Notes under the pieces: generated by a model
Seen by the model: only the letters and a program-made list of their open reading frames with translations
Database searches by the model: none
Told to the model about the DNA's origin: nothing
Shown here: one piece after another, positions 1 to 64,000 of the stretch
Layout: each line of letters begins with the position of its first letter
Numbering within the stretch: position 1 is the first letter of the stretch
Assembly (NCBI GenBank): GCA_964458335.1
Contig: CAYWIJ010000002.1
Location: 26,379 to 90,378, forward strand
DNA: 64,000 nucleotides
DNA from: an uncultured Candidatus Peribacteria bacterium
GTDB taxonomy: Bacteria; Patescibacteriota; Gracilibacteria; Absconditabacterales; Absconditicoccaceae
Reading direction: 5' to 3'
Made by a program: the position numbers and the translations under genes

Positions 1-103
1 ATATTACTTAGATGGATTAAATACCTAAAAAACTCTGTAAAAACTTGCAAAAAATACTTTTCTGACTATACTTTGAGAGATTATTTTAGATTGTTTGTGT
101 ACA

Positions 104-3100
104 ATGGCAAAAAAATCTACGAGCAATACTCCAGAAAAAGAAAATCTACATCAACAGACAAAAAAGCATGGAGATAATGTATATACTCATGAGATTGCTG
201 ATGCTTTTTCCAAAAAAATGGAAACAAATGATAAGAAATATTTTTCTTGATCTAAAGAACAGATTGTGCAAGATTTCGAAAAATTTGTAGAACAAGAATA
301 CGGTAATCATATCTTACAAGCACTCAAAGATGGTAAAATTACAGGAGAACCTCTCGACATAGAGATGAATGCTATAGTAGATAAATGATTTACCTTATCT
401 GATTTTTTTGATACAAAGAAGTGAGAAGTGATACAGAATAATTTTTCTCGTACGGTTAAAGAACAAGATGCTATGGAGCAGTGACTTTTAGAATTATATC
501 GTGAATGGGATAATCTACCAAACACTACTAAGAATAAACTGAAGTTCGATGATTTTATCCATGTACAAGGATATAGAAAAATAACAGATCCTTCTGGTAA
601 GGTAAGATCCATTACTCCATGACATAATCCTATTTCTCATAATGTACAAACCTTACAAACAGCTTGGAAAGAATATGTTCGTGGTGTTACTAATGATACA
701 GATGAACGTAATGATTATAGTGCATTGCTTGATTTCAAACATTTCGATCCAACGGAGAAAATTGTAGCAGTGAGTGCTGTCCGTGAGTTGTATGAAAACA
801 TCACAAGGAAGACAAAATGACAACAGCGTCAAGATCTTCTTGCTTTGGCTGATAGTATTTTTGATCAGAAAAATCCTATTCCGTCAGATACGACATGGAC
901 GACAATGATAGGTTTGTCTGTGGCCATGAAAGATTTTTTCCAACAAGCAGGATCATTAGCTGATGCAGATCAGTTAAAATCGTTACAAAATATGAGATTG
1001 ACACTCAAAGACTGTGTGAAAAATGCTGAAGACAACAAACTTCTTGCAGAATGAACGCTCGATAAACAACTTTTAAATAGAAAATATTCTGATCTCAATC
1101 GTCAGTTCCAGAATATGGCAAATAGTTTTGTACAAGCTGATTTGATCAACAATATCGATGAAATTGTGGATGAGGTAGATGAAGAAATTGATGAATATGC
1201 GAAAATTTTCGATGTACCAGGTAATATGGCAAAGTTTTTTGAACAATTTTGAACTCCTTCACAACTGACAAATACTTATACTGACCAAAACTATATAAAA
1301 CTCAAGAGAAAAGAACATGAGCTCAGAGAATTGCTAGCAAAATCAGGATTATCGCAATCTGATAAAGAAACCTATAAGGCAGAACTCGTCCAAGTACAAG
1401 GTCAGATCAATAAGCACAAATCTACTCAACAAGTTTTTACGTGGGATGATTATTTTGATCATATTGCCAATCAAATCGATACAGCGAATATTCAGACAGG
1501 AGTATCGATTTTATGAACTGATGTGAAATCTATACTGCAGACATTGAGAGATAATAATTGGGATATCGCTACATTATGATCTGCACAGAATACACTTATG
1601 AAAGCATCTATTGCTCTCCAACTCCTAAAAGTTAAAGATAAACATTCTTTTCAAACTCTCTGATATAGTTTCCAGTCGTATGCACAATTTGTATCATCAT
1701 TGTATGATTTAGAGTCAAAACAAACTATGATTCTGACACAAGATCACGTTCCGATCACTTTGAATTTCACGAGTAAGAAATTTGTAGGTAAACCCTTAGA
1801 ATTTCATAATATTGATGTAAGTGATATTTCATCATTGTCCAATATTCGTGTAGAGTTTGAATTAGACTTGACTGACAATCAGAATGCAGAAAATTTTATT
1901 CGTACGATGACAGGTGGTCCGAATAGTCAACTTGTTCAAGACTTCTTCCCAGAAAAATCAGGATTTCCAGATACGATGACTGATAGTTCATTTGTAGAGA
2001 TGGTGGACAAAGATGGCGTCCGTTATGAATGATACCTGTCTCCTACAGATTTTGTGATGACTGATCAGACTGATGGTATCTATGGAAATGATCCTCAGAC
2101 AGCAGCTAAAACATTTATTCTCTATAGTAAACCAGCCGATCAGCTTCATGTGAATAGAGATTTTGTGACACAAGAAGATGATTCTAATCAGAAAATTTTG
2201 ACTGAATCTGGTAAAGAAAAACCAGTGTATATCAATATTAGTAATCTTCAAGATTGGAAATCGATAGAGATTAAAGATAAAAAAGTTACCTTATCTGACT
2301 GGCAGTTGAAAGCTCTGACACTAGGTCATATGGTGGCTCAGTCACTCAATGCAGATCAGTTGTTAGATCACACTAACCAATCAGTACAACAAATTATTGC
2401 ACAACAAGATGATACTGTAGCTAAAGAATTACAGGAGAATACTCGTGACCTCTGATCTGAATCTCCAGAACAAGCAGAGGCTTTACATGAGTGACTTTCT
2501 ACTGATCAGGAGTTTAATCAGTCTTGGAAATCTCTTTTGTGATGAGATCATCCTTGTGAAGTAGGAAGCCGTATAGCAGTTAAATTCCCTAAATCCATCG
2601 ATGGTAAAAAAACTATAAGGACTTTCCCTGATAGTGAACAACTCTTAAGTATGATGGTAAAGGATCTAAAAAAAGATGAACATGGTAAGGTGATAGGGGC
2701 TACTTTCTGATTTGATACTCTTTCTCGTGTGGGAACATGTACCCTCAAAGATATTACTTTAACAGGGAAACAATTGGATAAAATAAATGATGTATTTTGA
2801 TGATGAGCTACTTATATTGATAATATCAAAAAAGATCCTCAAGATTATAAAACAGTACTATGAAGATTGGAAAATGCTTTTTCAGATTGAGTAAGAAAAA
2901 AATCTTATGCTTGGGATGTTTTGAAACCATTAGACTTTAATGGAAAAGAATTTTTGAAAGATGATAAGAAAGTAACAACATTTGTCTCAACACAAAAAAC
3001 TGCAAATGCTGATGATAAGACTAATAAAGCAGTGTTTGATGTAGAATATCAGATTGAAAGCGTATGATCCAATAAATATCGTATTACATCGACTCCTTAT

Positions 3101-5695
3101 CAGTCAGAAATGGCAGATAAAGATGGTAAATCAAAAACAGCGAATATTGCATTTGATACAACGACAGATCTTGCTGGTATGTTATTGATTTTATCTACTA
3201 AAAAACTTGTACCTTTTAATGAACAAGAATATGTTGATTATAAAAAGAAAGATGGACTATCTTCAGATACTGTTCCACAGGTGAAAAGAAAATGGCATTC
3301 TCTCTCTACATGGCGATCTGTATTATCAGGAAAAGGGAAGGATATTATTGATGGAATTAAAAAGAAATTTAAAGAAAATGAAGAAGAATCGTTGAAATAT
3401 GCCCTATTTACAGAGTGAAGACTCATGCGTAGAGTTGCGAATGGTTGGTTGTGAAAAGTTCTCGATGGATTTGATCTGAATGTGTTGAATGAGATGGCGT
3501 GAGAGATTGAGATTGAATGACAAAATTTTTGATGGAAGAAGATAGAAGGAGTATTTAAATTTTTGGATAGCTTCCATGCTGCAAATAATGCATATGGGCC
3601 ACCTGGTATGTGAATGGTAGAAGGTATAGTGACATGAGCAGTACAAAAGTATAATAGTTGATCTCTGGGGATGAAAGATAGACGAAAAGTAGCTGGAGCA
3701 TTACTATATAGTATTGATAAAATGAAATCATGATATGCAAAAAATTTATCTAAGTATCCAGCTGGTACTTATGTAAAAATATTGTTTGGAGAACAGTATT
3801 ATCATCATTATATGCGTCACTATAAAAATTTAGAATTAGAAGCAAAAGAAAACAGTGATGCAGGAAGAGCTGCACAAGAGCGTCTCAATATGTTGGAATA
3901 TAATTTTATTGTAGCTAATGTAAGAGGAGGTGATGTATTAGAAAAAAACGAACCTTATGTTGTTCAAGATAGTACTAATCCTATTTTCTATTTTCAAAAT
4001 TTATATTCAAGAAAGTTTGGTAATGAATTATGAAATCGTCTTTGAGAATTAAAATCTTTTGAAGTAAACTCAAAAAGCAAAGATGTTAAAGATCTGATAG
4101 ATACGAATAATTTTGATCATGTCTATAATGAATGTAGAGATCATATGTTTGATGTAAGGGTGAAAGATTGTCTCAATGAATTGATTGCACTCCAATATAT
4201 GGCAAAAGATGCAGAGCAAGCAGATAAAGTATCACAACTTTTTATGTCAGGTATTTTAAGTGGAGTATTTGTTAATAATCTTTCAAAATCTAATAAAACT
4301 GATCTCAAAAAATTGATGTTCCAAGCAGGTATTCCTTATGCAGGTTTGATAGAAAAGTATGATGGTCCAGCTAAAATTCAAAAATTGCTCATCTTAGCAA
4401 CAGGTACTACGTCAGGAGATTTTTCACACTTTACCTATGGAAATAATAAAAATTCATACAATCCAAATGATTTCAAATCTTCTGTAGGAAATCAAGATAA
4501 AAAGTGATTAATATTATCATTTGAACAATGGTTTAAAGATCATAGAGATCAAATTATTCCTTTCCTTCATATGGATCCTGATAACATGAAAACCAAGGAT
4601 AACATGATACGTATTTGGAAATCCAAAGAGTCAGATATTGAAGTTTTTGGGAAAAAAGTAGATCCTGACACAAAAAAATTGGTTGATGATGTTATGAAGG
4701 ACTTTTATTATAATACAGGATGAAGACAAATTACTCTTGATGATCTTAATTATGGTAGTGATCTTGTCCATACAGCGAGTATGATAGAACAGACATTCCC
4801 TGTGATCAATCAATATGAAGAAGGAAAACGAAAAAATGACAATAAAGATCATGCTGAGCTTCTTTGGTCAAATATTACTAAAAATGTACCAAGTGGGAAA
4901 GAGACTTTTGATAATAGATATCTCCTTGCTCATAATATTAATAACTTTTTTAGATATTTTGATGGAATTGGTGATATTCATTATAGTAGATGAGCTATAG
5001 AACTTTTTTATAGAAATATGCGTCTGGCACAAGAACAAACGAACCCAAAGGATAGAACACGCTTGATATGGTTCTATCTGACAGATTTGCTCTATGGGAA
5101 AGGACGTGTTCCAAAAGAAGTTGATGAATGAGCATTTAAAAAATATATGGAGTATTTTGAAACTAATCTTGATAATTTTGACGCTAAACTCTGAAAGGAG
5201 CATACTATTCCATCAGGAGAAGGAGATTTTGAAGATGTCTTTACGGATTCTGGCGCTGGAATTACCTATATTCCAGAAAAAAAATGGAGAGAAATTACTA
5301 TTCAGTGACAGCAAAATCAATATTCAAAATGGGCGAGAGCAAATGATACAACCTTACTCAATCTCAAGATGACGAAAGATAATGAGACAAAAAGAATATG
5401 AGGAGGTAATCTCTATGGAAATAATTTTAGTAGATCAATTGGAAAATCTGTTGATGATAAGATAGAGGAGTTGAGAACATGAAAAATCTCTACTATTAGT
5501 AGTGAGAAAGAGCTGATAAGAACTAACCCTATCGATACTAATAATAGAAATAATATAGATTTAGATTCTATTGTTACACCACAAAAATCACCTACTCCAA
5601 TCTTTCTCAATAAGAAAAAATGATGAAAAGATAATGCTTCTTCATATGATGATGTTTTGGAAAATCTGAGAGATGATTTATGAATTGCTGCCTAA
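104..5695 (+). CDS. giant hypothetical protein (1863 aa under code 25)
   Basis: One reading frame from ATG 104 to TAA 5693-5695. Hand scan shows only TGA interrupts it. It joins track ORFs 845-, 1331-, 1700-, 2054-, 3110-, 3782-, 4145- and 4781-. No signal peptide, TM segment or domain recognised. Confidence 0.75.
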
Positions 5696-7164
5696 GTATT
5701 CATCTGATATGCGAAATATTCTTCTTTGGTCATAAAAGAAATTTCAAGAGAAGCTATAGTCTGACCGCTTTTAGCAGTAAGAGCTGAACAGATACTATCC
5801 TTGATCTCTTTTTTATTGAAAGTCATCTTTGCAAGAGGATTCGTGATAATGAGTTTTGCGACTCAATCCTCGATACTGACTAATTCTGACTGTCAGGAAA
5901 GAAGTTTTTGTAATGATGGAGAGAGGAAGGAAATGGCGTCGATGAGGATGGTTACTAGTTCCTGGTTCTTAGTTTGTCATTCCAAGGAACGAGGAATCTC
6001 TGATTTATCTTTGGCTATACTATTGAGAGATTCTTCACTTCACTGTGTTGCATTCAGAATGACAGTTCATTGATTGTGGATTGCTTCATTTTCCCCCCCA
6101 AGAGGTCCTCAAATGACTGGTGACTTATTAGATTCTTCACTTTTCATTCTTCATTTTTCATTATACAGAAGTGTTTTGTAAAGTAGTAATGGATGTGGAT
6201 ACCATTTTGCTTGACTGAGGAGTTGTGAAGAGAGTTCGCTGATCTGACTATAGAGTGTTCTATTTTCATTAAAATGGCGATCAGCATAACTCATGAGTTG
6301 CTTAGGTAAGAGAGTCAGATCTACTCCTTGTGTTCCTAATTCTTCTATTGATGATATAAGTGTATCAAAATCAGTAGAGTGTTGGCTTTGAAGATATATT
6401 TCATAATGCTTGATAATATTGACAATACTCGCATCTGATACGACACCGAGAAACTGTGCGACATTACTTTCGTTTACTTCTCCCATGACAGAAATCTGAT
6501 CAAGATATTTCACTGCATCTCTCATACATCCATCAGAAAGATCAGCAATCATAGATAAACCCTGATCATCTTTGGTGATATTTTCCGTATTAGCAATATA
6601 ATCGAGACGACCTATGATGAGTGGTGATGGAATTTTCTTAAAATTGAATATCTGACAACGAGACACGATTGTATCAGGAACTTTGGTCAATTCTGTCGTT
6701 GCGAGGATAAAGACCATCCATTCTGTTGGCTCTTCCATAGTTTTAAGAAGTGCATTGAACGCACCTCTACTGAGCATATGGACTTCATCAATAATAGTAA
6801 TTCTCTTCTTGAGCATACTCGGACGATACATGAGTTTGTCGATAATCTCTTCTCTGATATTATCTACTCAGGTATGAGAAGCCGCATCGATTTCCATGAT
6901 ATCCATGGTTGTACCTTTACTGATTGCGACACAATTTTCACATTCATTACAAGGATTTCCGTCCGTCGCGGTCAGACAGTTTATTGCTTTTGCAAAAAGT
7001 CTTGCTGTAGAAGTTTTCCCTGTTCCTCTGGGTCAGAAAAAAAGGTAATTTGCCTGACGAGTATGATGTGCAACCTGATATTTGAGGATATGAGAGATAT
7101 GATCTTGACCTACGAGATCATCAAATGTTTTGGAACGGTATTTATTAGCAAGTGATTGGGTCAT
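5692..7164 (-). CDS. dnaX: DNA polymerase III subunit gamma/tau
   Basis: N-terminus [30 protein letters not shown], where the first Walker-A Gly is TGA at 7033-7035. Also DEVHMLS and VSRCQ motifs. Extends track ORF 6151..6831 in both directions through TGA codons. True stop is TAG 5692-5694, overlapping the convergent giant-ORF stop. Confidence 0.9.
5976..6063. repeat. palindromic REP/RPE-like element inside dnaX, read in frame
   Basis: gtcattccaaggaacgaggaatctc...gagattcttcacttcactgtgttgcattcagaatgac. Terminal inverted arms are gtcattc/gaatgac and gaggaatctc/gagattc. Translated in frame as ..[30 protein letters not shown].. in the DnaX C-terminal region. Confidence 0.7.
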
Positions 7165-7311
7165 TAGTAAGTTGGGGAGTTAGTAAATTGGTAAATGAGC
7201 GAGCGACATGGTCATGATGCGTCCATTAGGCTAAGGTGATATAGACAGAGATACTTCCTTCGTCAGGATAACGAGTCAATGAATAACTTTTAATTTTCAA
7301 TTTTTTATCTT

Positions 7312-8037
7312 TTATTCTTGATAGTTTGTGAGAGATCCACAAAGCTCTACATTCCCATTTCAAGCTCCTTGTCCTTGATATTCTACTCTTGTACAGAAGA
7401 GAAATTCTTTAGGACTATCATCTCAACAATTACCTCCATCATCGTCTCCATCATGACAGAGAATACTGTCTCCTCATTCAGTATTGGTATTTTTTTGATA
7501 AAGACCTTGAGGAATAATAGCTCTAAAATAGTATCATCCTGTAGGTCTTACTCCTATAAAATTATCATCTCCTATGAGATACGTTTCATCTAGGATATGG
7601 ACAGCATTAGCATTAAGAGATTCTGTTTGACCTATTTCTATTCAATGTCCTGGCAGTTGAATAGGTCATTCAGTATGACGAGGTAGTGAAAAAGATACTT
7701 CACCATCAGGATCATGTTGTAATATATAATACATTCCATTGGTATCAGTTGTAAACCAGCCGTCTCAACAGTCTGAGTTTGTACATAGCCAGTGTTTATC
7801 TTTTTCAGAAGACCATTTGAGCCAGTTGGTGTTTCTACGAGTATACATAGATTCCATACCTTCTCTTGAAAGATTGATCGCAATAGTTTCTTGTCTAATT
7901 TTGTTGACATGTCAGTTTGAGGCGCTGATCATCCCTACAACAGAAGCTATTACAAGAGAAATGATAAAAATCGCGATGAGGAGTTCTATGATGGTGAATC
8001 ATTGTTTTCATCAAGCAGTGGAATGAGGTAGTAGCAT
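7312..8037 (-). CDS. type IV pilin-like protein (prepilin N-terminal methylation domain)
   Basis: MLLPHSTAGGKQG|FTIIELLIAIFIISLVIASVV: short leader ending in Gly, then the F-T-x-x-E-L hydrophobic helix. 241 aa with many in-frame TGA. The frame was hand-scanned with no TAA/TAG. Stop is TAA 7312-7314. Confidence 0.8.
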
Positions 8038-8150
8038 AGATAAAGGTAGAATTTGATAAAAATTCTCTTGTAAAGATATGATAATCAATTATAGTATAGT
8101 AAATCAATCTATGATATCAAACAAATATTTATCTAATTTGATGACAAAAA

Positions 8151-8741
8151 ATGGATACCGTTGCACTAGAGTATGGATTTCTAGGAATTATCATTTTGAT
8201 GATATTTTTTGCATTTCTGATTGGAATTCATAAGATGCTACAAGTGATTGTAGCTACAACCTGTACTACTCTGATTACCTTATGATGGTCAGGATCTCTA
8301 TCGTTTCTTTCTTATAGTATTGCTCAGCAAGGAACATTAGCAATATTTGGATTCTGACCCAGTGATATTATTGCATTTATTAGTAGCGCTGAAACTACGA
8401 CGAGTATAGTTATATTTGTGTGATTACTGGTCTATGCCATACAGTATGCGACTTCTTCTGTAACGATGACTTCTCGAATTTTACAATCTAAACTTATCCA
8501 GTTTCTTCTTTCACCACTTGCTATTTTTAGTATGATTATCGCTTTAACGGTTGCAGTATTGGGTATTAATATTTTTTCTCTTTCTTTCTTGAGTTCTGTA
8601 TTAACTAATTTTGGAGAACAGAGTATTATTTACAAATATATTCAATATCTCCCTTTAGGTATTCTTTTACAATGATTGATTACCTTATTCCTTGTCTTCC
8701 AGAAAGAGAAAAAAGTAGAAGTGTCGTATGATGATTTATAG
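8151..8741 (+). CDS. multi-pass membrane protein, unknown family
   Basis: ATG 8151 to TAG 8739-8741 with 4 in-frame TGA. Has several hydrophobic segments (FLGIIILMIFFAFLIGI, LAIFSMIIALTVAVLGINIF). Extends track ORF 8466..8675. Confidence 0.6.
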
Positions 8742-8817
8742 AGTTGAGAGTGTACAGTTTAAAGTGGAAAGTTGTTAGATATTGATTGGTTGTTGGGTAA
8801 AAAAAATTATTAATTTT

Positions 8818-8904
8818 AAAAAAAAACTATCACGGTGTACATTCTGCATTTGACGATGGATTGCGTCCTCCATTCTATGACTGATGTATGTGATAGTTTT
8901 TTTT
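8818..8904. terminator. long A-tract/stem/T-tract hairpin between convergent genes (bidirectional terminator or small RNA)
   Basis: aaaaaaaactatcac (8818-8833) is the exact reverse complement of gtgatagtttttttt (8890-8904). The inner pairs tacat/atgta and atgga/tccat extend the fold. Confidence 0.5.
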
Positions 8905-9020
8905 GGATATTTTGAGAATATAGCTACTACGACAAGGTTCCTCCTCTCGTATCTGGAGTTAGAGGTCACTTCGTTATACTGTGGCCGAAATGATATGCAC
9001 CACTGTAATTTTTCACTCCT

Positions 9021-9617
9021 CTATACTCCTGATTTAATAATCGCTTCTAGCGCCGCATAACTTCCTTTTCATTCTTTGTTTATGGTGATGTAGACTTCAT
9101 CGCCTGGTAATCCTTTGAAGAATGAAACAGCTGCTGTATTGAGATTGTATGTTTGTTTGTCACTTGAGATTGCTAGGAATTTGCTAGGATCTTTTTCATC
9201 TTTTGTTAAAACAGCTCTTACATGTTTTCTCTCTGCTGGTATGATAAGTTTGTAAATAAGTTCACCGTTTTCTTTAATAGTAACCTTCAATCTATCTCCT
9301 GGAATAAGTTTTGATTTTGATGAATAATTTACAGGTACTGGATATTTTTTCAAATCATCTCCCACCATAAAATAACCATCAAATTCACCTTCAATCATAT
9401 TACCTTCTGGATCTTGTATTTTTGATTGATTTTCTTTATTAGCTTGAACAATAGCATCAAATGAATCAATATTGTCTTTTAGGGTAGCAAGAGTATTGAG
9501 TGTATTTTTTACTTTTTTGAGATCATTTTCAATATTCTCTATACTAAGAGCCAGTGCTTTGATAGTAATGGAAAGTTCTTCAACGTAATGGAGAGTTTCG
9601 GGATTAAGTTGTGTCAT
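9021..9617 (-). CDS. hypothetical protein (coiled-coil N-terminus)
   Basis: Track ORF 9069..9617 ends at TGA. Code 25 adds 16 codons (GKGSYAALEAIIKSGV) up to TAG 9021-9023. No family recognised. Confidence 0.65.
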
Positions 9618-9696
9618 TTAAGAATTTTGTTTAAGAAATAAATTACAATTTCATTGTACTTGTTTTTTTGAAAATTGCAAATTTTTTTGAAGATAA

Positions 9697-10497
9697 TTAA
9701 AGAGGATAGATAGTTTTTTGAGCGACAAAACAGATGTTTCTGGCACGGAAGATGTTGTGATGAAAGTCACCGTTTTGGCTACTATACGACCGTTGAACAA
9801 GTTGTAAGTTATGTTTTGTCAGGATTTTTTTTATTTCGTAATAGGTATGGATATGATATAGTCTTTTATGTGTTTTTCCTTGATCAGTAAATGGTATCAT
9901 CAGATTATTCCATTTTCGGTATCAGAAAGTAGTGATTGATTTTTTGAGAGATTGCAAGAGAGGTTTATAATGCTTATTTATCATCCACCATGACCATGAC
10001 CAATCAACAGAAATCCATTGTCCTTTATATCATAAGGTACGATATACTTGTTGGAGATACTGATTTCTTGTTTCTTGATCAGGAAGATGTTGATAAGAGG
10101 CCATTGTAATGATAATATCAATAGATTCTGATGGTTGTGTATCTAAATAATGAATCATATCATCTTCTCTTCGATGGTGATCTTTATTGGTAGGAGATTG
10201 CTGTTCTGCTATTGTTAATAATCAGGAGGAAATATCTACTCAAGTATACGAAGCAATGCAATCAGGATATTGAGACACAAGAGTACGATAGAGACGTCCA
10301 TCACCACATCCTAATTCTACAATATGAAGAGGTTTATTAAGGTTTTGAGATAATAGAGTAATATATTGTATAACATATTCTAATTCTGGTCGTTTTTTTT
10401 TACGTGTTGAGGAAAATTTATGAGAATGATTATTATAGCATTCGCGAAGATCTGATAGAGTTTTGAGTGATAAAGCTGTTGAATTCATAAGTATCAT
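9697..10497 (-). CDS. class I SAM-dependent methyltransferase
   Basis: VELGCGDGR motif I. Joins track ORFs 10240..10548 and 9697..9900 through TGA codons, and the frame was hand-scanned. The start could be ATG 10497 or 10488. Stop is TAA 9697-9699. Confidence 0.8.
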
Positions 10498-10585
10498 TAT
10501 AGTAATTTTTGTTGGTAATACAATATTTTTATAAAAAAACTCTTCCAAAGAATATGAAAGAGTTATGTGTTATAATATATTATTT

Positions 10586-11554
10586 CTATTGCTTTACAGT
10601 CGCTACTATAGGTTCTTTTTTTGATGATATTACCTCTGTTTTCTCTTTTGATTTTTCATTTTTTTTCTTTTCTTTTTCAATTTTTTTAGCTTGTTTTTTA
10701 GCTACCTTTTTAGCTTGTTTTCTTTCAATTTTTAATCTATATCTTTCTCTTTCTTCTTCACTTGTTCTTTGGGCAAGATCAGCTTTTGCTTTGAGATAGG
10801 CAGTTTCTTGGTCGGGAGAGAGTTGCGGCCATTTGAGATCCATATCTTCGAATACTTTGAGAAGTACTTTAGAGACTTGATAGAGTTTATACCAGTTCTG
10901 ATCGGATGGTATGATATGCCATTCTGGTCTATCACATTTCTCAAAAATACTTTCATATACTTTCATATATTCATCAAATTCATTACGAGTATCCCAATCT
11001 CAAATATTATGTTTCCAATATTTTGTTGGGTCTGTTAATCTTTCATTGAGTTTTTCTTTTTGTTTATCCTTTGAGATATGGAGATAGAATTTTACAATAA
11101 CAGTACCGCTTTCTTGTAAAAGTTCTTCAAATTCATTGATTTGATTATATCTTTGATGAACAATTTTTTTGTCAAATGTTTTTTGAACTGTAGGGACAAG
11201 AATATCTTCATAGTAAGAACGATTAAATATCCTCACTTCTCCAACTGCTGGTGTTTGTTTATGGATTCTCCAAAGAAAATCATGAGATGCTTCTTCTTTT
11301 GTGGGTACTCTAAAAGAAGTTGCTCTTGTTCCTAGTGGATTCATACCAGAGAAAATATGTTTTACAACACCATCTTTACCAGCAGCATCAAGTCCTTGTA
11401 ATACAATAAGTAATGATTTCTCACCTTCAGCGTACATCTTATATTGATAAGCTTGAATTTTTTGTATCATTTCTTGAGTTCTTTTAATGATTTTAGCTTT
11501 ATTGGAATTGTGAGGAGCAATTGTAGAAATGGTATGAAGTTGAATTTTTGACAT
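10586..11554 (-). CDS. ppk2: polyphosphate kinase 2 family (polyP:NMP/NDP phosphotransferase)
   Basis: LLIVLQGLDAAGKDG, FRVPTKEE, IFNRSYYEDIL and HNIGDWD (G = TGA) join track ORFs 11000..11602 and 10586..10966. Lys/Glu-rich tail. Stop is TAG 10586-10588. The start was taken at MSKIQL. Confidence 0.85.
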
Positions 11555-11604
11555 GTGTGTGTGTGGGTTAATAAGAATAAATGAGATATGTGAGAGTATC
11601 ACTA

Positions 11605-12552
11605 TTATGCAGGAGTAACTTCTTGCTTTTGTATGACTTTTTGTGTTACAGAAGTCTGAGAAGGAGTTTTTCTGATTATTTTTGGTTGTTTGATATCTGA
11701 AATAATGTTTTCTTTAATACTTCCAAGTTTAGTAGCAGTTTTAGTATGGACTTTATGTAAAGGTTTATTTGCTTTATCAATAAATCTCATAGTAGATTGA
11801 AATCTTTTTGTATCAGAAATATTACCTGTATAAAGCATACCGAGACAATATTTACTACATCACTTTGCTTCTTTGTATCCTAATTTTTCAATCATCTCAT
11901 GGCTTTTTGATTTTTTATGACTTGATTTTGTTTCAATAATAGCTACTGGACCAAACTTGAAATATTCAGCATTGTGTTTTGTAATATCTTGTGCTTGTAC
12001 ATCAAAATCAATAGTAATTCTTTCATCATTCTTTTTACTACAAAGTGTCACTCTTTTGTAGAGTGTACGAAGAGTAGGTTGAAGTTGTTCATGAGCATAA
12101 TCTAGATTTAAACTAGTGCAAATATTTTCATAAAATGCTGCACTTTGGTTAGTAAGAACTTTAGACTCAGTAACAGGAAGACCATATCTTGATTTACGAA
12201 TTACATCTCCCTCTCTTTGTTTACATTCAAAGAATGCAATATTACTATCTACATATTCTCTCGATCTTACTTTCATTCTATTTTTTTCTCCTCTTTCGTG
12301 TTGATGGAAGAAAAGAAAATCTTTGGTATCCATATAGATATTATCATAGGTAAACAGTGAATTTCCTTTAATAGCAAGAACATAATAATCTTTATGAAGT
12401 TGATGCATAACTTTACCAAGATCTTCAAGAGAGATGATATATTTTTTTTCGATTCTTTCCATGAGAGACATGGTTGCATTGAGTTCTTCAAGAGAAATAG
12501 TATCGAAATCTTTTAAAGCATCAAAAAGTTTTGTATTTGTTTGGAGAGTCAT
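11605..12552 (-). CDS. VTC-domain (polyphosphate polymerase-like) protein
   Basis: Track ORFs 11860..12621 and 11605..11838 are in the same frame, separated only by TGA (..GYKEAKGCSKYCLGMLYTG..). VTC-like features are KKYIISL.., FFECKQREGD and ETKSS. The start was taken at MTLQTN (12552). Confidence 0.8.
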
Positions 12553-12769
12553 TGTGTAATATAAAATGAATAATATAAAACGAGTAACACAATAATAGTA
12601 TATGATATAGGAAAAAAACAAAAAAAATCTATCATATTAATAGATAATAAGAGATGATATTTGTAAAATATAATAAAATATTATTGACAAAATATATTTT
12701 ATATTCACAATAGACTTATTGAGTAGTAAGAAATATCAAAAATACTATTTTTGAATATATATGCATATA

Positions 12770-13144
12770 TTACTCAAACATTCTTCTGAGGTCTTGATCT
12801 TTGACCATATCGAGTGACCATTGAGGATCGAAAGTAATATCAATTTGTATGTTATAAGATGGAAGTTTTTCATTGATAGCATTGATAATCATTTGTTGGA
12901 TGAGTTCTCCTTCTGGACATGATGGTGTCGTGTAGGTCATAATTATTTCAATTTTCTCTTCATCGCTATCTATAATAATACTATAAATAAGACCTAATGT
13001 AAAAATATCAACAATAGGAAATTCTGGATCATAGACAGTTTCTATCTGTTCACATACAATTTTTGAGATAAGGTCATTACTATTTTCATAATTATTCATG
13101 ATATAGTCGATATCAGGACGAAGAAAGTGATCAGCATCATTCAT
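12770..13144 (-). CDS. DUF59/MIP18-family Fe-S assembly protein (SufT/PaaD-like)
   Basis: VYDPEFPIVDIFTLGLIY and TPSCPEGE motifs. 124 aa with a TAA stop. Confidence 0.75.
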   Translation of the reverse strand: MNDADHFLRPDIDYIMNNYENSNDLISKIVCEQIETVYDPEFPIVDIFTLGLIYSIIIDSDEEKIEIIMTYTTPSCPEGELIQQMIINAINEKLPSYNIQIDITFDPQWSLDMVKDQDLRRMFE

Positions 13145-13177
13145 GAGATAAAAAATACGAAAAATAAAGTCAGATAT

Positions 13178-13552
13178 TTATTTCTTTTGTAAAGACGGTA
13201 GTATAAGAGATTGTATGATGAGGAAAGAGATGAATAACACTATACCGCCTACAAAAGTTCGAGAATGTTTCAGGAGAAAAATAATATTGAAAAGAATATA
13301 AATTCAGAAAAGAAGTGAGAGTTTGTAACTATGAGTAATGAGAGCTAAATTCATAATATGATGACGGATATATTGTGCTCGTCCTATAAATATAAAAAAC
13401 GATCCTCACCAAGCTAAAAGAAATATTCCTACCATAATACCAGATAGCGCAATGAGTGGATCAGTAAAGGGATCGATTAATATATAGAGTGATCAAAGAA
13501 TAATGAACCCTATAATAATTTTAATAAGAGAGAAAGTATGATACAGAGACAT
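13178..13552 (-). CDS. small membrane protein, unknown
   Basis: ATG 13552 to TAA 13178-13180, 124 aa, 4 in-frame TGA. Three or four hydrophobic segments. Not in the track because of the TGA codons. Confidence 0.5.
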
Positions 13553-13644
13553 GAATATCAGTTAAGAGTGTAAAGTTAAGAGTTGGTTCCCAGATATAGT
13601 TATGAGTTTCTAGATATTTTAATTTGGAACTTAGCTAATTTACT

Positions 13645-13992
13645 AAATTGCATCTGTTGGATAAGCCTGGTTCTGTCGAGATATGATATGTATCTAATCC
13701 GACGTATAGTCGAAATCTTGCACTTCTCCCGATTTGTCGGGATGAGCTTGCACGATGGACGGTTTACCACTCGACTAGCTTCTGCTAGACTGAGTACTAT
13801 GTAGCTATATTTAGTATAACACCATAGACTTTTCACCTTTCACCCCGATAGTTGGGGTTAGTATTGTCGCTGTGGCACTTTCGTTTGACCTATGATAGGT
13901 ATCCAACTGCTGTGAGCAGTTCCATGAGAGTATCGTGCCAGGACTTTCCTACCTTACAGATGTAAGATCATCATATTACAACAGATGCAATC
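13645..13992 (-). ncRNA. rnpB: RNase P RNA (bacterial)
   Basis: The minus strand carries ggtaggaaagtcctgg (GGAAAGUCC), gtgccacagcgacaa, ggggtgaaaggtgaaaag and cgacagaaccaggcttatcc (ACAGAACC-GGCUUA). A 12-bp P1 helix pairs ttgcatctgttg (5', plus coordinates 13979-13990) with caacagatgcaa (3', 13648-13659). The ends are approximate. Confidence 0.9.
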
Positions 13993-14119
13993 TCATCATA
14001 AATATATAGGTAACAAGTATCAAGTAAAAAAGTAAAAGAAGTAAAAATATAGTGAAATGAAAAAATCTCTCCTGTATGAGCAAGAGAGATGCTGTATATG
14101 ATATAAATGTTAAATAATA

Positions 14120-14755
14120 TTATGCATAAGCTTCATCAATTTTTGATCACATATCTGCTACTTCTTTATCTCTTTCTATATTGTTGGCAATTTTTTTATT
14201 ATTTTGTTGTTGTTTATTATCAATTTCTTTTTTGATGTTGAAAGCTTTTTCAAACTGTGTAAGTGCTTCTTGTATAGTATTAAGTCCTACTTCTGGTGTA
14301 GATGTATCTCTTTGTGTATTATCGAGTGTTGAACCTGAAATAGTTTTATTTGGGAAAGCACCATCATTTAAGAATGTATAAATTTTCATATTATAATAGT
14401 CTTTTCAATTTGAGTCTTTATATTTGGAAATATCACGGTCTGTTCTTGTTCCATTTTTGTCTTTGATAGAAAGATAAATAGATGGTCATTTCTCAGTTGT
14501 TGTGACTTGATAAGTATATTCATTCCCTCCATCTTTCCAAGTAATTTGACCATTTTCATTTTTCCCATTATCAGAATTAAATTTATTTTGAAAATCAGAT
14601 ATCTTTTCATTGATCTGGAATTTCATTGCATTTTTTTCTTCTGGCTTCATAGATTTTTCTTTGTTAAGATTATCTTTATTATTTTCTTCTCGAGTCATAG
14701 TTTTTTTAACTCCAGGATCTGAAGTTTCATAAGCTACTTTATTTTCTAGTGCCAT
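14120..14755 (-). CDS. hypothetical protein (Lys/Asn/Glu-rich)
   Basis: Track ORFs 14486..14755 and 14147..14389 are joined in frame through TGA codons and extended to TAA 14120-14122. 211 aa. Confidence 0.6.
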
Positions 14756-14912
14756 GATAGTCGTGGTTTACAGAATAAAATTATATTTTATTATATGTTT
14801 TTATTTTATTTTGTCAAATTTTTGAGGACTTTTTTTGTATGAGGTCTTGATATACAAGATGGTATTTTTATAGTTCTGTCAGAAACAGTATTTTATCTGG
14901 ATATCTAGGTAC

Positions 14913-16226
14913 ATGAAAAAAATATGATCAGTAGTGATCTATGGAAAAGGGAAAGCAATGGAATCAGTATGTAAATTATTAAATCATCTAGGCGTATCTT
15001 ATATCCAAATGGATGATGCAGATGCCAATGAAGAGCTCATCAAAAAATCAAAAATTATCATCGCCACTCCAGGTATCAAACCAAGTCATCGACTCTATAC
15101 GACTTACAAAACTAAGATTATGTCAGAACTCTCTTTTGTTGGTAAGCTCATCAATGATGGGTATTTCTCACGATGGCATAACATACAGATTATATGAATT
15201 ACAGGAACAAATGGTAAAAGTACTACAACTTGGGTACTCTATCAAGCTTGTCTCTTATTACAAAAAGAATATAATCCTGACCAGAATCATAGTATCTATA
15301 TTGGTGGGAATTGGGATATACCCTTGAGTGGAATCTTATATACTATTATTTCAGAAGGAAAAACAGAGGAGAAGAGTACTATTATTTTAGAATGCTCTTC
15401 ATTTATGTTATGGAATTTACAAAATTTCAAATTTTCCTTAGGAATTTTACTGAATATTGCACCAGATCATATTGATCGACATGGATCGATGAAGGACTAT
15501 CTACAATCTAAACTCAATATATTGGCATACTCTGAGACTGCTATTACAACTCCTGAAATAAAGAATGATGTTTTAAAAGATCAGATGCGATGAATTAGTC
15601 TGCTTCATAGATTGCGACCATTTCGACGACAGACGAATAGACCCAAAAATTGGTTGAGTTATGATGCATTATGAGATTTTTATCATCCCTTATTCTTAGG
15701 ACAACATAATGCATATAATTTTGGTGCAGTAGATAGGGTATTACAACAACTTTATCCTGGATATGATCTAAAAGTTTTACAACAAATAGAGCCCGTAGCA
15801 CATCGCTTACAGATTATACCTTTAGCGAATGGAATGAATATGATAGACGATAGTGTCTCAAGTAGTGCACATGCTTTAGCAGCTGCGATTGATGCTATGG
15901 ATCCTCCTATTACATTGATTGCTGGTGGCTACGATAATGGAGAAAATTATGATGCACTTCTTCAAAAATTATCTGATAAAGTAAGAGTGGGGATTTTCTA
16001 TGGTCAAACTCGTGTACATCTCTATCCATTGTGAAAACAAGTAATTACTGATGTGTATATGGTAGAAACTCTCGAAGAAGCGATGAATCTTGCTCTCGAA
16101 GAATCAAAAAAACATACTATTCAGACTATATTATATAGCCCAGGAGCAAAAAGTTTTGATCAGTTTACGAATGTGTATGATAGGATAGCGACATTTGAGA
16201 AGCTGGTTAGTGGATTGGTTGCTTAG
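14913..16226 (+). CDS. murD: UDP-N-acetylmuramoylalanine--D-glutamate ligase
   Basis: MKKIGSVVIYGKGKA.., ITGTNGKSTT (first G = TGA 15195-15197), LNIAPDHIDRHGS and LGQHNAYN. Four track fragments are joined in one hand-scanned frame. Stop is TAG 16224-16226. Confidence 0.9.
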
Positions 16227-16299
16227 CTCTTAGGTATTGATTTTTTTCTTCTGTGCTTCGAAAGTAAAGATGTAATAAAAGGTAACTGATATAACAATG

Positions 16300-16337
16300 A
16301 AAAATCTCGCAATGACAATCATTGTGGCAGATTTTTT
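16300..16337 (+). terminator. rho-independent terminator after murD
   Basis: aaaaatctcgcaatgacaatcattgtggcagatttttt: an imperfect stem followed by a T6 run. Shares a 19-mer with the hairpin after the HIT gene. Confidence 0.6.
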
Positions 16338-16422
16338 CTATATGCATTTTTATAAGTCATGATCTAGTATATTCAAACAATAAATGCTTGTCAACTAGTC
16401 TAGAGCCATTACATATCTCCCA

Positions 16423-17679
16423 TTAGGCACAAATATTGATACCATTTACCCAAATATTTATTCCATATCATTTCGCTGCTATGATGGAACAATTACTTTG
16501 AGATAAACTCATAATAGGATTATTATAAGCCTGAAGTGTATTGATATAAAAATAATTTGAAAGATCTGGAAGAGTACTAATGCTGTTGTTGTTGAGATAT
16601 ATAAGTTGTAATGCAGGTACTTGTGATAGTGAAGGGAAAGTTGAGATATTATTGTATTGTAAGAGGAGTTGTGTAAGAGCGGGGAGATTATATAATGTCA
16701 CTGAAGGAATGGCATTATGTTCTAGTAATACATATTCTAAACTTGGTAAGTTCGAGAGATTGATAGGAGTTGCAAGATTGATATTATTTCTTACTTGTAA
16801 TTGTTTCAATCTTCTTAAATTAGAAAGAGGAGGGAGATTTGATATGGAAGTCCCATCAATTACAATTCCTTCTAATGCGACAAGTTTGTTGATGGCACTT
16901 GGAATAAGGATAACATCAGATTTATTGGTAATATTAAATCGTGACATATTTTGACATAGATTTTGCTTACTAATAGAGGATTGGTTAATAAGAGCTCATA
17001 ATACAGGTACTTCTTCGTCAGTAAGATGAGCGATACATCGAGCTACAGGATCATCAGTACCGTTGTAGATGTCAATCGGTGCAGTAGGCTCTTCGATTTT
17101 ATAAGTAAGTCCTCTTCATATGACATAAAAATCTCCTTGTTCAGAATCTATTGCTCATTTGCAGTTTGTTGTATTTCCTCTTTTGGATTCTCTCATGGAC
17201 GTCATTGCATATACTTTACCTTTTTGATCTGTATAGTAAGCAAAAAAATTCCCTTCTGATTTACATTCTCCTGATGAGTTAGTGGTGAGTCCATATCAGG
17301 TATCTTTTGGAATATCACTCATATAAGGAAGTATAAAAGAGGAAATTTTGGCAATATTATTGAGAGATGGTATTCCTGGTATAGATTCTGTTGTACTAGC
17401 AAGAAAAGTATCACGATATGACCAAAAAGGAGCTACAGGATATACTCCACTATGTTCTATGGAATAAATTTCAAGAGCAGTAGATATCTGATTCATATTG
17501 CTGATACGTACACTATCACGAGCACGAGCTTGCATTCCTTGAATCTGAGGTACAAGAGAAATGATAAGAAGACCGATAATGATGATAACAATGATCAATT
17601 CTACTAGTGTAAATGCCTTGTTGTGAGAGCGAGAAAAGAATTGTTTTGATCTCGGTGTTATATGATAATAAGAAAACAT
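16423..17679 (-). CDS. type IV pilin-like protein fused to C-terminal leucine-rich repeats
   Basis: Track ORFs 17296..17679 (..SHNKA|FTLVELIIVIIIIGLLIISLV prepilin signature) and 16468..16947 (LRR units such as LSNLPSLEYVLLEHNAI, LYNLPALTQLLLQYNNI, LSQVPALQLIYLNNNSI) are one frame interrupted only by TGA. 418 aa. Stop is TAA 16423-16425. Confidence 0.8.
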
Positions 17680-17828
17680 GAGAAAATCACAACAAAATAG
17701 AATATATAGAATGTATGTATATATTTGAATGAATAATTCAAGAAGAAATGGATTTCTTTATAATTCAATTGATTCAAGTGAGCGATTCAGTACTTTTAGT
17801 ATCTAATGATTTATTCTTTGTTGCTAAA

Positions 17829-18536
17829 ATGTCACGTACCAAATTGATCAGATATACAACAGCTCAAGATGAGCCCATGATGATTCAGTCAGGAAAACTA
17901 TTTTTTGAAAAATGTAAGGGAAAACGAAGATCTGACTATTTTGGAAATAATAATCCGATTGTTTTAGAATTGGCTTGTGGTCGTGGTGAATATACGGTGG
18001 GTCTTTCTCAAATATATCCGAACAAGAATTTTATCTGAGTAGATATTAAAGGAGAGAGAATGATGATGGGAATTAGAAATTATAAATTATGAATTGAAAA
18101 TTTTAGATGAGAGTATAATTGAGGATTTAAAATTCAAAATTTAGAATCTCCTAACATTGCTTTTCTTCGCACGATTATTCATCATATTGATAGATTTTTT
18201 GATGAGGGAGAAATAGATGAAATATGGATCGTTCATCCTGATCCAAGATCAAAGTGACATGATGAGAGAAGGAGAATTACTTCTCCACGTTTTTTGGCTA
18301 TGTATGCAAAGATTTTGAAATCTGATGGAATACTAAGACTCAAGACTGATGATGATGGAATGTTCGAATATTCTAGCGAACAGTTTAATCAGTTTGGATT
18401 CCATTATATTGATAGTACACGAGATTTAGATCAGTCTCCGTTAGCAGCTCATCACCATGATATAGAAACTCATTATGGAAAATTATTCAAAGAAGAGTGA
18501 AGAACAATCAAATATGGAATTTGGAGAAATAATTAA
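17829..18536 (+). CDS. trmB: tRNA (guanine-N7)-methyltransferase
   Basis: [19 protein letters not shown] (G = TGA), [11 protein letters not shown] and ILRLKTDD. The start was chosen at MSRTKLIRY. Stop is TAA 18534-18536. Contains an in-frame low-complexity insert. Confidence 0.85.
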
Positions 18537-18683
18537 CTTTACAATAAATATTAAATAATTAAAATAATAAATGTCATTATATAGTGAAGTCACAATGATA
18601 TAATTTTTGGTCTTGTATGAAAAAGAATATATAATTCGTTATGAACTCAGAATATTGAATATACTTTGATTGATAATTATATA

Positions 18684-20015
18684 ATGACTCCCCAGGTAGA
18701 ACAATTTAAAGAACAACTTAATAACTCCATTATCAACGCTGATGTTGTGAAGATTTTTGATAATCTTTTAACAATTGCTGTGGAAATAGGAGCTTCTGAT
18801 GTGCATATTGAAGCATTTGAAGATTATTGTAGGATGAGATTAAGGATAGATGGAGAATTAGAAGAACTTGTTCAATACCCTAAATCAATTCATGAAAGTA
18901 TTATCTCAAAATTCAAAATTGAATCTGGACAAATGAGACCTGACGAAAGAAGATTACCTCAAGATGCTAGAGTATCTACTATTACTTTGACCAATAAAGA
19001 AATTGATCTGCGTGCCTCTACACTTCCTACGGTTTGGTGAGAGAAGTTAGTAATGCGTATTGTAGATAAATCAAAGAAAACACCAAAACTTGATGATCTT
19101 GGTATTGAATGATCAAATCGTGATATTATTCTTCGTCAGTTGGAGAGTCCAAATGGTATTATTTTGACTACATGACCTACGGGATCAGGAAAAACATCCA
19201 CACTGTATGCTGCTTTGAATTATGTAAATAGTATTGATGTAAATATTACTACTTTTGAAGATCCAGTAGAAAATAAAATGCACTGATTGAATCAGTCACA
19301 AGTAAGGTCTGATATTGGATTTACGTTTGGATCAGGTTTGAGAGCGGCACTGAGACAAGATCCTGATATTATCATGGTGTGAGAAATCCGTGATGGAGAA
19401 ACATTAGAAATGTCGATGGAAGCTGCCATGACAGGACACTTAGTATTTTCTACTATCCATACGAATTCATCAGCTGAAACTATTACGAGAGTATTCAATC
19501 TCTGAGCTTTACCTTATATGGTAGCTGGTACATTTAATGTAGTCATGGCACAGAGATTGGTCAGAAGAGTGTGTTCTACGTGTAAAAAAGAAACTACTAT
19601 TACAAATTCAAAACATTGGAAAGAATCTATAGATGCTTTTCGTGGTTTAGATACCAATGTCCTCAAAGCAGAGATACTTTCGAGAGGTATTGATCCGCTA
19701 CAATGGAAAAATTATGTTACAGAATGAAAAGTAATACAAGGAAGCTGATTAGCAGAAGATGGAGTTAATAAATGTCCTACCTGTAATGGATCTGGTTATA
19801 AATGAAGAGTCTGAGTGTATGAAATGATGGAATATACGGATGAAATTAGAAATTTTCTTATTGGAGGTAAAACTGCTTATGAAATAGAAAACTATGCATT
19901 GAGTAGGGGGATGATCAATCTTGAAAGAGATGGTATTCTCAAAATTATCAAATGATATACAAGTTTAGATGAAATTTATAAGGTTGTAAAACATAAATCC
20001 TCTAGTTCTTCATAG
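18684..20015 (+). CDS. pilB: type IV pilus/T2SS assembly ATPase (PilB/GspE family, short form)
   Basis: [17 protein letters not shown], Walker A TGPTGSGKT (G = TGA 19173-19175), [19 protein letters not shown], and tetracysteine [16 protein letters not shown]. 443 aa. The frame was hand-scanned. Stop is TAG 20013-20015. Confidence 0.9.
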
Positions 20016-20050
20016 TTTCTTCTTGCTTTAATTATTTATATAGTATTATA

Positions 20051-21160
20051 ATGGCATCTTCAAATCAACTCAATAAAAATAATATGCTACAATGGTGGGA
20101 TAAGTTTTTCGCATCATTTAATAAACCACCGATGCCAGTAAAGACAAATTTTTTCCGTCTCTTGGCAGTAGGGCAAAAAGTGGGACTCTGATTGAGAGAA
20201 AGTTTGATCAGTATTGAAAGTTCTGAACACAATAAGGTGATGAAGGCTATTATTTTGGATATGATTGAACATGTAAGTCAGGGAGATCCACTTTCAAAAG
20301 CTATGGAACAACATTCCTATTTCTTTAGTTCAACAGAAATTGAATTGATCAAAGCAGCTCAAGGAATGGGTAATCTTCCAGATACTTTAGAAGGTATTGC
20401 ATTAGAATTGGAAAATTTTGCTACTATTGTTAAAAAAATTAAAGGGGCTCTGACCTATCCTATTACTCTTCTTACGTTTACAGTGTTGGCTGTTGTGATA
20501 TTGATGATTAAGGTAATCCCAACGATTGTAAGTCTCTTTCCTTCTAAAGAAGCATTGCCACAGATTACGAGAATTGTACTAGATATATCTGATTTTATGA
20601 TAGCACGATGGTGGGTATTGTTGATATCTATTGTTTCTATCATATCTGGATATAGATTGTTATATAAATATTTCCTTCCTTTCAAAATTTTGATTGATGG
20701 TATTATATTGAAGATACCTGTTGTAGGAAGTGCATTTAAGACTTTTTATATGTATAGGTTTGCTAAATTGCTTTGAGATTTTATGTTTGCAGGAGTAGAT
20801 CAAATTAGTGCCATGACTCAAATTGCAAGAATATTTGATAATTTCTTCTATAAAAAGAAAGCAGAGGATATTAAAGCTGATTTGAATGCATGATTTACGT
20901 TTTCAGATACTATTGAGGGATCTGGATTATTTGATCCTATTCTGATCCAAATTATCGTCGTAGGAGAAAAAACGGGTAATCTCTGAGAAATCCTTCAAAC
21001 GATGTCTTGATTCTATAAAGAACAATTGATGACAAAAATTGGAAATGTAATGGCATTTATTGAACCGATCTTACTTGGATTTATGGCAACAATTATCTGA
21101 TCTATCGTAGCATCGATTTTCCTTCCGATGACGGATATGGTGAACCAAATTTCATGATAA
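20051..21160 (+). CDS. pilC: type IV pilus platform protein (PilC/GspF family)
   Basis: Two GspF-type repeats (FFRLLAVGQKVGLGLRESL.., FAGVDQISAMTQIAR..GEKTGNLGEIL) and three TM regions. Stop is TAA 21158-21160. Confidence 0.9.
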
Positions 21161-21175
21161 GATACAAAAAATATG

Positions 21176-21207
21176 ATTCTGACACAGATAGCGGTCAGGA
21201 TTTTTTT
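21176..21207 (+). terminator. rho-independent terminator after pilC
   Basis: ttctgac-N10-gtcagga followed by a T7 run. Confidence 0.6.
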
Positions 21208-21284
21208 GTTTTTGATTTTGCTTGAAATAGTAAGTTCAATTCCCTATAGTGAAGTATTGTTTTTTATTTTTTTGAAGAGAATAT

Positions 21285-22211
21285 ATGATTACTGTACTCG
21301 GACATAAAGTTCCAGATACTGATGCTATTACATCAGCTATAGTGTATGCTCATTTTTTATCACATACAGGAAACCAAGCACAAGCTGTAGCGTTGGGACA
21401 TCCTAATAAAGAGACAGAATTTGTCTTACAACAAGCACATCTTCCTATGATCGATATTATTTCAGAACTTCCAGAAGGATCAGTGATTGCTCTTGTCGAT
21501 CATAATGAAGAAGGTCAAAGTATTGCTCATAGAGGAGAATATACTATTCATAGTGTAGTAGATCATCATAAAGTCGCAAACTTTGAAACAGGATATCCAC
21601 TTTTCATGAGATTAGAACCTCTTGCATCGACAAACTCAATCTTGTATAAGATGTATCAAGAAGCACATCTTCAAATTACTACTGATATAGCTATTCTTAT
21701 GCTTGGAGGTATTTTGTCAGATACATTGCACTTCCGTTCTCCAACAACGACTGAATTTGATAAAACAATTGTTACTGAACTTGCTAAACTTGCTCAAATT
21801 GATGATATAGAGGAGTTTGCTATGAAAATGTTTACTGAAAAGTCAGATCTTGGAGATATTTCAATCTACGATTTGATTAAAGCAGTAGATGCAAAAGATT
21901 TTACTTTTGGTAATCAGAAATCTCTCATTGCGTGCATTGAGACAACAAATCCTGATTATTGCTTAAATCGTAAAGATGATATCATCGAAACTATTCGTAC
22001 TATAAAATTGTCAGAAGGATATGATTTTATTCTTTTCTGTATTGTAGATATTCTGAATGAAAAAAACACTACAATAGTTGCTGATGCTGTTGAATCGTAT
22101 ATAGTGAAGAAGGTTTTTGGTGCTGACACGGTCGATGGATTAGCTGATCTTGGTGATCGTATCTCTCGTAAAAAAACAATTGTGCCTCCGATGGAAGAAG
22201 TTCTCGCTTAA
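21285..22211 (+). CDS. ppaC: manganese-dependent inorganic pyrophosphatase (family II, DHH/DHHA2)
   Basis: MITVLGHKVPDTDAITSAIVYA, VDHNE and VDHHK motifs. 308 aa, intact in the standard-code track with no in-frame TGA. Confidence 0.9.
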   Translation: MITVLGHKVPDTDAITSAIVYAHFLSHTGNQAQAVALGHPNKETEFVLQQAHLPMIDIISELPEGSVIALVDHNEEGQSIAHRGEYTIHSVVDHHKVANFETGYPLFMRLEPLASTNSILYKMYQEAHLQITTDIAILMLGGILSDTLHFRSPTTTEFDKTIVTELAKLAQIDDIEEFAMKMFTEKSDLGDISIYDLIKAVDAKDFTFGNQKSLIACIETTNPDYCLNRKDDIIETIRTIKLSEGYDFILFCIVDILNEKNTTIVADAVESYIVKKVFGADTVDGLADLGDRISRKKTIVPPMEEVLA

Positions 22212-22230
22212 TTTTTATTATTTCTATCAT

Positions 22231-22686
22231 ATGAAAAATTATATAGACCACGTTAATAAAATGAAAGAGAATAATATTTGTCCATTTTGTGAAGAAAAAG
22301 ATGTGTATGCTATAGATGAAAATGAATATGCAGTTGTTTTGCCTGCTCGTGCTCCGTATAGGGAGGATCATATACTCATCTGTCCGAAAAGACATGGAGA
22401 TTTTTTACAAGAATATTCTCAGAGAGAATTAGAAGATTTATACTCACTACTAACCAAATGGGAAGTATTACTTCAGAAGAAGCATGGAGAAGTGGTTACT
22501 TTTTTAAGACAAGGAAAAAACTTTGGTACAACGGGGAAGTCTCTATCACATCTTCATCGGCATATTATTCCTCAATTTAAAATATTATTTGGATGAACAC
22601 AAGAGGAAAGTAATAATCGTCAAGTTTATACTGACGCAGAATTACAACACATCATGGAACAGTTAAAAGATAATTTTCTTCTATAA
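22231..22686 (+). CDS. HIT-family hydrolase
   Basis: Histidine triad HLHRHIIP and CPFC near the N-terminus. One TGA readthrough extends the track ORF to TAA 22684-22686. Confidence 0.85.
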
Positions 22687-22909
22687 ATCTGTCTTTGTGG
22701 CAGATTTTTTCTAACATAAAAAATCCTCGCAATGGAGAATTTTTAGGTAGAGGTATCATTCTGTTTTAACTCGAGGGTTTAAACCGAGAGGACGAAGAAA
22801 GAATCCAGGGTATTGATATTACTTTGCTAGGATCTCTTCGCATTAGGAGGAGATTCTTCGTTATCACTCCACCTCTTCGGGTGTTAATGTAGAATGACGG
22901 TCATTGAGA

Positions 22910-25444
22910 TTACTCTTCAGAGAAAAGTCATTCATTATTCTCTTCATCAGTAGGAGATTGTTCTTTTTGAGTTCACTCTTCAGCAAGTTTCTTAGCTTTT
23001 TCTTCAGCTTTGCGTTGTTCTTTATACGCCATATTTTCAGCTTTCTCTTCCCAAGGACGGAACATACCAAGAATAGGTTTACTGGTGATCTTTTCAGGTC
23101 AAGATCATGGAATATCGAGATAACAATCATTGGAATGAACAGTCTGTATAGATGTATCATTTAATCTCAATCTAATCGCTCCTTCATAGATACTAATACC
23201 TCATATAATATTGTCTCCCTTATCAAGATCCACTACTTGATCTCATTTTTTTGCTCTTTTTCGGAGACGGAGATCATCGATTGCAAGCATAAGAGCTTTC
23301 GTAGTAGTATGGAGTAATACAAATGGCTCATCTTGGTGTAAGAACATCGTACTGACTTGATCTTTTTCTTGAAGTTCAATAGCTTTTACTCATCACGCTG
23401 TTTTACCCATTGGTCTCAGTTCTTTCGATGGGAACATCAAGAACCAACCATCTCTTGTCGTAACTGCTACATGATCATCATCTGATACTGGTAAGACACT
23501 AAGAATTTTCTCATTTTTTCATGGTAGATTGATGATACTTGTAGGGAATTTCTTGAAAGAGAGGACGAGATTTTTATCTACTTTCTTGATATTATTATCA
23601 CTAGTAAGAAGTAATAAGTGATCAAAATCAGCATGGAGCGTCTTTGCGAAAATAACCTTTCCTTTGAGATTGAAATGTTTGTGAAAATTGAGTGGAGTAG
23701 AGTTGTATTGGAATGATCAGAGATCTTTTAATCTTTGGACAACCAGTTCTCCCTGATCCGTGATGACAATTATCTGATCTTGATTATGAGTATAGATAAG
23801 GTCAATAGTATCTTCTGGGATAACACTTACTCTTGTCTGATATAAGACTCTAAGATCAAAGCTATCACTGAGCCAGACGATCACATCTTCTTTTACCTTA
23901 TCAGCAGCATCTTCAAATGCTTTCAATGTTTTCTTAATATCTCCAGATTCTTCGACGAGGATAGTTCTACGTTCATCTCCATATGTTTTCTTTACATACT
24001 CCATTTCTTCTTTAACGACACCATCGAGAGCTACAGGATTATTGATGATATTTTCAAGATAGGTAATGAGTGCTTGTTTTTCAGCAATTTCATCGAGAAT
24101 TCTATTCAATTCAAGACCTACAAGACTTTGTAATCTCATCTGGAGGATATACTCAGCTTGTGGGTCAGAAAACTCAAATTTTTCCATCAATGCTTCTTTT
24201 GCTTCTTGCTTACTATCAGATGCTCTAATGGTAGCAATTACTTCATCAATGATATCGATCGCTCTACGAAGTCCTTCAAGAAGATGTAATCTATCTTTTG
24301 CTTTTCCAAGTTGGAATACTGATCTACGATAGACAACTTCTCTACGATAGATGACAAACTCTGAAATAAGATCAAAAATATTCAGTAGTCTTGGTTGTTT
24401 TCCTTTCTCTACGAGAGATACATTGTTAACAGGGAACGTACTTTGCAGTTCAGTCATCTTGAAGAGCTGTGCAAGTACTTTCTGAGCATTTACACCCCTA
24501 CGAAGACTAAGAGCTACTCTAATAATATTTTTTGCTGATTCATCTCTAATATCAGTAATACCATCGATTTTTTTATCAACAACTAATTCTCCGATCTTTT
24601 CTACAAGATTAGACTTGTTGACTTGATAAGGAATTTCATCAATCACAATAATATCACCATGCTTGCTTTGTTCAATATGAGTTTTACCTCTTACGACAAC
24701 AGATCCTTTTCCTCTACGATAGATTTCAAGAATACTTGCAGGATCAAAAATGAATCATCATGTAGGGAAATCTGGACCTTTTATGATTGTCATGATATCA
24801 TCTACAGTAGTTTCTTCATGATCCATATAATACAGACAAGCGTCGATCACTTCTCTGAGATTGTGAGGTGCCATATTTGTCGCCATACCTACAGCGATAC
24901 CCATCGTACCATTACAGAGATGATTTGGGAATTTCGTTGGTAAGGTGATAGGCTCATTCAGCATATTGTCAAAGTTTGGTCTTCGATCAATCGTATCTAA
25001 GTCAATATCATTCAGCATTTCGCTTGCAAGTTTCGTCAATCTTGCTTCTGTATATCTCATCGCAGCAGCACCATCTCCATCGATAGATCAGAAATTACCT
25101 TGTCCATCAACAAGTGGATATCTCATCGACCAAGGTTGTGCAAGTTTTACCATAGCATCATAGACAGAACTATCTCCATGTGGATGATACTTACCGATCA
25201 CTTCTCCGACTACTGTTGCAGATTTTCTATGTTTGCTTGTATGATTAAATCCAAGTTGATTCAGAGCGTAGAGTATCCTTCTATGTACAGGTTTCATACC
25301 ATCTCTTGTATCTGGAAGTGCACGTGATACGATTACTGACATCGCATACGTAATATATGATTCAGAAATTTCATCAGTAATATTGAGTTGTTTGATATTA
25401 CCACCTGTTTGATTGTTATCTTCAAGAAGTTGAGAATCGGACAT
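22910..25444 (-). CDS. gyrA: DNA gyrase subunit A
   Basis: [24 protein letters not shown] and GPDFPTGG (both Gly = TGA, 24755-24760). The C-terminal beta-pinwheel region was translated codon by codon down to TAA 22910-22912. 844 aa. Joins 3 track ORFs plus an unlisted 800-nt tail. Confidence 0.95.
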
Positions 25445-25660
25445 GAATAAGTTTGTAAGGTTTATAAAGTTATTGGGTTTGTAAGGTTACTAGATACTAA
25501 TTGTTAGGTATTAGGAATGAATTATCTGCTACTTTTGTTGCTTGCTACTTTTTTTACTTCTGTTGCTTTTTATTTCTAACTTCAAAATAAAAATCCTGAC
25601 GGACTATCGAGATTAGTATAGTGATGTTATGTGGATAATCAAGGTTTTTGTATCACTATT

Positions 25661-28246
25661 TTAGCTAAGATAAACCTCAGTATGAGTAGGATCTCCAAGT
25701 TGAGCAAGTTGTTCATCTACCTGTGTATCAGCTGAAGGTCCATATTCTTTTCCTATGGTTTCTATAAGAGGATTGTCTGGACGTATAAGAGTGTCTCGTG
25801 TAATATCACTGAAATTTGTCTGTTGTTCAAATGCATTGATCAGTGATTCAAATTTATTAACATCAATGGTGTTATTTTCTTCTTTACCTGGTTGTGTACC
25901 AAAACATTGTAAAAAGAGTAATAAGGATTGAGATGAAAGTCTATTATGAGATTGGAGAATAGTGAGGAGAGCATTTTTGTTTGTGATACTAGTATCTGTT
26001 TGTGATTTGAGATAAGCAGTAATACGATCATTGAAATTTTTGTCATTGAGTAATGTTTGTAGAGTAGTGAAACTCTTCGTTAGTCTTTCGTTTTCTTCCG
26101 CTGAATGAGACCCACTATTACGAATCATCTGCAATATTTTAAATGTATCGGGATGAGTTGCACGATCAATAGTTTTTTCATCACTATTCGTCTCATGTTC
26201 GTAAGCATAAAGAGTTTTATAAAATGGATTAGTTGTCTTAATATCTGTCTGTTGATAGGCACCATCACTATCCCAAACTTTCATCAGGTCAAATATAGTA
26301 TTTTGTACTTTATTTTTACTTAAACCATGTGCAATACTTGCTCTTACATCGATAAGTTTATATGCAGATTGTTGGGTTTTTTCATGAATTGTGTCTGTGA
26401 TAGTATCTAAATAAGCTTGTTGGGGATTGTCGTTGCTGGCATTGTTTTGGATAATATTACCAGAGATTGATGTGATGATATCATCGGTATAGGATTGAAA
26501 ATTATCGATGGTTCCTATTTTAATTTTTCATGGAATGATTTTGTTAGGATCAGAAGATCTGTTTTCTAGTGGACTCGTCATAAAAATCGTATTTCCTTCT
26601 ATAGTAAGTTGAATACCTTGATAAGATTTACCATGCAAATAGAGTGGAATAGTATCTTGGTCGTCACTGAGAGTAATCTCAGATGGTTTGAAACTAAAAT
26701 CTTCTAGTCCAGGTGTGTTTTGCATTAAGGAACTGATATAAGAGAGCTTCCCCTTTTTGATTTGAGTTCATAATGTAGATTCTACTTGTGGACTAGTAAA
26801 ATTATTTTTCATGAGTGGTATGATAAGGCGTTGTTCTGTGAATCTCATACATCTTTCTCTAGACATTTTTTTCATATTTACTGCTCGTGGATTTTCTTTT
26901 TTATCTGCTTTGGGAGGATACAGTGTTTGTAATACTTTATCAGGAATAGGACGATGTGGGTTGGCTTTTAGAAAATATCGTAGTATTGCATTTTTTAGTG
27001 CAACTTGTTTTCTCGATGTATCAGTAGTAGATTGTTCGATAAGAGGAAATGATATACGTCACTCGACGATATGGATCATCTTATGTAATATCTCTTCACT
27101 CTTACTTTCTTCTCGTCTAAAATCATTGAGCATAGTATCTTTTGGAAGTGGAAAAGAATTGATGAGAGAATTATCGTCAAATCCTGGTTTAGGTTTACCT
27201 TCACTGTTAGTAAAGAGAGGAGGAATTGACATTCCCTTACTATTGGTTTGATCAAAATAATTACCAAGATCAGTATCTAGACTTGCTGATTCCGATGAGG
27301 AGCTATTCTTTTCTGCTATATCAAGAGTAGGTTGCTCCATCGTCTTCATGCCTCTGTTTTTGTTTTTCCAGCTATATGGGTTATCTATCCCTAAACCATG
27401 ATAGAACGCATTTTCATCGATCTGTGATTCTTCTAAGAATGAGGCAAACGATTCTGCCTGACTTCTCTCTGTATCGGTGATGATAATCTTTGGGTTTGTT
27501 TTGGACTGTTGGAGTTTTGCGTTGAGAGCGAGATGGTAGTTGAAGAAAATAAGAGCCTTCTTTTGAGCTTGAGCTGGAGTATCTCCATTGTTTTGGAAGA
27601 TGTCTTCTAATTTGGAAACAAGACTTTCTCATTTTTGGTTTTTTATTGCATAGAGTTGTTCTCTTGTATATTTGATGGTTACTGCCTCTGGATTCTTAAT
27701 TTCCTTATAGAGGTTTGTGATTTGAATACTTCATAATTTTTTCTCTTCATTAGTAATATTCTTCACGTCATTAGTAATATTCTTCACGTCATTAGTAATA
27801 TCCTCTTTATTCTTTAATGTGCTTTTCTCTTCATTAGTAGTAACTTCTTTATCTTTTAAATCTTGCTGATTTATATCATAATATTCTGTTTTGATTATCC
27901 CAATGAGATTATTTGTATATGATGATATATTTTCATCATCGAAACCATCTCTTGCTTTTTTAATAATGTGTTTGATGTACTCTGCTAAAAGAGAAATATC
28001 TAAAGAAGGGAAGTTAATTGTTTGTTTGATTACTTCTTCTACTTGTTGTTTAGTCTGATTATCTTTATCTTCTATAGTTTTAAGAAATTTTTGTATTTTC
28101 TCTTGTTGTTCAATTTCAAGATCAGGAAATTTTTGTATGATAGTTTTTATTTGTTTATCAGAAAAACTTTCTGAAGAAGATAAAACTTTATCAGGAGTTT
28201 CTATATTTATGGGTGTTTGGATATCATTGTTTCCCATGAGTGACAC
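25661..28246 (-). CDS. large hypothetical protein (861 aa)
   Basis: Track ORFs 27731..28246, 27059..27349, 26528..26725 and 25661..26284 share one frame. I walked every codion-level gap between them and found only TGA. TAA stop 25661-25663. No domain recognised. Confidence 0.7.
27748..27805. repeat. 21-nt tandem repeat (about 2.7 copies), coding DVKNITN repeats
   Basis: cattagtaatattcttcacgt occurs twice and is followed by a partial copy. It lies in frame within the 861-aa ORF. Confidence 0.8.
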
Positions 28247-28355
28247 TAGAAGTAGAAATATTTATAAAAGTATAATTATTTTAAGAATTTATGCGAAAAA
28301 TGGAATTACAAAAAAACATCAAGCAATTGACTTGATCTATTATTATGTTTTTATA

Positions 28356-28958
28356 TTATTCTCACTTTGCTATTTTGATGATATCATTAATATTAGCAAT
28401 ATCTTCTTTATTCTTAGCAATATCTTCTTTATTCTTAGCAATATCTTTTTCATTTTGAGTAATATTATTTTTACTTTTAGCAATATCTTTTTCATTTTGA
28501 GTAATATTATTTCGGGTTGTTACTAATGTATTATAGTCATTTTGGAATCTGTTATAAATGTCTTTTTGTCATCAGAATACTTTAAATGCTTCTTTTATTT
28601 CTTTGAGTACTTGTTGGACATATTGATCCTGGTAGAGTATTGATGTCTCTTGTTTATTAAGAAATACAACGAAACTAGTTCGGAAATCTACTAATTCTTG
28701 TCATGATAATCGCATAATATCATCAGTAGATTTTGCTCCATATTTATGAAGTAGATCATCTACTTGAATTTTTACCTTTGGATCACCTAAAGAGATAGGT
28801 GTTTCGATATTTTGAGTTTGGTCTTTATTCTGAGCTATAACAGTCGGTCATCATACACTGAGCGCAAGAACTGTAAGCAGAGCTTTGATCTTGAGTCAGA
28901 AATCTTTTTTGTTTTTAGATTCTGATGAAATATTAGCTGTATTGAGAGATGATTCCAT
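28356..28958 (-). CDS. secreted/membrane-anchored repeat protein, unknown
   Basis: ATG 28958 to TAA 28356-28358, 200 aa. N-terminal hydrophobic segment LKIKALLTVLALSVGG. C-terminal repeats NNITQNEKDIAKSK x2 and NKEDIAK x2. The frame was hand-scanned. Missing from the track. Confidence 0.65.
28391..28520. repeat. nested 21-nt and 42-nt tandem repeats (coding)
   Basis: ttagcaatatcttctttattc x2, then ttagcaatatctttttcattttgagtaatattattttt x2. No spacers, and in frame with the CDS. Confidence 0.8.
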
Positions 28959-29034
28959 ATCTAACGATATAAGAAATAAAACTCACGATTCATATAGATA
29001 TATTATAACTATTTTTTTGAATTTTGCAAGAGAA

Positions 29035-29343
29035 TTATATGACACTATCCATGATCCAGTTTCCATAACCGTGGCTGGATGTACCATTTAGTCTAATAAT
29101 ACAGGGAGTATCGTCAGGGTGAACAGATTTTACGGCTTCTTTTACTAATGCCCAATTTTGTGGTTTGGTATGATAGATTGTTACAACTTCACTTCCTTTC
29201 TGAATTTTTCCATTCCATATATAGGTATTTTGGATAGGGAATAAGTGTACTCCTGATATGAGCTTTTGACGGAAAAGGTGGTCACTGACCTTATCGGCGT
29301 TGTGCTGATCGTTGTGGGTGACATAGATGAGGATGACGTCCAT
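29035..29343 (-). CDS. cutA: divalent-cation tolerance protein CutA
   Basis: 102 aa with a CutA-like pattern: VILIYVT..A..V...L...KL.., YIWNGKI.., E..V..K. Confidence 0.75.
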   Translation of the reverse strand: MDVILIYVTHNDQHNADKVSDHLFRQKLISGVHLFPIQNTYIWNGKIQKGSEVVTIYHTKPQNWALVKEAVKSVHPDDTPCIIRLNGTSSHGYGNWIMDSVI

Positions 29344-29626
29344 TATAGAAGTAGCAGGAGTAAAAGAGGTAACAAAGTAGAAGAAACAATAGGGGAGGAT
29401 AGAAGAGGTATTAGAATTTTATATTTTTTCAGAGATTGTATAATCAAGCAGAAATCCCAGAATAGATATTATAATACTCATCATACTGACTTTGAGATAT
29501 ATAATCAAGTTGTAATGCTATTATGAAGCATTGATCTGACTTCTCCACAAGATCATTTTGCTATTTTTACTATTATGATTTACAGAATTATGATTCATTG
29601 AGATACTTTTTTATTTGTTAGCTCTT

Positions 29627-30091
29627 TTATCTGTTCATCACTTTCAACTGTTCTAATACTTCTTGTGGATGAAGAGCTGGTTTTACATCTTCTCGTTTAT
29701 ACACAATATTTGCATCCTTATCAAGGAGAAATGTAGTCCTTACTACTCCCATATATTTGCGTCCATACATAGATTTTTCCTTTCGTACATCAAAACGTGG
29801 ATTACTGACCAAGACAAGATCCGTATCGGATATGAGCGGTATGGTCAGACCGTATTTTGTTTGAAATTTACAGTGACTTTCGTGGCTATCTTTACTTACG
29901 CCGATGATTTGGGTATTGAGTTTCTCAAATTCGGGTAGAAGATTGGTAAATCCTTGTGCTTCTAAGCTACATCCAGAAGTATCGTCTTTGGGATAAAAAT
30001 ACAAAACAGTAAAAGATTTCTGACTACAGAGGTCTTCCAGCGTGGTCTGGATTTGGATCTGATTGGGTTGGGTGAGGAGGAAAGGAGTCAT
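29627..30091 (-). CDS. bcp: thiol peroxidase / peroxiredoxin Bcp
   Basis: VLYFYPKDDTSGCSLEA peroxidatic Cys motif, plus IIGVSKDS. 154 aa. Confidence 0.85.
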   Translation of the reverse strand: MTPFLLTQPNQIQIQTTLEDLCSQKSFTVLYFYPKDDTSGCSLEAQGFTNLLPEFEKLNTQIIGVSKDSHESHCKFQTKYGLTIPLISDTDLVLVSNPRFDVRKEKSMYGRKYMGVVRTTFLLDKDANIVYKREDVKPALHPQEVLEQLKVMNR

Positions 30092-30187
30092 GTGAGAAAT
30101 TATAAGTTATAAATTTTGAGTTATACATTGATAATCTTAAAAATATAACTCTATAGTACAGAGTTTGGAGAAGTATTCAAGGAAAAA

Positions 30188-31228
30188 TTATTGACAAGCA
30201 GATTCGGTGATGGTGATTGTATTGTTATTATGATCAATCCTTGCTGTGACTCATAGTGGTAGTACCATCATAGGATCAGTATGACCGAAGTCCATATTAG
30301 TGATGATAGAGAGATGGGTTAGTCATAGTTCTTCATTAATAATTTTAAGTAATGTATCATCATAATTAATTTGTGATTGAGTAGTATAATTATATTGAGA
30401 TCTTCAAAGTAATATACCTTGTATTTTTTGGAGAATACCTTGAGATCATAGATTTCTAATTATTCTTTCAAATTGATTGATACTCATTTGCTCTTCTGAT
30501 GTTTCAATGAAGAGAATTTTATCGTTCCATTCATCAAGAGTAGGTCGAATACTTGTTCCTATCATAAAAGGGAAAACATCAAGACATCATCAGAGCAGTT
30601 TACCTTGTACGATACCTTCTCCTTGTAGTCGTCTTCGTGGAGTGTTTGGCATGAGATTTCTTTTGATATTTTGATTATCAGGATTTCACCAATCATAAAG
30701 TTCGTTTGTCCATCAGGATGTGTTTGGAGTAAGGAATCCAATGGGATCAGGACTAAAAAGAGATTTTTGTACATACTCAGCCATATACGGAAATATTCCT
30801 GTATTTTCACCAAATCAAGCCATGATACTTGGTCCATAAAATGATACGAGACCGGCTTTTTGACAGATAAAATGAGTGATAGTACTATCAGAATATCAGA
30901 GGAAAATTTTAGGATTATTGCGAATAATATCAAAATCGATATAGGGGAGTATTCTAATAGATTCTTCTCATCAGATGGTTGAGATGATAGCTTTGATATC
31001 TGGATTAGCAAAAGCATCCATCAAATCTTGAGCTCTTAGCTCTGGATGTTCATATACTCGTTGAGCAGATTGTAGAGTATGATTCATCTCTATCACGGTG
31101 ACTCAAAATTCTTGTTCGAGTTGTTGTTTACCGATAGCATATCTTTCTGGGCATGCTCAAGGTCATCACCATGAGAGAGATACGGTAGCTATGGTATCTC
31201 AGGGTTTGAGATGGAGAGGGTAGAGCAT
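30188..31228 (-). CDS. S66-family serine peptidase (LD-carboxypeptidase / MccF-like), copy 1
   Basis: LKPGDTIATVSLSWGG.., GYSDSTITH (nucleophile Ser), IETSEE and NMDFGHTDP (His). 346 aa. The frame was fully hand-scanned with no TAA/TAG. Composition is similar to the flanking genome. Confidence 0.85.
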
Positions 31229-31440
31229 GATAAAGCTCTTGAAAACTATAAAATATAATATAATATATATAATATATGGGAAACATTATTGTTTTTCAAT
31301 GAATAAATGCTTAGTCTAATTATAATTTAAATAAAACTATCAAATAAGTAAAGTAAGATGTTTTATATGTTTTCTTACTTGAAAAATGTTCTTTAAAACT
31401 TATACTATTCAATATATTTATTTATGATGATTTGATTGTA

Positions 31441-32433
31441 ATGATTATACCTAATAAATTAAAGAAAGGAGATGAGATAAGAATTATTGCTCCCTCTCGT
31501 AGTTGAAGTATATTTCAGGATGAATTTTTAAATTTAGCAAAAGATAAGTTAGAATTATTATGATATAAAGTTACTTTTTCAAAAAACATTTTTAATAAAG
31601 ATATTTTATGATCTTCATCAATAGAAGATAGAGTATCAGATTTGCATGATGCATTTTGAGATTCTTGTGTTAAAGCAATTATTACTATTATTGGTTGATT
31701 TAATATAAATACTATTTTGAATCATTTAGATTATAATCTTATAAAAAATAATCCCAAGATACTTTGTGGATATTCAGATATTACAGCATTACAAAATGCA
31801 CTATGGAAGAAGATATGATTAGTGACTTATTCTTGACCACATTTTTCAACATGGGCCATGAAAAAATGATTTGACTATATACAGGAATACTTTTTAAATA
31901 TTGTAACACAAGATTATCCTGTATCAATTTATCCCTCTCATGAATACAGTGAAGATAAATGGCATAAAGATCAAGATAGTAGAATATTTCTAGCGAATTG
32001 ATGATATAAAATATTAAAATATTGAATATCTACATGAAAAATTATTTGAGGTAATTTATGTACATTGAATCTATTACAATGAACAGAATATATGCCAGAT
32101 CTAAAGAATTGTATAGTATTTATTGAAGATGATAATATTGCGTGATCAGCAGGAGTGTTTGAATTTGAAAGAAATTTTCAGTCGCTTATGCAACAAAAAG
32201 ATGCTAAATATATTAAGTGATTGTTAATAGGAAGATTTCAAAAGGATGTGGATATGACAGAAGAGAAACTAAAGTATATTGTTTTATCAAAGACAGATTG
32301 ATTAGATATTCCTATTATATCAAATCTTGATTTTTGACATACATATCCTATGATTACATTTCCTATATGAGGTGTTATTTCTATAGAGGCTATTAATGAA
32401 AATGATATATCTTTAACTATAGAAACTCATTAA
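31441..32433 (+). CDS. S66-family serine peptidase (LD-carboxypeptidase / MccF-like), copy 2
   Basis: LKKGDEIRIIAPS, GYSDITAL, FIEDD and LDFGHTYP. 330 aa with about 20 in-frame TGA. Every codon was checked to TAA 32431-32433. Confidence 0.85.
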
Positions 32434-32459
32434 TAATTTAAGATTACTATACTATAATT

Positions 32460-32822
32460 ATGCAGGGCTTGTTAATAATAAAACCAGATGCTTTTAGAGA
32501 AAAAATTGATAAAGAAATACTAGATATATTATCTAATAGATGAATTGTTATAGTAAATGCTTTATATAAAGAAATATTATATGAAGATTTAAGACAATTA
32601 TATTTAATTGATATCTATCCTATGAGTATATCAGCTCATGATATTTTATTAGAAATATATTCATGATGTTCTACAATTTTAATTGTTGAATGAAATGATA
32701 TATTTAATAAATTGATGAAGGTTAAAAAAGAAATTAGGGAAAAATATAAAAAACAGTATTGATATATACATACCAGTGATAATAAACTTGAATTTGAAAG
32801 AGAAGTGAAAATTTTTATATAA
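32460..32822 (+). CDS. nucleoside-diphosphate-kinase-like small protein
   Basis: LLIIKPDAF at the N-terminus and YGYIHTSDN, which resembles the NDK NxxHGSDS catalytic-His motif. 120 aa. TAA 32820-32822 overlaps the convergent gene end. Confidence 0.6.
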
Positions 32823-34455
32823 ATAAATCTTTTATAGTAGTAATATTATCTAATAAAAGACTTTTAATGGAGTCTCTCTCATAGATTGTTCATATAAGGC
32901 TATTATCTATAGAATTATATTCTATGATTAAATGTTTTTTGTATCATTTTTTTATCATATATTTTAATATTTTTCATTTTTTATATATATTGTATGGATA
33001 TTCTTCTATGATAATATTCTCTTTAAATCTTATATAGTCTATGTATTCTCTTACTTGTTGATATTTGACATCAATAGGAATATTAATGGATATTCCAACT
33101 TTAGGTGATAATTCTAATATGTTATTTCATGTTTTTGTTTCTATAAGTTGTATGAGTCTTTCAAGACTGAATCCAATTCATGTTCATTGTATTAGAGGTC
33201 ATCATAAATTTTTTGTCATAAAATCATAAGAACCACCATCAGCTGTTTTCTTAGAAGACCCTGCAAAAATTTGATAACACAAACCATTATAAAATCAATT
33301 TCAATCTAATTTTCATAAACAAAATCTTATGTTTTTTATTCAATTATATTGCATTTTTTGAATAAAACTATTGATTTCATTTACTCTTTTTAAAAGAAAA
33401 GAGAATTTTTTGCTTAACTCTGATAACAGTTGAATACTTTGATTGTGATTGTTTCAACAAGATAGTAATCATAAAATTATCATGACCTGTTTCTCATTTA
33501 TTCAATAATTTTGAAGAAGTGTTTTTATATTATTGTGTGTTTTTTCTCTAATAATTTGATATACAATATTATCAATATCTATTTGCGATGGTTTATTGTT
33601 AAGAAAATAATAAAGTAAGTCTTTAATTATATCTAAATGGCTAATTTCTATATAGTAATCTTTTAATCAATAAATACTTAGAAACTTTAGAAAAATTGTT
33701 ATAATTTCTGTCGCTGCAAAGTCGTTATCTAATCAATATGTTTCTATTGCCAGCATCTCAAATTCTCTTTTTCTATTTTTCCCTGAACGGTAGCGATATA
33801 CGTTTCCAGAGAAGAATAGTTTAATCGGTAAATTGTCTCTAAAATTTGGATTATTGAGAATTGCGCGACTAATAGGTCAATTAATATCTGGTCTTAATAT
33901 AAGTTCACGATTAGACTTATCAAAAAATGTATATGACTTATCTCAGGGATAATAAGGTGCAGTTAATTTAAAAATATCAGAATATTCAAATATAGGAGTT
34001 TCTATTTTTTGAAATCAATGAGATCTCAGAAGCTTAAAGAAAGAATGTTTTAAATGTTCTGCTTTTTGTAAATATTCATCATTTAGATCACTTGTTCCAC
34101 GAGGAGTTTGTATTTTATTTTTATCTCTTATAACTTTAAATGATTGATAAAATTTATTTTTTTCATCCCAAATATATTGATTGATTTCTTGTATGATCTT
34201 ATTATCTGATAATTCAATACTATTAATAATATTAGATTTATAAGTATTTATAATATTAGTAATTTGTACACAAAATAAATTTCTATCACTTCAATTTACA
34301 TCTAATGTGTCTATTAGTTTATAAATATTTATACAAGCTTCATCTAATATAGATTGTATATTTTTTTTATGTTCTTGTAAAATAAGGAATTGTTTTGAAA
34401 AATTTATGAAAGATTCATTAATAAATAATTTTAAATGATCTTTATTATTTATCAT
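32815..34455 (-). CDS. divergent HisRS-like class II aaRS paralogue with N-terminal extension
   Basis: 546 aa, all codons hand-scanned. PRGTSDL, IETPIFE, LILRPDINGPISR, KREFEMLAIETYG and GIGFSLERL match the HisRS/HisZ fold. Catalytic signatures are altered: GNGFYNGL replaces RGLDYYTG, and GGSYDF replaces GGRYD. The N-terminal extension is about 115 aa. Confidence 0.75.
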
Positions 34456-35764
34456 TATGACTTAATGTATTAAATAAATTTTCCATAGTAACTTGTATTT
34501 GATCTCAATTTTTAAGATCTTTTAGGTACATATCAGTTCCATTATTTAATATAAGAAAATTATTTATACCTCTTTTTTCTGAAAATTTAAATTGATTTCA
34601 TATTTTCTTATTAAAATTAGGTATTATTTCACACGATATAAAATTATTTCTTAAGATATTTGCAATATTATTTGCTGTATTTCTTTGACTTTCACTATAT
34701 CATCAAATCATTAATTGTGTATTGAATAAGTTTTCTGTATTAATTTGTTGTAAATGATTTAATAATCAAAATAATCTTGTAAGTCATAAAGAGAATCAAA
34801 CACCTGGTAGTCTTTTTCAACTTATCATATTTGTTAAATTATCATATCTACCTCATCAACATATACTTATATTTCATAGTGTTTTTAATTTTCATTCAAA
34901 TATAGTTCCTGTATAATATCATAATCAACGCACCATATTAATTTTAAATTTGATGCAATGTGAGATATCGTTACTAACATTAGACATAATTTCTTGAATT
35001 TCGTTTATTGCATTATTAATTGTGATGTCGCCTTGATATATCTCAAATATTTTAGATAAAGATTGAGAATCGAAATCTATATCTCAATTATTAATAAATA
35101 AGTCAATTACTGAAGTTGGTATGTTAATTCTTTCTAATTCTTGTCTACATTGTTCACTTCATATTTTATCTAGTTTGTCTACTATATTAAGAAATAATTG
35201 CTTACTAGAACCATCTATATGATAAAAATTACATATTCAATCTATTAATTTGCGATTATTTATATATATATAAAATTGATCTGGGATTATTGTGTTTAGC
35301 GCTTTAACTCACATTTCTAATACTTCAGCATCATAATGTAATGGTAATGTTTCAATACCTATTACGTCAATATCGGTTTGTAAAAATTCTCTATATCTTC
35401 ACATTTGAGGTCTTTCTCATCTTCGACATTTTTGTATTTGATAGCGTTTAAATGGAAATGTTAAATTATGAAAATTATCAACTGTATATCTTGCAAATGG
35501 TACAGTTAAATCAAAATGTAAACCTAATTTAGGTTTTTTATGTTCATTTTCTTCAGAAGAAATATCATTGTACCTTCCAACACCATAAATTTCTTTATCG
35601 TCAGATCATTTAGTTAATAGAGTATCTAATGATTCTACTGAAGCTGTTTCAATAGGTATATATCAATAGAGCTTATATATGTTTTTTACTTTATCTATCC
35701 AAGATTCCATCAATAATTGTTCTTTAGGTAGTAACTCGGGAAATCAATTAATTGGAGAATTCAT
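34445..35764 (-). CDS. hisS: histidine--tRNA ligase (complete)
   Basis: [44 protein letters not shown] (motif 2), [20 protein letters not shown] and GVGFSLGLTRL, plus an anticodon-binding-like C-terminal domain. 439 aa with about 25 in-frame TGA. The frame was hand-scanned. Confidence 0.85.
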
Positions 35765-35834
35765 GATGTGAATAAAATGATATAAATTAACTATATTAAT
35801 AATTATATTATATATATATGTCAATAGAATTTAT

Positions 35835-36653
35835 CTATCAAATAATCTGTGTGTCTATATTATTCTGATAAAAAGGAATATATTCTTTAAAGAATTCTAT
35901 TAAAAATTTATTAATTTTTTTCTTATTATTAATAGGGTCATATTCCCAATCTAATACTTGTCTCATTTGTACTTTGAATTGAGGATATAGAGAAATAAAT
36001 TCTTTGTAACATATTTTAACGTCTGGTGTATAAATAGTTTTATGAAGCATAACTATTCATAAAGCAGATCTTAATATAGTTCTCATAATCCATCTACATA
36101 AAAATTCATTCTTTTTTCTTTCTCATAGGTAGTAAAATACTTTATTATCATTATATAAATAGGATCTTAATTCTTGTAGATAAGCTGGTAAATTTTGATA
36201 TAAATATAAAAATAGTTCTTTTCATACTTTATAATTTTGCAGACCGCAACATATATCCTGTCAATATAATAGTGCAGATTGAGCTAATAAATTTATTCTT
36301 AAAAGATTATATTGAATTGAATATAATACTTCATCTAATGATACTATTCATAAGTCATAAAAAGATATGTTGGGATCTATTAATGATAATTCTCTAGTTG
36401 TTTTTTTTATCCAACATACATCTTCATAAGAAACACTATTATTTATGATACATACAAAATCAATGTCTGAAAATCAATATTTTGCTGTTCATACGCTTAC
36501 ACTACCTCTGAGATATATTGAAATTATTCTATTTTTAAAATATTTTTTCATCTGAATTATTGTAAAATCAATAATCTGATGATATTCTTTTGCTATTTTA
36601 TTGATATTTCAAGTGTTTTGAATATATCAATGATAGTCAATTTGTATACTCAT
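35835..36653 (-). CDS. AadA/ANT-like nucleotidyltransferase (Pol-beta superfamily)
   Basis: IYLRGSVSVGTAKYGFSDIDFVCI matches the GS-x(9-10)-SD[IL]D motif of adenylyltransferases. The helical C-terminal domain resembles the AadA C-terminal region. 272 aa. Extends track ORF 35838..36050 upstream through TGAs. Confidence 0.8.
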
Positions 36654-36672
36654 GATAATTATATGATGAAAA

Positions 36673-37932
36673 TTAAATATTTTCTTTATCAAGATTAATG
36701 TGATTATATGGTCATTCTAGTTCTTGTGGTATATGATGATCAGCAATTAGTATAGTACAATGAGATTTATTATGATATTGATTGATGATATTAATAATAT
36801 TGTGTTTTGATACATCATCTAATCATGTAAATGGTTCATCTATTATCAAGAGTTCAGGCTCTTTATTTATGACTGATAGTGTTACTAATAGCTGCTTTTG
36901 TCCTCTACTTAAGAAAAAAGGATGCAAGTCTTTATATTTTAGTAATCAAATAAGCTCTAATTGCTTAATAATATCATCTGTTACTCATATAGTATCTTTT
37001 CAAAATTGAATTTCTCTCAGTACACTTCTTTCAAAAAGTTGTTTTTCAGGTTCTTGTAATATAAATCAATAGCTTTTAAATTTTTTTTTTATATGTCCTG
37101 ATATTGGTTTATGTTTTCATCTTATTAACTGAAGTATTGTAGATTTTCATATTCAATTACCTCCTGTGATTATATTGATTGATCATTTTTTTATATTAAA
37201 GTTGATATTTTGAAGTATTGGTATTTTATTAGAATAATGAAAATTTATATTAGATATTTCAATAATATTACCTCATTTTAGATCACTTTTGTCACTTGAT
37301 TGTAAGACAGATCTTTCTATTATTTTTAAAGATTTATTTGTTTTTAGATTAATATATTGATTAAATATTTCTAATAATTCTTTTTCATGAGTAGCAATAA
37401 ATACTATTTTATTATGTAATGATGTGGTTATATAATTCTTAAGAATATTGATATTATAAAAATCTAAGTTTGCAGTAGGTTCATCTAATAAAAGGATAGG
37501 ATTATCAGAAGATAATATAGAAATTAGGCTAATGATTTTTCTTTCACCAGAAGACAAATCTTTGATTAAAGAATTTTTTTTATTTTTTATTTTAAATAAT
37601 TTAAGGAGGTAATTAGCTGTTTCTTTTTCTTTATTATTAAGATAAAAAAATATTTCATGATAAACTGTATTAAAAAGAAACTGATTTTCAGGATCTTGAA
37701 AACTCATTTTAATGATATTATCTTCTGTAGTATTATGAGATATAATATAATCTCATTGAAAAATATTATCTATTTTTAATCAAGAAATTAGTCTAAGGAA
37801 TGTTGATTTCCCAGATCAAGTATCTCATAATATCCCAATGATATCTCATTTTTGAAATTCTTGAATAATGTCTTGGAAGAGAATTTCTCAAGTGTCTTTA
37901 TTGAATAAACTCTTTATATTAATAGTAAACAT
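36673..37932 (-). CDS. fused tandem ABC ATPase (ECF EcfA-EcfA' type)
   Basis: Two nucleotide-binding domains. The first has GDTGSGKST / LSSGERK / LLLDEPT. The second has GGNGIGKST / LSRGQKQ / LIIDEPF. 419 aa. Extends track ORF 37273..37707. Confidence 0.85.
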
Positions 37933-38595
37933 TTATTTTTTAATATTTAGATGAAAACTATCATTTAATGTTTGTATCCTTTTAATATGAGAAAGAAAAA
38001 TATTTCCTCAAATATAGTAAATTTTTTTTATTTTCTTTCATATAGAGTTGCTTTTATATTGACGTGATTCCAAAGCAGTAAGAGTAGTATCAACATCTCT
38101 CATAATATAGTTAAATGTATTTAGTGCTATAGTAATAGTAAGAATAATATTTTTTGGTAATTTTATATATATAAGAAAATTCATTAATTCATCTTCAGAT
38201 ATTATAGATATATATAATATTCATGAGAATAATATACTTAATGTTTTTAATATTACTATTATTACTTTATGAATTGTATTAGAAGAAATAAAGCTTCATC
38301 GAGGTCGTTCTAATAAAATTCTTCCTTCTACTTGACTAAATAATATTCGAAATAAGGAACATGTAATAATGAAAATTCATATTCGTCTAAAATATTGTCC
38401 ATATATTCTAAAAAATCAAATGAAGTATAATATAATAAATGCTAATAAGAGTGTGACAAGATAAAAATATATATTATTATAAAATATTAATAATAATCAA
38501 ACAAAATGAAAGAAGAATACTTTAATAATAAATGGTATTGTAAATCGTATAGAGTTATCCTTTAAAGATACAGTGAAAGTACTTTTATAAGCCAT
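37933..38595 (-). CDS. ECF transporter transmembrane (T, CbiQ/EcfT-like) component
   Basis: 220 aa with 5-6 hydrophobic segments and a C-terminal coupling-helix-like TALESRQY motif. Its stop abuts the ATPase start (TAAATG, same frame). Confidence 0.7.
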
Positions 38596-39186
38596 TTATT
38601 TATTATGTATAAATGGTAATTTATTTACAACAGGAGATAGAAATTTCAATAAAGGTATGCCAATGATTATTCATACAATTAATCATCATCAAATCCATCA
38701 ATAAATTGCAGGTTTTATAGCTTCTGATGGTATTAGTCCAGCTTTATTTAGAATAATTATAGTTCGAATTGAAGAAATAATATTAGCCATTATAACTAAT
38801 GTGATATATCCAATATAATATTTTATCTTACTAAATGATGAATTTAAATTCATGTATTTAAATCATAGAAGAATTATAACTCCTCAGAAAGTATTTCATA
38901 AAGCTCCTAGTGGAACGAAAGCATGAAATCAAGTAAATAGCGCCGCTATAATTAATCCTAAATATATTGCAAGAATTCATTTCCATTTAAACCATATTGC
39001 GAATGCATAGAAAAATGCAGATCATATATATAGAATTGAAATATTGAATATACCAAGTGGGAATCCAATTACTCAAATAATATCCAATGCAGCGACTATT
39101 CAAGATAATATTCCGATAATAATAAAGTTGTATATATAGAGATTGTTCTTTTCTGTAGATGATGCAATGATTTTATTCATGATCAT
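38596..39186 (-). CDS. ECF substrate-capture (S)-like membrane protein
   Basis: About 195 aa with about six hydrophobic segments. Sits first in the operon, and its stop abuts the T-component start (TAAATG). The start is ATG 39186 or 39180. Substrate unknown. Confidence 0.6.
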
Positions 39187-39213
39187 GATATAATAAAATA
39201 TATAAAATAGTGT

Positions 39214-39242
39214 ATTATATAAAATGTATATAAAGATGTCAA
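39214..39242 (-). promoter_or_regulatory. consensus sigma70-type promoter of the ECF/aaRS operon
   Basis: The minus strand reads TTGACA (plus 39237-39242), 17 nt, then TATAAT (plus 39214-39219). This lies about 25 nt upstream of the first ATG and immediately downstream of the leuS stop. Confidence 0.6.
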
Positions 39243-39245
39243 TAC

Positions 39246-41711
39246 TTAATTATTAATTATATTCATAATCTTATCGGCTACAAAAATCACTTTCTTCGTC
39301 GTACCAGTAAGATATTTTGAGATAGTTTCATCAGCATGGACGAGAGCGAGAAGTTCTTGTTCTGAGATACCAGCTGGGACGGCAAGAGTTCCTCTCATTT
39401 TACCGTTGATTTGAATAGGGAAATTGATGGCTTTCAGTGTAATTTTACTTTCATCTGCTACAGGCCAGGATGAGAAGGCGATATCATCCGTGTGTCCTGT
39501 TTTCTCCCATAAGAATTGTGCAGTAGCAGGAGCGAAAGGTGCGAGAAGTTGTGCAATATATCACAGAGATTCTGCATCAACTGCTTGGTTGTCATAGATG
39601 GTATTGATCGCGATCATAATCTTACTGATAGCAGTATTGAATTTATATTGTTCTACATCTTCAGAGACTTTCTGGATCGTCTCATGAATAGTAGCGATGA
39701 CGTCTTCGTTGACTGACCCGAATCGTGTCTGATCCGTGATTTTGTACACTCTATCTAAAAATTTCTTTGTACCATTGAGAGCTCCGTCATTTCGGATTTT
39801 GTCCAATTCAATCGGTCCCATAAACATGAGATAGGTTCTCACGGCATCAGTTCCATAGGTATCAATAATCTCGAGAGGATCAACCCCGTTATTATATCTC
39901 TTTCCCATTTTACGACCATCAGCTCCGAAGACCATCCCTTGATGAATAAGTTTCGGAAATGGCTCTGGAGTATCTACATATCACTGATCATAGAGAAATT
40001 TGTGGATGAAACGAGAGTAGAGGAGATGGCCAACCGTATGTTCTTTCCCTCCAGTATACAAATCTACGGGAAGTACTTTTTTAGCAAGTTCTTTGCGAAT
40101 GAGTTCTTTGTCATTGTGGGCATCAGGAAATCTGAGAAAGTAGAACGAACTATCCATAAAAGTATCGAGTGTGTCACATTCTCTGAGGTATGGACCTCCC
40201 CCCTGTCCCCCCTCCTGTCAGAGAGGGGTATAATATTTGAATGTAGGATGATCTTCGAGTGGAGATTTTCCCTTAGGTTTGAAGTCAGTCACATCGAGAG
40301 GTAAAATAACAGGAAGTTCTGACTCTGGTATGAGTTGTGGATTGTTGGCTTCATCATAATATACTGGAATTGGGCTTCCTCGATATCTTTGGCGAGAGAC
40401 CGACCAATCGCGGAGACGATAAGTAATCTTTTTGCGACCTACTCAGAGTTCTTCAAGATAAGTAGTAATACTTTTTTGTCCATCTTGGATAGATAATCCA
40501 TCAAATTTATCCGAATTTACTAGAGTATGTAATTCATTCATTGCAGGATTTCATTTTGATGTTAATACTGTTGGTAATGAATCTCGTTTGTATATATTTA
40601 TATCAAAATCATCAGTCAACCATCATATTTTTTCTCAATCTGGTATAATATGAACTCAAATATTAATAACTCTTTTAGGAACTATTATACCTTCTTTATT
40701 TTGATTTGATTTCCAAAATAAGAAATCTCTCTCGTCGTGAGCTGGTACCATCATCACTGCTCCTGAGCCATAATCCATCAGTACATAGTCTGCAAACCAT
40801 ACGGGTATTGAATCTCCTGTGAGAGGATGGATGGCATACAATCCAGAAAATACTCCCGTCTTGTCAGCTACGTCTTGTTGTCTCTGGACTGCCGTCTTTG
40901 CTAAGGCTGTATTTCTATATGATTGTACTTGTGCTTTTTTATCTTCCGTAAGGAGATCGTCAATCAATGTATTTTCTGGAGCGAGAACAACAGCTGTGAC
41001 TCCATACAAAGTATCTGGACGAGTTGTGAATACGGTCAGAAGAATATCACTATTGGTAATGTTGAAATCTATTTCAGCTCATTCCGATCTTCCAATCCAA
41101 TTTTTTTGCATAATTTTGGTCTCTTCTGGTCGATCTAGAGCATCCAAATCTTCAATAAGTCTATCAGCATAATCTGTGATTTTTATAAACCATTGCATAT
41201 GTTTTTTTTGTACGATTTCGGCTTTGCATCTCTCACATTTCCCATCGACAACCTGATCATTAGCAAGAACCGTCTGATCGACAGGACATCGATTTACAAA
41301 TTTCTCATCACGATAGACGAGTCCTGCTTCCATGAGTTTGCTGAAAATCCATTGCGTCCACTTATAATAATCTGGCATACTGGTATCGATAATTCTATCA
41401 TAATCGAAAGAAATATCGAGTGCTTTCACCTGATCCAGAAACATCGTTTTGTTGATATCCGTGACTTCACGAGCTCCTTTGTGTTGTTGGAGAGCATAGT
41501 TTTCGGTTGGTAATCCAAAAGCATCAAATCCAAAGGGATTGAATACCGTATATCCTTGCATTCTCTTCACTCTTGCTACGACATCATTGATCGTGAAGAC
41601 GGAAGCGTGGCCAGCATGCAGACCTACACCTGAAGGATAGGGGAACATGGTCAAGGCATAGAAAATCTTGTCAGCTGGAGCATCGATTAAATTCGGAGAA
41701 AAGTTAGTCAT
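39246..41711 (-). CDS. leuS: leucine--tRNA ligase
   Basis: [14 protein letters not shown] (HIGH region), [27 protein letters not shown] and [13 protein letters not shown] (KMSKS-like). 821 aa. Three track ORFs and the gaps between them were hand-scanned. Stop is TAA 39246-39248. Confidence 0.95.
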
Positions 41712-41794
41712 AGTTAAGAAGTTTACAGTTATCAGTTAAAAGTTGATTGTTACTCTATGAGGATAAAGGTCCAGTTAATAATTATATCATTGAT

Positions 41795-41826
41795 TACTGG
41801 ATTCTTCACTTCGTTCAGAATGACAG
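41795..41826. repeat. 32-nt half-element of the gaatgac palindrome family (upstream of leuS)
   Basis: ttactggattcttcacttcgttcagaatgaca is 31/32 identical to 61430-61461. Confidence 0.6.
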
Positions 41827-42049
41827 GAGTAAAATATGAGAATCCATAGAGTAATGAAGAGCTAATTATTTTTACTGATATTGTAATAAACTTCAAGATG
41901 AAGAAAGAAAAAGGATCAATTTATATCTATAATATCACAATTTTTGTTAAAGATAAGAGAATAAACTCTTCAAAAGATACAAAAAACTTCATAAATTGAT
42001 GAAAATAGCTATACTAAGATAGTAATATTTTTATTTATAGTACAATAGT

Positions 42050-44665
<2,616 letters not shown>

Positions 44666-44693
44666 TAGCTTATTATTCTCTTTTTCTATCTAA

Positions 44694-45074
44694 TTATACG
44701 ATCTTACACGGGATGACAGCATCTTCATCATAGCTATAGACAGCACAGAGTCTATGATAGCCATCAGCAATAATAAGAGCTTGATAATCTATACTCCTTA
44801 CTAACAGAAGTGGTGATAACGATTTTCCTGATTCAATTTTATGTAGATCTTTTTTGACATGAAAATTGCTTGTTCCTAAGAGAGAAAGTCTCGATGCTCT
44901 AAAAATATCTTTTGCTTTAAAATAAGTGAGTGTTGTTGATTGTAATGTCTGTATAAATGATTGAGATTGCTCTGGTGTGAAATGGAGTTGAAGATATTCA
45001 TATGCTGCAGGATAATTATGATCTTCTGGTTCGTCTAGCCATTGAATAATAGTTTTGGTTTGTGTCATAATCAT
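44694..45074 (-). CDS. ParB/sulfiredoxin-like domain protein (putative)
   Basis: LIIADGYHRLCAV resembles the DGxHR motif of ParB-like nuclease domains. 126 aa with no TGA. Confidence 0.5.
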   Translation of the reverse strand: MIMTQTKTIIQWLDEPEDHNYPAAYEYLQLHFTPEQSQSFIQTLQSTTLTYFKAKDIFRASRLSLLGTSNFHVKKDLHKIESGKSLSPLLLVRSIDYQALIIADGYHRLCAVYSYDEDAVIPCKIV

Positions 45075-45166
45075 AATAGAAGAGAGATAAAATGATAGAA
45101 TATCTTATAAAAATGGATAATATTGTTTGAGAAATGGATTTGAAAGTATAAGGGAAGTGAGAATTA

Positions 45167-45496
45167 TTATCTATACTCTTTCCCTATGTTTTCTATCTGT
45201 ATTTGTACTTGTTTATCAGTTCCTTGTTCAACGATAATAAAAAGTTCCTGAGCAGTCGATCATTTACAGATTTTATACTTCAGTCCTGTAGAAGTAGGAT
45301 ATGAGAAATTGATCCTCAACTCAGATCTTCCACTCTGTTCACGCACAATGCGTCAGGGTATGATTCTTTGTATTTGAGAAATTTTTTCAATCTCAGTTAA
45401 GAATTTATGAAATTCTTTGAGAATGTGGTGTTCTGTTTTAGTTTTTTTGAACAAGATTCGGGAGTAAAAGAGGTATAAAAAGGTAAAAAGTAACAT
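45167..45496 (-). CDS. small hypothetical protein
   Basis: 109 aa with 2 in-frame TGA. The N-terminal MLLFTFLYLFYS is encoded by an intergenic-repeat-family sequence, so the start is doubtful. Confidence 0.45.
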
Positions 45497-45526
45497 GAGT
45501 AAAAGGCGTAAAATATTTGCTACTTT

Positions 45527-46894
45527 TTATACTTCTGCTACTTGTTTCTTTTCTTCTAGCATATCTTCCAGCGCTTTATAATTTATTTTACCGATACTGA
45601 TCATTGGAATATTATTGATAGTAATAACTTTAGAAATATTATGAAGTTGTGATAAACCATTATTAAAAATATAAGTATTGACGGCTATTGTATCCAAATT
45701 TTGAGTGGTAAAAAAATAAATATGTTCATCTTTTCCTATACACACTCCTTCAAATTCTTGATTGAGTTGAAGTTGCATATATTCAAGATTTATCATCTCC
45801 GATCATTTTTTGATAATTCTTTTCATTCTTCAGAGAATAGTAATATGTCCATCAGTATTAGCATAGACATAATCTTGAGTATTGAAATACACTTTCCCAT
45901 TTATTTCTACTGTTTCTAATGGTTCGTCATAATAAGAACCTACTGTAGATTCAATATTTATAAGCAGAATTCCTTTCCCATATTCGCTTATTTGACCTTC
46001 TTGATCCATGATTCTATAATGAATATGAGACAGTATTTTCCCATCGCTTTGGGTATTGTGGTTATTGTCATTGGTGGGTAAGAGTGAAACGATCGGAAAA
46101 CATTCAGTCAAACCATATCATTTTTGATATTTGGTATAAGGAAGTATTTTATAAAATTTTTTGATAAGAGCATCACTTGAAAAATCTCCTCAGACGACAA
46201 CAGATTCTAAAGTTTGTAAGTGTTCAGGATGAGCATTATCTAACAGTAAATTAAGAAAATAAGGCGTGATAGTGATATGTTGGATTCCATACTCTCGAAT
46301 AGTAGAACTAAGTGTTATGGGATCTTGTATCCTATAGTCAAAATAAAATTCTATATTCGTAGAAGTATATCCGAGACGTTGAAGAAGTGGGAAGATAAGA
46401 CCAGTATTAAGACCATAACTATGAAAATAAGGAAGGCTACAAAGCATTCTATGATATGGTTGTGGTTCAGCATATTCTATCCATCATTCAATATTTTTTT
46501 TCAAGGCAGAAAGTTTCATCTCTATAAGTTTAGGATATCCTGTAGATCATGAAGTAAACAGATAGACTGATTTATTCAGAAAATTATTTTTGTATTTTTT
46601 TATACTCAGGAATAGATATCATAAAAAACTATACCAAAGATAGTAGAATTTACCATATATACTATCTAATCTGAGAATATGATATTTCTTTTTTTCAAAA
46701 CGTATTCATAATTGTTTCTCAAGTTGATGACTGGAAAAAATAACATGCGTATCAAATGATTTGAGTTGTTCATCAATATATTTTTGTCCTAAAGAATAAT
46801 TAATAAAACAAATATCATTATTTTGGGTAAAATAATAGAAAAAGTATTGAGTATAGTTGTTATGAGGAAAGAGTATGGCGATATTCGCGTGCAT
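45527..46894 (-). CDS. adenylate-forming enzyme (ANL superfamily, AMP-dependent ligase, short form)
   Basis: LFTSGSTGYPK (G = TGA), GYGLTE and TQDYVYANTDGHITILGRMKRIIK. Four track ORFs in one frame are joined by TGA. 455 aa. Confidence 0.8.
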
Positions 46895-47008
46895 TATTTA
46901 GGAAGTGAGAAATTTTAAATGATAGATTTTAGATGAGTTATTGGTTGCTAGCTGTTAGGGAATTGCGGATTACGAATAATTTTTTCATTTTAAATTCTTC
47001 ATTCTCAA

Positions 47009-47542
47009 TTATTTTAAAAGTGGTTGAATCTCTTCCAATGAGATGGCTGAGATAGCATTTTTTGGTGAACCATCAATGAGCTTGTCAGAGTACACCATAT
47101 AGATAAGGCTATTGGTCGCTGTATCATAAAATCTCACAATCCTAATCTTCTTGAATAGAAGACTGGTATTTTCATTTCGTATCTCTTCAGAAGATTTGAT
47201 GGCTTGTTTAAAGACTATAGGTCAAGTCTGGCGACAAGCTACTGATGCATCAGAAGTATCTTCAGCTATCCCTAATCATCCTTTTACTCCACCAGTTTTA
47301 GCACGAGAATAGAAACAGGTAATCCCATCAATCTTTGGATCAGGAACTCCACCTACTTCTATCTTATGATCTGGTCAAATTCGCTGAAAAGCAGTATCTA
47401 CTGACCCAATCACATATGGCTTATTTGGTGGATTGAGTGGAGAGTAATGGCTCGTACGATGTCCAATACCTTTCGTAATAGCATAGACCACTATAATTAT
47501 GAAAAGAAGAGTCATCATACTTCGTCCTATTTTTTTTAACAT
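47009..47542 (-). CDS. creA: CreA-family protein
   Basis: N-terminal TM/signal segment, then VPDPKIDGITCFYSRAKTGG, ASVACRQTGPI and LIYMVYSDKLIDGSPKNAIS, which is typical of CreA. 177 aa. The frame was hand-scanned. Confidence 0.75.
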
Positions 47543-47614
47543 AGTCGTGAGATAGAAACTAAAAAACCTATCCTAATGATAGGTATAGAAGTTTGGTTTT
47601 CAAGATGAAAATGA

Positions 47615-47824
47615 TTATGATGACTTTTGATCCAACGTGTCGATAAGAGACTGTATATGTTCATAGAGTTCTGGTTTGTCTTTCTGGCTATATGCTCTTT
47701 TGAATGCATCAGCTAATGCTCATCCAGTACATGAAGAGATACGAATTTCATCATTATCAGTTATGTTTTTCTTTTTGTTCATAATACGAACTTTTTCTAT
47801 ATAAGTAATAAGATCAGATGACAT
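47615..47824 (-). CDS. small hypothetical protein
   Basis: Part of track ORF 47720..47929, extended through TGA to TAA 47615-47617. The start is uncertain (47824 or 47782). Confidence 0.35.
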
Positions 47825-48042
47825 GAAGAGAGTGTATTGTGTTATGATAAATAAAAGGATATTTCTTATAGTGATATGTACATAAAAGTCAATAACAATA
47901 TACTTTACAATGTATACTTCAATATCCATAAAAAGTAAAAAATACCATTAGAATGAGGTAAAGTTTAAAAAAATGGCTTGAAATCAAAAAAAAAAAAAGT
48001 TATTATTCTCATAAGCTTTATATTGATAATAAATACAAAAAA

Positions 48043-50409
48043 ATGAAAAAATTATTTTTTTGACTGATGATGAGTGTAGCGATTAGTATGATGTACGTAT
48101 CAGCTGATATGATACCATGAGCATTTGTGACGACATGGAAGACAGACAATCCATGATGAGTTGCTAATCAGATTATCATACCCATCCAATGAGCGTGATA
48201 TAATTATAATATCTATTGGTCAGGAGTAGATAATAGCTATACGGGAGAACTGTTGTGACGTACAGCAGCGACAACGATTACATTTCCAAGTACGGGAACA
48301 TATCAAGTCCAGATCACAGGAGCATTTCCACAGATATATATCAATAGTAATGCGAACACTCGTCAAAAATTACTCAGTGTAGATCAGTGGTGAACAGGAG
48401 TATGGAGAAGTATGCAAAATGCATTCTATGGAGCGAATAATATGGTGATCAATGCGACAGATACTCCAAACTTGAGTACTGTGACGAATATGAGTCAAAT
48501 GTTTAGAGCTGCAACGACATTAGTAGACAATGGATGAGCGATGAATACTTGGGACGTTAGTAAAGTAACTACTATGCAAAGTATGTTTAGTAGTGCAAGA
48601 AATTTTAATCAACCAATTTGAGATTGGGATGTGAGTAATGTAACTACTATGCAAAATATGTTTTATCAAGCAAGTGCATTTAATCAAGATATATGAGATT
48701 GGGACGTGAGTAAAGTAACTACTATGAGACATATGTTTGCTGCTTATGATCCATGAACTGACACTACTTTTAATCAAGATATATGAGATTGGGACGTGAG
48801 TAGTGTGACAGATATGTTGAGTATGTTTCAACATAATATTGCTTTCAACCAACCGTTAAATAATTGGAATGTGAGTAATGTAACTACTATGAATTGTATG
48901 TTTTGCTATAATATTGCTTTCAACCAACCGTTAAATAATTGGGATGTGAGTAAAGTAACTGATATGCAATGAATGTTTTATGGTATGATAAACTTCAACC
49001 AACCGTTAAATAATTGGAATGTGAGTAATGTAATTGATATGTCAATGATGTTTGGAGGTGATGATAGTGAAAGTAGTACTAAAAACTTCAACCAACCGTT
49101 AAATAATTGGGATGTGAGTAATGTAACCACCATGGAAGAAATGTTTTCTGCCGCAAAATCATTCAATCAAAATCTTTGATGATGGAATGTAGAAAAAGTA
49201 AGTAATATGTCTAATATGTTTTCTTGAGCAAAACTTTCCGTAGTAAATTATGATGCCTTATTGAGTGGATGGAATAGCCAGAGCTTAAAAACAGGCGTAA
49301 ATTTCCATGGAGGAGATAGTCAGTATTGTGTATCAGATTTAGAACATACTGATCTCTTTAGTGGATCTCATGGATGGATATTACAATGAGATGGTGGAAT
49401 GAATTGTATACGTGATATACTACTTTCAAAGATAACTATTAATGAAAATCAGACATTGGTAGGGGCGTTATCATTGGATAGATTTAATAATATTCTTTGA
49501 TTATGAACACATATGTATACTCTGATATCTGGAACAGGAGATGAGGACAATAGTCTATTTGTAATTAGTGGAAATCAACTTTCTTTCATTTCAGCACCAG
49601 ATTACGAGAATCCACAAGATCAGTGAGATGGCGTAGGAAATAATACTTATCGTATTAGAATACAAGGAGAAGATGGTAATGATGGATCGATCTTAGAAAA
49701 GATATTTATCATCACTGTTTTGAATATTAGTGAAAGTACAGGATGAGGAGGTGGAGGATATGTGATACCAGATAAAGTAAAAGAGGTAGAAGAAGTAACA
49801 AGAGTAGATCCAACTATCTTCAATCCTAGTATATCATCATCTACCTGTTTTAGTCCACTTAACCAAACAACTATCGACCAGTGAGTGAAGGTAAGTGAAG
49901 CATTCAAAACTGCCCATCAGATGTTATATAGTTATGGATTGACTAAACGAGAAAGGACTGCAGATTATAGACCATATGACTATCTCACGAGAGAAGAAGC
50001 AGCAAGATTTATGGTAGAGTTTGCAGAGAATGTTTTATGTAGAAAGAAAACGAGAACCTACAATAATAATTTTTCAGATCTCGATACTGCTAATCCTACG
50101 TTGATGAAATTTATTAGAGAATCATATAACTATGGAATCTTTAATGGACATACTGATGGTACATTTAAACCTACAGAACGTATTACTAATAATGAATTAG
50201 CTACCACTATGGTAAGACTGATTACGAACTCTTTCTTAGAAGAACCACAAGAAGATCGAGCATTGAATTATAGAAATACTTTATCTTATTATGCAAAAAG
50301 ATCATTATTGAATGATCAAGGTAGAGGAAATATCGCAGAAGCGATCTATGATCTGTATAGAAATAATGAGTATGTTCTGAAAGATATGGGATATGTTATT
50401 AAGAGTTAA
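48043..50409 (+). CDS. surface protein: signal peptide + BspA/DUF285 repeats + cadherin-like domain + SLH domain
   Basis: MKKLFFGLMMSVAISMMYVSA signal. About 9 repeats of FNQP[LI]xxW[DN]VSxVTxMxxMF. Cadherin-like ITINENQ..DEDNSLFVISGNQLSF..PDYENP..TYRIRIQ. C-terminal FSDL..GIFNGHTDGTFKPTERITNNE (SLH-like). 788 aa. The frame was hand-scanned. Confidence 0.85.
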
Positions 50410-50415
50410 GAGTGA

Positions 50416-51030
50416 TTAGTTAAGAGTGAAAAGTCATTTGAGCTCTTCTATAAGTGCTTCATTTCCATCAAATCCTTCAAAAAGATTGTTTAGATAACCG
50501 TCCAAGATAAGTGACTGAGATTCAGACTGGGTCAGACCTCTACTTTGCATATAAAATAACCTCTTTGGATCAAGTCTTTCGATTTTACATCAGTGAGAAG
50601 CACTGACATCACTACTTCTGACATCGAGAATAGGTGCAGTTCTGATTTTTATTTTATTACCGAGGATAAGATTTTCTTCCGAGAGATGTCCAGATACTTT
50701 ACTCACGTTTGGTGCAAGAGTAATATTTCCATGTACATTGATATCAGATTTGTTGTTCAGTAGTGAAAGAATGTAGACATCAGCTTGTGCATGATTTCCA
50801 ATTAAAGAAGTAACGATATTGCTATGGATATGATGTCCTGATTGTCCTAAACACAATACTTTGATTGTAGATTGAGAATGTTCTTCTCCATGGATAGTGA
50901 TATTGACATGAGCATCATCGCGTAAAATTACTAAGTAGTTGAACTCAACATCTACTCAGATCGTTATGTTTTTATCTTCTTCTTTCGTATTGATAATTTC
51001 TATAAGTGTTTGAGATTGAGTGATATTCAT
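50416..51030 (-). CDS. short SufB/SufD-family protein (C-terminal beta-helix only)
   Basis: PILDVRSSDVSASHGCKIERLDPKRLFYMQSRGLTQSESQSLI matches the SufBD core (DDVKCSHGATxG..FYLxSRG). Only 204 aa. Stop is TAA 50416-50418, after one TGA readthrough. Confidence 0.75.
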
Positions 51031-51112
51031 AAGACTGTCTATGACTGAAAACAAAATAGTAGTGCTAGTATAACAAATCTTTTAATAAGTACAAGATATA
51101 ATTTCTTCTTAT

Positions 51113-52264
51113 TTATTCTTGTATGAGATTGGTGAATCTTGCTTCACTATCGTAAGCTCTCGTTTGGATACCAGTGAGTCTTGGAATGACTGCATTGAGG
51201 AAGAGGTACCCTATGATGTTTTTCCTTAAAAGAGGATGTCACTTTGTTCGATAGTTTTGAACCATATTATTGTCACTAAATTCATCTCAAGGAATATCTG
51301 GATTAGTTATGTTTTTATAGTAGAATGATCTTGCAAGACTGAGTGTTTCTGGTATATCAAATAACCCTTTTGGAGGGATTCTCAATATTTTGAATATTCC
51401 AAGTACAAGTTCTGTCGGATCTCGCTGTCCGTATCATCATTGTATTGTGTTGATCATATCATATCCAGCTATAAAGTTCAATGGTAAATTATTGATTTCA
51501 TTTTTTAATATAGTATATTCAGATACGAACGCATTATGAAGTGCTTCTCTAGCAGGAAAATACTGTTCTCCTTGTAGCATAGTGATCAGAAATTGATACT
51601 GCTCTGGACCAGAATTGATAAGATATTCTATATGATTGATGACAATACCTTCTTCGACAATACCGATCAAAAGACTCACGAGTGTTCAACTCTTCTTCAT
51701 CTGTTGAGAAAACCTGAAGAGCGTACGGAAATTATGAGTACACTGTTCTTGTTGTCATTGATGACAGAGTAAAGAAGAATAGAGGCTTCCTACTCTGAAA
51801 ATACTTTGATGTCCATTAAATGATGGTATTGCAGTAGCAAAATCCATTCTTGGAGGATAGAGTTCATATCAGCTGATATAAGAAGCAAGATTATTGAGAT
51901 GATATTCGATAATATCTCTATTATCTCCACTATGAAATAATTCACTATTCTGATCTCGGTAAATTTTTATAATTTTTCATCAGCTTGTCATGCTATAGTT
52001 ATGTAATGATTCTCATTTTATATTATAATTTTGTAAGGTTTTATCGATTACTCAGAGTTTTTCTATTTCAACAGTGGTTGGATTCTGGATTCCATAACTT
52101 TTATTAATGAGATTCCGACTGGAAGGCAAAGTTCTTTCAGGGAGTGTAAAATATTCTTCTCATGGATCGGTGAGTCAATTGAGATTCAGAGGACGATTGT
52201 AGTAGAAAAATCAAATTATAAATGGGATAATCAGTGAAATATAGAAATAATATTCTTTTCTCAT
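51113..52264 (-). CDS. hypothetical membrane-anchored protein
   Basis: 383 aa. N-terminal TM segment YFYISLIIPFIIGFFYY. Includes track ORF 51437..51679. The frame was hand-scanned with no TAA/TAG. Confidence 0.6.
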
Positions 52265-52410
52265 CGTGTGTGGTAGGGTATAAAGTTGTCCTAATGATAG
52301 TGATATTTTTTCTTTTGTCAAAAAAAAGGAAAGTAAAAGAGATAGAAAAGTAACAGGAGTAACAGAGGTAAATACTTGCTGCTTCTACTACTATTTTTAC
52401 TTGCTACTGC

Positions 52411-52665
52411 TTAATTAAACCCATCACTATTTCCATCAGATTTTCTAATTTTTTTATGTCTAATATCTTTTATAATTACTTTGGGATTGTAGTTGTGGAC
52501 GATAGTATTGATATGAATAAGTCGCTCAGACTTTTTAGCAAAAAGAGTAATAATATCTGACTGCTGTGGAAGTTCGACATAGAGGATGTTGTATCTCAGA
52601 TAACCTTCAAGTTGTGGATAGTTGAGCAAAATCGCAAGTTCATTCAAAGCTAGTCTAGCAACCAT
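52411..52665 (-). CDS. small hypothetical protein
   Basis: Track ORF of 84 aa with a TAA stop. No family recognised. Confidence 0.5.
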   Translation of the reverse strand: MVARLALNELAILLNYPQLEGYLRYNILYVELPQQSDIITLFAKKSERLIHINTIVHNYNPKVIIKDIRHKKIRKSDGNSDGFN

Positions 52666-52777
52666 ATGAGGTGTATACTGTTTGCGAGCAAGAGTTGATT
52701 TGATAGAGGAGAAGATGTGATCCAGTCTAGAGTTATCAGTTAAGAGTTAAAAATAATAACATACGTCTTAATGTTTT

Positions 52778-53599
52778 CTATTTATAAATATCAATAATTG
52801 TTTCTACATCTTTTTCAAACTGCTGTGCACCACCTTTATAGGATATATGATGATCTAATATCAGTGTTTTGTAGGTAATTCACAATTGTTCAGCAATATA
52901 CGATCTGAGCTTTCATTTGCTAAGAAATAATTTTACTTCTCGTCCATTGTTTGATTTGATATGAGATCTTATATCTTCCATTATCTTATAAATTTCTTTT
53001 TGTTCTTCAAGAGAAGGAAATACAAATGAGACTTGCTTGTCTTCTATGACAAAGCGTTTTACAAAAATATTATATACTTTTCATTCAAGAAATTTCTCGT
53101 CAAATTTGATAGTGTTTGGTGGTGCGATGATAGTATTAATAACATCTTTCCATTCTGTCTCAAGATAAGATGGTGTTGTTGTTAGTATCTCAGCAGGAAG
53201 AGTTACTTTATCTGTAATATTTGATATCTTGTTATCCTCTTGTGTATCTTGGTGATTATTGGTAAGAGAAGATACAGTATCTCTTTGATTCTTTCCTTCT
53301 GATATTGCAGAATCTCAGTGTGGTAATATAAGAGTTGTACTTATATGGTTATTTATACTATCTTTGATCTGTATGATGTTATGAGAAGAAATTGTGGGTA
53401 CAACTTGTGGTTTCTCCAAAACATTACCTATCTTTTTGTGTGATTGTTGTTGAGCTTGTGCGAGGAGTAGAACATCATTATGGTTATGTATACTATCTAA
53501 TCTATCATAATCTTGTGCAGTGAGAGGATGATCTGTCTGCTTACATCATAATGTACTTCCTACGATCGCAGCTGTTGTGACGATATGTTGTAATTTCAT
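52778..53599 (-). CDS. predicted lipoprotein
   Basis: MKLQHIVTTAAIVGSTLG|C lipobox, with the -1 Gly encoded by TGA. 273 aa. The frame was hand-scanned to TAG 52778-52780. Confidence 0.65.
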
Positions 53600-53726
53600 G
53601 ATTCTCTACTAAATAAATTATTAATGATATGTAAATATAAGGAATTTCTTGATTATTTGCAAGGAGAAGAGAAATAAAAAACACCTACAACGATTATGGT
53701 AAGTGTTTTAATGTAATGATATTTTT

Positions 53727-54281
53727 TTACATAATCTTAAGCTGCTGCTTGAATGCTGTGTAAAACCCTTTATCACTATTTACTAGATATCGCCATGTAT
53801 CAGATAACCAAGAAATATATCTTTCATTAAAGTTCTGTATCTCCGTAATGTGCTCTATTGAGAGCACTGATTTTTTACAGATAAAAATTAACAAGATATA
53901 GTAGGATTTGATCGGATTAAATATCTTGGATCCTGTTTCTTCTGTTTCTTTTATGAGATGATAAATTTTTAATCCTAATTCTTTCCCTGTCCTTAGATTA
54001 TAAGGAAATGGAGGGTAAAATCTTATTCCATATTTCCACAATTGATGAAAAGACCAACACCGAAATCCATAATTAAGAAATCCATATTCATTTGCTTTTT
54101 CCAATAATGAATCTGTGAAATATTCATTTTTGTATTTCCTATCAGAGAATACTCTATAAAATTTTTCTATTTCATAGTTCCTGATGGAATCTACAGATAA
54201 TGGAAGAGTACTTTCTGTTTTTAATATGGTAAATGATACTACCTGATCATTCATCATATCTAATAATTTTTGTTTTTTCAT
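53727..54281 (-). CDS. hypothetical protein
   Basis: Intact 184-aa track ORF with a TAA stop, no TGA, and rich in Trp/Tyr/Phe. No family recognised. Confidence 0.55.
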   Translation of the reverse strand: MKKQKLLDMMNDQVVSFTILKTESTLPLSVDSIRNYEIEKFYRVFSDRKYKNEYFTDSLLEKANEYGFLNYGFRCWSFHQLWKYGIRFYPPFPYNLRTGKELGLKIYHLIKETEETGSKIFNPIKSYYILLIFICKKSVLSIEHITEIQNFNERYISWLSDTWRYLVNSDKGFYTAFKQQLKIM

Positions 54282-54420
54282 TTGATTTAATTATTTAATT
54301 ATTTTATTTGAATATACTATAGATATTTAATAAGATAAAGTCAAGCTTTAATCATTCCATTGTGTTTTTATTAGGTTTTCCTTATAATAATTATATATTT
54401 TTCATTTTTCATTTTTCATT

Positions 54421-55542
54421 ATGCTCATAATCTCCTGTCCTCCGTGACTTGCCCAAATAACCAAAAAAGAACTTACTTATCTGTGATACAAAAGTCAGGT
54501 CAATGGACCAGCAACACTCTTTGTCGAAGACACGACGGAATCTGATATTGCTAAACTTAATATCTGGCTCAGAACTGCCAATAAAATCTCGCTTGTCGTA
54601 GATAGCGGTCAGATAACAACCTTTGATGAATTGTTTGATCTGGTATATGAACAACCTTGGGATAAAATTATTGGTGATAAACAAGTCGTACTCGTCGAAG
54701 CTTCCAGCTATCTTTCTCAGCTTGCGAGTGTCCCAGCGATCCAAAAAATTGTGAAGAAAGCGATCACAAAAAAACTGATGAACGGAACCAATGATATGCG
54801 AGAAGAAGATAAAGAAAAAGGGATCATCTATATCAATGCCATGCTCCATCACAATAAGGTAATACTTTCGCTCAATAGTAGCGGAGATTCACTTCATCGT
54901 CGTGGATATCGTATGAGTACGGGTGATGCTCCGATCAAAGAGACGATTGCTGCAGGATTAGTGATCTCTTCAGGTTGGAAATTTCATGAACAATTCCTTG
55001 ATCCGTGTTGTGGAAGTGGGACAATAGCTATCGAAGCAGCTATGATTGCCAAAAATATTGCACCCTGACTCCAGAGAAGGTTTGCGTTTGAGGATTGGTT
55101 TTGGTATCCTGATAAGTATCTGGTCGACGAAAAAGCAACAGCAAAAGGTCGTCAAGTTCATAAACCTCATGCTATCTTTGGATCAGATATTGACCCAGAG
55201 ATGATCGAAAAAGCGAAAAAAAATGCCAAAAAACTTTGATTAGAAGAAGATGCTATCCAATGGAGTGTACAACCGTGTCAGGATTATCTTTCGTCAGAAG
55301 ATCCTTTAGAAGGAGTAATGGTGACGAACCCTCCTTACGGTATCAGAATGTTGCCAGATGATATTGCTGATATTCACACAAGTTTGTTTGCTCTTGCTGA
55401 ACAATATGACTTGAGTGGTGGTATCATCACCGCTTACGAGCATGCTGATCATTATTGTAAAAATCCTCATCGCCGAAATACCATGATCATCAAGAATGGA
55501 GCTGAAGATACAACATTCTGGAAGAAGAAAGAGGAGAAATAA
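54421..55542 (+). CDS. THUMP-domain class I SAM-dependent RNA methyltransferase (COG0116/RlmL-like)
   Basis: N-terminal MLIISCPPGLAQITKKELTYLGY, LDPCCGSGTIAIEAA and VTNPPYG. 373 aa. ATG 54421 follows an in-frame TAA. Confidence 0.85.
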
Positions 55543-55576
55543 TTGAGAGTTCAGATATTATCTACTAGTTATATCC

Positions 55577-56266
55577 ATGATTATTCGTAATCCACGAGAG
55601 CAAGAATTTCCCTGATTACAATCGTATGTAACGAGTGATTTTGTAGAACCTGCACAACCCAAGATGACACAGACGCACAGTAATAGAGTAGTTGTTGTCA
55701 TGGAGAGAACTCAAGATATTGGGGAAGCTGATGGTATGGTAACGAGTTTGAAAAACCTTGAACTTCATGTTCGTGTGGCTGATTGTGGAAATATCTATGT
55801 CTACGATCCTGTAGCTGCAGTGATTGGGCTCTGTCATAGTGGTTGGAAAGGAGCGCAAGGCAATATCCTGACTCATATGATCACTGCCATGACTTCATTA
55901 TGATCACAACCAGAGCATATCCGTATCCGAACGGGCCCTTGTATTAGTGCTCAAAACTATGAATTCTGACCAGAAGTGAGAGACTTGTTTTCAGAAGAGT
56001 ATTATACTACAGATAGGTCATTGCGAGGAATGAAGCAATCCACTAATAGATTGCCACGCTCCGTTGCACTTCGCTCGCAATGACAAAAGAAGTATTATCT
56101 CAATCTTCCCAAACTTCATCGTGATCAACTTCTCGCAACGTGAGTAGTATCAGAACATATTATTCAGTCAGCTATTTGTACTTTTGATACTCTTGAACTC
56201 CATTCCTATAGAAGAAATGGTCCCAATGCTGGTAGAATAACAGGAAGTATCTGCCAAACTCTATAA
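55577..56266 (+). CDS. pgeF: laccase-domain / YfiH (PgeF) family protein
   Basis: QTHSNRVVVV, ADGMVT, RVADCGNIYVYDP, GLCHSGWKG and HSYRRNG. 229 aa. Contains an in-frame palindromic insert. Confidence 0.8.
56017..56084. repeat. palindromic REP/RPE-like element inside pgeF, read in frame
   Basis: gtcattgcgaggaatgaagcaatccactaatagattgccacgctccgttgcacttcgctcgcaatgac. The 11-bp terminal arms gtcattgcgag/ctcgcaatgac are exact complements. Encodes ..RSLRGMKQSTNRLPRSVALRSQGQ.. Confidence 0.75.
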
Positions 56267-56294
56267 TTTTAATTACTTATGATAATATCAACTG

Positions 56295-56558
56295 ATGGAT
56301 ATATCGCCTTTGATAAAAAACTATATCAATACTACTGGACAGATTACTCAACGACCAAGTAAGCGTTCTCGTCAAGAAGCGATTGTAGCATATCTTGCTG
56401 AACAAATCCCATCAGATTTTACTGGTACGGAAAGTGATATTAATAGGTTCTTAGATCAACGACATACCTTCGGTGATAGAGCTTTGTTGCGTAGAGAGTT
56501 ATATGTTGCTTGATATCTTGGGCGTGCAGCAGATGGAAGCAAGTATTGGAAGATATAA
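56295..56558 (+). CDS. DUF2087-like small protein
   Basis: RPSKRSRQEAIVAYLAEQIP..TESDINRFL...DRALLRRELYVAGYLGRAADGSKYW resembles DUF2087. 87 aa after one TGA readthrough. Confidence 0.6.
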
Positions 56559-56682
56559 AGTGTGCTGTTGAAATATGTGCTAGAAAGGTCTGGAAATAAG
56601 ATAATAGAGCAGAATATTTTCTATTGCACCTATGATTGACATTTCGTATAATTCACTATTTATTTATTGTGATGCTTCTACG

Positions 56683-57912
56683 ATGGGGACAAATATCTTT
56701 CATGAATCCTACACACCACCAGAAAATATTTTATCAAAATATGCTGATATATTAGTTAATTTTTCTCTTCATGGATGAAAATGACTTCAATCATGAGAGA
56801 CGGTAGGATTGAGAATTATGCAACCAGCATTACCCTTATTACCTCATCTTCAACAAGCAATTTTACAAGCATGAGGGAATATATACATCAATTTTGTTCC
56901 TCAATATGGGTTTGATAAAAATCTTTATACCTATGCAAATGATAGACAATTAACTCATCACTTCCCTGATATTGCACATGCTATATTAGAGGCTATTGAT
57001 CATGAAATGGTGATTTATTCTCCTAGCGATCTGAAAGAATTACAACACATTGATATGCAAAAAATAAATCTCCGCTCCTGAACAAATCCTTATTTTAATC
57101 AAAGAGCCAAACTCTTTGATTCATGAAAACTATGATATAATCTTGCATATTATCCCACTGATTCTATGGCAAAAGAGGCAGGAATGACGTTAAAAGAATA
57201 TTGGGATCTGGTAATCCACGCATGCTATCTTGATGAGACTGATCCAGTTGCTTCATGGAAAAATACATTTAAAATGATTCATGAAACAAGAGATAAACTT
57301 ACAGAACTTAAAATTCAATCGCTTCATATTAAAGGAGTTGATGTAGATTTAAAAGTAGAAATCTGATCTGATAGAAAATGGTTGTGAGGTACAGGACGTA
57401 ATATACCTTCTTATGAGACATTTGTATCTCCAGATTGGAGATGAACACAATGACGAGCGCTATTTTCTGAACCACTATATACAAAAGGAACACTGATTTC
57501 AGGAATTAAGTTAGAGTTTCAAAATTGAATTGTAATAAATGCTACAGCAGAACAAGGACAAGAGGTGTTATTACAACTCTTACAAGAAGAAAATTTTAAC
57601 AAGATAGGAGAGTTTAGTTTAACAGACAAAAGACTTTCTCGTATTGATCGTTTCATGGCTGAAACATTGTTTGATGAAAATAGATGATGAGAATTTGGTA
57701 ATTTTCATATTGCTTTAGGAAACTCTTATAAAGACAGTCTCAATCGAGAGAAAGAACAAGAACCTACATCTCAAGATTTTCAGAGCAGATGATTTAATAC
57801 TTCTTGATTGCATAATGATATTGTCTCTACGACTGATAGAAGAGTAACAGCAATATTAGAAAATTGAGAACAAAAAATTATTTATGAAAATGGACAGTTT
57901 ACTTTAGATTAA
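56683..57912 (+). CDS. M29-family aminopeptidase (AmpS/PepS-like)
   Basis: KYADILVNFSLHGGKGLQSGE.., ETFVSPDW, GEFSLTDKRLSRI and FDENRGGEFGNFHIALGNSY. 409 aa. The frame was hand-scanned. An alternative start is at 56632. Confidence 0.85.
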
Positions 57913-57924
57913 TTGAATTCTCTT

Positions 57925-58329
57925 ATGTCAGAAGAAACATCACTTCTTATCAAAGAATATTACAAATCTAATCAGTTTCATAGAGAAATGGAGAATTTTA
58001 CCGTGATGAAAAAAATCGGGAACAACGTATGTGGAGATAGTATCGAAGTGTTTTTGAAGATAGAAGATGCTATTATTACTGATTATTCTTATGCTGGAGA
58101 ATCGTCTCAGATCACGAAAGCAGCAGCAGAATTTTTCTGAGAATACGTCATAGGGATGAAAATCTGAGAGATCCTGACACTTGATGCGGATTGGGTCAGA
58201 GGTGAAGGTTTTGAAGTCTCTCATCGTCGTATCAGATCCAGTGTCTCTGCTATTCTAGCGACCAGAAATGCCATTCATGCATATCTGGATGATGGAATAA
58301 TTGATGAGTATGAGGATTTGATAAATTAA
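57925..58329 (+). CDS. NifU/IscU/SufU-like Fe-S scaffold-domain protein
   Basis: GNNVCGDSIEVFLKI and the ..SSQITKAAAEFF.. pattern. 134 aa. Only one of the usual Cys ligands is evident. Confidence 0.65.
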
Positions 58330-58422
58330 GAATTGGGAATTAAAAATTAGAAATGAGATGTATAATTGCGATGTAGGGACCTAATATGTTACATCTTTTT
58401 TTACCTGATTTTTTATAACTAT

Positions 58423-58456
58423 AAAAAAAGAGACAATCGTATAACGATCATCTCTC
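58423..58456 (-). terminator. rho-independent terminator after the amidase lipoprotein gene
   Basis: The minus strand reads gagagatgatcg-ttata-cgattgtctc followed by a T7 run. Confidence 0.6.
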
Positions 58457-58488
58457 ATGTGTGTCATTTTTCTCTTTTAATTTTTAGG

Positions 58489-59709
58489 TTATGCTAGTGA
58501 TCAATAACTATTAGCAATCTTATATTTTATCATACTTGATTCAGATAATCCTGTTATTTCTATATCTTTTTCAGGACTATACCCACTAGCATTTCTGTAT
58601 GTAACAAAAGTTCTAGATGAACTACCACTACCTATTTTTTTAGTGACTAACATAGTATGATAAGCACTTCCTCCAGATATTAGATGAACGACATCACCAA
58701 TTTCCATAGAAGATAGAGGATAGGAAGCAAGTACTATGCTTCCAGAATTGGCTATATAAGTCTTCAAATAATCGGCTGCTGTCCAACTTGGACTTCTATG
58801 GATCCCAGATGGTGGAGGAGATGTATATCCAGGAAGATGAAACCATTTATAACTTCCAGATGATACCTGATTCCAGCCACCTGCTTGTAAACATTGTGAT
58901 ACAAAATTAGTACAGTCTCCTCCATAACTACTATAATCTGGATAATTAGAACTAGGTGAAAAGACATGAGCATGAGCATAATTTTTGGCTGCAGTCCTAT
59001 TATAGGTTATAAGAATTTTGTTACTTATACTACTGTCAATATTTATAATGGGTTCTGTTTGCTCAGAAGGTTGTTCTCTATACCAACGAGGATATAATCC
59101 AAAAGGACCCTTTTCTTTCCATGATTCAATCATCCACTTCCCATTTGTGAATGTCAATACAACTTCATCATAAGGTACACCAATTCCACTCTCAAAATTT
59201 TCAGTTATGTTATTTTCTACATAACTATAAGTAAGAGCTGCATCTTCTACTATATTATAGATAGTAAGTTTATCTCCAGATTGTTGAAAAGAACCGATTC
59301 TTCCAGGAATAATTTCTCCTGAGTGCCACTTTATTTTGCTTCTATAGAAAACAATAGTAGTACCTTGTTGGGTGAGTGATTTATAGTTATCAATTTCTTG
59401 TTGTAATATATCACTTCCACTTATTACATTCCATTGTGGTTTTTGTTCTTTCTTCATCAAGTATTCATATTGGGAGTTCAAAAAACTTTGAATAATAGGA
59501 ATGATTTGTTGTTGTATTTCACTTTCTGTTAAAATTTTAGCAGAAGTTTGATTAGTTTGGGCTATCTCAGGTTTCATAAGATCATCATCCTGCTGACAAC
59601 CAGTCAGAAAGAGACCGAATAATGCGATCACGAAGAACGTGAACAATGTTGTTTGTTTCATAATTTTTGTTTTTGAATTGTTAATAATTTTTTGAATTGT
59701 TGTTTTCAT
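58489..59709 (-). CDS. lipoprotein with C-terminal putative amidase domain (cell-wall hydrolase-like)
   Basis: LFGLFLTG|C lipobox. YNRTAAKNYAHAH..YGGDCTNFVSQCLQAGGW..W matches the putative-amidase-domain (Amidase_6-like) signature. About 400 aa with no internal TGA. The standard-code TGA stop at 58501 is read through for 4 codons to TAA 58489-58491. The start is 59709 or 59661. Confidence 0.8.
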
Positions 59710-59929
59710 AAGAATGAAATGTTTAAATGTTGTTAATAAATACTAAGGATTTTGGTTAAAAAATAAAAGAGAAAAATTGACACAAGGAGTACTATACGAA
59801 AACTGCCAAAAAAAAAGCAAGTCAATTTTTATAGTACAACTTATTTTCTCCAAAAAAGACTTTGAAATTTATATGATGATCAGTATAGATAGAGTATTCT
59901 GATTTATTTTGTGAAATAAGGAAAAAGAG

Positions 59930-61375
59930 ATGCTTCAGCGTAATTCCAAATATACTCGTAAACCACTCCACCCAGCGAAGATCACCAAGCCAAAGACTTC
60001 GAAAACTGAAAAAATCGTACGATGGAGTCTGTTTGGAATTTTTTTGATAATATCATATTTTGCAGGATGGATGCAGACATGGGCGAAACAAGTCACCAAT
60101 GGAATTGCTTATATTGCTTGATCAACTATTGGTAGCTCTGTACAGAAAGATGAATCCAAAAATATCAATATTCTTTTGGCAGGATATGGATGAGGGACGC
60201 ATGAAGGCGCACAACTTGCTGATACGATTATGGTAGCTTCTTATAATACCAAACAACATTCTGTATCTATGATATCTATACCCAGAGATTTATTAGTACT
60301 GAATAAATCTGGAGATGTGGTGAAAGTAAATTCCATTCTTTCTCGTGCATATAATAGTAATGGATGAGATATCAGAGCAGCAGCACAGGTACTTATCAGT
60401 AGTGTACAAAAAATAACAGGTCTGACTATACCGTATTACGCTATGATAGATTTTGATGGATTTGTAGAGGTCGTCGATTCGGTAGGAGGTATTGATATTA
60501 ATGTGCCACAACACTTTTTAGATACACAATATCCTGTAGATTGGAACGGTACGTATGAGATCTTTGAACTTTTTGAATGATGGAATCATCTCTCAGGACC
60601 TAATACTCTAAAATATGCCAGATCAAGACATAGTACATCAGACTTTTCACGTTCGAAGAGACAACAACAGATTATTGAGGCAATAGCGAAGAAAATTATC
60701 AATTCTGATAACCTTTCACTAAGTAAAATCAAAGAACTTTATAGTTATTATACGACTATAGTAAAAACAAATTTGGGTATAGATGATATGATTGGGCTTG
60801 CTAAAAATGGAACAAATTTCCCTACAATGTTTGCTTTTGGATATACGACACAATGTTCTAATACTATACGAAGGACTATGGTAGCATGATGCGTATTAAG
60901 AGATGCAACATGATGATTATTACCAGCACAAAGTACAGGATGAAATATAGAAGCATATACTGATACCCAGTTTTTTGCACAGATTGTTTCTTCAAATCCA
61001 ACATTCTTATCAGAAGATGCTCAAATAATTGTCTATAATGCTAGTGATAAAGAATTAGCAAAAACACTTCCATTTGGAGATGGTATAGCGTCAAAAATAG
61101 CATCAAAACTCAGAAGATATGCACTTGATGTACAAGAAGTGACCAACGCAGACTCAGTCAGTACAGGTACTTTTGTAGAAATCTATGGTACAGGAACATA
61201 TGACCACACGATAGAACTCATGAAAAAATTTGTTCCTATTCAACAAGTTATTACCTATCCTGATAGAATCAATACTCAAGGAGTGATGAAAACATGAGAT
61301 GTATATTTGTATCTGGGAGATGATTATTTGAACATGGTAGGAAACAGTGAGTTTGATTTTTATAGTACTTTATAA
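59930..61375 (+). CDS. LytR-CpsA-Psr (LCP) family phosphotransferase
   Basis: N-terminal TM segment, then NILLAGYGGGTHEGAQLADTIMVAS, SIPRDL, INSILS, YYAMIDFDGF and KYARSRHSTSDFSRSKRQQ. 481 aa. The frame was hand-scanned. Confidence 0.85.
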
Positions 61376-61429
61376 GAGCGTCACCCTGAGTTTGTTGAAG
61401 GGTCTATTTATTATTATTTTAGATATTTT

Positions 61430-61461
61430 TTACTGGATTCTTCACTTTGTTCAGAATGACA
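61430..61461. repeat. 32-nt half-element overlapping the start of the glycosylase gene
   Basis: ttactggattcttcactttgttcagaatgaca. The ATG inside gaATGaca (61456) is the predicted start codon. Confidence 0.6.
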
Positions 61462-62400
61462 ATACCTCCACAACAAATCGAACAATTTCAATCAGATATT
61501 CGAAAACGACGAGCAATGAATCGTAGAGATTTGCCATGGAGAAAAACAACAGATCCCTATAAAATTTGGATATCTGAAACGATGCTTTGTCAGACACAGG
61601 TTAATAGAGTCATTACGTATTATAATGACTGGCTCAGAACATTTCCAACAGTAGAATCATTAGCACAAGCAAGTACAACTGATGTCTTATCTGCTTGGTC
61701 AGGTCTGGGTTATAATAGTAGAGGATTGAGAGTATTACAAGCAGCGAAAGAAATTCTAAATTCTAGATTTTGAATTTTGAATGAAGGGGTCATTGCAACG
61801 CAGGACGCAATCCATGACAAATGAAAATCACAATATCTGGATTGCCACGCTCCATTACATTTCGCTCGCAATGACGAATCATTTCCAAATACTTACTCTG
61901 ATCTTATTACTCTTCCCTGAGTAGGAGATTATGTAGCCAATGCAATCTTAGCATTTGCTTATGGACAAGATGTGGCGGTGATAGATACGAATATCAGAAG
62001 AATTTTCATTCATCACTTTTCGTTAGATGAAAAAATCTCACTCAAGGAATTGAAAGAAGTTGCTCTCCAAGTTTTGCCTCACTGATATGCGACTGATCGA
62101 TATAATGCATTGATGGATTATGGAGCTTTAGAATTAACAGCCAAAAAGAGTGGTATCAGACCACTGACCCGTCAGAGTACATTCGAAGGCTCAAGGAGAC
62201 AGGTGAGAGCTTGGATAGTAAAGGAAATTGTAAATTCTAAGTTATGAATTCTAAATTATATTGATATACAAAAAAGATTTCCTGATCGTAATGATATCAA
62301 GAGTATTATTGATGATTTGGTGAAAGAAAACGTGATAGAAATTGACTTAATTCGAACGAAGGGAGAGAAAAATTGAAGATTAAAAATTAAAGACTTATAA
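61456..62400 (+). CDS. HhH-GPD DNA glycosylase (MutY/Nth-like, apparently without Fe-S cluster loop)
   Basis: LPWRKTTDPYKIWISETMLCQTQV, LGYNSRG, LPGVGDYVANAIL and VIDTNIRR. No Cys-x6-Cys-x2-Cys-x5-Cys segment after ALMDYGA. 314 aa. Contains in-frame repeat inserts. Confidence 0.8.
61789..61875. repeat. palindromic REP/RPE-like element inside the glycosylase gene, read in frame (87 nt = 29 codons)
   Basis: gtcattgcaacgcaggacgcaatcc...ggattgccacgctccattacatttcgctcgcaatgac. Same family as 56017-56084 and shares attgccacgctcc..t.c.tt.cgctcgcaatgac. Encodes VIATQDAIHDKGKSQYLDCHAPLHFARND. Confidence 0.75.
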
Positions 62401-62439
62401 AACATATTGACATAGACATATATATTATGTATAAATATA

Positions 62440-62459
62440 TTGTCCTGTTCGTTTGTTCT
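62440..62459. repeat. left inverted repeat flanking the T9SS-CTD gene
   Basis: ttgtcctgttcgtttgttct. Its reverse complement recurs at 63879-63901 with a 3-nt insertion. Confidence 0.7.
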
Positions 62460-62513
62460 TTAAAAAATCAATAACTAATCGCTCTTTTATAGAGCATAAA
62501 AACTTAAAACAAA

Positions 62514-63875
62514 ATGAAAAAAATCTTACTAATCGCTTTTGTTATAGTAACTACTGTAGCGAAAGCACAAATAAATTTTGATCCTTATGTGACGTATCCT
62601 ACTGGTTCTGCATTTCATTTTGTAGAATCGGGAGATATCGATGGGGATGGCGATCTTGATCTTGTGGGTGCTACAACCTTTGGAAATGATCCAGTAAATG
62701 ACTATATGCTAGTTATTTGGATCAATAATAATGGAACATTAGCTTCACCAATTAAAATTCCGTACGGCGGAGTAACAGGTTCAGCTACTGGTATTACACT
62801 AGAAGATCTTGATGGTGATGGTAAGAAGGAAATAATATTTGTAGTAGAACAAGAACTACAGGTATGGAAATATTATAATAATAACAATATTGTAAATCAA
62901 TTTTTTACTGTCACTGGCAATACAATAGATGGTGTTTCTGTGGGAGATCTTGATGGTGATGGTCGTAAAGATATTGCTGTCAGTCATTGGAATTCTCCAT
63001 GGATCTCTGTTTTGTATAATGAAAATAATAATTTCTCATTTACTAAGATAGATTATCCTATGGTACAAGGAGGTTATGATCAGATTCTCATCGGTCGTCT
63101 CGATAATGATAACTACAATAGTTTGATTTATATGAGAGGACAAGGATTGGAAAATGATATAGAGATTTTGAGGATAGGCTCGAATAGAGCTATCCAAGAA
63201 ACCAAACATCTCAATCTCTTAGACCCTACTGCTCAACCTCATGGTATTGCACTTGGAAATCCTGATGGTAGTACCAATAGAAAGTTAGCAATAACTTCAG
63301 GCGGTAATATGCCCAATGCGTGGTATTCCTTATCGAATGGAAATATGCTTCAAAATACAATGCAAACATTCCATAATCCGCAAACCGTAAGGTTTGGGAA
63401 TTTGATAGGTGATAATCGTGATGAATTAGTAATTTTGCATGGAGGGTATCAAACCCTGAGTGTACACAATATGCTTACTTATCAAGTAACATATTTTGAT
63501 GTACCATATGCTAGTCATTACCAACCAACGGAAATGACTATTGGTGATTTCAATAACGATGGCAAGCCAGATATAGCTCTTGCAAATTATCTCCACGGAC
63601 TGATTATACTGTATAATACGAGTATACTCGCTGTAGATGATGTTTCACGAGATATCGCTATTTCTATCTATCCGAATCCCGCTACTGATTATATCAGCGT
63701 GAAGACCAAAGAAAAAATTAAAAAACTTGAGCTGTATGATCTTAGTGGTCGTAAAGTAAAAGAAAAATTTAGTACTTCACAAATGAATATCTCAGAAAAA
63801 ACTCCAGGTACCTATGTGCTTCGAGTTGAGTTAACAAATGGAGAGAATTTCTCCACAAAAATAATCAAACAATAA
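62514..63875 (+). CDS. FG-GAP/VCBS-repeat protein with T9SS type-A C-terminal sorting domain
   Basis: Signal peptide MKKILLIAFVIVTTVAKAQ. Repeated D.DGDG..D motifs. The C-terminal IYPNPATDYISV...LELYDLSGRKV......GTYVLRVE...G....KIIKQ is typical of Por/T9SS CTDs. 453 aa with about 40 Gly and no TGA. Confidence 0.85.
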   Translation: MKKILLIAFVIVTTVAKAQINFDPYVTYPTGSAFHFVESGDIDGDGDLDLVGATTFGNDPVNDYMLVIWINNNGTLASPIKIPYGGVTGSATGITLEDLDGDGKKEIIFVVEQELQVWKYYNNNNIVNQFFTVTGNTIDGVSVGDLDGDGRKDIAVSHWNSPWISVLYNENNNFSFTKIDYPMVQGGYDQILIGRLDNDNYNSLIYMRGQGLENDIEILRIGSNRAIQETKHLNLLDPTAQPHGIALGNPDGSTNRKLAITSGGNMPNAWYSLSNGNMLQNTMQTFHNPQTVRFGNLIGDNRDELVILHGGYQTLSVHNMLTYQVTYFDVPYASHYQPTEMTIGDFNNDGKPDIALANYLHGLIILYNTSILAVDDVSRDIAISIYPNPATDYISVKTKEKIKKLELYDLSGRKVKEKFSTSQMNISEKTPGTYVLRVELTNGENFSTKIIKQ

Positions 63876-63878
63876 ATT

Positions 63879-63901
63879 AGAACAAACAACGAACAGGACA
63901 A
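63879..63901. repeat. right inverted repeat flanking the T9SS-CTD gene
   Basis: agaacaaacAACgaacaggacaa is the reverse complement of 62440-62459 plus a 3-nt indel. It starts 4 nt after the stop codon. Confidence 0.7.
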
Positions 63902-63908
63902 ACAGATT

Positions 63909-63940
63909 TAGCCTTAGAGATTTCTCCGAGGCTATTTTTT
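63909..63940 (+). terminator. rho-independent terminator
   Basis: tagcct/aggcta outer stem, gaga/tctc inner stem, then a T6 run. Confidence 0.65.
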
Positions 63941-64000
63941 ATTGCTTACTTTTTCTTTTGCTTTCCTTCTATCAATAATTATAAGTTGTTAGGTACTAGG

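What the first reader, a model, noticed from the sequence alone, without database searches (positions are those of the whole stretch)
16423..17679. Pilin fused to a leucine-rich-repeat domain, a candidate adhesive pilus subunit
Reading TGA as Gly fuses two track ORFs into one 418-aa protein. It has a class-III signal and N-terminal helix (HNKA|FTLVELIIVIIIIGLL), then a pilin-like globular region. After that come at least five 22-24-residue LRR units (LxxLxxLxLxxNxI pattern), which are classical protein-protein interaction modules.

The gene lies next to trmB, pilB and pilC. For a CPR organism thought to live attached to other cells, an LRR-tipped type IV pilus subunit is a plausible host-recognition device.
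Basis: partly seen in the sequence, partly recalled or inferred. Interest (0 to 1): 0.65.

Follow-up and report, generated by a model that had tools for sequence, protein, structure and literature searches.

The report
Type IV pilin carrying an LRR module
A bacterium that reads TGA as glycine (probably from the SR1/Absconditabacteria group) encodes a genuine pilus subunit whose outer end is a leucine-rich-repeat binding domain, so it is a credible but untested candidate for how these tiny cell-attached bacteria grip a partner cell.

Summary
On the minus strand, 17679 to 16423, there is one 418-codon reading frame with five in-frame TGA codons, ending in TAA. TGA means glycine here: it sits at the PilB Walker-A glycine, at conserved GyrA glycines, and at glycine columns of this protein's own relatives.

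The protein has four parts:
- a prepilin signal (22-residue leader, then FTLVE with Glu5, Gly14 and Pro22);
- a pilin core that matches free-standing pilins of about 175 to 310 aa;
- a short proline-rich linker;
- a capped solenoid of seven LRRs, predicted with confidence, closest to internalin B, SDS22 and repebodies.

Three cysteine pairs are invariant.

The fusion is not an artefact. An independent assembly is 100% identical. Four other protein clusters from TGA-recoded organisms (437 to 470 aa, 29 to 35% identical) share the same co-linear architecture.

It fits the known class of modular type IV pilins (S. sanguinis PilB/PilC, Saccharibacteria PilX1/PilX2). The pilin+LRR architecture has been catalogued once but never studied.

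The link to pilB/pilC is weak. The gene lies antisense in a variable slot between murD and trmB, and that slot holds no pilin in every close relative whose contig covers it.

Filament incorporation, tip position and host binding are all inferred. I rate it a new member of a known kind, of moderate interest.

The parts
16423..17679 (-). Whole gene: 418-aa modular prepilin (ATG 17679, TAA 16423-16425) with five in-frame TGA=Gly codons at 17296-17298, 17155-17157, 17116-17118, 16996-16998 and 16468-16470
   Evidence: TGA=Gly
17614..17679 (-). Leader peptide, aa 1-22 (MFSYYHITPRSKQFFSRSHNKA). Predicted prepilin-peptidase cleavage after Ala22.
   Evidence: Pfam N_methyl aa 17-42; TIGR02532. Matches to mature pilins in PDB filament structures begin exactly at F23. 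ATG 17679 is the first start codon of any kind after the upstream stop.
17437..17613 (-). Pilin alpha-1 helix, aa 23-81 (FTLVELIIVIIIIGLLIISLVPQ...), with Glu5, Gly14 and Pro22 in mature numbering
   Evidence: Profile hits to T. thermophilus PilA4 (6xxd, 3e-17), Geobacter PilA, PulG (5wda), M. xanthus PilA and S. sanguinis PilE1. F23, T24 and E27 are invariant.
17095..17436 (-). Pilin globular core, aa 82-195, with the 'IPKD' motif and the invariant Cys139...Cys173 pair
   Evidence: Homology to pilins lacking LRRs: P0002 (44% over 41% of the query); P0167 (36% over 36%) and P0173 (32% over 41%). Invariant Cys pair. Structure model low-confidence here.
17050..17094 (-). Proline-rich connector, aa 196-210 (EEPTAPIDIYNG...), conserved as HPxTPPTRYNG in the closest homologues
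16945..17049 (-). Three-helix LRR N-cap, aa 211-245, bracketed by invariant Cys215 and Cys242
   Evidence: Model m22367cadff87: helices at aa 211-218, 223-231 and 238-244, pLDDT 80-93. Invariant Cys.
16501..16944 (-). Seven leucine-rich repeats of 21-23 residues, aa 246-393 (SDS22/internalin-like LxxLxLxxNxI...)
16426..16500 (-). LRR C-cap, aa 394-418, with invariant Cys397 and Cys417
17680..17827 (.). 148-bp divergent intergenic region between the pilin ATG and the trmB ATG (17828). Presumed promoter region for both genes.
   Evidence: trmB start placed by alignment to L089/L090. Promoter-like hits are uninformative in this AT-rich DNA.
18684..21160 (+). pilB (T2SSE ATPase, 18684-20015) and pilC (T2SSF platform, 20051-21160): the filament assembly motor that such a pilin would need. 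Not co-transcribed with it.
   Evidence: Pfam T2SSE 6e-113, T2SSF 2e-39

Best explanation
The gene encodes a bimodular ('modular') type IV pilin.

Shown:
- It has a class-III (prepilin) signal, a pilin alpha-1 helix with Glu5, Gly14 and Pro22, and a pilin core homologous to pilins that lack an LRR module.
- A conserved proline-rich connector joins the core to a capped seven-repeat LRR solenoid.
- Three cysteine pairs are invariant.
- The whole architecture is conserved in at least four other protein clusters from TGA-recoded bacteria.

Inferred:
- A prepilin peptidase cuts after Ala22.
- The PilB/PilC machine lifts the hydrophobic helix out of the membrane into a type IV filament.
- Because the 210-residue LRR module is bulky, the subunit is a low-abundance (minor) pilin sitting at or near the filament tip.
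- The concave LRR face binds a protein or other surface ligand on a partner (host or prey) cell, so pilus retraction pulls the small cell onto its target.
- Its patchy presence among close relatives suggests an accessory, possibly partner-specific, adhesin.
For: Architecture.

Pilin membership:
- The profile of the N-terminal 205 residues hits filament-forming pilins of solved pili at E 3e-17 to 1e-8. Most alignments, including the best (6xxd PilA4), start at mature residue 1.
- The core is homologous to pilins that lack an LRR module.

LRR fold:
- Foldseek matches InlB, SDS22, repebody and InlF at probability 1.0.

The fusion is real and conserved:
- P0082, P0163, P0164 and P0165 are co-linear over 85-99% of the query, with six invariant Cys.
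- An independent contig is 100% identical.

Other support:
- Different pilin cores in Gracilibacteria carry LRR modules. In P0176 the LRR module aligns from the Cys at the end of the N-cap to the first C-cap Cys.
- A motor is present: pilB and pilC are 1 kb away.

Precedent:
- In Saccharibacteria, deleting the accessory-domain pilin PilX2 halves host binding (PMC11623550).
Against: - There is no expression, processing or filament data.
- The pilin globular core could not be modelled with confidence (pLDDT below 50).
- The residue at -1 is Ala (Thr in three homologues), not the canonical Gly.
- Glu5 is retained, so nothing in the sequence marks it as the very first (tip-most) subunit.
- The gene is not co-oriented with pilB/pilC, and the adjacency is not conserved.
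- No prepilin peptidase, pilM/N/O or pilT was recognised in the window, though only about a fifth of the ORFs were scanned. A motif scan for the peptidase found nothing.
- The substitution pattern in the LRRs of three close homologues shows no bias between the concave strand positions and the rest (10/60 vs 15/67, p=0.5). There is therefore no signature of ligand-driven selection.
Confidence: 0.6

Rival explanations
1. Pilin-like anchor without a filament. The class-III signal and hydrophobic helix only tether the LRR receptor in the cytoplasmic membrane or in a very short pseudopilus, as with archaeal 'bindosome' substrate-binding proteins or T2SS pseudopilins. The LRR would then act at the cell surface rather than on a long pilus.
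For: - NCBIfam's best N-terminal match is the T2SS pseudopilin GspG, but only 38.9 bits against a cut-off of 88.85.
- The gene is not in an operon with other pilins or with the motor.
- The 22-residue leader is unusually long.
Against: - The alpha-1 helix carries Glu5, Gly14 and Pro22 and matches filament-forming major pilins from residue 1.
- The core is homologous to ordinary small pilins.
- A membrane-tethered LRR would sit beneath the cell wall or S-layer.
Confidence: 0.15
2. Shaft subunit. The protein is a major or abundant pilin, and every copy projects its LRR outward, giving a filament coated with LRR domains rather than an LRR tip.
For: - Its N-terminal helix resembles major pilins (PilA4, PulG, PilE1) rather than the core minor pilins.
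- Glu5 is conserved.
- PMC8179133 notes that a position in the filament body cannot be excluded if the linker is flexible.
Against: - The gene is absent from the corresponding locus in every sampled relative at 70-92% GyrA identity whose contig covers the slot. This is unexpected for an essential structural pilin.
- The mature size of 396 aa is far above typical major pilins, and also above the 229-249 aa pilins of related organisms that lack LRRs.
- The connector is short and conserved, not a long flexible tether.
Confidence: 0.12
3. Filament subunit with a non-adhesive ligand. The LRR binds DNA or a secreted or periplasmic partner as part of a competence-type uptake pilus, not a host cell.
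For: - NCBIfam shows a weak ComGC-like N-terminus: 34.2 bits against a cut-off of 75.
- Papers on this radiation propose type IV pili for DNA uptake (PMC8080830, PMC11452946).
Against: - The closest LRR relatives by sequence and fold (InlA/InlB, SDS22, SHOC2, repebodies) are protein binders.
- No DNA-binding motif was detected.
Confidence: 0.08
4. Artefact: a mis-assembly, frameshift or pseudogene joins an unrelated pilin fragment to an LRR gene.
For: Public gene calls split or truncate the protein: P0001 starts at Met62 and P0263 at Met49, and both are translated with TGA=Trp.
Against: - The frame is uninterrupted for 418 codons (chance about 2e-11).
- The independent Logan contig is identical over 3.9 kb.
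- Four homologous clusters share the same co-linear architecture and invariant Cys.
- GC content and TGA usage are typical of the host genome.
Confidence: 0.02

Closest known systems
Modular type IV pilins of Streptococcus sanguinis: PilB (pilin + vWA) and PilC (pilin + lectin) (PMC8179133, PMC9934059)
   Same: An N-terminal class-III signal and a small pilin module are joined by a short linker to a bulky, generic binding domain. These pilins are minor pilins and adhesins. That paper's Dataset S1 even lists one protein with the architecture IPR012902-IPR001611 (pilin + LRR) among 264 architectures.
   Different: The grafted module here is a Cys-capped LRR solenoid, not vWA or lectin. The leader is 22 aa and ends in Ala, against 7 aa ending in Gly. 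The organism is a TGA-recoded candidate-phyla bacterium. No experimental data exist.
Saccharibacteria (Nanosynbacter lyticus TM7x) minor pilins PilX1 and PilX2 (PMC11623550)
   Same: These are pilins of an ultrasmall episymbiont with C-terminal accessory domains, proposed as tip adhesins. Deleting pilX2 roughly halves host binding.
   Different: The accessory domains there are a beta-jelly-roll and a beta-propeller with suspected glycan binding. Here it is an LRR, which usually binds proteins. PilX genes lie in pilin loci, whereas this gene stands alone.
Listeria internalins InlA/InlB and eukaryotic SDS22 (22-residue LRR class)
   Same: The repeats are 21-23 residues of LxxLxLxxNxI type with a helical N-cap. 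These are the best PDB sequence and fold matches. In Listeria the domain is a cell-surface adhesin or invasin.
   Different: There is no inter-repeat Ig-like domain and no LPXTG or GW anchor. The NCBIfam internalin_A score is 32.7 bits against a cut-off of 1600. Anchoring is through a pilin module. Disulfide-type Cys pairs bracket both caps.
Tip-located bulky minor pilins and pilus adhesins: ETEC CofB, V. cholerae TcpB, T2SS GspK, PilY1/PilC (as reviewed in PMC8179133)
   Same: A large extra domain is carried to the filament tip on a pilin or pilin-binding carrier and mediates ligand contact or initiates assembly.
   Different: There is no sequence similarity beyond the pilin N-terminus. GspK lacks Glu5 (from my own knowledge, not tested here), whereas this protein keeps it. 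PilY1 is not itself a pilin.
Other LRR-bearing pilins of Gracilibacteria (P0166 = MDD2907238.1, 567 aa; P0176, 580 aa)
   Same: The N-terminal signal is of the KAFTLVE type, and there is a C-terminal LRR module. In P0176 the LRR module aligns from the Cys at the end of the N-cap to the first C-cap Cys.
   Different: The pilin cores are different and larger (P0176 has a Pfam T2SSG domain and a Ser-rich tether). P0166 has about 12 repeats of 23 residues. They are not orthologues of the window protein.

Membership tests
Type IV pilin / prepilin (class III signal peptide) | N-terminal methylation/cleavage motif recognised by curated models | tested here: met
   Pfam PF07963 scores 25.7 bits (cut-off 21.2). 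TIGR02532 scores 18.6 bits (cut-off 16.3).
Type IV pilin / prepilin (class III signal peptide) | Gly at position -1 of the cleavage site | tested here: not met
   The residue is Ala22. The homologues have Gly (P0082) or Thr (P0163, P0164, P0165). Other pilins of this lineage also have 'KAFTL[VI]E'. This looks like a lineage peculiarity, but cleavage is unproven.
Type IV pilin / prepilin (class III signal peptide) | Glu at mature position 5 and a hydrophobic helix of about 20 residues with Gly14/Pro22 | tested here: met
   Read directly from the sequence: F1-T-L-V-E5 ... G14 ... P22. F23, T24 and E27 are invariant in all alignments. The alignment to solved filament pilins starts at residue 1.
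Type IV pilin / prepilin (class III signal peptide) | Alpha/beta globular head packed on the C-terminal half of alpha-1, often with a disulfide-bonded C-terminal loop | tested here: inconclusive
   There is sequence homology to pilins lacking LRRs up to about aa 190, and an invariant Cys139/Cys173 pair. AlphaFold confidence is below 50 in this region.
Type IV pilin / prepilin (class III signal peptide) | Processing by prepilin peptidase and polymerisation into a filament | not testable with these tools
   This needs biochemistry or filament proteomics. No prepilin peptidase gene was recognised in the window (motif scan; only part of the window was scanned with Pfam).
Modular pilin (sensu Raynaud et al. 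2021, PMC8179133) | N-terminal IPR012902 pilin motif plus an extra, well-defined domain not specific to pilus biology | tested here: met
   N_methyl and LRR_8 both score above their gathering cut-offs in one polypeptide. The pilin+LRR architecture is listed once in Dataset S1.
Leucine-rich repeat proteins | Tandem LxxLxLxxN repeats forming a curved solenoid | tested here: met
   LRR_8 scores 32.3 bits (cut-off 27). There are seven repeats of 21-23 aa. The model shows seven evenly spaced strands at pLDDT 80-97. Foldseek matches LRR structures at probability 1.0.
Listeria internalin family | N-cap + LRR + Ig-like inter-repeat region and a cell-wall anchor (LPXTG or GW) | tested here: not met
   NF033189 scores 32.7 bits against a cut-off of 1600, and NF033188 18.3 against 1050. 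The protein ends 25 residues after the last repeat, so there is no room for an IR domain or anchor.
T2SS major pseudopilin GspG / competence pilin ComGC | Full-length match to the equivalog model above its cut-off | tested here: not met
   TIGR01710 scores 38.9 bits against 88.85 (aa 22-81 only). NF040999 scores 34.2 against 75 (aa 21-77 only).
Genetic code 25 (TGA = Gly; Gracilibacteria/Absconditabacteria) | In-frame TGA at conserved glycine positions of universal proteins | tested here: met
   The PilB Walker A and Asp-box motifs and GyrA 'GNFGS' carry TGA at Gly positions. TGA columns align with Gly in homologues. Named GyrA relatives are mostly SR1/Absconditabacteria at 60-63% identity, with one Gracilibacteria hit at 61%. 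No tRNA gene lies in the window, so tRNA-Gly(UCA) was not seen.

The most novel reading that the evidence does not exclude
The LRR pilin is a strain-variable partner-specificity determinant of SR1/Gracilibacteria pili, the functional analogue of a phage receptor-binding protein. On this reading, a Cys-capped LRR cassette has been grafted repeatedly onto different pilin cores in TGA-recoded candidate-phyla bacteria. It is then gained, lost or relocated between close relatives, so that which bacterium the epibiont or predator can seize depends on which LRR pilin it carries.
Probability: 0.2. Interest if true: 0.7.

Novelty: new member of a known kind. Interest (0 to 1): 0.45.

Why it matters
[quoted passage not shown] Only Saccharibacteria have genetic evidence, and there an accessory-domain pilin contributes to host binding.

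For SR1/Absconditabacteria and Gracilibacteria, papers mention only 'type IV pili' and 'giant surface proteins'. A defined, small and conserved pilin-LRR gives a concrete molecule to express, label and use as bait for the partner's receptor.

There is also an annotation lesson. Public gene calls translate this gene with TGA=Trp and start it at Met49 or Met62, so the pilin signal is lost. Surveys based on such calls will under-count modular pilins in recoded lineages.

Tried and rejected
- **Whole-protein search of representatives.** The work-around alignment A2 yielded a profile of only 357 positions, without the N-terminal helix. It therefore says nothing about the taxonomic spread of the family.\n- **First structure model (13-sequence alignment).** It was poor, with mean pLDDT 50. 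The second, with the homologues added, resolved the LRR and caps but not the pilin head. The relative orientation of the two modules is therefore unknown.\n- **Test for selection on the concave LRR face.** Among three close homologues there is no bias.\n- **Search for insertion scars.** No direct or inverted repeats flanking the gene were convincing.\n- **Promoter and terminator scans.** They are uninformative in 32% GC DNA.\n- **Literature search.** I found no characterised LRR-bearing pilin.\n- **Membership rejected.** The protein is not an internalin, GspG or ComGC, on curated score cut-offs.\n- **Operon with pilB/pilC rejected.** Strand and synteny argue against it.

Full report
**Observation**

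The feature is a gene on the minus strand from ATG 17679 to TAA 16423-16425.
- Under the standard code it is broken by five TGA codons, at aa 128, 175, 188, 228 and 404. Only two fragments exceed 100 aa.
- With TGA read as sense it is a single 418-codon frame. At this composition (32% GC) the chance of no TAA or TAG in 418 codons is about 2e-11.

TGA clearly encodes glycine in this organism.
- It sits at the Walker-A glycine of PilB (TTXPTGSGKT), in MVXEIRD, and in GyrA GNFXSIDGD.
- Within the protein itself, TGA-188 aligns with an ordinary Gly codon in all four homologues. TGA-175 and TGA-404 align with Gly or TGA.
- Named GyrA relatives, at 60-63% identity, are mostly candidate division SR1 / Absconditabacteria, with one Gracilibacteria hit at 61%. 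Code 25 is known only from that lineage and Gracilibacteria (PMC11452946).

**Anatomy**

- **aa 1-22:** a basic leader.
- **aa 23 onward:** FTLVELIIVIIIIGLLIISLVPQ, that is Phe1, Glu5, Gly14 and Pro22 of a mature type IV pilin. Pfam N_methyl and TIGR02532 both exceed their curated cut-offs.
- **N-terminal 205 residues:** a profile built from the family hits pilins of solved filaments: T. thermophilus PilA4, Geobacter PilA, PulG, M. xanthus PilA, S. sanguinis PilE1 and Neisseria PilE. E-values run from 3e-17 to 1e-8, and most alignments, including the best, begin at mature residue 1.
- **aa 82-195:** homologous to pilins of TGA-recoded organisms that carry no LRR module. P0002 is 44% identical over 41% of the query. 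P0167 and P0173 are 173-182 aa pilins covering about 40% of the query. This region contains an invariant Cys139/Cys173 pair.
- **aa 196-210:** a conserved proline-rich connector.
- **aa 211-245:** a three-helix cap bracketed by Cys215 and Cys242.
- **aa 246-393:** seven LRRs of 21-23 residues.
- **aa 394-418:** a C-cap with Cys397 and Cys417.

The LRR part is supported by several lines:
- It passes the Pfam LRR_8 cut-off.
- It matches SHOC2, InlA/InlB and SDS22 in PDB sequences at 1e-17 to 1e-9.
- It is modelled at pLDDT 80-97.
- By fold it resembles repebodies, InlB, SDS22 and InlF.

The pilin head was not modelled with confidence in either run.

**Is the fusion real?**

Yes.
- A Logan contig from run SRR16798008 is 100% identical over window 15502-19438, covering the gene and both junctions.
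- Four other 90%-identity clusters share the same co-linear architecture: P0082 (437 aa), P0163 (437 aa), P0164 (450 aa, in an NCBI assembly) and P0165 (470 aa, with one extra repeat). They are 29-35% identical over 85-99% of the query, and all six cysteines are invariant. Their many Trp residues at Gly columns show they also come from TGA-recoded genomes.
- Public gene calls of the window protein begin at Met62 (P0001) or Met49 (P0263) and use TGA=Trp, which hides the pilin signal. ATG 17679 is the first start codon of any type after the upstream stop, and the conserved pilin motif lies upstream of Met49, so the long form is the right one.

**Context**

The gene lies between murD (14913-16226, +) and trmB (17828-18536, +), followed by pilB, pilC, a DHH phosphoesterase, a HIT protein and gyrA. 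It is antisense to all of them.

| Relative | GyrA identity to window | What sits between murD and trmB |
|---|---|---|
| L089 | 70% | nothing; 1 bp between the two genes |
| L090 | 77% | nothing; 127 bp between the two genes |
| L085 | 92% | beyond trmB: a small membrane protein and a glyoxalase; the contig ends before any murD |
| L086/L087 | 81% | beyond trmB: an integrase and an ABC transporter; murD not seen on the stretch fetched |

- In L089 and L090, murD-trmB-pilB-pilC-DHH-HIT is one co-directional block.
- No prepilin motif occurs in any of these loci.
- L088 (about 76% GyrA identity) has a rearranged gyrA neighbourhood and is not comparable.
- In the distant clade carrying the homologues (GyrA 59-65%, MurD 31%), the order is gyrA, pilin-LRR, murD. 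No pilB or pilC lies within 10 kb.
- Proximity to murD therefore recurs, while proximity to pilB/pilC is particular to this strain.
- The gene behaves as an accessory gene in a variable slot.
- Its divergence from the distant homologues (31-33%) is similar to that of MurD (31%), so it is not evolving exceptionally fast.
- GC content and TGA usage match the host genome.
- No flanking repeats mark an insertion.

**Mechanism**

The shown facts are the architecture, the conserved fusion, the extracellular-type cysteine pairs and a nearby assembly ATPase and platform.

From established knowledge of type IV filaments I infer four steps:
1. A prepilin peptidase cleaves after Ala22.
2. PilB/PilC extract the helix into a growing filament.
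3. The subunit is presented at low copy, probably at or near the tip, because of its bulky module.
4. The LRR binds a ligand.

The third step is the argument made for modular pilins in PMC8179133, which also concedes that a shaft position is possible.

The nearest sequence and fold relatives of the LRR module are protein binders. Within the same radiation, a Saccharibacteria pilin with a C-terminal accessory domain (PilX2) is needed for normal host binding (PMC11623550). I therefore favour a partner-cell adhesin.

I put about 0.95 on 'genuine pilin-LRR fusion protein', about 0.7 on 'incorporated into a filament' and about 0.45 on 'binds a partner cell'.

**Comparison with what is known**

The protein meets the definition of a modular pilin.
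- Raynaud et al. counted more than 1,200 such proteins in 264 architectures. Their Dataset S1 lists a single pilin+LRR (IPR012902-IPR001611) protein.
- No characterised example turned up in the literature searches.
- It fails the curated cut-offs for internalin, GspG and ComGC.
- Other Gracilibacteria pilins carry LRR modules on different cores (P0166, P0176). Others carry fibrinogen-like, discoidin, laminin-G or DUF285 domains. Grafting binding modules onto pilins is thus a recurrent theme in this lineage.

**Verdict**

The genomic-context argument is weakened, and the functional claims remain inference. This is a new member of a known kind (modular type IV pilins) with a rarely seen module. 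It is useful as a concrete candidate adhesin for SR1/Gracilibacteria but not categorically new. Interest 0.45.

Noticed in passing
window 31441-39186: Eight consecutive ORFs have GC of only 0.20-0.26, against 0.32 for the window. They include a HisRS-like gene at 34445-35764 and what looks like an ABC-type ATPase at 36673-37932 (both read from the translations, not scanned against Pfam). They use TGA for Gly more often than all GGN codons combined. This is a compositional island, perhaps acquired from an even more AT-rich recoded relative.
   Followed up: no
window 62514-63875 (+): A 453-aa protein has FG-GAP repeats and a Por_Secre_tail (type IX secretion sorting) domain. It contains no TGA among 40 Gly codons. 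A Bacteroidota-style secretion signal is odd in this organism, which suggests recent horizontal transfer or a chimeric contig end.
   Followed up: partly
window 48043-50409 (+): A 788-aa secreted protein has DUF285 repeats (Pfam 2e-87) and a marginal S-layer-homology match near the C-terminus (20.7 bits against a cut-off of 20.8). It is another probable surface or adhesion protein.
   Followed up: partly
window 7312-8037 (-): A second prepilin gene of 241 aa ('GKQG|FTIIELL', N_methyl 26.9 bits, canonical Gly at -1) has a Cys- and Gly/Asp-rich C-terminal part. It may be a partner minor pilin.
   Followed up: partly
window 13646-13988 (-): Bacterial class A RNase P RNA, 109 bits. No tRNA genes occur anywhere in the 64 kb.
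   Followed up: no
window 104-5695 (+): A 1,863-aa ORF with 45 in-frame TGA codons. Giant proteins are noted as candidate host-attachment factors in Absconditabacteria (PMC8080830). It was not scanned against any family library.
   Followed up: no
window 16227-17827 compared with L085, L086/L087, L089, L090: The murD|trmB junction is a variable slot among close relatives. It is empty in two, holds a small membrane protein plus a glyoxalase in one, and an integrase plus an ABC transporter in another.
   Followed up: yes
public protein records P0001 and P0263 (same gene as window 16423-17679): Database gene calls start at Met62 or Met49 and translate TGA as Trp. The prepilin signal is therefore missing and five Gly residues are wrong. 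This will be a general pitfall for pilin surveys in recoded lineages.
   Followed up: yes
L001 18446-19359; L003 15141-15524: Small genes with the Pfam T4SS_pilin domain (VirB2/TrbC-like) lie about 7-8 kb from the homologous pilin-LRR genes in the distant clade.
   Followed up: no

Follow-up and report, generated by a model that had tools for sequence, protein, structure and literature searches.

Within the 64,000-nt stretch of DNA analysed here (the window), about 8 kb depart in base composition from their surroundings and carry 2 genes of the histidyl-tRNA synthetase (HisRS) family among transporter, peptidase and nucleotide-handling genes, raising the question of where this block comes from and whether its genes act together. 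Its features are listed below by position in the window.

31.3-39.25 kb: low-G+C block, ~8 kb
30188..31228, minus strand: S66 copy 1 (Ba3275 'MccC family' subfamily); G+C 0.35, outside the low-G+C block
31200..31440, no strand: left composition border, in the intergenic DNA between the divergent S66 copies 1 and 2; G+C 0.42 to 0.18 within 200 nt
31441..32433, plus strand: S66 serine peptidase copy 2, MccF-like branch (BA_5613/Lmo1638 subfamily); 330 aa, G+C 0.25; Pfam Peptidase_S66 and S66C
32460..32822, plus strand: short NDK-like protein; 120 aa; Pfam NDK 33.9 bits (cut-off 27)
32815..34455, minus strand: HisRS-like paralogue; 546 aa; Pfam tRNA-synt_His
34445..35764, minus strand: histidyl-tRNA synthetase (hisS); 439 aa; TIGR00442 293.4 bits (cut-off 286.75)
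35835..36653, minus strand: Pol-beta-type nucleotidyltransferase (NTase), AadA/ANT-like fold; 272 aa; Pfam NTP_transf_2 26.9 bits
36673..37932, minus strand: fused double ABC ATPase (EcfA-EcfA'-like); 419 aa; two Pfam ABC_tran domains
37933..38595, minus strand: EcfT/CbiQ-type transmembrane coupling component; 220 aa; Pfam CbiQ 35.1 bits (cut-off 25), TIGR02454 30.9 bits
38596..39186, minus strand: small membrane protein, putative S (substrate-capture) component; 196 aa; ~6 hydrophobic segments
39242-39214, minus strand: sigma-70 consensus TTGACA-17-TATAAT; 12/12 match
39187..39300, no strand: right composition border, at the leuS stop codon (39246-39248)

Composition and genetic code of the block

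The G+C content of 1-kb intervals between 31 and 39 kb is 0.20-0.275, against 0.27-0.41, typically 0.33, in all others. The abrupt change that the original prediction had placed between S66 copy 1 and the leuS stop was recovered by sliding G+C with both edges sharp: in 100-nt intervals, the value falls from 0.42 (31100-31199) to 0.18 (31300-31399) on the left and rises from 0.19 (39200-39299) to 0.45 (39300-39399) on the right, the latter jump coinciding exactly with the leuS stop. Mean GC3 is 0.124 in the 8 island genes and 0.237 in the 32 other genes (Mann-Whitney p = 9e-6), and FYMINK amino acids account for 44.1% of residues in the island versus 32.7% elsewhere. G+C, GC3, FYMINK share and the use of TGA described below shift jointly, at borders that are gene boundaries, which shows the block to be foreign in composition. 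Its edges have no direct or inverted repeats other than AT-rich chance matches, there is no integrase, tRNA gene or att-like repeat to indicate mobility, and a search for phage or plasmid relatives yielded none.

Translation table 11 gives no ORF of at least 60 aa in 31017-35838 and just 3 short ones further to 39300, whereas code 25 fills the block with 8 genes, both as predicted. TGA is indeed the majority Gly codon here, with 110 TGA versus 49 GGN (69% TGA) compared to 265 versus 674 (28% TGA) in the rest of the window (Fisher p = 1.6e-22); for hisS, the hand count of about 25 TGA and 12 GGN is close to the computed 23 and 11. Aligned with standard-code homologues, TGA stands opposite Gly in 42 of 69 cells for HisRS, 12 of 19 for S66 and 16 of 20 for the NTase, and never opposite Trp, so code 25 is the right one. 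Moreover, the nearest relatives of the island HisRS and HisRS-like genes lie on other code-25 contigs, and the code-25 paralogues group together in the tree. The block originated in a code-25 lineage, as had been proposed.

Operon and companion genes

The identities originally given to 9 genes were upheld by Pfam, NCBIfam, PDB or fold searches, except that the 'ECF-S' gene found no family match and that the second HisRS is altered in a conserved way rather than just degenerate. The predicted perfect promoter was confirmed by a consensus scan as the sole 12/12 match in 30000-40500 (10.5 kb); it begins 4 nt past the leuS stop, on the strand of leuS, and lies 28 nt 5' of the first ATG. The operon junctions measure 0, 0, 19, 70 and -11 nt; thus, only 3 of the 5 abut or overlap, as had been claimed for the operon, the other 2 being gaps of 19 and 70 nt. 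The first gene, abutting EcfT, has no Pfam match even at an E value of 10, and its assignment as a putative S component draws solely on position, size and about 6 hydrophobic segments. The translated ABC ATPase contains Walker A/B and signature motifs in both halves, with ECF_ATPase_2 (191 bits) and ECF_ATPase_1 (171 bits), both under cut-off, as the best NCBIfam models.

The NTase carries a GS-x10-DxD motif and a C-terminal helical domain, and for the AF2 model of its homologue P0019 (pLDDT 69) the best PDB matches over the full length are AadA, AAD(9) and ANT(4') (E ~1e-3, TM 0.40). The NDK-like protein retains the catalytic-His motif IHTSD with a shorter Kpn-loop region, and reaches only 27 bits against an NCBIfam cut-off of 155. 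Both S66 proteins, which are 31% identical to each other, group with the MccF-like branch and not with the murein LD-carboxypeptidase LdcA, in line with the original assignment: copy 2 scores 360 bits against 4e5s/5usd, 353 against Lmo1638, 126-139 against MccF and 45-70 against LdcA, and copy 1 scores 306-310 bits against 5f5x/5f9m and ~137 against MccF. The Gly codons of copy 1 are also TGA-rich (57%).

Relatives of these genes recur at other loci carrying a HisRS and its paralogue. A 45% identical NDK-like homologue converges on the paralogue in L001. Homologues of the NTase lie beside the pair in L002 and, in L083 and L084, beside NMT1-type binding proteins; this gene is located 5' of hisS in the window and 3' of the paralogue in L002, and has an importer as neighbour in 3 cases (ECF in the window, NMT1 binding protein in L083 and L084). 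An S66 gene 45% identical to copy 2 converges on the pair in L089, which belongs to a standard-code lineage at 56% G+C and encodes proteins 44-45% identical to those of the island. Although the counts are small, with 2 loci for each companion (window and L001 for the NDK-like protein, window and L002 for the NTase, window and L089 for the S66 subfamily), the same genes were found at 0, 0 and 1 of 159 control hisS loci, respectively. This recurrence, in varied orders and lineages, reflects a functional link rather than chance juxtaposition, bearing out the link that had been suggested among these genes.

The HisRS pair and its recurrence

The product of hisS belongs to the cyanobacterial/Bacteroidota/eukaryote-like type (232 bits against Nostoc 3net, 132 bits against the human enzyme and 57-77 bits against the E. 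coli type) and forms a distinct clade together with P0021-P0027. It keeps all catalytic residues (R113, E115, R121, Q127, R259, Y263/264, E270 and R311) and, judging from its sequence, seems to be a normal, functional synthetase. The HisRS genes of relatives have locally typical composition and adjoin the his biosynthesis operon in 2 lineages; thus, a housekeeping or histidine-economy role fits better than that of a resistance paralogue.

The second gene, the start of which overlaps the hisS stop by 11 nt, encodes a ~115-aa helical N-terminal extension, followed by a core of the class II HisRS type and, at the C terminus, an alpha/beta domain. AF2 modelling and Foldseek comparison of its 52% identical counterpart in L001 returned full-length HisRS matches, and the paralogue is accordingly predicted to have the full HisRS-like fold, including the C-terminal domain. 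It retains the motif-2 and motif-3 arginines, the class II ATP-binding arginines, the imidazole contacts E131 and Y264 and a motif-1-like 'ETP', and lacks the HisRS-specific catalytic Arg259 and the amino-acid backbone contacts (R259D, Q127M, T85N, E83D, GGRYD to GGSYD). Scores against TIGR00442 (158 bits) and TIGR00443 (146 bits) are each far under cut-off. Rather than being a degenerate copy, the gene belongs to a separate family, altered in a conserved way (R259 to H/D/E, Q127M, T85N, E83D) and evolving under purifying selection. This family is rare: in 1.84 billion proteins it has 17 representatives, which score 167-272 bits, and the next matches reach 122 bits at most. The paralogue is of the bacterial type, nearest to HisRS of S. 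aureus, Thermoplasma and Thermus and to HisZ; the 2 HisRS genes are of separate types, not a recent duplicate pair. Other class II synthetases use Mg2+ at the position of Arg259. The loss of this residue could be compatible with activity, with the conserved His, Asp or Glu serving a different chemistry.

The pair was found in 8 of the 9 loci of the HisRS clade and in 4 of the 5 reached via HisRS alone, a count free of ascertainment through the paralogue. It is carried by other code-25 contigs (26-39% G+C) as well as by standard-code ones (46-56% G+C), most supporting contigs being just 2 kb long. The 2 genes overlap or nearly abut in 6 loci (window, L001, L002, L089, L170 and L171), are split by 2 genes in L086 and by 78 nt in the P0140 contig, and in L085 no paralogue lies within 3.7 kb. 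No second HisRS-like ORF was detected around ~159 ordinary hisS loci (2.07 Mb; Fisher p = 7e-13). In L089 and the P0140 contig the neighbour of the pair is the his operon, and in L086 it is histidine ammonia-lyase, a gene that 12 of the 159 control loci likewise carry close to an ordinary hisS. Thus, the genes co-occur beyond this genome, and an architecture first thought to have no described counterpart is not unique to it: further uncultured bacteria have the pair too, next to these same unusual genes, which makes it a real module rather than a one-off, and an uncharacterised one.

Origin and role of the module

We tentatively favour, with a probability of roughly 0.45, a module for histidine charging and supply that came from a code-25 relative of lower G+C and has a non-canonical pseudo-synthetase as partner. 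The block would have been acquired horizontally, its donor belonging to the same code-25 radiation but having lower G+C, and may have replaced the resident hisS locus. At the core of the module, the competent HisRS would charge tRNA-His, whereas the coupled paralogue would not aminoacylate tRNA and would most likely be a regulatory or structural partner, binding histidine and/or tRNA-His, of the HisRS next to it or, alternatively, of the accompanying nucleotide-handling enzymes. HisZ, the HisRS-like domain of Gcn2 and SLIMP are precedents for such non-charging partners. The companions (importer, NTase, S66/S51 peptidase and NDK-like protein) may keep histidine and nucleotides supplied and in balance in a reduced-genome cell that is auxotrophic; they vary, the importer being of the ECF type here and an NMT1-type ABC transporter elsewhere, and the peptidase an MccF-clade S66 here and an S51 elsewhere. 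The HDC island of Lactobacillus parabuchneri offers a precedent: its G+C is lower, and transporters and peptidases accompany an additional hisS (PMC5313534). L001, the closest known relative of the island's pair, is at 39% G+C, and hence does not identify a low-G+C donor.

Alternatively, the 2 genes could form an obligate heterodimeric HisRS, a putative alpha-beta enzyme in which one active site was given up for tRNA binding or regulation, on the model of the insect mitochondrial SerRS2-SLIMP pair, with the other genes as bystanders. Translational coupling in 6 loci from 2 lineages, the strict tie to one HisRS clade, the full-length architecture of the paralogue, its 'ETP' motif and the purifying selection on it are all consistent with this reading. 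We nevertheless consider it unlikely: the catalytic subunit, nearest to Nostoc and human enzymes, is of another HisRS type than the paralogue, so that a compatible interface cannot be taken for granted; the 2 genes are separated in L086 and L085 lacks a nearby partner; and none of the 18 paralogue family members has a Pfam anticodon-binding domain.

Somewhat less probable is that there is no system, and that unrelated housekeeping and salvage genes were moved or kept together, the recurrences reflecting shared ancestry of compact genomes. Reduced genomes do pack unrelated genes into common operons, the supporting contigs are mostly 2 kb with 2 recurrences per companion, and 4 of the loci (window, L001, L002 and L086) are from the code-25 radiation, where part of the synteny could be inherited. 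However, gene order varies among loci, S66 is linked to the pair even at 56% G+C in a standard-code lineage, and ordinary hisS genes lack such neighbours.

The original prediction, a locus making, importing or resisting an aminoacyl-nucleotide 'Trojan horse' inhibitor, here histidyl-adenylate-like, now seems improbable. It would cast the HisRS as a resistant target copy, the paralogue as a decoy or adenylate-forming enzyme, the S66 peptidases as hydrolysing an aminoacyl-nucleotide amide, the NTase and NDK-like protein as building or modifying the nucleotide, and the ECF transporter as moving the compound. In its favour, both S66 proteins fall in the MccF-like branch, away from LdcA; their loop Trp and the one in B. 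anthracis MccF are aligned, and in E. coli MccF W186 stacks on adenine (PMC8323819); S66 is linked to the HisRS pair in 2 very distant lineages; nucleotide handlers recur nearby (NTase, NDK-like protein, NPP-like phosphodiesterases and a PRTase-like protein); and a pocket keeping the ATP arginines and imidazole contacts with changed backbone contacts would suit an imidazole-bearing non-standard substrate. By contrast, the window contains no MccB/ThiF-type adenylating enzyme, precursor peptide, MccE-type acetyltransferase, HIT hydrolase or exporter, the transporter is of the importer type, and in relatives the pair adjoins his biosynthesis genes at local composition, as housekeeping genes would. 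Stand-alone MccF homologues are common and mostly have no assigned role, and the same review mentions neither HisRS nor histidyl and describes no natural HisRS-targeting aminoacyl-nucleotide (PMC8323819).

Finally, an assembly or binning chimera, in which a fragment of a lower-G+C code-25 population was joined into this metagenome-assembled contig (92,119 bp), would explain the abrupt borders but is very improbable, as both borders are intergenic with intact flanking genes and no assembler-misleading repeat, the promoter closely follows the leuS stop on the same strand, and a contig of an independent run matches the island interior, without the junctions, at 100% identity.

Composition, genetic code and origin of the low-G+C block

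The G+C content of the window averages approximately 33%, whereas 1-kb windows between 31 and 39 kb range from 0.20 to 0.275, in line with the abrupt change in composition reported in the original prediction. Both borders are sharp: in 100-nt steps, G+C falls from 0.42 to 0.18 between 31.1 and 31.4 kb and rises from 0.19 to 0.45 at 39.2–39.4 kb, at the leuS stop. TGA accounts for 110 of the 159 Gly codons in the island genes versus 265 of 939 in the rest of the window (Fisher p = 1.6e-22) and is thus the majority Gly codon of the island, as had been noted. GC3 is 0.124 in island genes versus 0.237 in the other genes (p = 9e-6), and the share of FYMINK residues, whose codons are AT-rich, is 44.1% in the island proteins versus 32.7% elsewhere. 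The block therefore displays the deviating composition and codon usage, with sharp borders, by which genomic islands are recognized.

When read with the standard code (table 11), the stretch 31017–35838 contains no ORF of at least 60 aa, whereas with TGA as a sense codon it is filled by eight genes; the claim that it is fully coding under code 25 was thus borne out on both counts. The island TGA positions match Gly in standard-code homologs and never Trp, and the genetic code is therefore 25 (TGA = Gly) rather than 4 (TGA = Trp). The copies deposited in NCBI (P0001, P0017 and P0020) carry Trp at every TGA position and were thus translated with code 4 instead of code 25, which introduces errors into approximately 4% of their residues, in each case at a Gly position; the same holds for P0002 and P0148. 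The "96% identity" of the public copies to the code-25 translations is due to this rendering of TGA as Trp. A contig of a separate sequencing run matches positions 35383–36871 at 100% identity.

Genes of the low-G+C block (coordinates, strand, assignment)
31441–32433, plus strand: S66 peptidase (Pfam S66 and S66C)
32460–32822, plus strand: NDK-like protein, 120 aa
32815–34455, minus strand: HisRS-like paralog
34445–35764, minus strand: catalytic HisRS (hisS)
35835–36653, minus strand: nucleotidyltransferase (NTase)
36673–39186, minus strand: three ECF transporter genes, namely
fused double ABC ATPase, 419 aa in total, with two ABC_tran domains;
EcfT/CbiQ component, 220 aa, PF02361 35.1 bits (cut-off 25);
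putative S component, a 196-aa membrane protein, assigned from its size, position and approximately six hydrophobic segments

The predicted TTGACA-17-TATAAT promoter is present at 39.2 kb as the sole perfect match within 10.5 kb and is followed on the minus strand by the genes for the membrane protein, EcfT/CbiQ, the double ABC ATPase, the nucleotidyltransferase, HisRS and the HisRS-like protein, in this order. The region 36673–39186 encodes the core of an ECF transporter, i.e., EcfT/CbiQ and two EcfA ATPase domains; in NCBIfam, the latter score highest with ECF_ATPase_1 and ECF_ATPase_2, in each case below the cut-off of the model. As in ECF vitamin importers, CbiQ/EcfT, two EcfA-like domains and a small six-segment membrane protein are encoded in a single operon; unlike in these importers, the ATPases are fused and short, EcfT is short, and the putative S component is without a match to any known S family (no family match at E ≤ 10).

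Composition, codon choice and amino acid usage shift together, the borders lie at gene boundaries, and the code-25 paralogs cluster in the tree; hence, the block is most simply explained by transfer from a lower-G+C code-25 relative. Evolution inside a code-25 lineage, as originally proposed, is supported by the presence of TGA at Gly positions of standard-code homologs and by the same clustering of the paralogs. If so, the block would provide a clean example of gene transfer inside the TGA = Gly radiation, with an essential translation gene involved. The closest known relative, locus L001 of another uncultured bacterium, has 39% G+C, and thus no low-G+C donor was found. A phage or plasmid, also suggested as the source, was rejected: the paralog, the HisRS clade and the NTase have no viral relatives, no phage DNA matched, and the plasmid collection gave only two trivial matches. 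Searches for mobility signatures revealed no tRNA gene in the 64-kb window (ARAGORN), no meaningful flanking repeats and no recombinase among the eight genes. The block resembles the HDC island of Lactobacillus, which is horizontally acquired, is lower in G+C and carries hdcP-hdcA-hdcB-hisS with peptidases and peptide transporters (PMC5313534), in that both are lower-G+C blocks in which hisS accompanies transporters and peptidases; in the HDC island, these are tied to the supply and use of histidine. However, transposases, tRNA genes, His T-boxes and a decarboxylase, all found in the HDC island, are absent from the block (searches with E-values of up to 1 revealed neither a T-box nor another riboswitch), whereas the block adds the HisRS-like paralog, the NTase, the NDK-like gene and the ECF transporter.

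To the left of the island, genes within 28356–31228 also have a high share of TGA among Gly codons (73%, 67% and 57%), at a near-normal G+C of 0.29–0.35. This region encodes a 243-aa coiled-coil/repeat protein (28356–29087), CutA1 (29035–29343), a Bcp/AhpC peroxiredoxin (29627–30091) and, on the minus strand, a first S66 peptidase copy (30188–31228), and may have been acquired earlier and have partly ameliorated, in which case the foreign region would extend leftwards.

The catalytic HisRS and its HisRS-like paralog

The product of the gene at 34445–35764 scores above the TIGR00442 equivalog cut-off (293.4 versus 286.75 bits) and conserves R113, E115, R121, Q127, R259, Y263, Y264, E270 and R311 (E. 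coli HisRS numbering), the roles of the catalytic and pocket residues being taken from established structural work; E83D and E131D are common to its whole clade. The C-terminus scores 17.5 bits with the HGTP anticodon-binding profile PF03129, under the cut-off of 21; the alignment to Nostoc HisRS extends to residue 432, and the HGTP domain is present in the clade relatives P0021 and P0024–P0027. The nearest types in the PDB are those of Nostoc (232 bits), Elizabethkingia and human, with the E. coli/S. aureus/Thermus type at 57–77 bits. Together with its database homologs P0021–P0027, the protein forms a distinct clade (400–480 bits, versus ≤321 bits for all other HisRS). The island HisRS appears to be an ordinary, functional enzyme.

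The paralog encoded at 32815–34455 is 23% identical to the catalytic HisRS and is nearest to the HisRS of S. aureus, Thermoplasma and Thermus and to HisZ; on account of this low identity and the different HisRS types, a recent tandem duplication of hisS was rejected. It scores 158 bits with TIGR00442, below the cut-off of 286.75, and its substitutions R259D, Q127M, T85N, E83D and E270Q, along with the change of GGRYD to GGSYD, leave the catalytic and backbone-contact set of HisRS incomplete. Among 1.84 billion representatives, a profile search picked out 17 family members at 167–272 bits, followed after a gap by ordinary HisRS at ≤122 bits. The 21 family sequences compared follow one pattern, with E83D, T85N, Q127M, R259H (Asp/Glu in L001 and the window) and E270R/K/Q as the changes and with retention of E131, Y264 and the arginines of motifs 2 and 3. 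This conserved substitution pattern indicates a changed site that is maintained by purifying selection and not undergoing decay. Thus, the "degenerate HisRS paralog" of the original prediction is indeed HisRS-like but not a decayed copy, being a member of a separate family with a conserved changed pocket. Arg259 is a HisRS-specific catalytic residue, and its replacement does not prove inactivity.

The AF2 model of the L001 paralog (pLDDT 80.7) comprises an N-terminal extension, a HisRS core and a C-terminal alpha/beta domain, the latter with a beta-alpha-beta arrangement at residues 455–550; the extension, of four helices, is restricted to the subclade of the window and L001. The model aligns to full-length HisRS structures over 437–470 columns and also matches HisZ (3od1) and the HisRS-like domain of Gcn2 (9f58_E and 9bf3_A). 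The C-terminal domains of 18 family members gave no match to PF03129/HGTP_anticodon in Pfam.

The family ranges over code-25 bacteria, Parcubacteria and some standard-code lineages, and its members are now annotated as HisRS or HisZ; for instance, the parcubacterial member KKQ77159.1 is a HisZ, "ATP-PRT regulatory subunit," in NCBI. HisZ, the regulatory subunit of short-form ATP phosphoribosyltransferase, is a catalytic-domain-only protein, without the C-terminal domain of HisRS; it partners a short-form HisG, which lacks HisG_C, and its gene commonly lies in the his operon. Like HisZ, the paralog is a bacterial-type HisRS paralog predicted to be without aminoacylation chemistry, and TIGR00443 is among its best models. 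Nevertheless, an identity with HisZ sensu stricto can be rejected: the TIGR00443 score is 145.6 bits (cut-off 271.65), the modeled C-terminal domain would depart from the HisZ architecture, and the gene is coupled to hisS rather than hisG, with no short-form HisG nearby. In the relatives, the nearby HisG (locus L089 and the P0140 contig) is the long form with HisG_C, which needs no HisZ; in the window, HisG and every other histidine biosynthesis gene are absent, as is a second hisS.

The paralog also has in common with SLIMP and the Gcn2 HisRS-like domain, both synthetase paralogs devoid of catalysis that serve as partners of an active enzyme or as tRNA sensors, a full-length aminoacyl-tRNA synthetase-like fold whose active site, disabled or altered, has been retained under selection. 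Insect SLIMP forms a heterodimer with SerRS2. SLIMP and Gcn2 are eukaryotic, whereas the paralog is bacterial, shares its operon with the active HisRS and comes from another HisRS type than this putative partner. SLIMP is a SerRS paralog, and a review of synthetase duplications gives HisZ as the sole HisRS-derived paralog (PMC9437257); literature searches retrieved no described HisRS-like partner and no HisRS–MccF link. The family is thus a second conserved HisRS-like family beside HisZ; its members are full-length, have a rewired active site and are in every case coupled to a single HisRS clade.

Recurrence of the pair in other uncultured bacteria

Loci related to the block
L001 (code 25, 39% G+C): HisRS, then paralog, converging on an NDK-like gene
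L002 (code 25, 28% G+C): HisRS, paralog, NTase
L086 (NCBI MAG, code 25, 26% G+C): NMT1-type binding protein, NPP-like, HisRS, 459-aa PRTase-like, NPP-like, paralog, histidine ammonia-lyase (HAL), permease, ATPase, S51 peptidase
L172: same beginning as L086
L089, L170 and L171 (standard code, 46–56% G+C): HisRS and, overlapping it, a HisRS-like gene of greater divergence
P0140 contig (gene table only): NMT1-ABC importer, NPP-like, methyltransferase, NIF3, HisRS, paralog, radical SAM, NPP-like; adjoins hisG, hisI and a TrpR-like gene
L085: HisRS, no partner nearby

The pair is present in 8 of 9 loci of the HisRS clade and in 4 of the 5 found via HisRS alone, most supporting contigs being 2 kb long and the companions recurring twice each. 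In L089, the pair lies behind a complete his operon that includes the long HisG, and it converges on a gene for an S66 peptidase 45% identical to that of the island. Conversely, in 2.07 Mb around approximately 159 ordinary hisS loci there was no second HisRS-like ORF, no NTase and no NDK-like gene, with one S66 gene and 12 HAL genes being found. Among these controls are 79 ordinary HisRS/HisZ loci from a metagenome scan, which also provided one true relative, L002. A scan of genome contigs with the paralog gave no match, and the HisRS clade, among the matches listed, hit only ordinary HisRS at ≤38% identity. Hence, the genes are linked rather than brought together by chance, as had been proposed, and the architecture is not confined to this genome. 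The neighborhood is reproducible in its importer, AadA-fold nucleotidyltransferase, MccF-like/S51 peptidases and NDK-like gene.

Three observations concern the flanking genes. First, the HAL homologs near ordinary hisS (12 of approximately 159 controls: L105, L115, L118, L124–L128, L144, L145, L149 and L167) are mostly from Bacteroidota MAGs, plus one Akkermansia MAG (L128), and a hisS–hutH neighborhood thus seems common in Bacteroidota, independent of the paired HisRS clade. Second, the 459-aa protein encoded directly after hisS in two code-25 loci (L086, 11321–12700; L172, 1353–1916; 39% mutual identity) has no Pfam match, contains a KIYIVDEAISRGRTL stretch resembling the PRPP-binding motif of type I phosphoribosyltransferases and fills the slot held by the paralog at other loci. 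Third, pairs of "sulfatase"/type I phosphodiesterase (NPP-like) genes flank the HisRS pair on two unrelated contigs (L086, 8858–9973 and 12713–14092; P0140 contig, JGI 3300075153, 5173–6327 and 12428–13861); their products have no obvious signal peptides, and the genes adjoin an NMT1-type ABC importer.

Companion genes and functional readings of the block

The NTase has a pol-beta domain with an invariant GS-x10-DxD motif and a C-terminal helical domain, i.e., the AadA/ANT fold. The AF2 model of a homolog, of moderate confidence (pLDDT 69), matches AadA, AAD(9) and ANT(4') over the full length (E of approximately 1e-3, TM 0.40, approximately 15% identity), this domain pair being shared with AadA/ANT(3'')(9), ANT(9) and ANT(4'). 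At the family level, the NTase falls outside the NCBIfam models (ANT_9, 22.8 bits with a cut-off of 340; ANT_4p_I, 19.3 with a cut-off of 350), and, unlike aminoglycoside nucleotidyltransferases, its family is linked to importers and the HisRS pair, not to resistance cassettes. Away from the pair, family members always adjoin an NMT1-type binding protein, once after an S51 peptidase, mirroring the position of the island NTase beside the ECF importer. A role in anti-phage defense was dismissed, with PADLOC giving weak partial NTase matches only (E of 1e-4 to 1e-3). The NDK-like protein matches PF00334 (33.9 bits, cut-off 27) and, from its translation, retains the catalytic His in an 'IHTSD' motif; it scores 27.4 bits with the equivalog model NF001908 (cut-off 155), and its 120 aa compare with approximately 140–150 aa at full length.

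The island S66 protein has the S66 fold and is nearer to MccF (126–139 bits) than to LdcA (45–70 bits), which upholds the assignment of these peptidases as MccF-like rather than murein LD-carboxypeptidases; its highest scores are with stand-alone MccF homologs, BA_5613 of B. anthracis (360 bits) and Lmo1638 of Listeria (353 bits). We know of no substrate for the BA_5613/Lmo1638 subfamily. The island protein shares with MccF and these homologs both the fold and an aligned loop Trp; unlike MccF, it is not located in an mcc cluster, and no MccB/ThiF-like or precursor-peptide gene lies within the window. The first S66 copy, of the Ba3275 subfamily, is outside the low-G+C block. In a separate observation, the island protein appears well over half identical to PDB 4e5s and 4h1h, as estimated by eye from the alignment (353–360 bits), a likeness to Bacillus anthracis and Listeria proteins far above what a code-25 bacterium of a candidate phylum and Firmicutes normally show; this closeness hints at inter-phylum transfer of its peptidase subfamily.

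We favor a reading of the block as a histidine-charging and supply module, since its HisRS looks normal and, in relatives, is found at local composition beside histidine biosynthesis or catabolism genes; the novelty would lie in the coupled pseudo-synthetase. By analogy with HisZ, Gcn2 and SLIMP, we infer for the paralog a regulatory or structural role, as a subunit that binds histidine or tRNA-His, in which case it would be a bacterial counterpart of the eukaryotic pseudo-synthetases. The Lactobacillus HDC island, with its extra hisS beside transporters and peptidases, is a further precedent (PMC5313534).

An aminoacyl-nucleotide "Trojan horse" system, suggested in the original prediction, is a minority possibility. 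Both S66 proteins belong to the MccF branch, two distant lineages have an S66 gene linked to the HisRS pair, several nucleotide enzymes surround the pair, and the loop Trp aligns with that of B. anthracis MccF; in E. coli MccF, it is W186 that stacks on adenine (PMC8323819). However, stand-alone MccF homologs are common, the transporter is of the importer type, relatives have the pair in a housekeeping-like genomic setting, and the window encodes no MccB-like adenylating enzyme, precursor, acetyltransferase, HIT hydrolase or exporter; moreover, no HisRS-directed natural aminoacyl-nucleotide is mentioned in a review (PMC8323819). The original prediction is thus partly supported, in its gene linkage, its code-25 origin and its MccF-like S66 proteins.

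A modified form of the same idea, which we consider improbable, treats the paralog as an active ligase, adenylate-forming and of class II, whose pocket has been re-specified and which acts in a hitherto unrecognized histidine-nucleotide conjugate pathway with the NTase, the NDK-like and NPP-like proteins and the MccF-clade/S51 peptidases. With the imidazole contacts E131/Y264 kept, the alpha-amino/carboxylate contacts replaced and His/Asp/Glu at Arg259, the substrate might be an imidazole-bearing non-proteinogenic compound, or histidyl-AMP might be held. The pathway could serve as a signal, a cofactor or a toxin-immunity system, would be spread among candidate-phyla-radiation and other uncultured bacteria, and would point to new histidine-nucleotide chemistry.

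Elsewhere in the window, the following features were recorded.

Other features of the window (coordinates, strand, assignment)
41–5695, plus strand: very large ORF, approximately 1,860 aa
13646–13988, minus strand: class A bacterial RNase P RNA at 109 bits; no other Rfam family exceeds its gathering score in the window
25661–28237, minus strand: very large ORF, 858 aa, low-complexity, with short tandem 'NITNDVK/NITNEEK' repeats
45527–46894, minus strand: AMP-binding (acyl-adenylate-forming) enzyme, PF00501 94 bits over the C-terminal half of the profile only, G+C 0.29
47962–50409, plus strand: large predicted surface protein; its translation shows a Gly run and numerous 'NQPLNNWDVSNVT.M..MF'-type tandem repeats, of the BspA-like leucine-rich kind

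Follow-up and report, generated by a model that had tools for sequence, protein, structure and literature searches.

A HisRS-derived paralogue with a rewired active site, encoded beside hisS, and its family across the candidate phyla radiation

Two overlapping genes of the histidyl-tRNA synthetase (HisRS) type lie on the minus strand of the window, by which we mean the whole 64,000-nucleotide stretch of an uncultured Candidatus Peribacteria genome that was analysed: hisS at 34445..35764 and a paralogue at 32815..34455, with the ATG of the paralogue overlapping the hisS stop by 11 nt. ORF calling under table 11 returns no long ORF at 31-35.8 kb, and both frames are open under genetic code 25 (UGA = Gly), TGA being their sole interruption (23 and 21 occurrences, respectively) and a single TAA closing each. 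The TGA positions fall on glycines that are universally conserved in HisRS (R-G-ERPQM-G-RYREF, V-R-G-L-G-YY and C-GG-GRYD), and we therefore read the locus in code 25. PF13393 matches both resulting proteins far beyond chance (E = 4e-31 and 3e-36), and the coordinates, the overlap and all of the motifs quoted in the initial annotation are present in these translations. Its description of tandem HisRS genes, one canonical and one remodelled, is also confirmed, yet holds only for the minus strand and code 25. The public deposit P0001, which at “96% identity” resembled a second homologue, was rejected as such, being the same protein with UGA read as Trp, which places Trp at 21 Gly positions. A practical consequence is that this record masks the paralogue from annotation pipelines, because a translation in the wrong code hides its conserved glycines.

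By sequence, the 439-aa product of 34445..35764 is a genuine, ordinary and complete HisRS, as had been proposed. It passes the cut-off of the TIGR00442 hisS equivalog (293.4 bits against 286.75) and keeps all of the catalytic residues, namely R113, E115, R121, F125, Q127, R259, Y263/Y264, GGRYD and R311 (E. coli numbering), while Asp replaces E83 and E131, which is also the case in other HisRS of the archaeal/eukaryote type. The anticodon-reading motif KDLKNGDQ is kept, NNGTD stands in place of GE.E, and PF03129 gives a weak match below its cut-off (E = 0.0045). The protein is divergent, with 28-31% identity to other CPR-linked HisRS.

The hisS-paralogue pair appears to be co-transcribed as part of an operon of six genes that also encodes an ECF-type importer and a nucleotidyltransferase. 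A 12/12 match to a sigma-70-type promoter (TTGACA-17-TATAAT; 39214..39242, minus strand) lies upstream of the operon, in the gap that separates the LeuRS stop (39246) from the ECF-S start (39186), and no terminator-like hairpin was found between this promoter and the end of the paralogue. Four genes, all on the minus strand, precede hisS: a 196-aa membrane protein (38596..39186) that lacks a Pfam match and is a putative ECF S-component by its position next to EcfT and EcfA-A'; an ECF transporter T component of the CbiQ family (37933..38595; PF02361, E = 1.4e-08); a fused double ABC ATPase of the EcfA-A' type (36673..37932; PF00005, two stretches, E = 9.6e-40); and a 285-aa Pol-beta-type nucleotidyltransferase with a helical C-terminal part (35835..36692; PF01909, E = 7e-06). 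The last of these has weak ANT-like matches, no close solved structure was found for it, and in the Saccharibacteria locus L007 the gene after the paralogue encodes a homologue with 33% identity.

On the plus strand, a convergent 120-aa NDK-like ORF (32460..32822; PF00334, E = 3.5e-08) overlaps the 3' end of the paralogue by 8 nt, an arrangement also found in L001, the locus of the paralogue's orthologue; its catalytic His is kept and its Kpn-loop segment is deleted. Beyond it lie two S66 peptidases assigned to the MccF-like branch, S66b (31432..32433, plus strand; PF02016 + PF17676) and S66a (30188..31228, minus strand; Pfam and structure scores). S66b scores 360 bits to the ‘MccF-like’ BA_5613 of B. 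anthracis, 126-140 to MccF and 45-70 to LdcA, and S66a scores 310 bits to Ba3275, 133-139 to MccF and 25-80 to LdcA; by these scores both enzymes are closer to MccF and its like than to LdcA. S66a is, furthermore, 42% identical to the S66 beside the paralogue in L002. Together with S66b and the NDK-like ORF, the operon makes up a compositional island of low GC content that is rich in UGA. Rfam detected no T-box or other RNA leader at 30-42 kb. An anti-phage defence system was considered and rejected, PADLOC giving no defence match except weak ones to the NTase domain.

Structure prediction, which the initial annotation had suggested as a check, returned a full-length HisRS fold for the paralogue, comprising catalytic core, helical insertion and C-terminal alpha/beta domain (AlphaFold pLDDT 85; the structure and HMMER runs used the Trp-containing database version, and the AF2 model has Trp at the 21 Gly positions). 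Foldseek places this model at TM 0.77-0.80 to the full-length HisRS structures 1wu7, 4yrn and 1kmm over ~440 columns. Residues 116-445 (33121..34110) form a catalytic core of the class II HisRS type (PF13393, E = 3e-36; pLDDT > 90), the pocket of which is rewired; motif 1, the dimer-interface element, is retained. Residues 446-546 plus the stop (32815..33120) form an alpha/beta domain with anticodon-binding-domain topology (AF2, Foldseek). The helical N-terminal extension of about 115 aa that had been described is borne out as four predicted helices (AF2; residues 4-24, 30-50, 55-79 and 85-105 of 1-115, 34111..34455; pLDDT 60-73) in the same position in the L001 orthologue. This extension is absent from the rest of the paralogue family, and no PDB match covers it. 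Identity between the window and L001 paralogues is 61% in the core and 24% and 32% in the N- and C-terminal flanking domains, with the altered motifs nearly identical.

The active site of the paralogue is remodelled, as originally claimed: in the alignment, the catalytic Arg259 is replaced by Asp384 and Gln127 by Met234, and the ATP-clamp arginines are nonetheless kept. The reported change of RGLDYYTG to GNGFYNGL was right in that the motif is altered, but its register was not; RGLDYYTG aligns with DGNGFYNG, and it is because of this register that the catalytic Arg becomes Asp. Throughout the family the ATP clamp (motif-2 Arg113, motif-3 Arg311 and the adenine-stacking Phe125) is invariant, and among the imidazole-binding residues Tyr264 and Tyr288 are kept and Glu131 mostly so. 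Family-conserved swaps relative to HisRS are T85N, E115R and Q127M (Met/Ile in relatives), at positions corresponding to catalytic and alpha-carboxylate/amine-binding residues of HisRS, while the Arg259 position varies, with His in most members and Arg, Asp or Glu in others. A new, invariant Asp, D406, precedes the GG of GGRYD. The resulting clade signature, D83-N85-R113-R115-F125-M127-E131-(H/D/E/R)259-F263-Y264, D before GG and R311, is carried by the window paralogue with D259 and S287.

With the TtHisRS-tRNA structure as yardstick for acceptor-end and anticodon residues (PMC4357726), we scored Tt E114, R115, Q117, K118 and R120, together with E386-E388, K397, K399 and Q404. Tt Glu114, the acid essential for A76 positioning, corresponds to Arg in the paralogue. 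The motif-2 loop is shortened in most family members and is altered or deleted at its tRNA-reading positions, although the window/L001 pair has a nearly full-length loop with Lys/Arg within. The GE.E and K[DN][LM]..G.Q motifs that read the anticodon (GUG) are absent from the C-terminal domain of the paralogue. The alignment thus shows loss of the HisRS residues for acceptor-end and anticodon reading. Tt Glu64 was rejected as a diagnostic residue, genuine archaeal-type HisRS also being without it. A role in G-1 addition or tRNA-His maturation was likewise rejected, given that the tRNA-His of the related locus L014 is canonical, with an encoded G-1:C73, and that the paralogue is without tRNA-reading residues.

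An exhaustive HMMER search delimits the paralogue family as discrete, its members scoring 167-272 bits against at most 122 bits for ordinary HisRS, and all of its genome matches are CPR MAGs. A first genome scan, with a two-sequence profile, gave no matches, and a metagenome scan returned almost exclusively ordinary HisRS, owing to a generic automatic pattern, with L017 the only family member. The phylogeny with HisRS and HisZ-like sequences that had been called for recovers the family as a separate clade with 100% bootstrap (200 bootstraps); HisZ-like sequences, a set defined by motif and not by annotation, are nearest to this clade in ~3% of bootstraps. Inside the clade the window paralogue groups with L001 at 100%, and it shares 43% identity with the member from L014. 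Family members are usually 420-445 aa long and mostly without an N-terminal extension, and the window paralogue is a derived, N-terminally extended offshoot of this Patescibacteria/CPR-wide, HisRS-derived family. Our literature search found no description of a CPR HisRS-like paralogue family, and the reviews consulted give HisZ alone as bacterial HisRS paralogue. A second, independent HisRS-derived family would be a new entry among the few aaRS paralogues with non-translational roles, and one that is conserved across the candidate phyla radiation, with its ATP site intact, its pocket systematically rewired and its genes nearly always beside hisS.

Linkage to hisS holds in 11 of the 13 informative loci, where the two genes are adjacent or in the same cluster (the window, L001, the P0017 contig, L003-L005, L007-L010 and L014), with spacings of 0-80 nt in L004, L005, L007-L009 and the P0017 contig; L011 and L002 have no hisS nearby. 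The linked HisRS genes fall in two different clades, and linkage persists regardless. Nearly every locus has importer genes together with the paralogue, and most also carry two alkaline-phosphatase-superfamily enzymes and a protein that we term unk446. The paralogue again has S66 genes in its vicinity in L002, L009, L010 and L011, his genes occur near the hisS-paralogue pair in the P0017 contig and L016, and L014 carries a histidine-type ammonia-lyase and tRNA-His. Since some relatives have his operons or an ammonia-lyase adjacent to the paralogue, the earlier premise that CPR bacteria generally lack histidine biosynthesis is unsafe. The window retains hisS along with S66 and nucleotidyltransferase genes, its importer being of the ECF and not the ABC kind, and contains no sulfatase-like (alkaline-phosphatase-superfamily) enzymes, unk446 or NMT1-type importer/binding protein; its lineage is without the usual family partners, and the shared context is therefore thin. 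The family would offer a way into a conserved, uncharacterised gene cluster of CPR bacteria, which depend on scavenging; this cluster joins an importer to two phosphatase-superfamily enzymes and a protein of orphan fold.

The paralogue shares with HisS (class IIa; TIGR00442 / PF13393 + PF03129) its fold, domain order and motifs 1-3, as well as the ATP-clamping arginines, adenine-stacking Phe and imidazole-binding Tyr and (mostly) Glu. It differs in failing the equivalog cut-off (158.4 bits against 286.75), in the replacement of Arg259, Gln127, Thr85 and Glu115, in lacking the anticodon-reading motifs and in its extra four-helix N-terminal domain. The HisRS-like domain of GCN2, a eukaryotic pseudo-synthetase and sensor of uncharged tRNA, is a comparable case of a HisRS-derived module reused beyond synthesis and fused to extra domains, but it belongs to a kinase and binds tRNA, whereas the paralogue is bacterial and stand-alone, with an ATP clamp and no tRNA-reading residues. 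A review names AsnA, EpmA/PoxA and SerRS-like aa:carrier-protein ligases as classes of class II aaRS paralogue, and the proposed likeness to these is an intact ATP site with an altered substrate/acceptor site and lost tRNA recognition. They derive, however, from AspRS, LysRS, SerRS or GlyRS, and the paralogue from HisRS.

Because the ATP and imidazole pockets are kept and the tRNA-charging residues lost, the paralogue probably has a job in histidine handling different from charging tRNA; the likeliest candidate is an enzyme that depends on ATP or, failing that, a sensor, with histidine or something closely akin to it, rather than tRNA, as the molecule it acts on. Where a regulator, an immunity decoy or a ligase with a new substrate had been envisaged, the sequence evidence narrows the field to a non-tRNA function with ATP and an imidazole ligand. 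The explanation we prefer as a whole, while granting it rather less than an even chance, is a neo-functionalised HisRS-derived paralogue that uses ATP and an imidazole ligand in a non-tRNA reaction and shares an operon with an importer. Such a protein would have kept the ability to bind ATP and either histidine or a related imidazole compound brought in by the importer of its operon, and would put them to a use other than tRNA-His charging. Most likely it would activate its substrate as an adenylate, with a small molecule or a protein as acceptor; the His, Asp or Glu that stands in for Arg259 could, in concert with the new Asp, restore the kind of metal-assisted chemistry found in other class II enzymes, and the four-helix extension may be a lineage-specific docking module. 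In support, the higher identity of the remodelled core between the window and L001 paralogues points to purifying selection on it. Against this explanation, the retained ATP- and histidine-binding residues fit an allosteric sensor as well as an enzyme, and the Arg259 position is not uniform across the family. Additionally, AsnA, EpmA and the aa:carrier-protein ligases shed the anticodon-binding domain, whereas the paralogue keeps its C-terminal domain, which counts against an enzyme. So do the neighbouring genes, none of which encodes a candidate acceptor or carrier protein, and the thin context that the window lineage shares with the rest of the family.

Several alternatives may explain the same observations. 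The paralogue could be a pseudo-synthetase, that is, a non-catalytic ATP/histidine sensor or accessory subunit that adjusts the uptake of histidine or its charging, whether paired with HisRS in a heterodimer or docked on the importer or another partner, much as HisZ tunes HisG. We consider this possible, if on the unlikely side. The tight, often overlapping hisS-paralogue pairs are typical of complex subunits, their linkage holds for HisRS of both clades, motif 1 and the C-terminal domain are retained where the tRNA-reading residues and catalytic Arg are lost, HisZ provides a precedent, and the N-terminal helical module could be a docking domain. However, the linked HisRS keep every catalytic residue and therefore need no partner, we know of no heterodimeric HisRS, and L011 and L002 have paralogues without a nearby hisS; moreover, the pocket has not decayed as in HisZ-like sequences, but combines an intact ATP clamp with a new conserved polar constellation. 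It seems improbable that the paralogue works with the two MccF-like S66 enzymes, the nucleotidyltransferase and the transporter to protect against toxins of the aminoacyl-adenylate type or to metabolise them. The paralogue would here bind, sequester or process histidyl-adenylate mimics, or alternatively make such a compound, the adjacent divergent HisRS being the resistant target copy. The MccF-like rather than LdcA-like affinity of both S66 enzymes, the recurrence of S66 genes in four further loci, the compositional island and the low identity of the window HisRS to its CPR counterparts all fit, and antibiotic gene clusters are known to carry resistant copies of aaRS, a review naming IleRS2/mupirocin as an instance. 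Yet the family and its hisS linkage are spread over very small CPR genomes, in which a second housekeeping hisS would be unlikely, neither a peptide-precursor gene nor an MccB-like adenylyltransferase is present, and PADLOC offers only the weak NTase-domain matches. Nor, to our knowledge, is any natural product known to target HisRS in the manner of histidyl-adenylate mimics.

Two further readings keep the paralogue closer to known HisRS relatives. A second functional HisRS with an alternative catalytic strategy, for instance stress-specific or for a variant tRNA-His, would account for the full architecture including the C-terminal domain, the retained ATP clamp and imidazole pocket, and the nearly full-length, Lys/Arg-bearing motif-2 loop of the window/L001 pair. 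The score of 158 bits against a hisS cut-off of 287, Arg259 to Asp, Q127 to Met, Arg at the Tt Glu114 position, the absent anticodon-reading motifs and the canonical G-1:C73 of the sole tRNA-His seen in a related locus make it very improbable. We would give least credence to HisZ, the partner of short-form ATP phosphoribosyltransferase, or more loosely a HisZ-like partner of another PRT such as unk446. HisZ is also HisRS-derived, linked to histidine metabolism, without the catalytic Arg and with the Asp of ‘LRPD’, and it resembles the paralogue in sequence and fold about as closely as HisRS does, structure 3od1 being among the top matches in both respects. The paralogue nevertheless fails TIGR00443 (145.6 bits against 271.65) and falls far below the cut-off of all NF0089xx models; it keeps R113 and R311, which the HisZ-like control has lost along with R259; a sister relationship to HisZ-like sequences appears in only the ~3% of bootstraps given above; and it is linked to hisS and an importer rather than to a short HisG. 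As initially stated, no hisG is nearby (none by PF01634 among the window ORFs scanned), and HisG near relatives is the long, HisZ-independent form with HisG_C. HisZ identity is accordingly excluded, and the canonical HisZ reading largely refuted. The looser version draws on a PRPP-loop-like motif in unk446, most of whose weak Foldseek matches are type I PRTs, but the assignment is not significant, hhalign against E. coli Gpt, Apt, Upp and HisG giving at most 5% and Foldseek returning nothing below E = 0.1; nor would a phosphoribosyltransferase echoing HisZ-HisG apply to the window, from which the gene is absent.

Returning to the neo-functionalised enzyme, a bolder form, which we regard as rather doubtful, is that the family is catalytically active, having moved from arginine-assisted chemistry to a His/Asp-based, possibly metal-dependent site that activates histidine or an imported imidazole compound for a non-tRNA acceptor. 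If so, it would define a new CPR-wide pathway in which the importer, both alkaline-phosphatase-superfamily enzymes and unk446, a fold orphan, also take part; the window lineage would have reorganised this pathway, with a nucleotidyltransferase and MccF-like hydrolases at its centre and a docking domain gained. Both the paralogue and HisRS are directly testable, because they are soluble single-gene products with obvious assays. As to the “sulfatases” of the family loci, their identity as true sulfatases is doubtful, with Thr at the nucleophile position and no signal peptide (by eye), and Pfam also matches them to a phosphodiesterase family.

The standard bacterial code yields no long ORF between 31 and 35.8 kb of the window, where two HisRS-like frames on the minus strand are broken only by TGA. 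These frames contain 23 and 21 in-frame TGAs, and a single TAA ends each. The TGAs sit where HisRS has invariant glycines (R-G-ERPQM-G-RYREF, VR-G-L-G-YY and C-GG-GRYD), so the organism reads UGA as Gly under genetic code 25, as Gracilibacteria and Absconditabacteria do. Read in this way, both ORFs are intact, encoding a HisRS of 439 aa (34445-35764, minus strand) and a paralogue of 546 aa (32815-34455, minus strand) whose ATG overlaps the HisRS stop by 11 nt, and PF13393 matches both proteins (E = 4e-31 and 3e-36, respectively). The tandem HisRS-like genes, their overlap and all of the motifs quoted in the initial annotation are thus confirmed by code-25 translation. The sole database match to the paralogue at 96% identity (P0001) was rejected as a separate homologue, being the same protein deposited with UGA = Trp; the public deposits P0001 and P0166 are both the same proteins read in this manner, with Trp at 21-23 conserved glycines per protein.

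The upstream gene had been read as a canonical HisRS, and we find it to be genuine: it scores above the NCBI hisS equivalog cut-off (293.4 vs 286.75 bits) and, when aligned to E. coli HisRS, retains R113, E115, R121, F125, Q127, R259, Y263/Y264, GGRYD and R311. Its closest relatives form a small group (43-49% identity), followed by the ordinary HisRS of Lentisphaerae, Actinomycetes and Alphaproteobacteria (36-42%). The HisRS of a closer recoded relative (locus L014, GCA_964435215.1) is 51% identical to it.

The paralogue falls below both the hisS (158 vs 287 bits) and the HisZ (146 vs 272 bits) cut-offs. Its confident AlphaFold2 model (pLDDT 85, pTM 0.76) has three parts: four N-terminal helices (residues 4-105, pLDDT 60-73), which bear out the earlier suggestion of a helical extension; a class II core that includes the helical insertion typical of HisRS (pLDDT above 90); and a C-terminal alpha/beta domain. 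In Foldseek searches the core and C-terminal domain superpose on full-length HisRS (TM 0.77-0.80, ~440 columns), while no match covers the N-terminal helices. Searched exhaustively with HMMER, 1.84 billion cluster representatives yielded a discrete group of 16 proteins (167-272 bits, 419-445 aa) that match the core and C-terminal domain and lack the extension, separated by a score gap from ordinary HisRS (122 bits or less). Among species-representative genomes, the family profile matched only Patescibacteria/CPR MAGs (Saccharibacteria, Moraniibacteriota, Gracilibacteria, Nomurabacteria and unclassified Patescibacteria).

An NJ tree of the catalytic domain with 200 bootstrap replicates recovered the family as monophyletic in 100% of them; its nearest neighbours were bacterial-type HisRS in ~95% and HisZ-like proteins, a set defined by motif, in ~3%; the HisRS genes adjoining family members were not monophyletic. 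Its monophyly and placement mark the family as an old, separate lineage, rather than a recent duplicate of the adjacent HisRS. The N-extended form is rare, being found only in the window, in locus L001 (551 aa, 48-51% identity to the window paralogue) and in a fragment (P0033). Given this rarity, and that the paralogue of the recoded relative is unextended (43% identical to the window core), the extension is a derived feature. Reviews of aaRS duplications and paralogues give HisZ as the only HisRS paralogue, and a full-text literature search found no description of a CPR HisRS paralogue; in kind, the family belongs with the known aaRS-derived paralogues.

Alignment upholds the description of the downstream gene as catalytically remodelled, with the equivalents of R259, Q127, T85 and E115 replaced (E. 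coli numbering is used for the pocket). Retained across the family are the class II ATP clamp (motif-2 Arg113, Phe125 and motif-3 Arg311), the imidazole pocket (Tyr264, Tyr288 and mostly Glu131) and the motif-1 proline. The conserved changes are Thr85 to Asn, Glu115 to Arg, Gln127 to Met and Tyr263 to Phe, together with an invariant new Asp directly before the GG of GGRYD (itself GGSYD in the window and L001 proteins) and a change of Arg259 to His (Arg in two members, Asp in the window and Glu in L001). Identity between the window and L001 paralogues is 61% in the core, 24% in the extension and 32% in the C-terminal domain, and their remodelled motifs are nearly identical, a pattern of purifying selection acting on a new residue constellation, and not one of decay.

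In the T. thermophilus HisRS-tRNA-His structure, Glu114 contacts A76 and is essential for aminoacylation, Arg115 and Arg122 clamp the G-1 phosphate, Gln117, Lys118 and Arg120 read C70-C74, and Glu386-Glu388, Lys397, Lys399 and Gln404 read the anticodon (PMC4357726). All genuine HisRS aligned, including that of the window, retain the Glu114 acid and the Arg120 equivalent. In the paralogue family, the former position carries Arg (or Thr/Trp), the latter is variable, the motif-2 loop is mostly 3-4 residues shorter (one residue in the window and L001 pair), and all of the anticodon-reading motifs are missing.

Within the window, a sigma-70-type promoter match (TTGACA-17-TATAAT, 39214-39242, minus strand) lies directly upstream of a gene for an ECF S-position membrane protein, followed by EcfT (CbiQ family), a fused EcfA-A' ATPase, a Pol-beta-type nucleotidyltransferase, HisRS and the paralogue, all tightly packed or overlapping and with no terminator-like site between the promoter and the paralogue end. 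A 12/12 consensus is unusual in such an AT-rich region, where most promoter-like matches arise by chance. Two genes run convergently towards the paralogue, with 8 nt of overlap: one for an S66 peptidase of the MccF-like branch and a short NDK-like ORF (32460-32822, plus strand; 120 aa, catalytic His retained, Kpn-loop segment deleted). A second MccF-like S66 peptidase lies farther out. The convergent 3'-overlap of a truncated NDK-like ORF with an N-extended paralogue is kept in both organisms (L001 1816-2097, minus strand). The block at 31400-39250 is a compositional island of 20-26% GC in which UGA makes up 59-83% of glycine codons, against 35-39% GC and 17-26% in the flanking LeuRS, GyrA and P-type ATPase genes. 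Such glycine coding is functional only in a UGA = Gly host. The island could reflect transfer from another UGA = Gly lineage (L014-like, 26% GC) or local bias. The window contains no tRNA genes, and no Rfam elements were found in 30-42 kb.

The family is tightly coupled genetically to hisS and to an importer. Across 13 informative loci (the window included, and L003/L006 taken as one), eight have hisS directly beside the paralogue (window, L001, the contig of database protein P0017, L004, L005, L007, L008 and L009) and three have it 3-6 kb off in the same cluster (L003/L006, L010 and L014); in the other two (L002 and L011) it is absent from the vicinity of the paralogue. The linked HisRS genes fall in two different HisRS clades. 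In most loci the cluster includes a membrane-anchored NMT1-type binding protein, an ABC permease and an ATPase, along with two cytoplasmic alkaline-phosphatase-superfamily enzymes and unk446, a protein of 446-474 aa without a Pfam match. Variable members comprise NIF3, two SAM methyltransferases, a radical-SAM protein and a Mom-like protein, and S66 peptidases recur near the paralogue (L002, L009, L010 and L011). Genes for the phosphatase-superfamily enzymes, for unk446 and for the NMT1 protein are missing from the window, whose nucleotidyltransferase is shared with a Saccharibacteria locus (L007).

The phosphatase-superfamily pair, annotated as 'sulfatases' (L008 3646-4779 and 7103-8515; orthologues in L003-L005, L009-L011 and L014), has Thr in place of the Cys/Ser nucleophile and no signal peptide, and its members probably serve as phospho(di)esterases or phosphotransferases in the cytoplasm, not as sulfatases. 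The slot beside the second of these genes (L004 7427-8773; P0017 contig, JGI 3300075153; L005 5415-6857; L009 11209-12737) differs in content between loci, with unk446 in some and a Mom-like protein (PF25680), a radical-SAM protein or a pair of SAM methyltransferases in others, and resembles a variable tailoring position of a biosynthetic or modification cluster. A conserved CPR protein found beside unextended paralogues, unk446 (L003 5262-6602; L008 5676-7100; L010 5524-6867; L011 7211-8554; L014 11321-12700) carries an invariant Y[VI].DE..SRGR loop. Its AF2 model is confident (pLDDT 86), and no significant PDB neighbour was found; weak local structural matches are mostly to type I phosphoribosyltransferases, for which hhalign gives no support.

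Histidine-related neighbours also recur around family members. The P0017 contig encodes a long HisG and HisI at a distance of 4 kb. In the recoded-CPR cluster of L014, which includes an S51 peptidase, a histidine-type aromatic ammonia-lyase gene (15515-17089) directly follows the paralogue, and a tRNA-His gene lies 3.8 kb downstream (19156-19231). A 56%-GC organism (L016 2243-12597) has a complete his operon (long HisG, D, C, B, H, AF, IE), then HisRS, then a very divergent HisRS-like gene overlapping HisRS by 4 nt. This last gene resembles the paralogues in its FRYR and ADGGSY motifs, in a motif-2 loop that is short and in having His in place of Arg259, and may represent a distant branch of the family outside typical CPR.

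Judged from these alignments and models, the paralogue belongs to a distinct, conserved, HisRS-derived CPR family that has kept the residues of the ATP clamp and imidazole pocket and has lost HisRS-specific catalytic and tRNA-reading residues. Such a protein would bind ATP together with histidine or a closely similar compound, for a purpose other than tRNA charging. That it is a second functional HisRS is unlikely: among related loci the sole tRNA-His gene found, that of L014, has canonical features (encoded G-1 opposite C73, CCA) and, given the loss of tRNA-reading residues, canonical charging of tRNA-His by the paralogue is very unlikely. Identity with HisZ is likewise unlikely. Foldseek does superpose the core and C-terminal domain on a B. 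halodurans HisZ entry (3od1); however, a HisZ-like control sequence has lost Arg113, Arg259 and Arg311, and since the paralogue keeps Arg113 and Arg311 it is unlike HisZ exactly at the ATP site. The initial annotation's remark that no hisG is nearby also holds, as the window ORFs that were scanned include neither hisG nor any further his gene.

We tentatively favour a neo-functionalised adenylate-forming enzyme, because the pocket has a new conserved polar set, unlike the scattered substitutions of HisZ-like proteins. Nearly as likely is an ATP/histidine sensor or an accessory partner of HisRS or of the importer. The MccF-like peptidases and the compositional island hint at a further, less likely possibility, a role around toxins of the aminoacyl-adenylate type.

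Elsewhere in the window, a PPK2 polyphosphate kinase (PF03976, E = 7.5e-59) and an adjacent VTC-domain protein (PF09359, E = 3.4e-29; together 10586-12621, minus strand) look like a small polyphosphate module. Two minus-strand genes encode proteins with a type IV pilin-like methylation motif at the N-terminus (7312-8088, matched by PF07963, and 16423-17679, of FTLVELIIV type), and may be part of a pilus locus with ORFs at 18666-21160. A very large ORF (1866 aa under code 25) occupies 95-5695 on the plus strand.

What the first reader, a model, noticed from the sequence alone, without database searches (positions are those of the whole stretch)
56017..56084. Palindromic repeat element inserted in frame into the conserved pgeF/yfiH gene
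A 68-nt element with exact 11-bp terminal inverted repeats (gtcattgcgag...ctcgcaatgac) and internal complementary arms (gaagcaatcc / gattgcc) interrupts the YfiH-family ORF. It is read through as ..RSLRGMKQSTNRLPRSVALRSQGQ.., at a position between conserved blocks (EVRDLF.. and ..LNLPKLHRDQL).

This mirrors the behaviour of Rickettsia palindromic elements (RPEs), which colonise coding regions in frame. Related copies sit in dnaX and in the MutY-like gene of this same window.
Basis: partly seen in the sequence, partly recalled or inferred. Interest (0 to 1): 0.7.

Follow-up and report, generated by a model that had tools for sequence, protein, structure and literature searches.

The report
In-frame palindromic REP dimer in pgeF
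A 68-base hairpin-forming repeat, one copy of a small palindromic repeat family found across many bacterial phyla, sits in frame inside a conserved enzyme gene of an SR1 (Absconditabacteria) bacterium and is read through as a floppy 23-residue loop; this behaviour is already known from Rickettsia and other bacteria, here seen in a new lineage with a recoded stop codon.

Summary
Window 56017-56084 is a 68-nt palindrome with exact 11-bp termini. It lies inside a pgeF/YfiH gene (55577-56266, +) that is intact only if TGA is read as Gly (code 25).

The closest orthologue sits on a syntenic contig, is 84% identical, and lacks the insert. So do most other orthologues.

The element is a head-to-head dimer of two short REP-like units, each built as YGTC-ATTGC-loop-GCAAT-CCA. 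This is the plan of the 'CGTC-tagged REPs' of Di Nocera et al. 2013, which include Rickettsia RPE-4 and RPE-6 and are known to sit in frame in genes. The stem here is shorter and the loops longer than in the published families.

Palindromes with the same termini occur in at least 120 genome loci across many phyla and in 92 viral contigs. No Rfam, Pfam or NCBIfam family covers the element.

The window holds about nine such units. Dimers lie in pgeF, an HhH-GPD glycosylase and dnaX; another fills an intergenic spacer.

Unexpectedly, the same protein loops carry different REP types in different SR1 lineages. The mobilising enzyme is unknown.

The parts
55577..56266 (+). pgeF/YfiH (Cu-oxidase_4) gene, 229 aa under code 25, carrying the insert
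   Evidence: Pfam PF02578 E = 6e-47. Translation. All 14 invariant columns of the orthologue alignment are kept.
56017..56084 (.). The element: a 68-nt head-to-head dimer of two ATTGC-type REP units, translated as SLRGMKQSTNRLPRSVALRSQG
   Evidence: (E = 2.5e-10)
56017..56042 (+). Left unit: head gGTC, stem ATTGC, 10-nt loop gaggaatgaa, stem GCAAT, tail cca
56047..56084 (-). Right unit (read on the - strand): head tGTC, stem ATTGC, 22-nt loop, stem GCAAT, tail cta
   Evidence: The 36-nt arm is identical in unrelated metagenome contigs.
61789..61875 (.). Second ATTGC-type dimer, slightly decayed, in frame in the HhH-GPD (MutY/Nth-like) glycosylase gene (61456-62400, +); encodes VIATQDAIHDKGKSQYLDCHAPLHFARND
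   Evidence: nhmmer E = 5e-8. Absent from L002. DNA.
61380..61460 (.). Intergenic head-to-head heterodimer (cGTC-ACCCT unit plus tGTC-ATTCT unit) filling the LytR/HhH-GPD spacer; its right head supplies the ATG at 61456
   Evidence: The spacer is 3 nt in L002.
5976..6063 (.). Head-to-head heterodimer (ATTCC unit plus ATTCT unit) inside the hypervariable linker of dnaX (5692-7164, -); encodes VILNATQGSEES...IPRSLEG
6076..6090 (-). 15-nt fragment AATGAAGCAATCCAC, identical to the interior of the pgeF element, in dnaX
41801..41824 (-). Solo ATTCT-type unit, intergenic (between leuS and a P-type ATPase gene)
   Evidence: (D17)

Best explanation
The element is a non-autonomous palindromic repeat of the REP/REPIN kind.

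**Anatomy.** It is two short units in head-to-head orientation. Each unit has an unpaired (C/T/G)GTC head, a stem beginning AT (ATTGC/GCAAT), a loop, and a CCA-like tail. This is the plan of the 'CGTC-tagged REP' superfamily, to which Rickettsia RPE-4 and RPE-6 belong.

**History.** A copy entered (or was retained in) a variable 6-residue linker between two beta-strands of PgeF in this SR1 lineage. The insertion added a whole number of codons, and TGA means Gly here. The mRNA is therefore read straight through, giving a 23-residue, probably disordered surface loop that leaves the fold and catalytic residues intact. It is most likely neutral or slightly deleterious selfish DNA, not an adaptation.

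**What is shown:** the anatomy, family membership by profile, lineage-specific presence, an open frame, the loop position, and recent gain/loss among close relatives.

**What is inferred:** that the element moves as DNA (by analogy with REPINs, probably as a single-stranded hairpin cut at the GTC heads), that it is translated, and that it is tolerated. The enzyme that moves CGTC-type units is unknown, in the literature as well as here.
For: - **Anatomy.** Units with the same plan but co-varying stems occur in the window and in relatives: ATTGC/GCAAT, ATTCT/AGAAT, ACCCT/AGGGT, ATTCC/GGAAT, and in relatives ATTCCGGA/TCCGGAAT, ACCCTGAA/TTCAGGGT, ATACTGAA/TTCAGTAT.
- **Family.** These span Alpha-, Gamma- and Deltaproteobacteria, Bacteroidota, Chloroflexi, Cyanobacteria, Planctomycetes, CPR, Rickettsiales and Legionellales. 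It is also in 92 viral contigs.
- **Flanks.** The neighbouring bases extend the head to C/T-GTC (-1 is C 66%, T 24%) and there is no target duplication.
- **Arm co-variation.** In the 9/9-nt arm class, 24 of 42 elements have perfectly complementary arms, against 10.3 in shuffles, and all four Watson-Crick pair types occur at the variable position.
- **Lineage-specific.** L002 is syntenic, with proteins 78-95% identical, and lacks all three dimers present in window 54-64 kb. In an NJ tree, each insert-bearing pgeF is sister to insert-less ones.
- **Loop position.** An AF2 model of the insert-bearing orthologue P0001 has mean pLDDT 87. Insert residues 153-167 fall below 50 and are coil, between strands 143-145 and 172-174. 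The model keeps the YfiH fold, TM 0.66-0.76.
- **Frames.** Orthologues read the insert in two different frames (SLRG.. and HCERN..) yet stay open.
- **Literature.** CGTC REPs are mostly head-to-head dimers, occur inside genes where they encode 20-30 aa, often lie in replication or repair genes, and have no known transposase (PMC3733652).
Against: - The units have a 5-bp stem and 10-22-nt loops. The published CGTC definition is 8-9-bp stems and 4-5-nt loops, and single arms fold weakly on their own (-4 to -6 kcal/mol).
- The left head is GGTC, a rare variant.
- No transposase was found. Only 10 small ORFs of the window were scanned, not the genome.
- Translation and tolerance are not demonstrated.
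- The near-identity of a 36-nt arm across unrelated organisms is unlike classical, vertically inherited, lineage-specific REPINs.
Confidence: 0.75

Rival explanations
1. Same element, different history: the pgeF insert is old and inherited vertically, and the insert-less orthologues have lost it by deletion, rather than the window lineage gaining it recently.
For: The window, L001 and L003 share the insertion offset, the frame and the flanking codons T(T/Q)D. P0004, sister to insert-bearing P0001, has a deletion between the flanking KYY..KYY direct repeats that removes the whole linker.
Against: This history needs several precise, frame-restoring losses. L002 lacks all three dimers in 10 kb of synteny. 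L004 carries a different subfamily, 2 codons upstream and in another frame, which is an independent event.
Confidence: 0.3
2. The hairpin is kept because it works at the RNA level inside the mRNA, for example as an RNase III or RNase E site, a stabiliser or a translational pause. The coding read-through is incidental.
For: The fold is strong (z = -4.2). The sequence is conserved across phyla, with variable side hairpins at fixed positions. The REP literature proposes RNA roles for intergenic copies.
Against: Presence is patchy among close relatives. The palindrome occurs in both orientations and in intergenic, genic and viral contexts. No Rfam family matches. The same gene functions without it in most relatives.
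Confidence: 0.1
3. The insert is an adaptive protein module: a selected peptide loop that changes PgeF activity or interactions.
For: The frame is kept open in four orthologues. Di Nocera et al. speculate that REP inserts in repair genes may alter activity.
Against: Orthologues translate the element in different frames, giving unrelated peptides (SLRGMKQS.. versus CHCERNVMERG..). The insert has pLDDT below 50 and no secondary structure. The conserved features are in the DNA (termini, stems), not the peptide.
Confidence: 0.05
4. The element is removed or bypassed before or during translation (intron-like, or ribosomal hopping), so the protein has no insert.
For: The element is a compact, stable hairpin inside an ORF. 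The palindrome itself (68 nt) is not a multiple of three.
Against: The net insertion is exactly 23 codons in the window, and it is a whole number of codons in all four insert-bearing orthologues despite different lengths and frames. This points to selection for read-through. No ribozyme or intron model matches.
Confidence: 0.03
5. The feature is a chance inverted repeat or an assembly artefact.
For: None beyond the short length of the element.
Against: The cross-phylum profile gives E = 2.5e-10. Nearly identical inserts occur in independent assemblies L001 and L003. Exact termini are found in hundreds of public records, including finished chromosomes.
Confidence: 0.01

Closest known systems
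CGTC-tagged REPs (Di Nocera, De Gregorio, Rocco 2013, BMC Genomics 14:522)
   Same: Both have an unpaired C/T-GTC head, a stem starting with A-T pairs and a CCA-like 3-nt tail. Both are mainly head-to-head dimers (homo- or heterodimers) with variable spacers, and are dispersed multi-copy repeats. Genic copies encode 20-30 aa, often in replication or repair genes (here dnaX and an HhH-GPD glycosylase). No adjacent transposase is seen.
   Different: The stem is 5 bp and the loops 10-22 nt, against 8-9 bp and 4-5 nt. The host is a CPR/SR1 bacterium using code 25, whereas the paper lists 5 phyla, mostly Alphaproteobacteria. The ATTGC-type arms are nearly invariant across many phyla. Classical 8-bp/5-nt CGTC units do occur at the same glycosylase site in SR1 relatives (L128, L129).
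Rickettsia palindromic elements (RPE; Ogata et al. 2000, 2002); RPE-4 and RPE-6 = CGTC-4 and CGTC-1
   Same: Both are palindromic repeats inserted in frame in conserved genes of a small, AT-rich, host-dependent genome, translated as extra loops compatible with the fold. Both are also found in intergenic DNA.
   Different: The sequences differ (RPE-6 encodes SFLRKQES../..DSRFRGND; here SLRG../..ARND). RPE-1 is 105-146 bp, against 68 nt here. No NCBIfam or Pfam family matched the insert peptides. The family here is not genus-restricted.
REPINs mobilised by RAYT / TnpA-REP (Bertels & Rainey 2011; Nunvar et al. 2010)
   Same: Both are two inverted REP units forming one long hairpin, with conserved arms and a variable apical spacer. 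The arms co-vary, solo units exist as remnants, and there is no target-site duplication.
   Different: REPINs carry GTAG heads, are tied to a single-copy RAYT gene flanked by REPs, and are lineage-specific and vertically inherited. Here the head is GTC, no RAYT was seen, and identical arms occur across phyla and in viral contigs.

Membership tests
CGTC-tagged REP superfamily | Unpaired terminal CGTC motif (TGTC or CCTC allowed) | tested here: met
   The right unit has tGTC; the left unit has gGTC (atypical). Across 123 elements the base before GTC is C in 66% and T in 24%.
CGTC-tagged REP superfamily | Stem begins with complementary A-T pairs at positions 1 and 2 | tested here: met
   ATTGC...GCAAT in both units. 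The same holds in the sister units ATTCT and ATTCC; the ACCCT unit has A at position 1 only.
CGTC-tagged REP superfamily | Stem of 8-9 bp and loop of 4-5 nt (Table 1 of the paper) | tested here: not met
   The stem is 5 bp and the loops are 10 and 22 nt. Relatives L128 and L129 carry 8-bp/5-nt units at the homologous glycosylase site.
CGTC-tagged REP superfamily | 3-nt unpaired tail, consensus CCA | tested here: met
   The tails are cca (left) and cta (right). Six of the nine window units have cca or cta and three have ctc/cta-like tails.
CGTC-tagged REP superfamily | Mostly head-to-head dimers; repeated and dispersed in the genome | tested here: met
   The window has four head-to-head dimers plus one solo unit in 64 kb. 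Copies are numerous in other genomes, for example at least 40 places on a Novosphingobium replicon.
CGTC-tagged REP superfamily | Sequence match to one of families CGTC-1 to CGTC-4 (Figure 2 consensus) | not testable with these tools
   The figure is not held. The supplementary peptide lists contain no VIAS/ARND/LAMT-type peptides. Listed CGTC-1 peptides (VIPAKAGI, SFPRKRES) differ from those encoded here.
Rickettsia palindromic elements (RPE) | Sequence similarity to an RPE family (RPE-1 to RPE-10) | tested here: not met
   The insert peptides in three frames gave no hit in NCBIfam or Pfam at E up to 10. Whether those libraries hold RPE-domain models was not checked. Peptides of RPE-4 and RPE-6 listed in the supplement differ.
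Rickettsia palindromic elements (RPE) | In-frame insertion in conserved genes, absent from orthologues, at a loop compatible with the fold | tested here: met
REPIN-RAYT system | Two inverted REPs forming a hairpin, with conserved arms and a variable spacer | tested here: met
REPIN-RAYT system | A cognate RAYT (Y1/HUH transposase) gene flanked by the REPs | tested here: inconclusive
   None was found among 10 small uncharacterised ORFs of the window. The genome outside the 64-kb window was not searched. The literature reports none for CGTC REPs.
REPIN-RAYT system | GTAG head motif cut by RAYT | tested here: not met
   The heads are (C/T/G)GTC.
Rfam structured RNA families | Covariance-model match | tested here: not met
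   No hit at the element in the window and none in 15 loci from other phyla.

The most novel reading that the evidence does not exclude
The ATTGC-type dimer and its sister units may be moved by a still-unknown, phylum-spanning mechanism that targets pre-existing elements or specific hairpin-prone sites: a 'landing-pad' or cassette exchange at the GTC heads. That would explain two things. First, the same two protein loops (pgeF, HhH-GPD glycosylase) hold different REP families in different SR1 lineages. Second, a 36-nt arm is identical in unrelated organisms and viruses. SR1 genomes (about 1 Mb, with recent presence/absence differences) would then be the simplest system in which to find the long-missing mobiliser of CGTC-type REPs.
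Probability: 0.2. Interest if true: 0.75.

Novelty: new member of a known kind. Interest (0 to 1): 0.5.

Why it matters
**Extension of a known phenomenon.** In-frame palindromic repeats in essential genes were known from Rickettsia, Wolbachia and scattered Proteobacteria. This shows the same thing in the Candidate Phyla Radiation, in a genome where TGA=Gly removes a stop that the element's own terminus (..CAATGAC) would otherwise create.

**Link to a very widespread family.** The copy belongs to a palindrome family that is unannotated in the one record examined and is found across many phyla and in viral contigs.

**A possible route to an open question.** What moves CGTC-type REPs is unknown. 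Close SR1 relatives differ by three insertions in 10 kb, and the genomes are tiny, so comparative genomics could narrow the candidates.

**Annotation.** These elements generate recurring spurious or odd peptides (..SLRG.., ..HCEE.., ..ARND.., ..LAMT..), and under code 11 they split genes.

Tried and rejected
- **Rfam.** Scans of the whole window at gathering threshold, of the element at E up to 10, and of 15 loci from other phyla found no family at the element; the only window hit is RNase P at 13646-13988.
- **NCBIfam and Pfam.** Insert peptides in three frames, plus consensus peptides, gave nothing.
- **Full-text literature search** by the DNA termini and by typical encoded peptides returned only unrelated primer or gene-name hits. 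The Ogata 2002 RPE paper is not held.
- **Plasmid and phage collections.** The family is present (Novosphingobium, Methylosinus; half-copies in Helicobacter canis phage records). The one record examined (Novosphingobium pSA1) carries essentially no annotation, and most hits have no annotated feature under the match.
- **Composite transposon in multi-copy viral contigs.** L197 and L208 hold only dispersed copies, with no repeated segment between them.
- **Pfam on 10 small unassigned window ORFs**, looking for a Y1/HUH transposase, found none.
The orthologue P0001 was used instead.
- **A loose hairpin scan** (GTCA plus at least a 5-bp stem) is noisy: 41 hits against 23 in shuffles. Only units with head, AT stem and C-tail were kept.
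- **SR1-specific right arm?** Rejected. The exact 36-mer occurs in contigs of 37-47% GC from other metagenomes.

Full report
**Observation**

Window 56017-56084 reads GTCATTGCGAGGAATGAAGCAATCCACTAATAGATTGCCACGCTCCGTTGCACTTCGCTCGCAATGAC. It is 68 nt long with an exact 11-bp terminal inverted repeat, and is 50% GC in a window of 32% GC.
- The 11-mer, allowing 1 mismatch, occurs 5 times against 0.55 expected.
- The strand folds at -27 kcal/mol as RNA (z = -4.2) and -17 kcal/mol as DNA (z = -4.3).

**Genetic code and host**

The surrounding ORF is broken by TGA under table 11. It is continuous under table 25. The in-frame TGAs align with Gly in distant orthologues, for example YEF-TGA-PEV against ..VGEDV and ..VGQDV.

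The ORF 55577-56266 is a YfiH/PgeF protein of 229 aa (Pfam Cu-oxidase_4, E = 6e-47; solved YfiH/YlmD relatives).

The best named relative of the window's dnaX is 'candidate division SR1 bacterium Aalborg_AAW-1' at 76% identity. A 98%-identical protein sits on a 92-kb contig. The host is therefore an SR1/Absconditabacteria bacterium.

**The insert is lineage-specific**

Of 25 aligned orthologues, most are 205-206 aa and have only a 6-residue linker between two YY motifs. The closest one, P0002, is 84% identical. It lies on contig L002, which is syntenic with window 54-64 kb (proteins 78-95% identical) and has no insert.

Three other orthologues carry an insert at this linker.
- L001 and L003 have it at the same offset and in the same frame.
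- L004 has a different subfamily, two codons upstream, read in another frame as ICHCERNVMERGNPLIDCFVPRND.

In a neighbour-joining tree, every insert-bearing sequence is sister to insert-less ones. One sister, P0004, has a deletion between the flanking KYY direct repeats, which looks like an imprecise loss.

The net insertion in the window is 23 codons, that is 69 nt and not 68.

**Position in the protein**

- Mean pLDDT is 87.
- Insert residues 153-167 are below 50 and have no secondary structure. They lie between strands 143-145 and 172-174.
- The model superposes on solved YfiH/PgeF structures at TM 0.66-0.76.
- All invariant columns of the family are retained in the window protein.

**What the element is**

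These came from Bradyrhizobium, sphingomonads, Bacteroidota, Chloroflexi, Cyanobacteria, Planctomycetes, Delta- and Gammaproteobacteria, Berkelbacteria, Saccharibacteria, Tisiphia and Legionellales. A further 92 viral contigs carry it.

The elements share this architecture: GTCATTGCGAG - variable module - GAAGCAATCC - spacer of 6-34 nt - GGATTGCTTC - variable module - CTCGCAATGAC. Optional GC-rich side hairpins sit at fixed positions.

Several other features are consistent across copies.
- The flanking bases extend the terminus to C/T-GTC, and there is no target-site duplication.
- The arms co-vary. In the 9/9 class, 24 of 42 elements are perfectly complementary against 10.3 in shuffles, and all four pair types occur at the variable position.
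- A profile HMM built only from these foreign copies finds exactly two significant sites in the window: pgeF (E = 2.5e-10) and 61789-61876 (E = 5e-8). It finds none in L002.

**Each arm is itself a small unit**

The plan is head (C/T/G)GTC, a stem beginning AT, a loop, the complementary stem, and a tail cca/cta.

Nine such units are credible in the window.
- ATTGC-type, four units: the two dimers in pgeF and in the HhH-GPD gene.
- ATTCT-type, three units: 6030-6063, 41801-41824 and 61437-61460.
- ATTCC-type, one unit: 5976-5997.
- ACCCT-type, one unit: 61380-61403.

The stems co-vary between types while the head, the tail and the GA..GA loop ends stay constant.

This is the plan that Di Nocera et al. 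2013 defined for 'CGTC-tagged REPs': a CGTC/TGTC head, stems starting with AT, a CCA tail, and mostly head-to-head dimers. The paper reports genic copies encoding 20-30 aa, often in replication and repair genes, and no associated transposase. It also states that R. conorii CGTC-1 and CGTC-4 are RPE-6 and RPE-4.

The window units differ in having 5-bp stems and 10-22-nt loops instead of 8-9 bp and 4-5 nt. Single arms fold weakly, at -4 to -6 kcal/mol. I therefore file the element as working like a CGTC-REP dimer and matching its plan, but not as a proven member of one of its four sequence families. Figure 2 of the paper was not available. No hit was found in Rfam or in NCBIfam and Pfam with the insert peptides.

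*HhH-GPD (MutY/Nth-like) gene, 61456-62400.* It carries a slightly decayed ATTGC-type dimer at 61789-61875, preceded by an AT-rich half-palindrome. Together they add 37 residues that L002 lacks.

*dnaX, 5692-7164, minus strand.* It has a head-to-head heterodimer (5976-6063, ATTCC plus ATTCT units) and a 15-nt fragment identical to the interior of the pgeF element. Both lie in a linker that is hypervariable in all orthologues, so there is no clear net insertion.

*Intergenic spacer.* A fourth dimer (61380-61460) fills the LytR/HhH-GPD spacer, which is 3 nt in L002. Its head supplies the ATG of the glycosylase gene.

The window lineage thus differs from L002 by three dimers in 10 kb. This points to recent activity, or to recent loss in L002.

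**In-frame copies are not peculiar to SR1**

In a 41%-GC gammaproteobacterial contig (L025), the element sits in frame in GMP synthase as VIARPRSGAAISKNSEIASEGAPRNDD. L057, from a Bacteroidales genome, shows another case.

In the window copy, two of the three plus-strand frames are open only because TGA is Gly. The third has TAA and TAG in the spacer, so under the standard code none of the three would be open.

**An unexplained point**

The same loop of the glycosylase (AAKxIV|..|FPxTY) is occupied in other SR1 lineages by different elements.
- An ATTGC-type dimer in L127.
- Classical 8-bp/5-nt CGTC heterodimers in L128 (ACCCTGAA plus ATTCCGGA) and L129 (ATTCCGGA plus ATACTGAA).
- An AT-rich palindrome alone in L126.

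Most orthologues are empty at this site.

Together with the two independent events in the pgeF linker, this is more site reuse than random insertion plus selection would easily give. Targeting of existing elements, or exchange at the GTC heads, is a possibility that I could not test.

The 36-nt right arm of the pgeF element is also identical in seven metagenome contigs of 37-47% GC. That is unlike classical, lineage-bound REPINs.

**Mechanism**

*Shown:* the anatomy, the family relationship, presence/absence among close relatives, an open frame, and the loop location.

*Inferred:* DNA-level mobility by analogy with REP/REPIN elements; translation; near-neutrality.

*Unknown:* the mobilising enzyme. 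No Y1/HUH transposase was found among 10 small window ORFs, and the literature reports none for CGTC REPs.

**Verdict**

The feature is a new member of a known kind: REP/RPE-like palindromic repeats tolerated in frame, here in a recoded CPR genome and belonging to a very widespread palindrome family that was unannotated where I checked. Interest is moderate (0.5). The site reuse and the tractability of SR1 genomes for finding the CGTC-REP mobiliser are the parts worth following up.

Noticed in passing
window, whole (e.g. 55901-55903, 55967-55969, 56080-56082): The window uses genetic code 25 (TGA = Gly). Table-11 ORF calling fragments most genes. In-frame TGAs align with Gly in distant orthologues. 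The host is an SR1/Absconditabacteria bacterium related to Aalborg_AAW-1.
   Followed up: yes
window 61380-61460: An intergenic head-to-head REP heterodimer fills the LytR/HhH-GPD spacer (3 nt in relative L002). Its head (agaATGaca) appears to supply the start codon of the glycosylase gene, replacing the GTG start seen in L002.
   Followed up: partly
window 61750-61788; also 18076-18150, 46902-46937, 58322-58357; L126:55-915: An AT-rich repeat or palindrome family (GAAATTnTAAATTnT..TTTTGAATTTTGAATGA) lies next to the glycosylase REP dimer. In relatives (P0034, P0046, P0058-62) it alone occupies the same protein loop, as ..NSQFWILNE..NIQNLK.. Its nature is unknown.
   Followed up: partly
L127, L128, L129 (HhH-GPD genes of SR1 relatives): The same loop of the glycosylase carries different REP dimer types in different lineages, including classical 8-bp-stem/5-nt-loop CGTC units. 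This suggests site reuse or element turnover.
   Followed up: partly
L025:4466-4543; L057:3453-3522: The same palindrome family is inserted in frame in GMP synthase (guaA) of a 41%-GC gammaproteobacterial MAG and in a 410-aa ORF of a Bacteroidales MAG, both under the standard code.
   Followed up: partly
L130-L136 (metagenome contigs): The 36-nt right arm GATTGCCACGCTCCGTTGCACTTCGCTCGCAATGAC is identical in contigs of 37-47% GC that were not shown to be SR1. Some copies are solo half-elements.
   Followed up: partly
window 13646-13988 (-): Bacterial RNase P RNA class A (Rfam RF00010, 109 bits).
   Followed up: no
window 48514-49224 and 28374-28512: There are two tandem coding repeats. One is a unit of about 75/165 nt, in 6 copies, inside a 788-aa ORF (48043-50409). 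The other is a 21-nt repeat (AGCAATATCTTCTTTATTCTT) inside the ORF 28356-29087 on the minus strand, encoding ..KNKEDIA.. heptads.
   Followed up: no
dnaX orthologues P0168, P0175: Longer dnaX linkers in other SR1 relatives contain ..PPSEWQ.. and ..PLSEWQ.. motifs (CTCAGAATGAC-type REP heads). The dnaX linker may therefore also collect REP units repeatedly.
   Followed up: no

Follow-up and report, generated by a model that had tools for sequence, protein, structure and literature searches.

A gene for a HhH-GPD glycosylase in the 64,000-nt stretch of DNA analysed here (the window) carries extra codons between two conserved motifs of the enzyme. The original prediction described them as a composite insert, a low-complexity stretch followed by an 87-nt palindrome related to one in pgeF, and raised the question of where such a segment comes from and what becomes of a repair enzyme that contains it.

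Identity of the host gene

The host gene (61456..62400, + strand) codes for a MutY-type adenine DNA glycosylase of the clusterless kind (MutYX-like), 314 aa long under genetic code 25. The ORF is open under table 25 only and includes six in-frame TGA codons read as Gly, one of which (61918-61920) gives the first of the two G residues in LPGVG, the invariant HhH motif; under code 25, a check for frameshifts and stops found none in the gene. The predicted HhH-GPD identity was upheld by Pfam matches to HhH-GPD (PF00730, 5e-15) and HHH (PF00633), by a TIGR01084 mutY match split into residues 20-106 and 137-237, by Foldseek comparison of the protein model with MutY N-terminal domains (TM ≤0.79, normalised by target length), and by the closest PDB structure, 8UUC (E 7e-44; TM 0.75 full-length). 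8UUC is the structure of MutYX from Eggerthella sp. (Trasvina-Arenas et al. 2025, PMC12631127), a clusterless adenine glycosylase in which Gln201 and Arg209 recognise OG; the catalytic pair of GsMutY is Glu43/Asp144 (PMC12631127).

The corresponding residues E41 (in SETMLCQTQV), D177 (in IDTNIRR), Q240 and R248 are all conserved in the host protein. D177 is invariant in 121/121 homologues and E41 in 24 close homologues; Q240 is invariant and R248 nearly so among homologues, and the motif RQSTFEGSRRQ aligns with the 8UUC counterpart carrying the OG-recognition Gln and Arg. No Fe-S Cys ligands were found in residues 190-240. The host protein has in common with Eggerthella MutYX the absence of Fe-S cysteines, a matching C-terminal domain and the catalytic Glu. 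It differs in having the canonical catalytic Asp (D177) at the position of Glu134 in the Eggerthella enzyme, and it has 40 residues at the insert site against 5 in 8UUC, plus 8 extra residues near the C-terminus. With its HhH-GPD fold and catalytic Glu/Asp, the protein is a predicted adenine glycosylase of the MutYX type, and its sequence places it in that subgroup by the lack of Fe-S Cys, the distinct C-terminal domain and the OG-recognition Gln/Arg.

Comparison with the orthologue in a same-genus genome (G002) gave a dN/dS of 0.12 over 267 codons, a value that spans a long divergence and in which a recent loss of function might not show; as judged from this alignment, the host gene is shown to be under purifying selection. 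The best database protein match was 79% identical, and these searches found no insert-free allele of the same species.

The insert and its empty site

The segment from A97 to F142 comprises 45 residues in the host protein and 7-10 residues in 95 of 121 homologues. The syntenic same-genus orthologue (G002) has an empty site reading AAKDIVARGSFP, and the empty MutYX loop sequence is GAAAAAATCGTAAATGGATGAAAATTCC; in the DNA alignment with G002, GCACGTTGATCT is replaced, with a net gain of 111 nt, or 37 codons. The composite in-frame insert was thus correctly placed: it separates the LGYNSRG...AAKEI helix from the FP...LPGVG motif. It is missing from nearly all homologues aligned and, as the gene has no frameshift or stop under code 25, the refuting conditions set out with the original prediction did not overturn it. 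That its two parts differ in origin and age was confirmed by comparison with G002 and with a second lineage (P0002; see below).

The 87-nt part occupies 61789-61875, exactly 29 codons (V112-D140, VIATQDAIHDKGKSQYLDCHAPLHFARND) in the frame first proposed, and is stop-free under code 25. It is not, however, a single palindromic element: it consists of two YGTC-tagged REP units of 23 and 35 nt placed head-to-head, with a non-conserved 23-nt spacer between them, and both units follow the pattern GTC-ATTGC...GCAAT-CCA. The left unit (61789..61814, + strand) is made up of the tag GTC, the stem ATTGC, the loop AACGCAGGAC, the stem GCAAT and the tail CCA, and is read VIATQDAIH. The spacer (TGACAAATGAAAATCACAATATC; 61815..61837, + strand) contains the only in-frame TGA of the element, Gly123, at 61822-61824. 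The inverted right unit (61838..61875, - strand) runs from the tail TGG through ATTGC, a 25-nt loop and GCAAT to GAC, its + strand reading DCHAPLHFARND, and is followed by the junction codons GAATCA (E141 S142; 61876..61881, + strand) ahead of native FPNTY. The tags are CGTC in the right unit and GGTC in the left, with CCA/TGG tails in both. The whole is imperfectly palindromic, with two matching 8-bp arm pairs (GTCATTGC/GCAATGAC outer, GCAATCCA/TGGATTGC inner) and unequal arms (26 vs 38 nt). The predicted RNA fold of the dimer has an energy of -20.5 kcal/mol and a modest z of -2.1; an Rfam scan of 61300-62600 gave only a sub-threshold pntA match located outside the 87-nt element, which thus corresponds to no known RNA family.

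The right unit is 94.7% identical over 38 nt to copies at C13:6388-6425 and C9:13880-13917 on other contigs; the subfamilies of units include a 35-nt GAGCG...GGAGCGTG type. Its near identity to the pgeF copy, noted originally, amounts to 33/36 nt (91.7%; window 56049-56084), and pgeF contains a sister 23+35 heterodimer of the same type (56017..56084), so the 87-nt part is indeed a repeat-family member related to that copy. The nearest copies of the left unit are 88.9% identical over 27 nt, and it differs from its nearest relatives at 3-5 positions, which suggests that the insertion was not very recent; its history could include gene conversion. Taken together, these alignments show both the repeat-family membership of the 87 nt and the empty site in the sister genome.

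A repeat family multiplied in this genome

GTC-ATTGC...GCAAT is the top stem class in the 1.04-Mb genome, with 103 copies, in all of which GTC stands ahead of the stem by construction of the search. The pattern GTCATTGC-N(6-45)-GCAATCC occurs 82 times, compared with 0 in a backwards-read control. Among the 103 units, the tail is CCA in 82 and CTA in 15, and GTC is preceded by T (56 units), C (23), A (21) or G (3). Unit length ranges from 22 to 61 nt (mode 23), and single units are weak hairpins, since a 5-bp perfect stem encloses a "loop" of 10-45 nt. Pairs within 70 nt are arranged head-to-head in 32 cases, head-to-tail in 6 and tail-to-tail in 1, and 31/32 head-to-head dimers are heterodimers. 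Five dimers in the genome are of the same 23+35 type, with spacers that vary in sequence and length. Non-coding DNA makes up 11% of the genome and holds 43% of the units, and 46 units lie deep inside ORFs.

A same-genus genome has 8-12 units vs ~103 here, and the pattern counts in two same-genus genomes are 8 and 17 vs 82; distribution among relatives is patchy, most having 0, with G037 and G045 repeat-rich like the present genome (G000). These unit numbers point to a recent expansion in this genome. The exact 25-mer consensus unit was also found in Bacteroidota, other CPR lineages and cyanobacteria. The alignment of orthologues to G002 spanned 32 elements, of which 24 face a gap of at least six residues in G002; on this evidence, about 24 genes in the genome appear to carry inserts validated against the sister genome.

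An older AT-rich piece ahead of the dimer

Ahead of the dimer lies an AT-rich insert (AGATTTTGAATTTTGAATGAAGGG; 61765..61788, + strand; R104-G111, with TGA read as Gly at 61771-61773), which makes up the left arm of a palindrome built of AT-rich heptad repeats and pairs with native AAATTCTAAATTCT just upstream in a hairpin at 61751-61782. The aattctaaattctagattttgaattttgaat stretch is present and hairpin-forming (11/12 bp), and TRF reports 7-nt repeats. The AT-rich insert is missing from the G002 orthologue and shared by the P0002 lineage, which has the AT-rich palindrome in full but lacks a REP dimer; by this comparison, the AT-rich piece is older than the REP pair. Its designation as the insert ILNSRFGILNEG held in part: the 3' 18 nt (ATTTTGAATTTTGAATGA) are inserted and identical (18/18) to C7:18073-18090, where they form a palindrome arm, but the I-L-N-S codons are common to insert-bearing and other orthologues. 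ILNSRFGILNEG also resembles host residues 258-270 (the KEIVNSKLGILNY region), with a BLOSUM62 score of 38 over 15 aa that was equalled in 0/2000 shuffles. It may accordingly derive either from an internal duplication, given this significant match, or from an AT-rich palindrome arm, given the exact match of 18 nt.

Reading frames, recoding and structure prediction

Under code 25, half of the units (50%) lack a stop in every one of the six frames, compared with 13-16% of controls; under code 11 this is true of none (0). Among the 46 intragenic copies, the V-I-A...A-I-H frame used by the left unit is the commonest (21/46) and the R-N-D frame of the right unit is rare (2/46), while 11/46 use the frame in which the tag supplies a TGA. 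About a quarter of intragenic units therefore use a frame that standard-code bacteria would read as a stop. We propose as a new observation, drawn from these frame counts, that TGA recoding opens the sixth reading frame of the REP units: reading TGA as Gly removes the sole stop made by the conserved ...AATGAC tag, which would raise the share of intragenic insertions that survive. As for annotation, standard-code gene callers cut the host gene short at the TGA within the insert.

The idea that tag-to-tag length is kept as a multiple of three inside genes was rejected, as this is the case for only 3/16 intragenic dimers, and for 2/11 intergenic ones. Since dimer lengths are mostly not multiples of three, the exact 87 = 29 x 3 is incidental; what preserves the frame is the net length with the junctions counted in, not the dimer length itself.

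In the AlphaFold2 model of the host protein (mean pLDDT 84, pTM 0.80), residues 111-146 form a low-confidence loop between intact helices, with means of 42-51 for 10-residue blocks across 111-140 and pLDDT below 50 at residues 125-140. Structure prediction had been suggested as a check on whether the insert is a surface loop, and in it the insert appears as a disordered loop on a confidently modelled core.

Relation to known repeat systems

The units resemble the CGTC-tagged REP superfamily, which includes intragenic copies (Di Nocera, De Gregorio & Rocco 2013, BMC Genomics 14:522, PMC3733652), allows TGTC/CCTC tag variants, and has in-frame members inside genes, "many within replication and repair genes" (PMC3733652). 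The likeness covers the unpaired YGTC tag at one end of the units, the A-T pairs that open the stem (positions 1 and 2) and the 3-nt CCA tail; the predominance of head-to-head dimers, mostly heterodimers, with tail-to-tail pairs rare and, in the superfamily, head-to-tail pairs negligible; the absence of a linked transposase gene, with no Y1_Tnp match here; and the enrichment of copies between genes, with some in frame within genes. By contrast, the CGTC-1 to -4 families have stems of 8-9 bp and loops of 4-5 nt (PMC3733652), whereas the units here have a 5-bp perfect stem and a variable "loop" of 10-45 nt, and we therefore file them under the wider tagged superfamily rather than under CGTC-1 to -4. 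The host lineage, in which TGA is Gly, lies outside the sampling of that study, and its supplementary tables contain, as text, no glycosylase or peptide matches.

A second parallel is provided by the Rickettsia palindromic elements (RPEs; Ogata et al. 2000, 2002, cited in PMC3733652), of which RPE-4 corresponds to CGTC-4 and RPE-6 to CGTC-1 (PMC3733652). RPEs are selfish palindromic repeats found in frame in housekeeping genes, many genes per genome, and read through as an extra surface segment that does not destroy the fold, which may hold for the present case too. They are inserted in frame in conserved genes and absent from orthologues, which was also found here (against G002, with 24 further genes). 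The differences are another phylum and genetic code, REP dimers with variable spacers rather than the longer RPE-1 type, and one reading frame that is usable only because TGA is sense. In the REP/REPIN-RAYT systems of Proteobacteria, GTAG-tagged REPs are mobilised by Y1 transposases; these share with the present family short hairpin units arranged as inverted doublets and a lineage-specific expansion, but the family here has a YGTC instead of a GTAG tag, no Y1 transposase gene and non-conserved dimer spacers.

We therefore regard the 87-nt element as genuine and well supported, a new instance of something already described: REPs of the CGTC type that lie inside genes and behave like RPEs. The kind of event is already known from Rickettsia and other bacteria. 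It adds one more case of a selfish hairpin repeat probably read through in a housekeeping gene, now in a TGA=Gly candidate-phyla lineage.

Recurrent insertion at one loop

DNA-verified head-to-head dimers are present in the orthologues of P0004, P0012, P0034 and P0040, with differing unit types or junctions, and the near-identical orthologues of P0036 and P0038 have an empty site. The dimers that P0004 and P0034 carry at this site are built on 8-bp stems with loops of 4-5 nt. These comparisons show at least five independent REP-pair insertions at the same MutYX loop in related lineages, reported here as new. A single loop of MutYX, an enzyme class described only recently, has thus been colonised repeatedly, and the filled and empty sites in nearly identical backgrounds offer clean material on the insertion of CGTC-type REPs.

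We know of no transposase for CGTC-type REPs. The 99%-complete genome gave no match to PF01797 (Y1_Tnp), the RAYT/Y1 class that the search covered among transposases, while positive controls were detected. No target-site duplications were seen in 13 G000/G002 locus pairs, where sequence divergence limits the comparison of junctions, or in four orthologue loci; junctions are imprecise, with 6-12 native bases replaced per insertion. Together, the missing RAYT/Y1 match, imprecise junctions, lack of target duplications and replaced bases argue against a classical cut-and-paste transposase. The units may instead move by a capture linked to repair or recombination, after which selection would retain the insertions that are in frame.

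A bolder suggestion is that in TGA-recoded CPR bacteria the loop before the HhH of MutYX does more than tolerate YGTC-tagged REP dimers and serves as their landing pad, the code change aiding survival inside genes. We hold this to be unlikely, even though at least five independent dimers of differing unit types fall within the same ~10-nt window and, for two of these, near-identical orthologues have an empty site. If true, it would imply break-and-repair or nuclease-guided insertion with site preference, by a new mechanism. One candidate for site-guided insertion is a small stand-alone GIY-YIG gene, of which the genome has one (C10:27265-27513), with a head-to-head dimer 3 nt past the stop and no repeat upstream of the gene; it is also present in the repeat-poor sister genome, and GIY-YIG counts did not track repeat counts across 61 relatives. 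The notion that small GIY-YIG genes are enclosed by repeats was rejected, as the dimer lies on the 3' side only and the counts do not correlate; it would lend weak support at best.

Probable read-through of selfish DNA, and its alternatives

We consider it very probable that the 87 nt are a REP heterodimer in the MutYX loop, read through as tolerated selfish DNA and not an adaptive domain. YGTC-tagged hairpin REP units would have multiplied in a code-25 (SR1/Gracilibacteria-type) genome, and a head-to-head dimer, tags outside, would have landed in the short loop between the ...AAKEI helix and the first HhH helix, which already carried part of the older AT-rich palindromic insert. The gene stays open because the units lack TAA/TAG in nearly all frames, TGA is read as Gly and the insertion adds a net 37 codons. 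The element would be translated as an extra disordered surface loop of ~29 residues (~37 with the older piece), leaving the fold and catalytic residues of the enzyme untouched. We infer that the insert is translated and that it is neutral.

The dimer could instead be kept as a nucleic-acid element, either an imperfect RNA duplex of ~30 bp that tunes the amount of glycosylase through RNase III cutting or ribosome slowing, or a DNA cruciform or supercoiling element. An RNA role has been proposed for REPs elsewhere (PMC3733652), folding prediction gives a single long hairpin for the dimer at the energy given above, and the same loop took REP dimers at least five times; but unit types, spacers and junctions vary by lineage, close relatives thrive insert-free, the fold z-score is weak and the units are concentrated in non-coding DNA, and we judge this reading improbable.

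We give slightly less credence still to the view that the insertion inactivated the enzyme and left a young pseudogene yet to gain stops or frameshifts. Repair genes are easily lost from small symbiont-like genomes, and the 37 codons stand directly ahead of the DNA-binding helix-hairpin-helix, with another 8-codon insert in the C-terminal domain. Yet 314 codons remain open in an AT-rich genome, the catalytic and lesion-recognition residues are all retained, dN/dS is low (0.12), the left unit has diverged and is still in frame, and comparable inserts are retained at the same spot in several other lineages; in the structural model, the insert is a disordered excursion between two intact helices.

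That the segment is a locally generated hypervariable linker, arising from slippage or internal duplication rather than mobile DNA, is very unlikely: the 7-nt repeats of its first part and the resemblance of that part to the host KEIVNSKLGILNY segment (0/2000 shuffles) suit such an origin, but near-identical unit copies on other contigs and the 25-mer consensus in Bacteroidota, other CPR lineages and cyanobacteria exclude it for the 87 nt, leaving it possible only for the AT-rich piece, and even this has a match in a separate family of AT-rich heptad palindromes at other places in the genome.

Other repetitive stretches in and around the gene

Two further low-complexity stretches of the same flavour had been flagged at 62227-62262 and in the C-terminal tail. 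Periodic sequence is present in both, but they are native conserved coding sequence. The segment KEIVNSKLGILNY (62225..62259, + strand) has a 14-nt periodicity and resembles the 61750-61790 segment, and the tail NGRLKIKDL (62368..62391, + strand) has a 7-nt periodicity (TRF), with NGKLKIKD and DGKLFICNM as homologous tails elsewhere. Since 62225-62259 aligns to all close orthologues without indel, as does 62368-62391 to orthologues, neither is an insert. Adjoining the native tail is the 8-codon C-terminal insert (about LIRTKGEK; ~62347..62370, + strand), which corresponds to a gap in 23/23 aligned homologues and in G002; its interpretation as a decayed REP unit was rejected, as 24/100 shuffles scored as well.

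A second head-to-head REP dimer lies in the 5' intergenic region (61380..61460) and combines a GTC-ACCCT unit with a GGATTCTTC...CAGAATGAC unit. It is missing in G002, where the upstream gene and the host orthologue are 2 nt apart; here, its terminal ...AGAATGAC provides the ATG start codon of the host gene at 61456.

Host enzyme and genetic code

The host gene belongs to a genome of 1.04 Mb (28 contigs, 33% G+C), and its homologues with source names indicate a bacterium of Absconditabacterales-like type. Under the standard code, TGA codons break its frame across the 61789–61875 region; under table 25, in which TGA encodes glycine, a single frame runs on the forward strand from 61447/61456 to 62400, with six TGA codons and 314 residues counted from the ATG. 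One TGA encodes the first Gly of the invariant helix-hairpin-helix motif L-P-G-V-G, and a second lies at the position of a conserved Gly in homologues. The frame is thus open throughout, and the frameshift or stop that would have marked a pseudogene was not found.

The identification as an HhH-GPD glycosylase in the original prediction was borne out by Pfam (HhH-GPD, 5e-15, and HHH), by the match to the closest solved structure (8UUC, E = 7e-44), a clusterless adenine glycosylase from Eggerthella termed "MutYX", and by superposition of an AlphaFold2 model (mean pLDDT 84, pTM 0.80), with TM scores, normalised by target length, of 0.75 to 8UUC and up to 0.79 to MutY catalytic domains. Both catalytic residues, Glu E41 and Asp D177, are kept, the Fe-S cysteines are absent, and a RQSTFEGSRRQ motif contains the Gln and Arg that recognize 8-oxoG in MutYX (PMC12631127), two residues that vary little or not at all among 121 homologues. 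The dN/dS ratio against the orthologue in the same-genus genome G002 was 0.12 (267 aligned codons), and the gene looks functional. The 8UUC match fell into two stretches (query 12–100 on chain residues 6–94, and query 141–265 on 100–229), and therefore forty residues stand here against five in the crystal structure. The NCBIfam mutY model was also matched in two parts (residues 20–106 and 137–237), under the model cut-off.

A repeat dimer inserted in the MutYX loop

In G002, a complete genome, the orthologue is syntenic, lies downstream of the same LytR-type gene, comprises 267 residues and reads ...LQAAKDIVARGSFPTTY... at the insert site. DNA alignment revealed that the window is longer by 111 bases between GCGAAAGAAATT and TTTCCA, where GCACGTTGATCT has given way to 30 AT-rich nucleotides followed by the 87-nt element and GAATCA. 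The segment from A97 to F142 spans 45 residues here, compared with 7–10 residues in 95 of the 121 aligned homologues, and the insert is thus absent from most of them. Structure prediction, proposed earlier as a check, modelled the insert as prolonging a long helix by ~10 residues before entering low-confidence coil, with ten-residue block means of pLDDT dropping to 42–51 over residues 111–140 and values below 50 at residues 125–140. The data show an in-frame insertion of a repeat-family dimer into a conserved host gene, in a loop predicted to be disordered.

The element (61789–61875) had been described as an 87-nt palindrome. It is indeed repeat-family sequence of 29 codons, but rather than a single palindrome it consists of two inverted units of one family of YGTC-tagged hairpin repeats (REP units), with the tags pointing outward: a left unit (61789–61814; GTC-ATTGC-AACGCAGGAC-GCAAT-CCA), a 23-nt spacer (61815–61837), and a right unit (61838–61875; TGG-ATTGC-(25 nt)-GCAAT-GAC). 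Copies on two other contigs match the right unit at 94.7% identity and the pgeF copy does so at 91.7%, in agreement with the likeness pointed out originally; the left unit is further diverged (88.9% identity to its nearest copy). This "23 + 35" pair type occurs five times, once in pgeF (56017–56084), with spacers varying in length and sequence.

The low-complexity stretch preceding the dimer, originally counted as part of the insert, is so only in part. Its I-L-N-S codons are common to several orthologues regardless of the sequence that follows, but the next 24 nt (AGATTTTGAATTTTGAATGAAGGG) are missing in G002. The same AGATTTTGAATTTTGAATGAAGGG is present in the lineage of homologue P0002 as the left arm of a ~57-nt AT-rich palindrome, and 18 nt (ATTTTGAATTTTGAATGA, 61767–61784) exactly match a palindrome arm of the AT-rich heptad-repeat type on another contig. 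Since the AT-rich piece occurs in P0002 without a REP dimer and matches a palindrome arm, the composite insert is two-layered, with the younger REP dimer next to the surviving left arm of an older AT-rich palindrome. Palindromes of this separate family, built of 7-nt repeats (ATTTTGA/TCAAAAT arms), were found on other contigs (C7:18060–18140, C9:16280–16345, and C10:17385–17415) and at about 18102–18172 of the window. Complete copies also occupy this loop of MutYX in three lineages (P0002, P0030, and P0026–28).

The AT-rich segment resembles host residues 258–270 (KEIVNSKLGILNY), with a score reached in 0 of 2000 shuffles; the resemblance may stem either from copying within the gene or from a common AT-rich heptad make-up. 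Two further stretches had been flagged as similar low-complexity sequence: that at residues 258–270, a region conserved across the genus whose alignment has no indels, and the C-terminal tail; both turned out to be native sequence. Directly before the tail, in the C-terminal domain, an 8-codon insert (about LIRTKGEK; 62347–62370) is missing in all 23 aligned homologues and in G002, and showed no significant similarity to REP units.

Recurrent insertion in the same loop

Segments of at least 20 residues occupy the MutYX loop in 17 of the 121 homologues. The DNA of four long-loop orthologues contained head-to-head dimers (tags outside) of YGTC units, namely ACCCTGAA + ATTCCGGA in P0004 (locus L194), ATTCCGGA + ATACTGAA in P0034 (L207), ATTCT + ACCCT in P0040 (L209), and ATTGC + ATTGC in P0012 (L210). 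In a core-protein tree (quick maximum-likelihood search, SH-aLRT support only), these four proteins fall in other clades than the window's protein, which clusters with insert-free sequences and P0002. The cores of P0034 and P0040 are nearly identical to those of P0036 (L208) and P0038, in both of which the site is empty (GAAAAAATCGTAAATGGATGAAAATTCC). At all filled sites the dimer lies in the same ~10-nt window, replaces native N-G-G-K codons and is flanked by a few unrelated bases, and no target duplication was found at the filled sites examined. Junctions at other genes look similar in pairs from the window's genome and G002, at a divergence too high to decide. At least five head-to-head REP dimers of differing unit types have entered this loop independently, making it an insertion site worth following up. 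Insertion would not have proceeded via a classical target-duplicating transposase, and the insert in the window is probably translated and roughly neutral. In the same loop, P0076 (365 aa) carries a 96-residue Lys/Glu-rich insert, far longer than any REP-derived one.

The repeat family and its relatives

The window's genome was searched for GTC + 5-mer ... reverse-complement 5-mer, with other tags and the reversed genome as controls. ATTGC was the dominant stem (103 copies), followed by ATTCT (25), ATCCT (12), and ATCGC (10), and the controls gave nothing comparable. The base preceding GTC is T, C or A, and the stem is followed by CCA in 82 of the 103 ATTGC units; the stricter pattern GTCATTGC-N(6-45)-GCAATCC occurred 82 times, and 0 times when read backwards. 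Units are paired head-to-head in 32 cases (31 joining unlike units), head-to-tail in 6, and tail-to-tail in 1. With simple code-25 ORF calls (955 ORFs, 88.7% coding), 60 of the 138 credible units fell in the 11% of the genome that is non-coding, 46 deep within ORFs, and 32 close to or across ORF ends. An alignment to the G002 orthologue spanned the site of 32 intragenic elements; in 24 the G002 protein had a gap of at least 6 residues, and a few elements were common to both genomes.

G002 contains 8–12 units and the other same-genus genome 17, while most relatives have none; G037, which belongs to another family within the class, has 99 copies, and G045, of another genus, has 24. The distribution is that of a patchy, lineage-specific expansion, often intragenic in this lineage, as expected for mobile DNA, and the G037 and G045 counts amid relatives with none indicate bursts or transfers that occurred repeatedly and independently. 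The exact 25-nt consensus unit is also present in Bacteroidota (Mucilaginibacter, Flavobacterium, Tannerella, and others), other candidate-phyla lineages, and a cyanobacterial MAG. No Y1/RAYT transposase gene was found in the 99%-complete genome of the window.

These features are shared with the CGTC-tagged REP superfamily, which has an unpaired CGTC/TGTC tag, A-T at stem positions 1–2, a CCA tail, mostly heterodimeric head-to-head pairs, no associated transposase and, besides its enrichment between genes, some in-frame intragenic copies, many of these in genes of replication and repair (PMC3733652). Its members CGTC-1 and CGTC-4 correspond to Rickettsia RPE-6 and RPE-4, respectively (PMC3733652). 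However, CGTC-1 to -4 have stems of 8–9 bp and loops of 4–5 nt, whereas the ATTGC type has a perfect stem of 5 bp and an interior of 10–45 nt; it was therefore placed in the wider tagged superfamily rather than in one of those four families. The glycosylase insert is a well-supported case of a known phenomenon, intragenic CGTC-type REPs with RPE-like behaviour; new aspects are its occurrence in this lineage and in this host enzyme, the part played by code 25, and the recurrent insertion site.

Reading frames and recoded TGA

Half of the units (69 of 138) contain neither TAA nor TAG in any of the six frames, compared with 13% of random windows and 16% of composition-matched shuffles. Under the standard code none is open in all six, because the tag ...AATGAC makes a TGA in one frame. 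Frame use of intragenic units is uneven (chi-square ~37, 5 df, versus uniform): V-I-A...A-I-H (21 units), G-L-x-R...S-Q-G (11), ...A-M-T (8), S-L-R (3), ...R-N-D (2), and H-C-E (1). In the second, used by 11 of the 46 deep intragenic units, the last Gly is the TGA made by the tag, and about a quarter of intragenic units therefore lie in a frame that standard-code bacteria would terminate. The scarcity of stops in the unit sequence may have aided survival inside genes, as may, in this lineage, the use of TGA as a sense codon. Within the 87-nt element, the frame of the left unit is the commonest one, whereas that of the right unit is rare. Intragenic dimers showed no enrichment for tag-to-tag lengths in multiples of three (3 of 16); it is the junctions that keep the frame, and the whole-codon length of this element is incidental.

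Neighbouring repeats

A second head-to-head REP dimer (61380–61460), composed of a GTC-ACCCT unit and one of the type GGATTCTTC...CAGAATGAC, takes up the intergenic region 5' of the host gene; it is missing in the same-genus genome, in which only 2 nt separate the two genes. Because the ATG (61456) falls within the terminal ...AGAATGAC of the repeat, the repeat appears to have given the host protein a new start codon and its first two residues.

Elsewhere, the segment C10:27265–27584 holds a small stand-alone GIY-YIG gene (82 aa; 27265–27513) and, at 3 nt from its stop codon, a head-to-head REP dimer, with no repeat upstream of the gene. The sister genome, poor in repeats, has an orthologue, and across relatives the number of GIY-YIG genes did not track that of the repeats. 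A reverse-transcriptase gene (C13:6682–7824; Pfam RVT_1) lies in a REP-dense region (C13:6200–8300) and is split by a stop or frameshift into two ORFs encoding its N- and C-terminal halves, the latter containing a REP unit; its ...PLGNLTS motif is similar to those of diversity-generating-retroelement reverse transcriptases.
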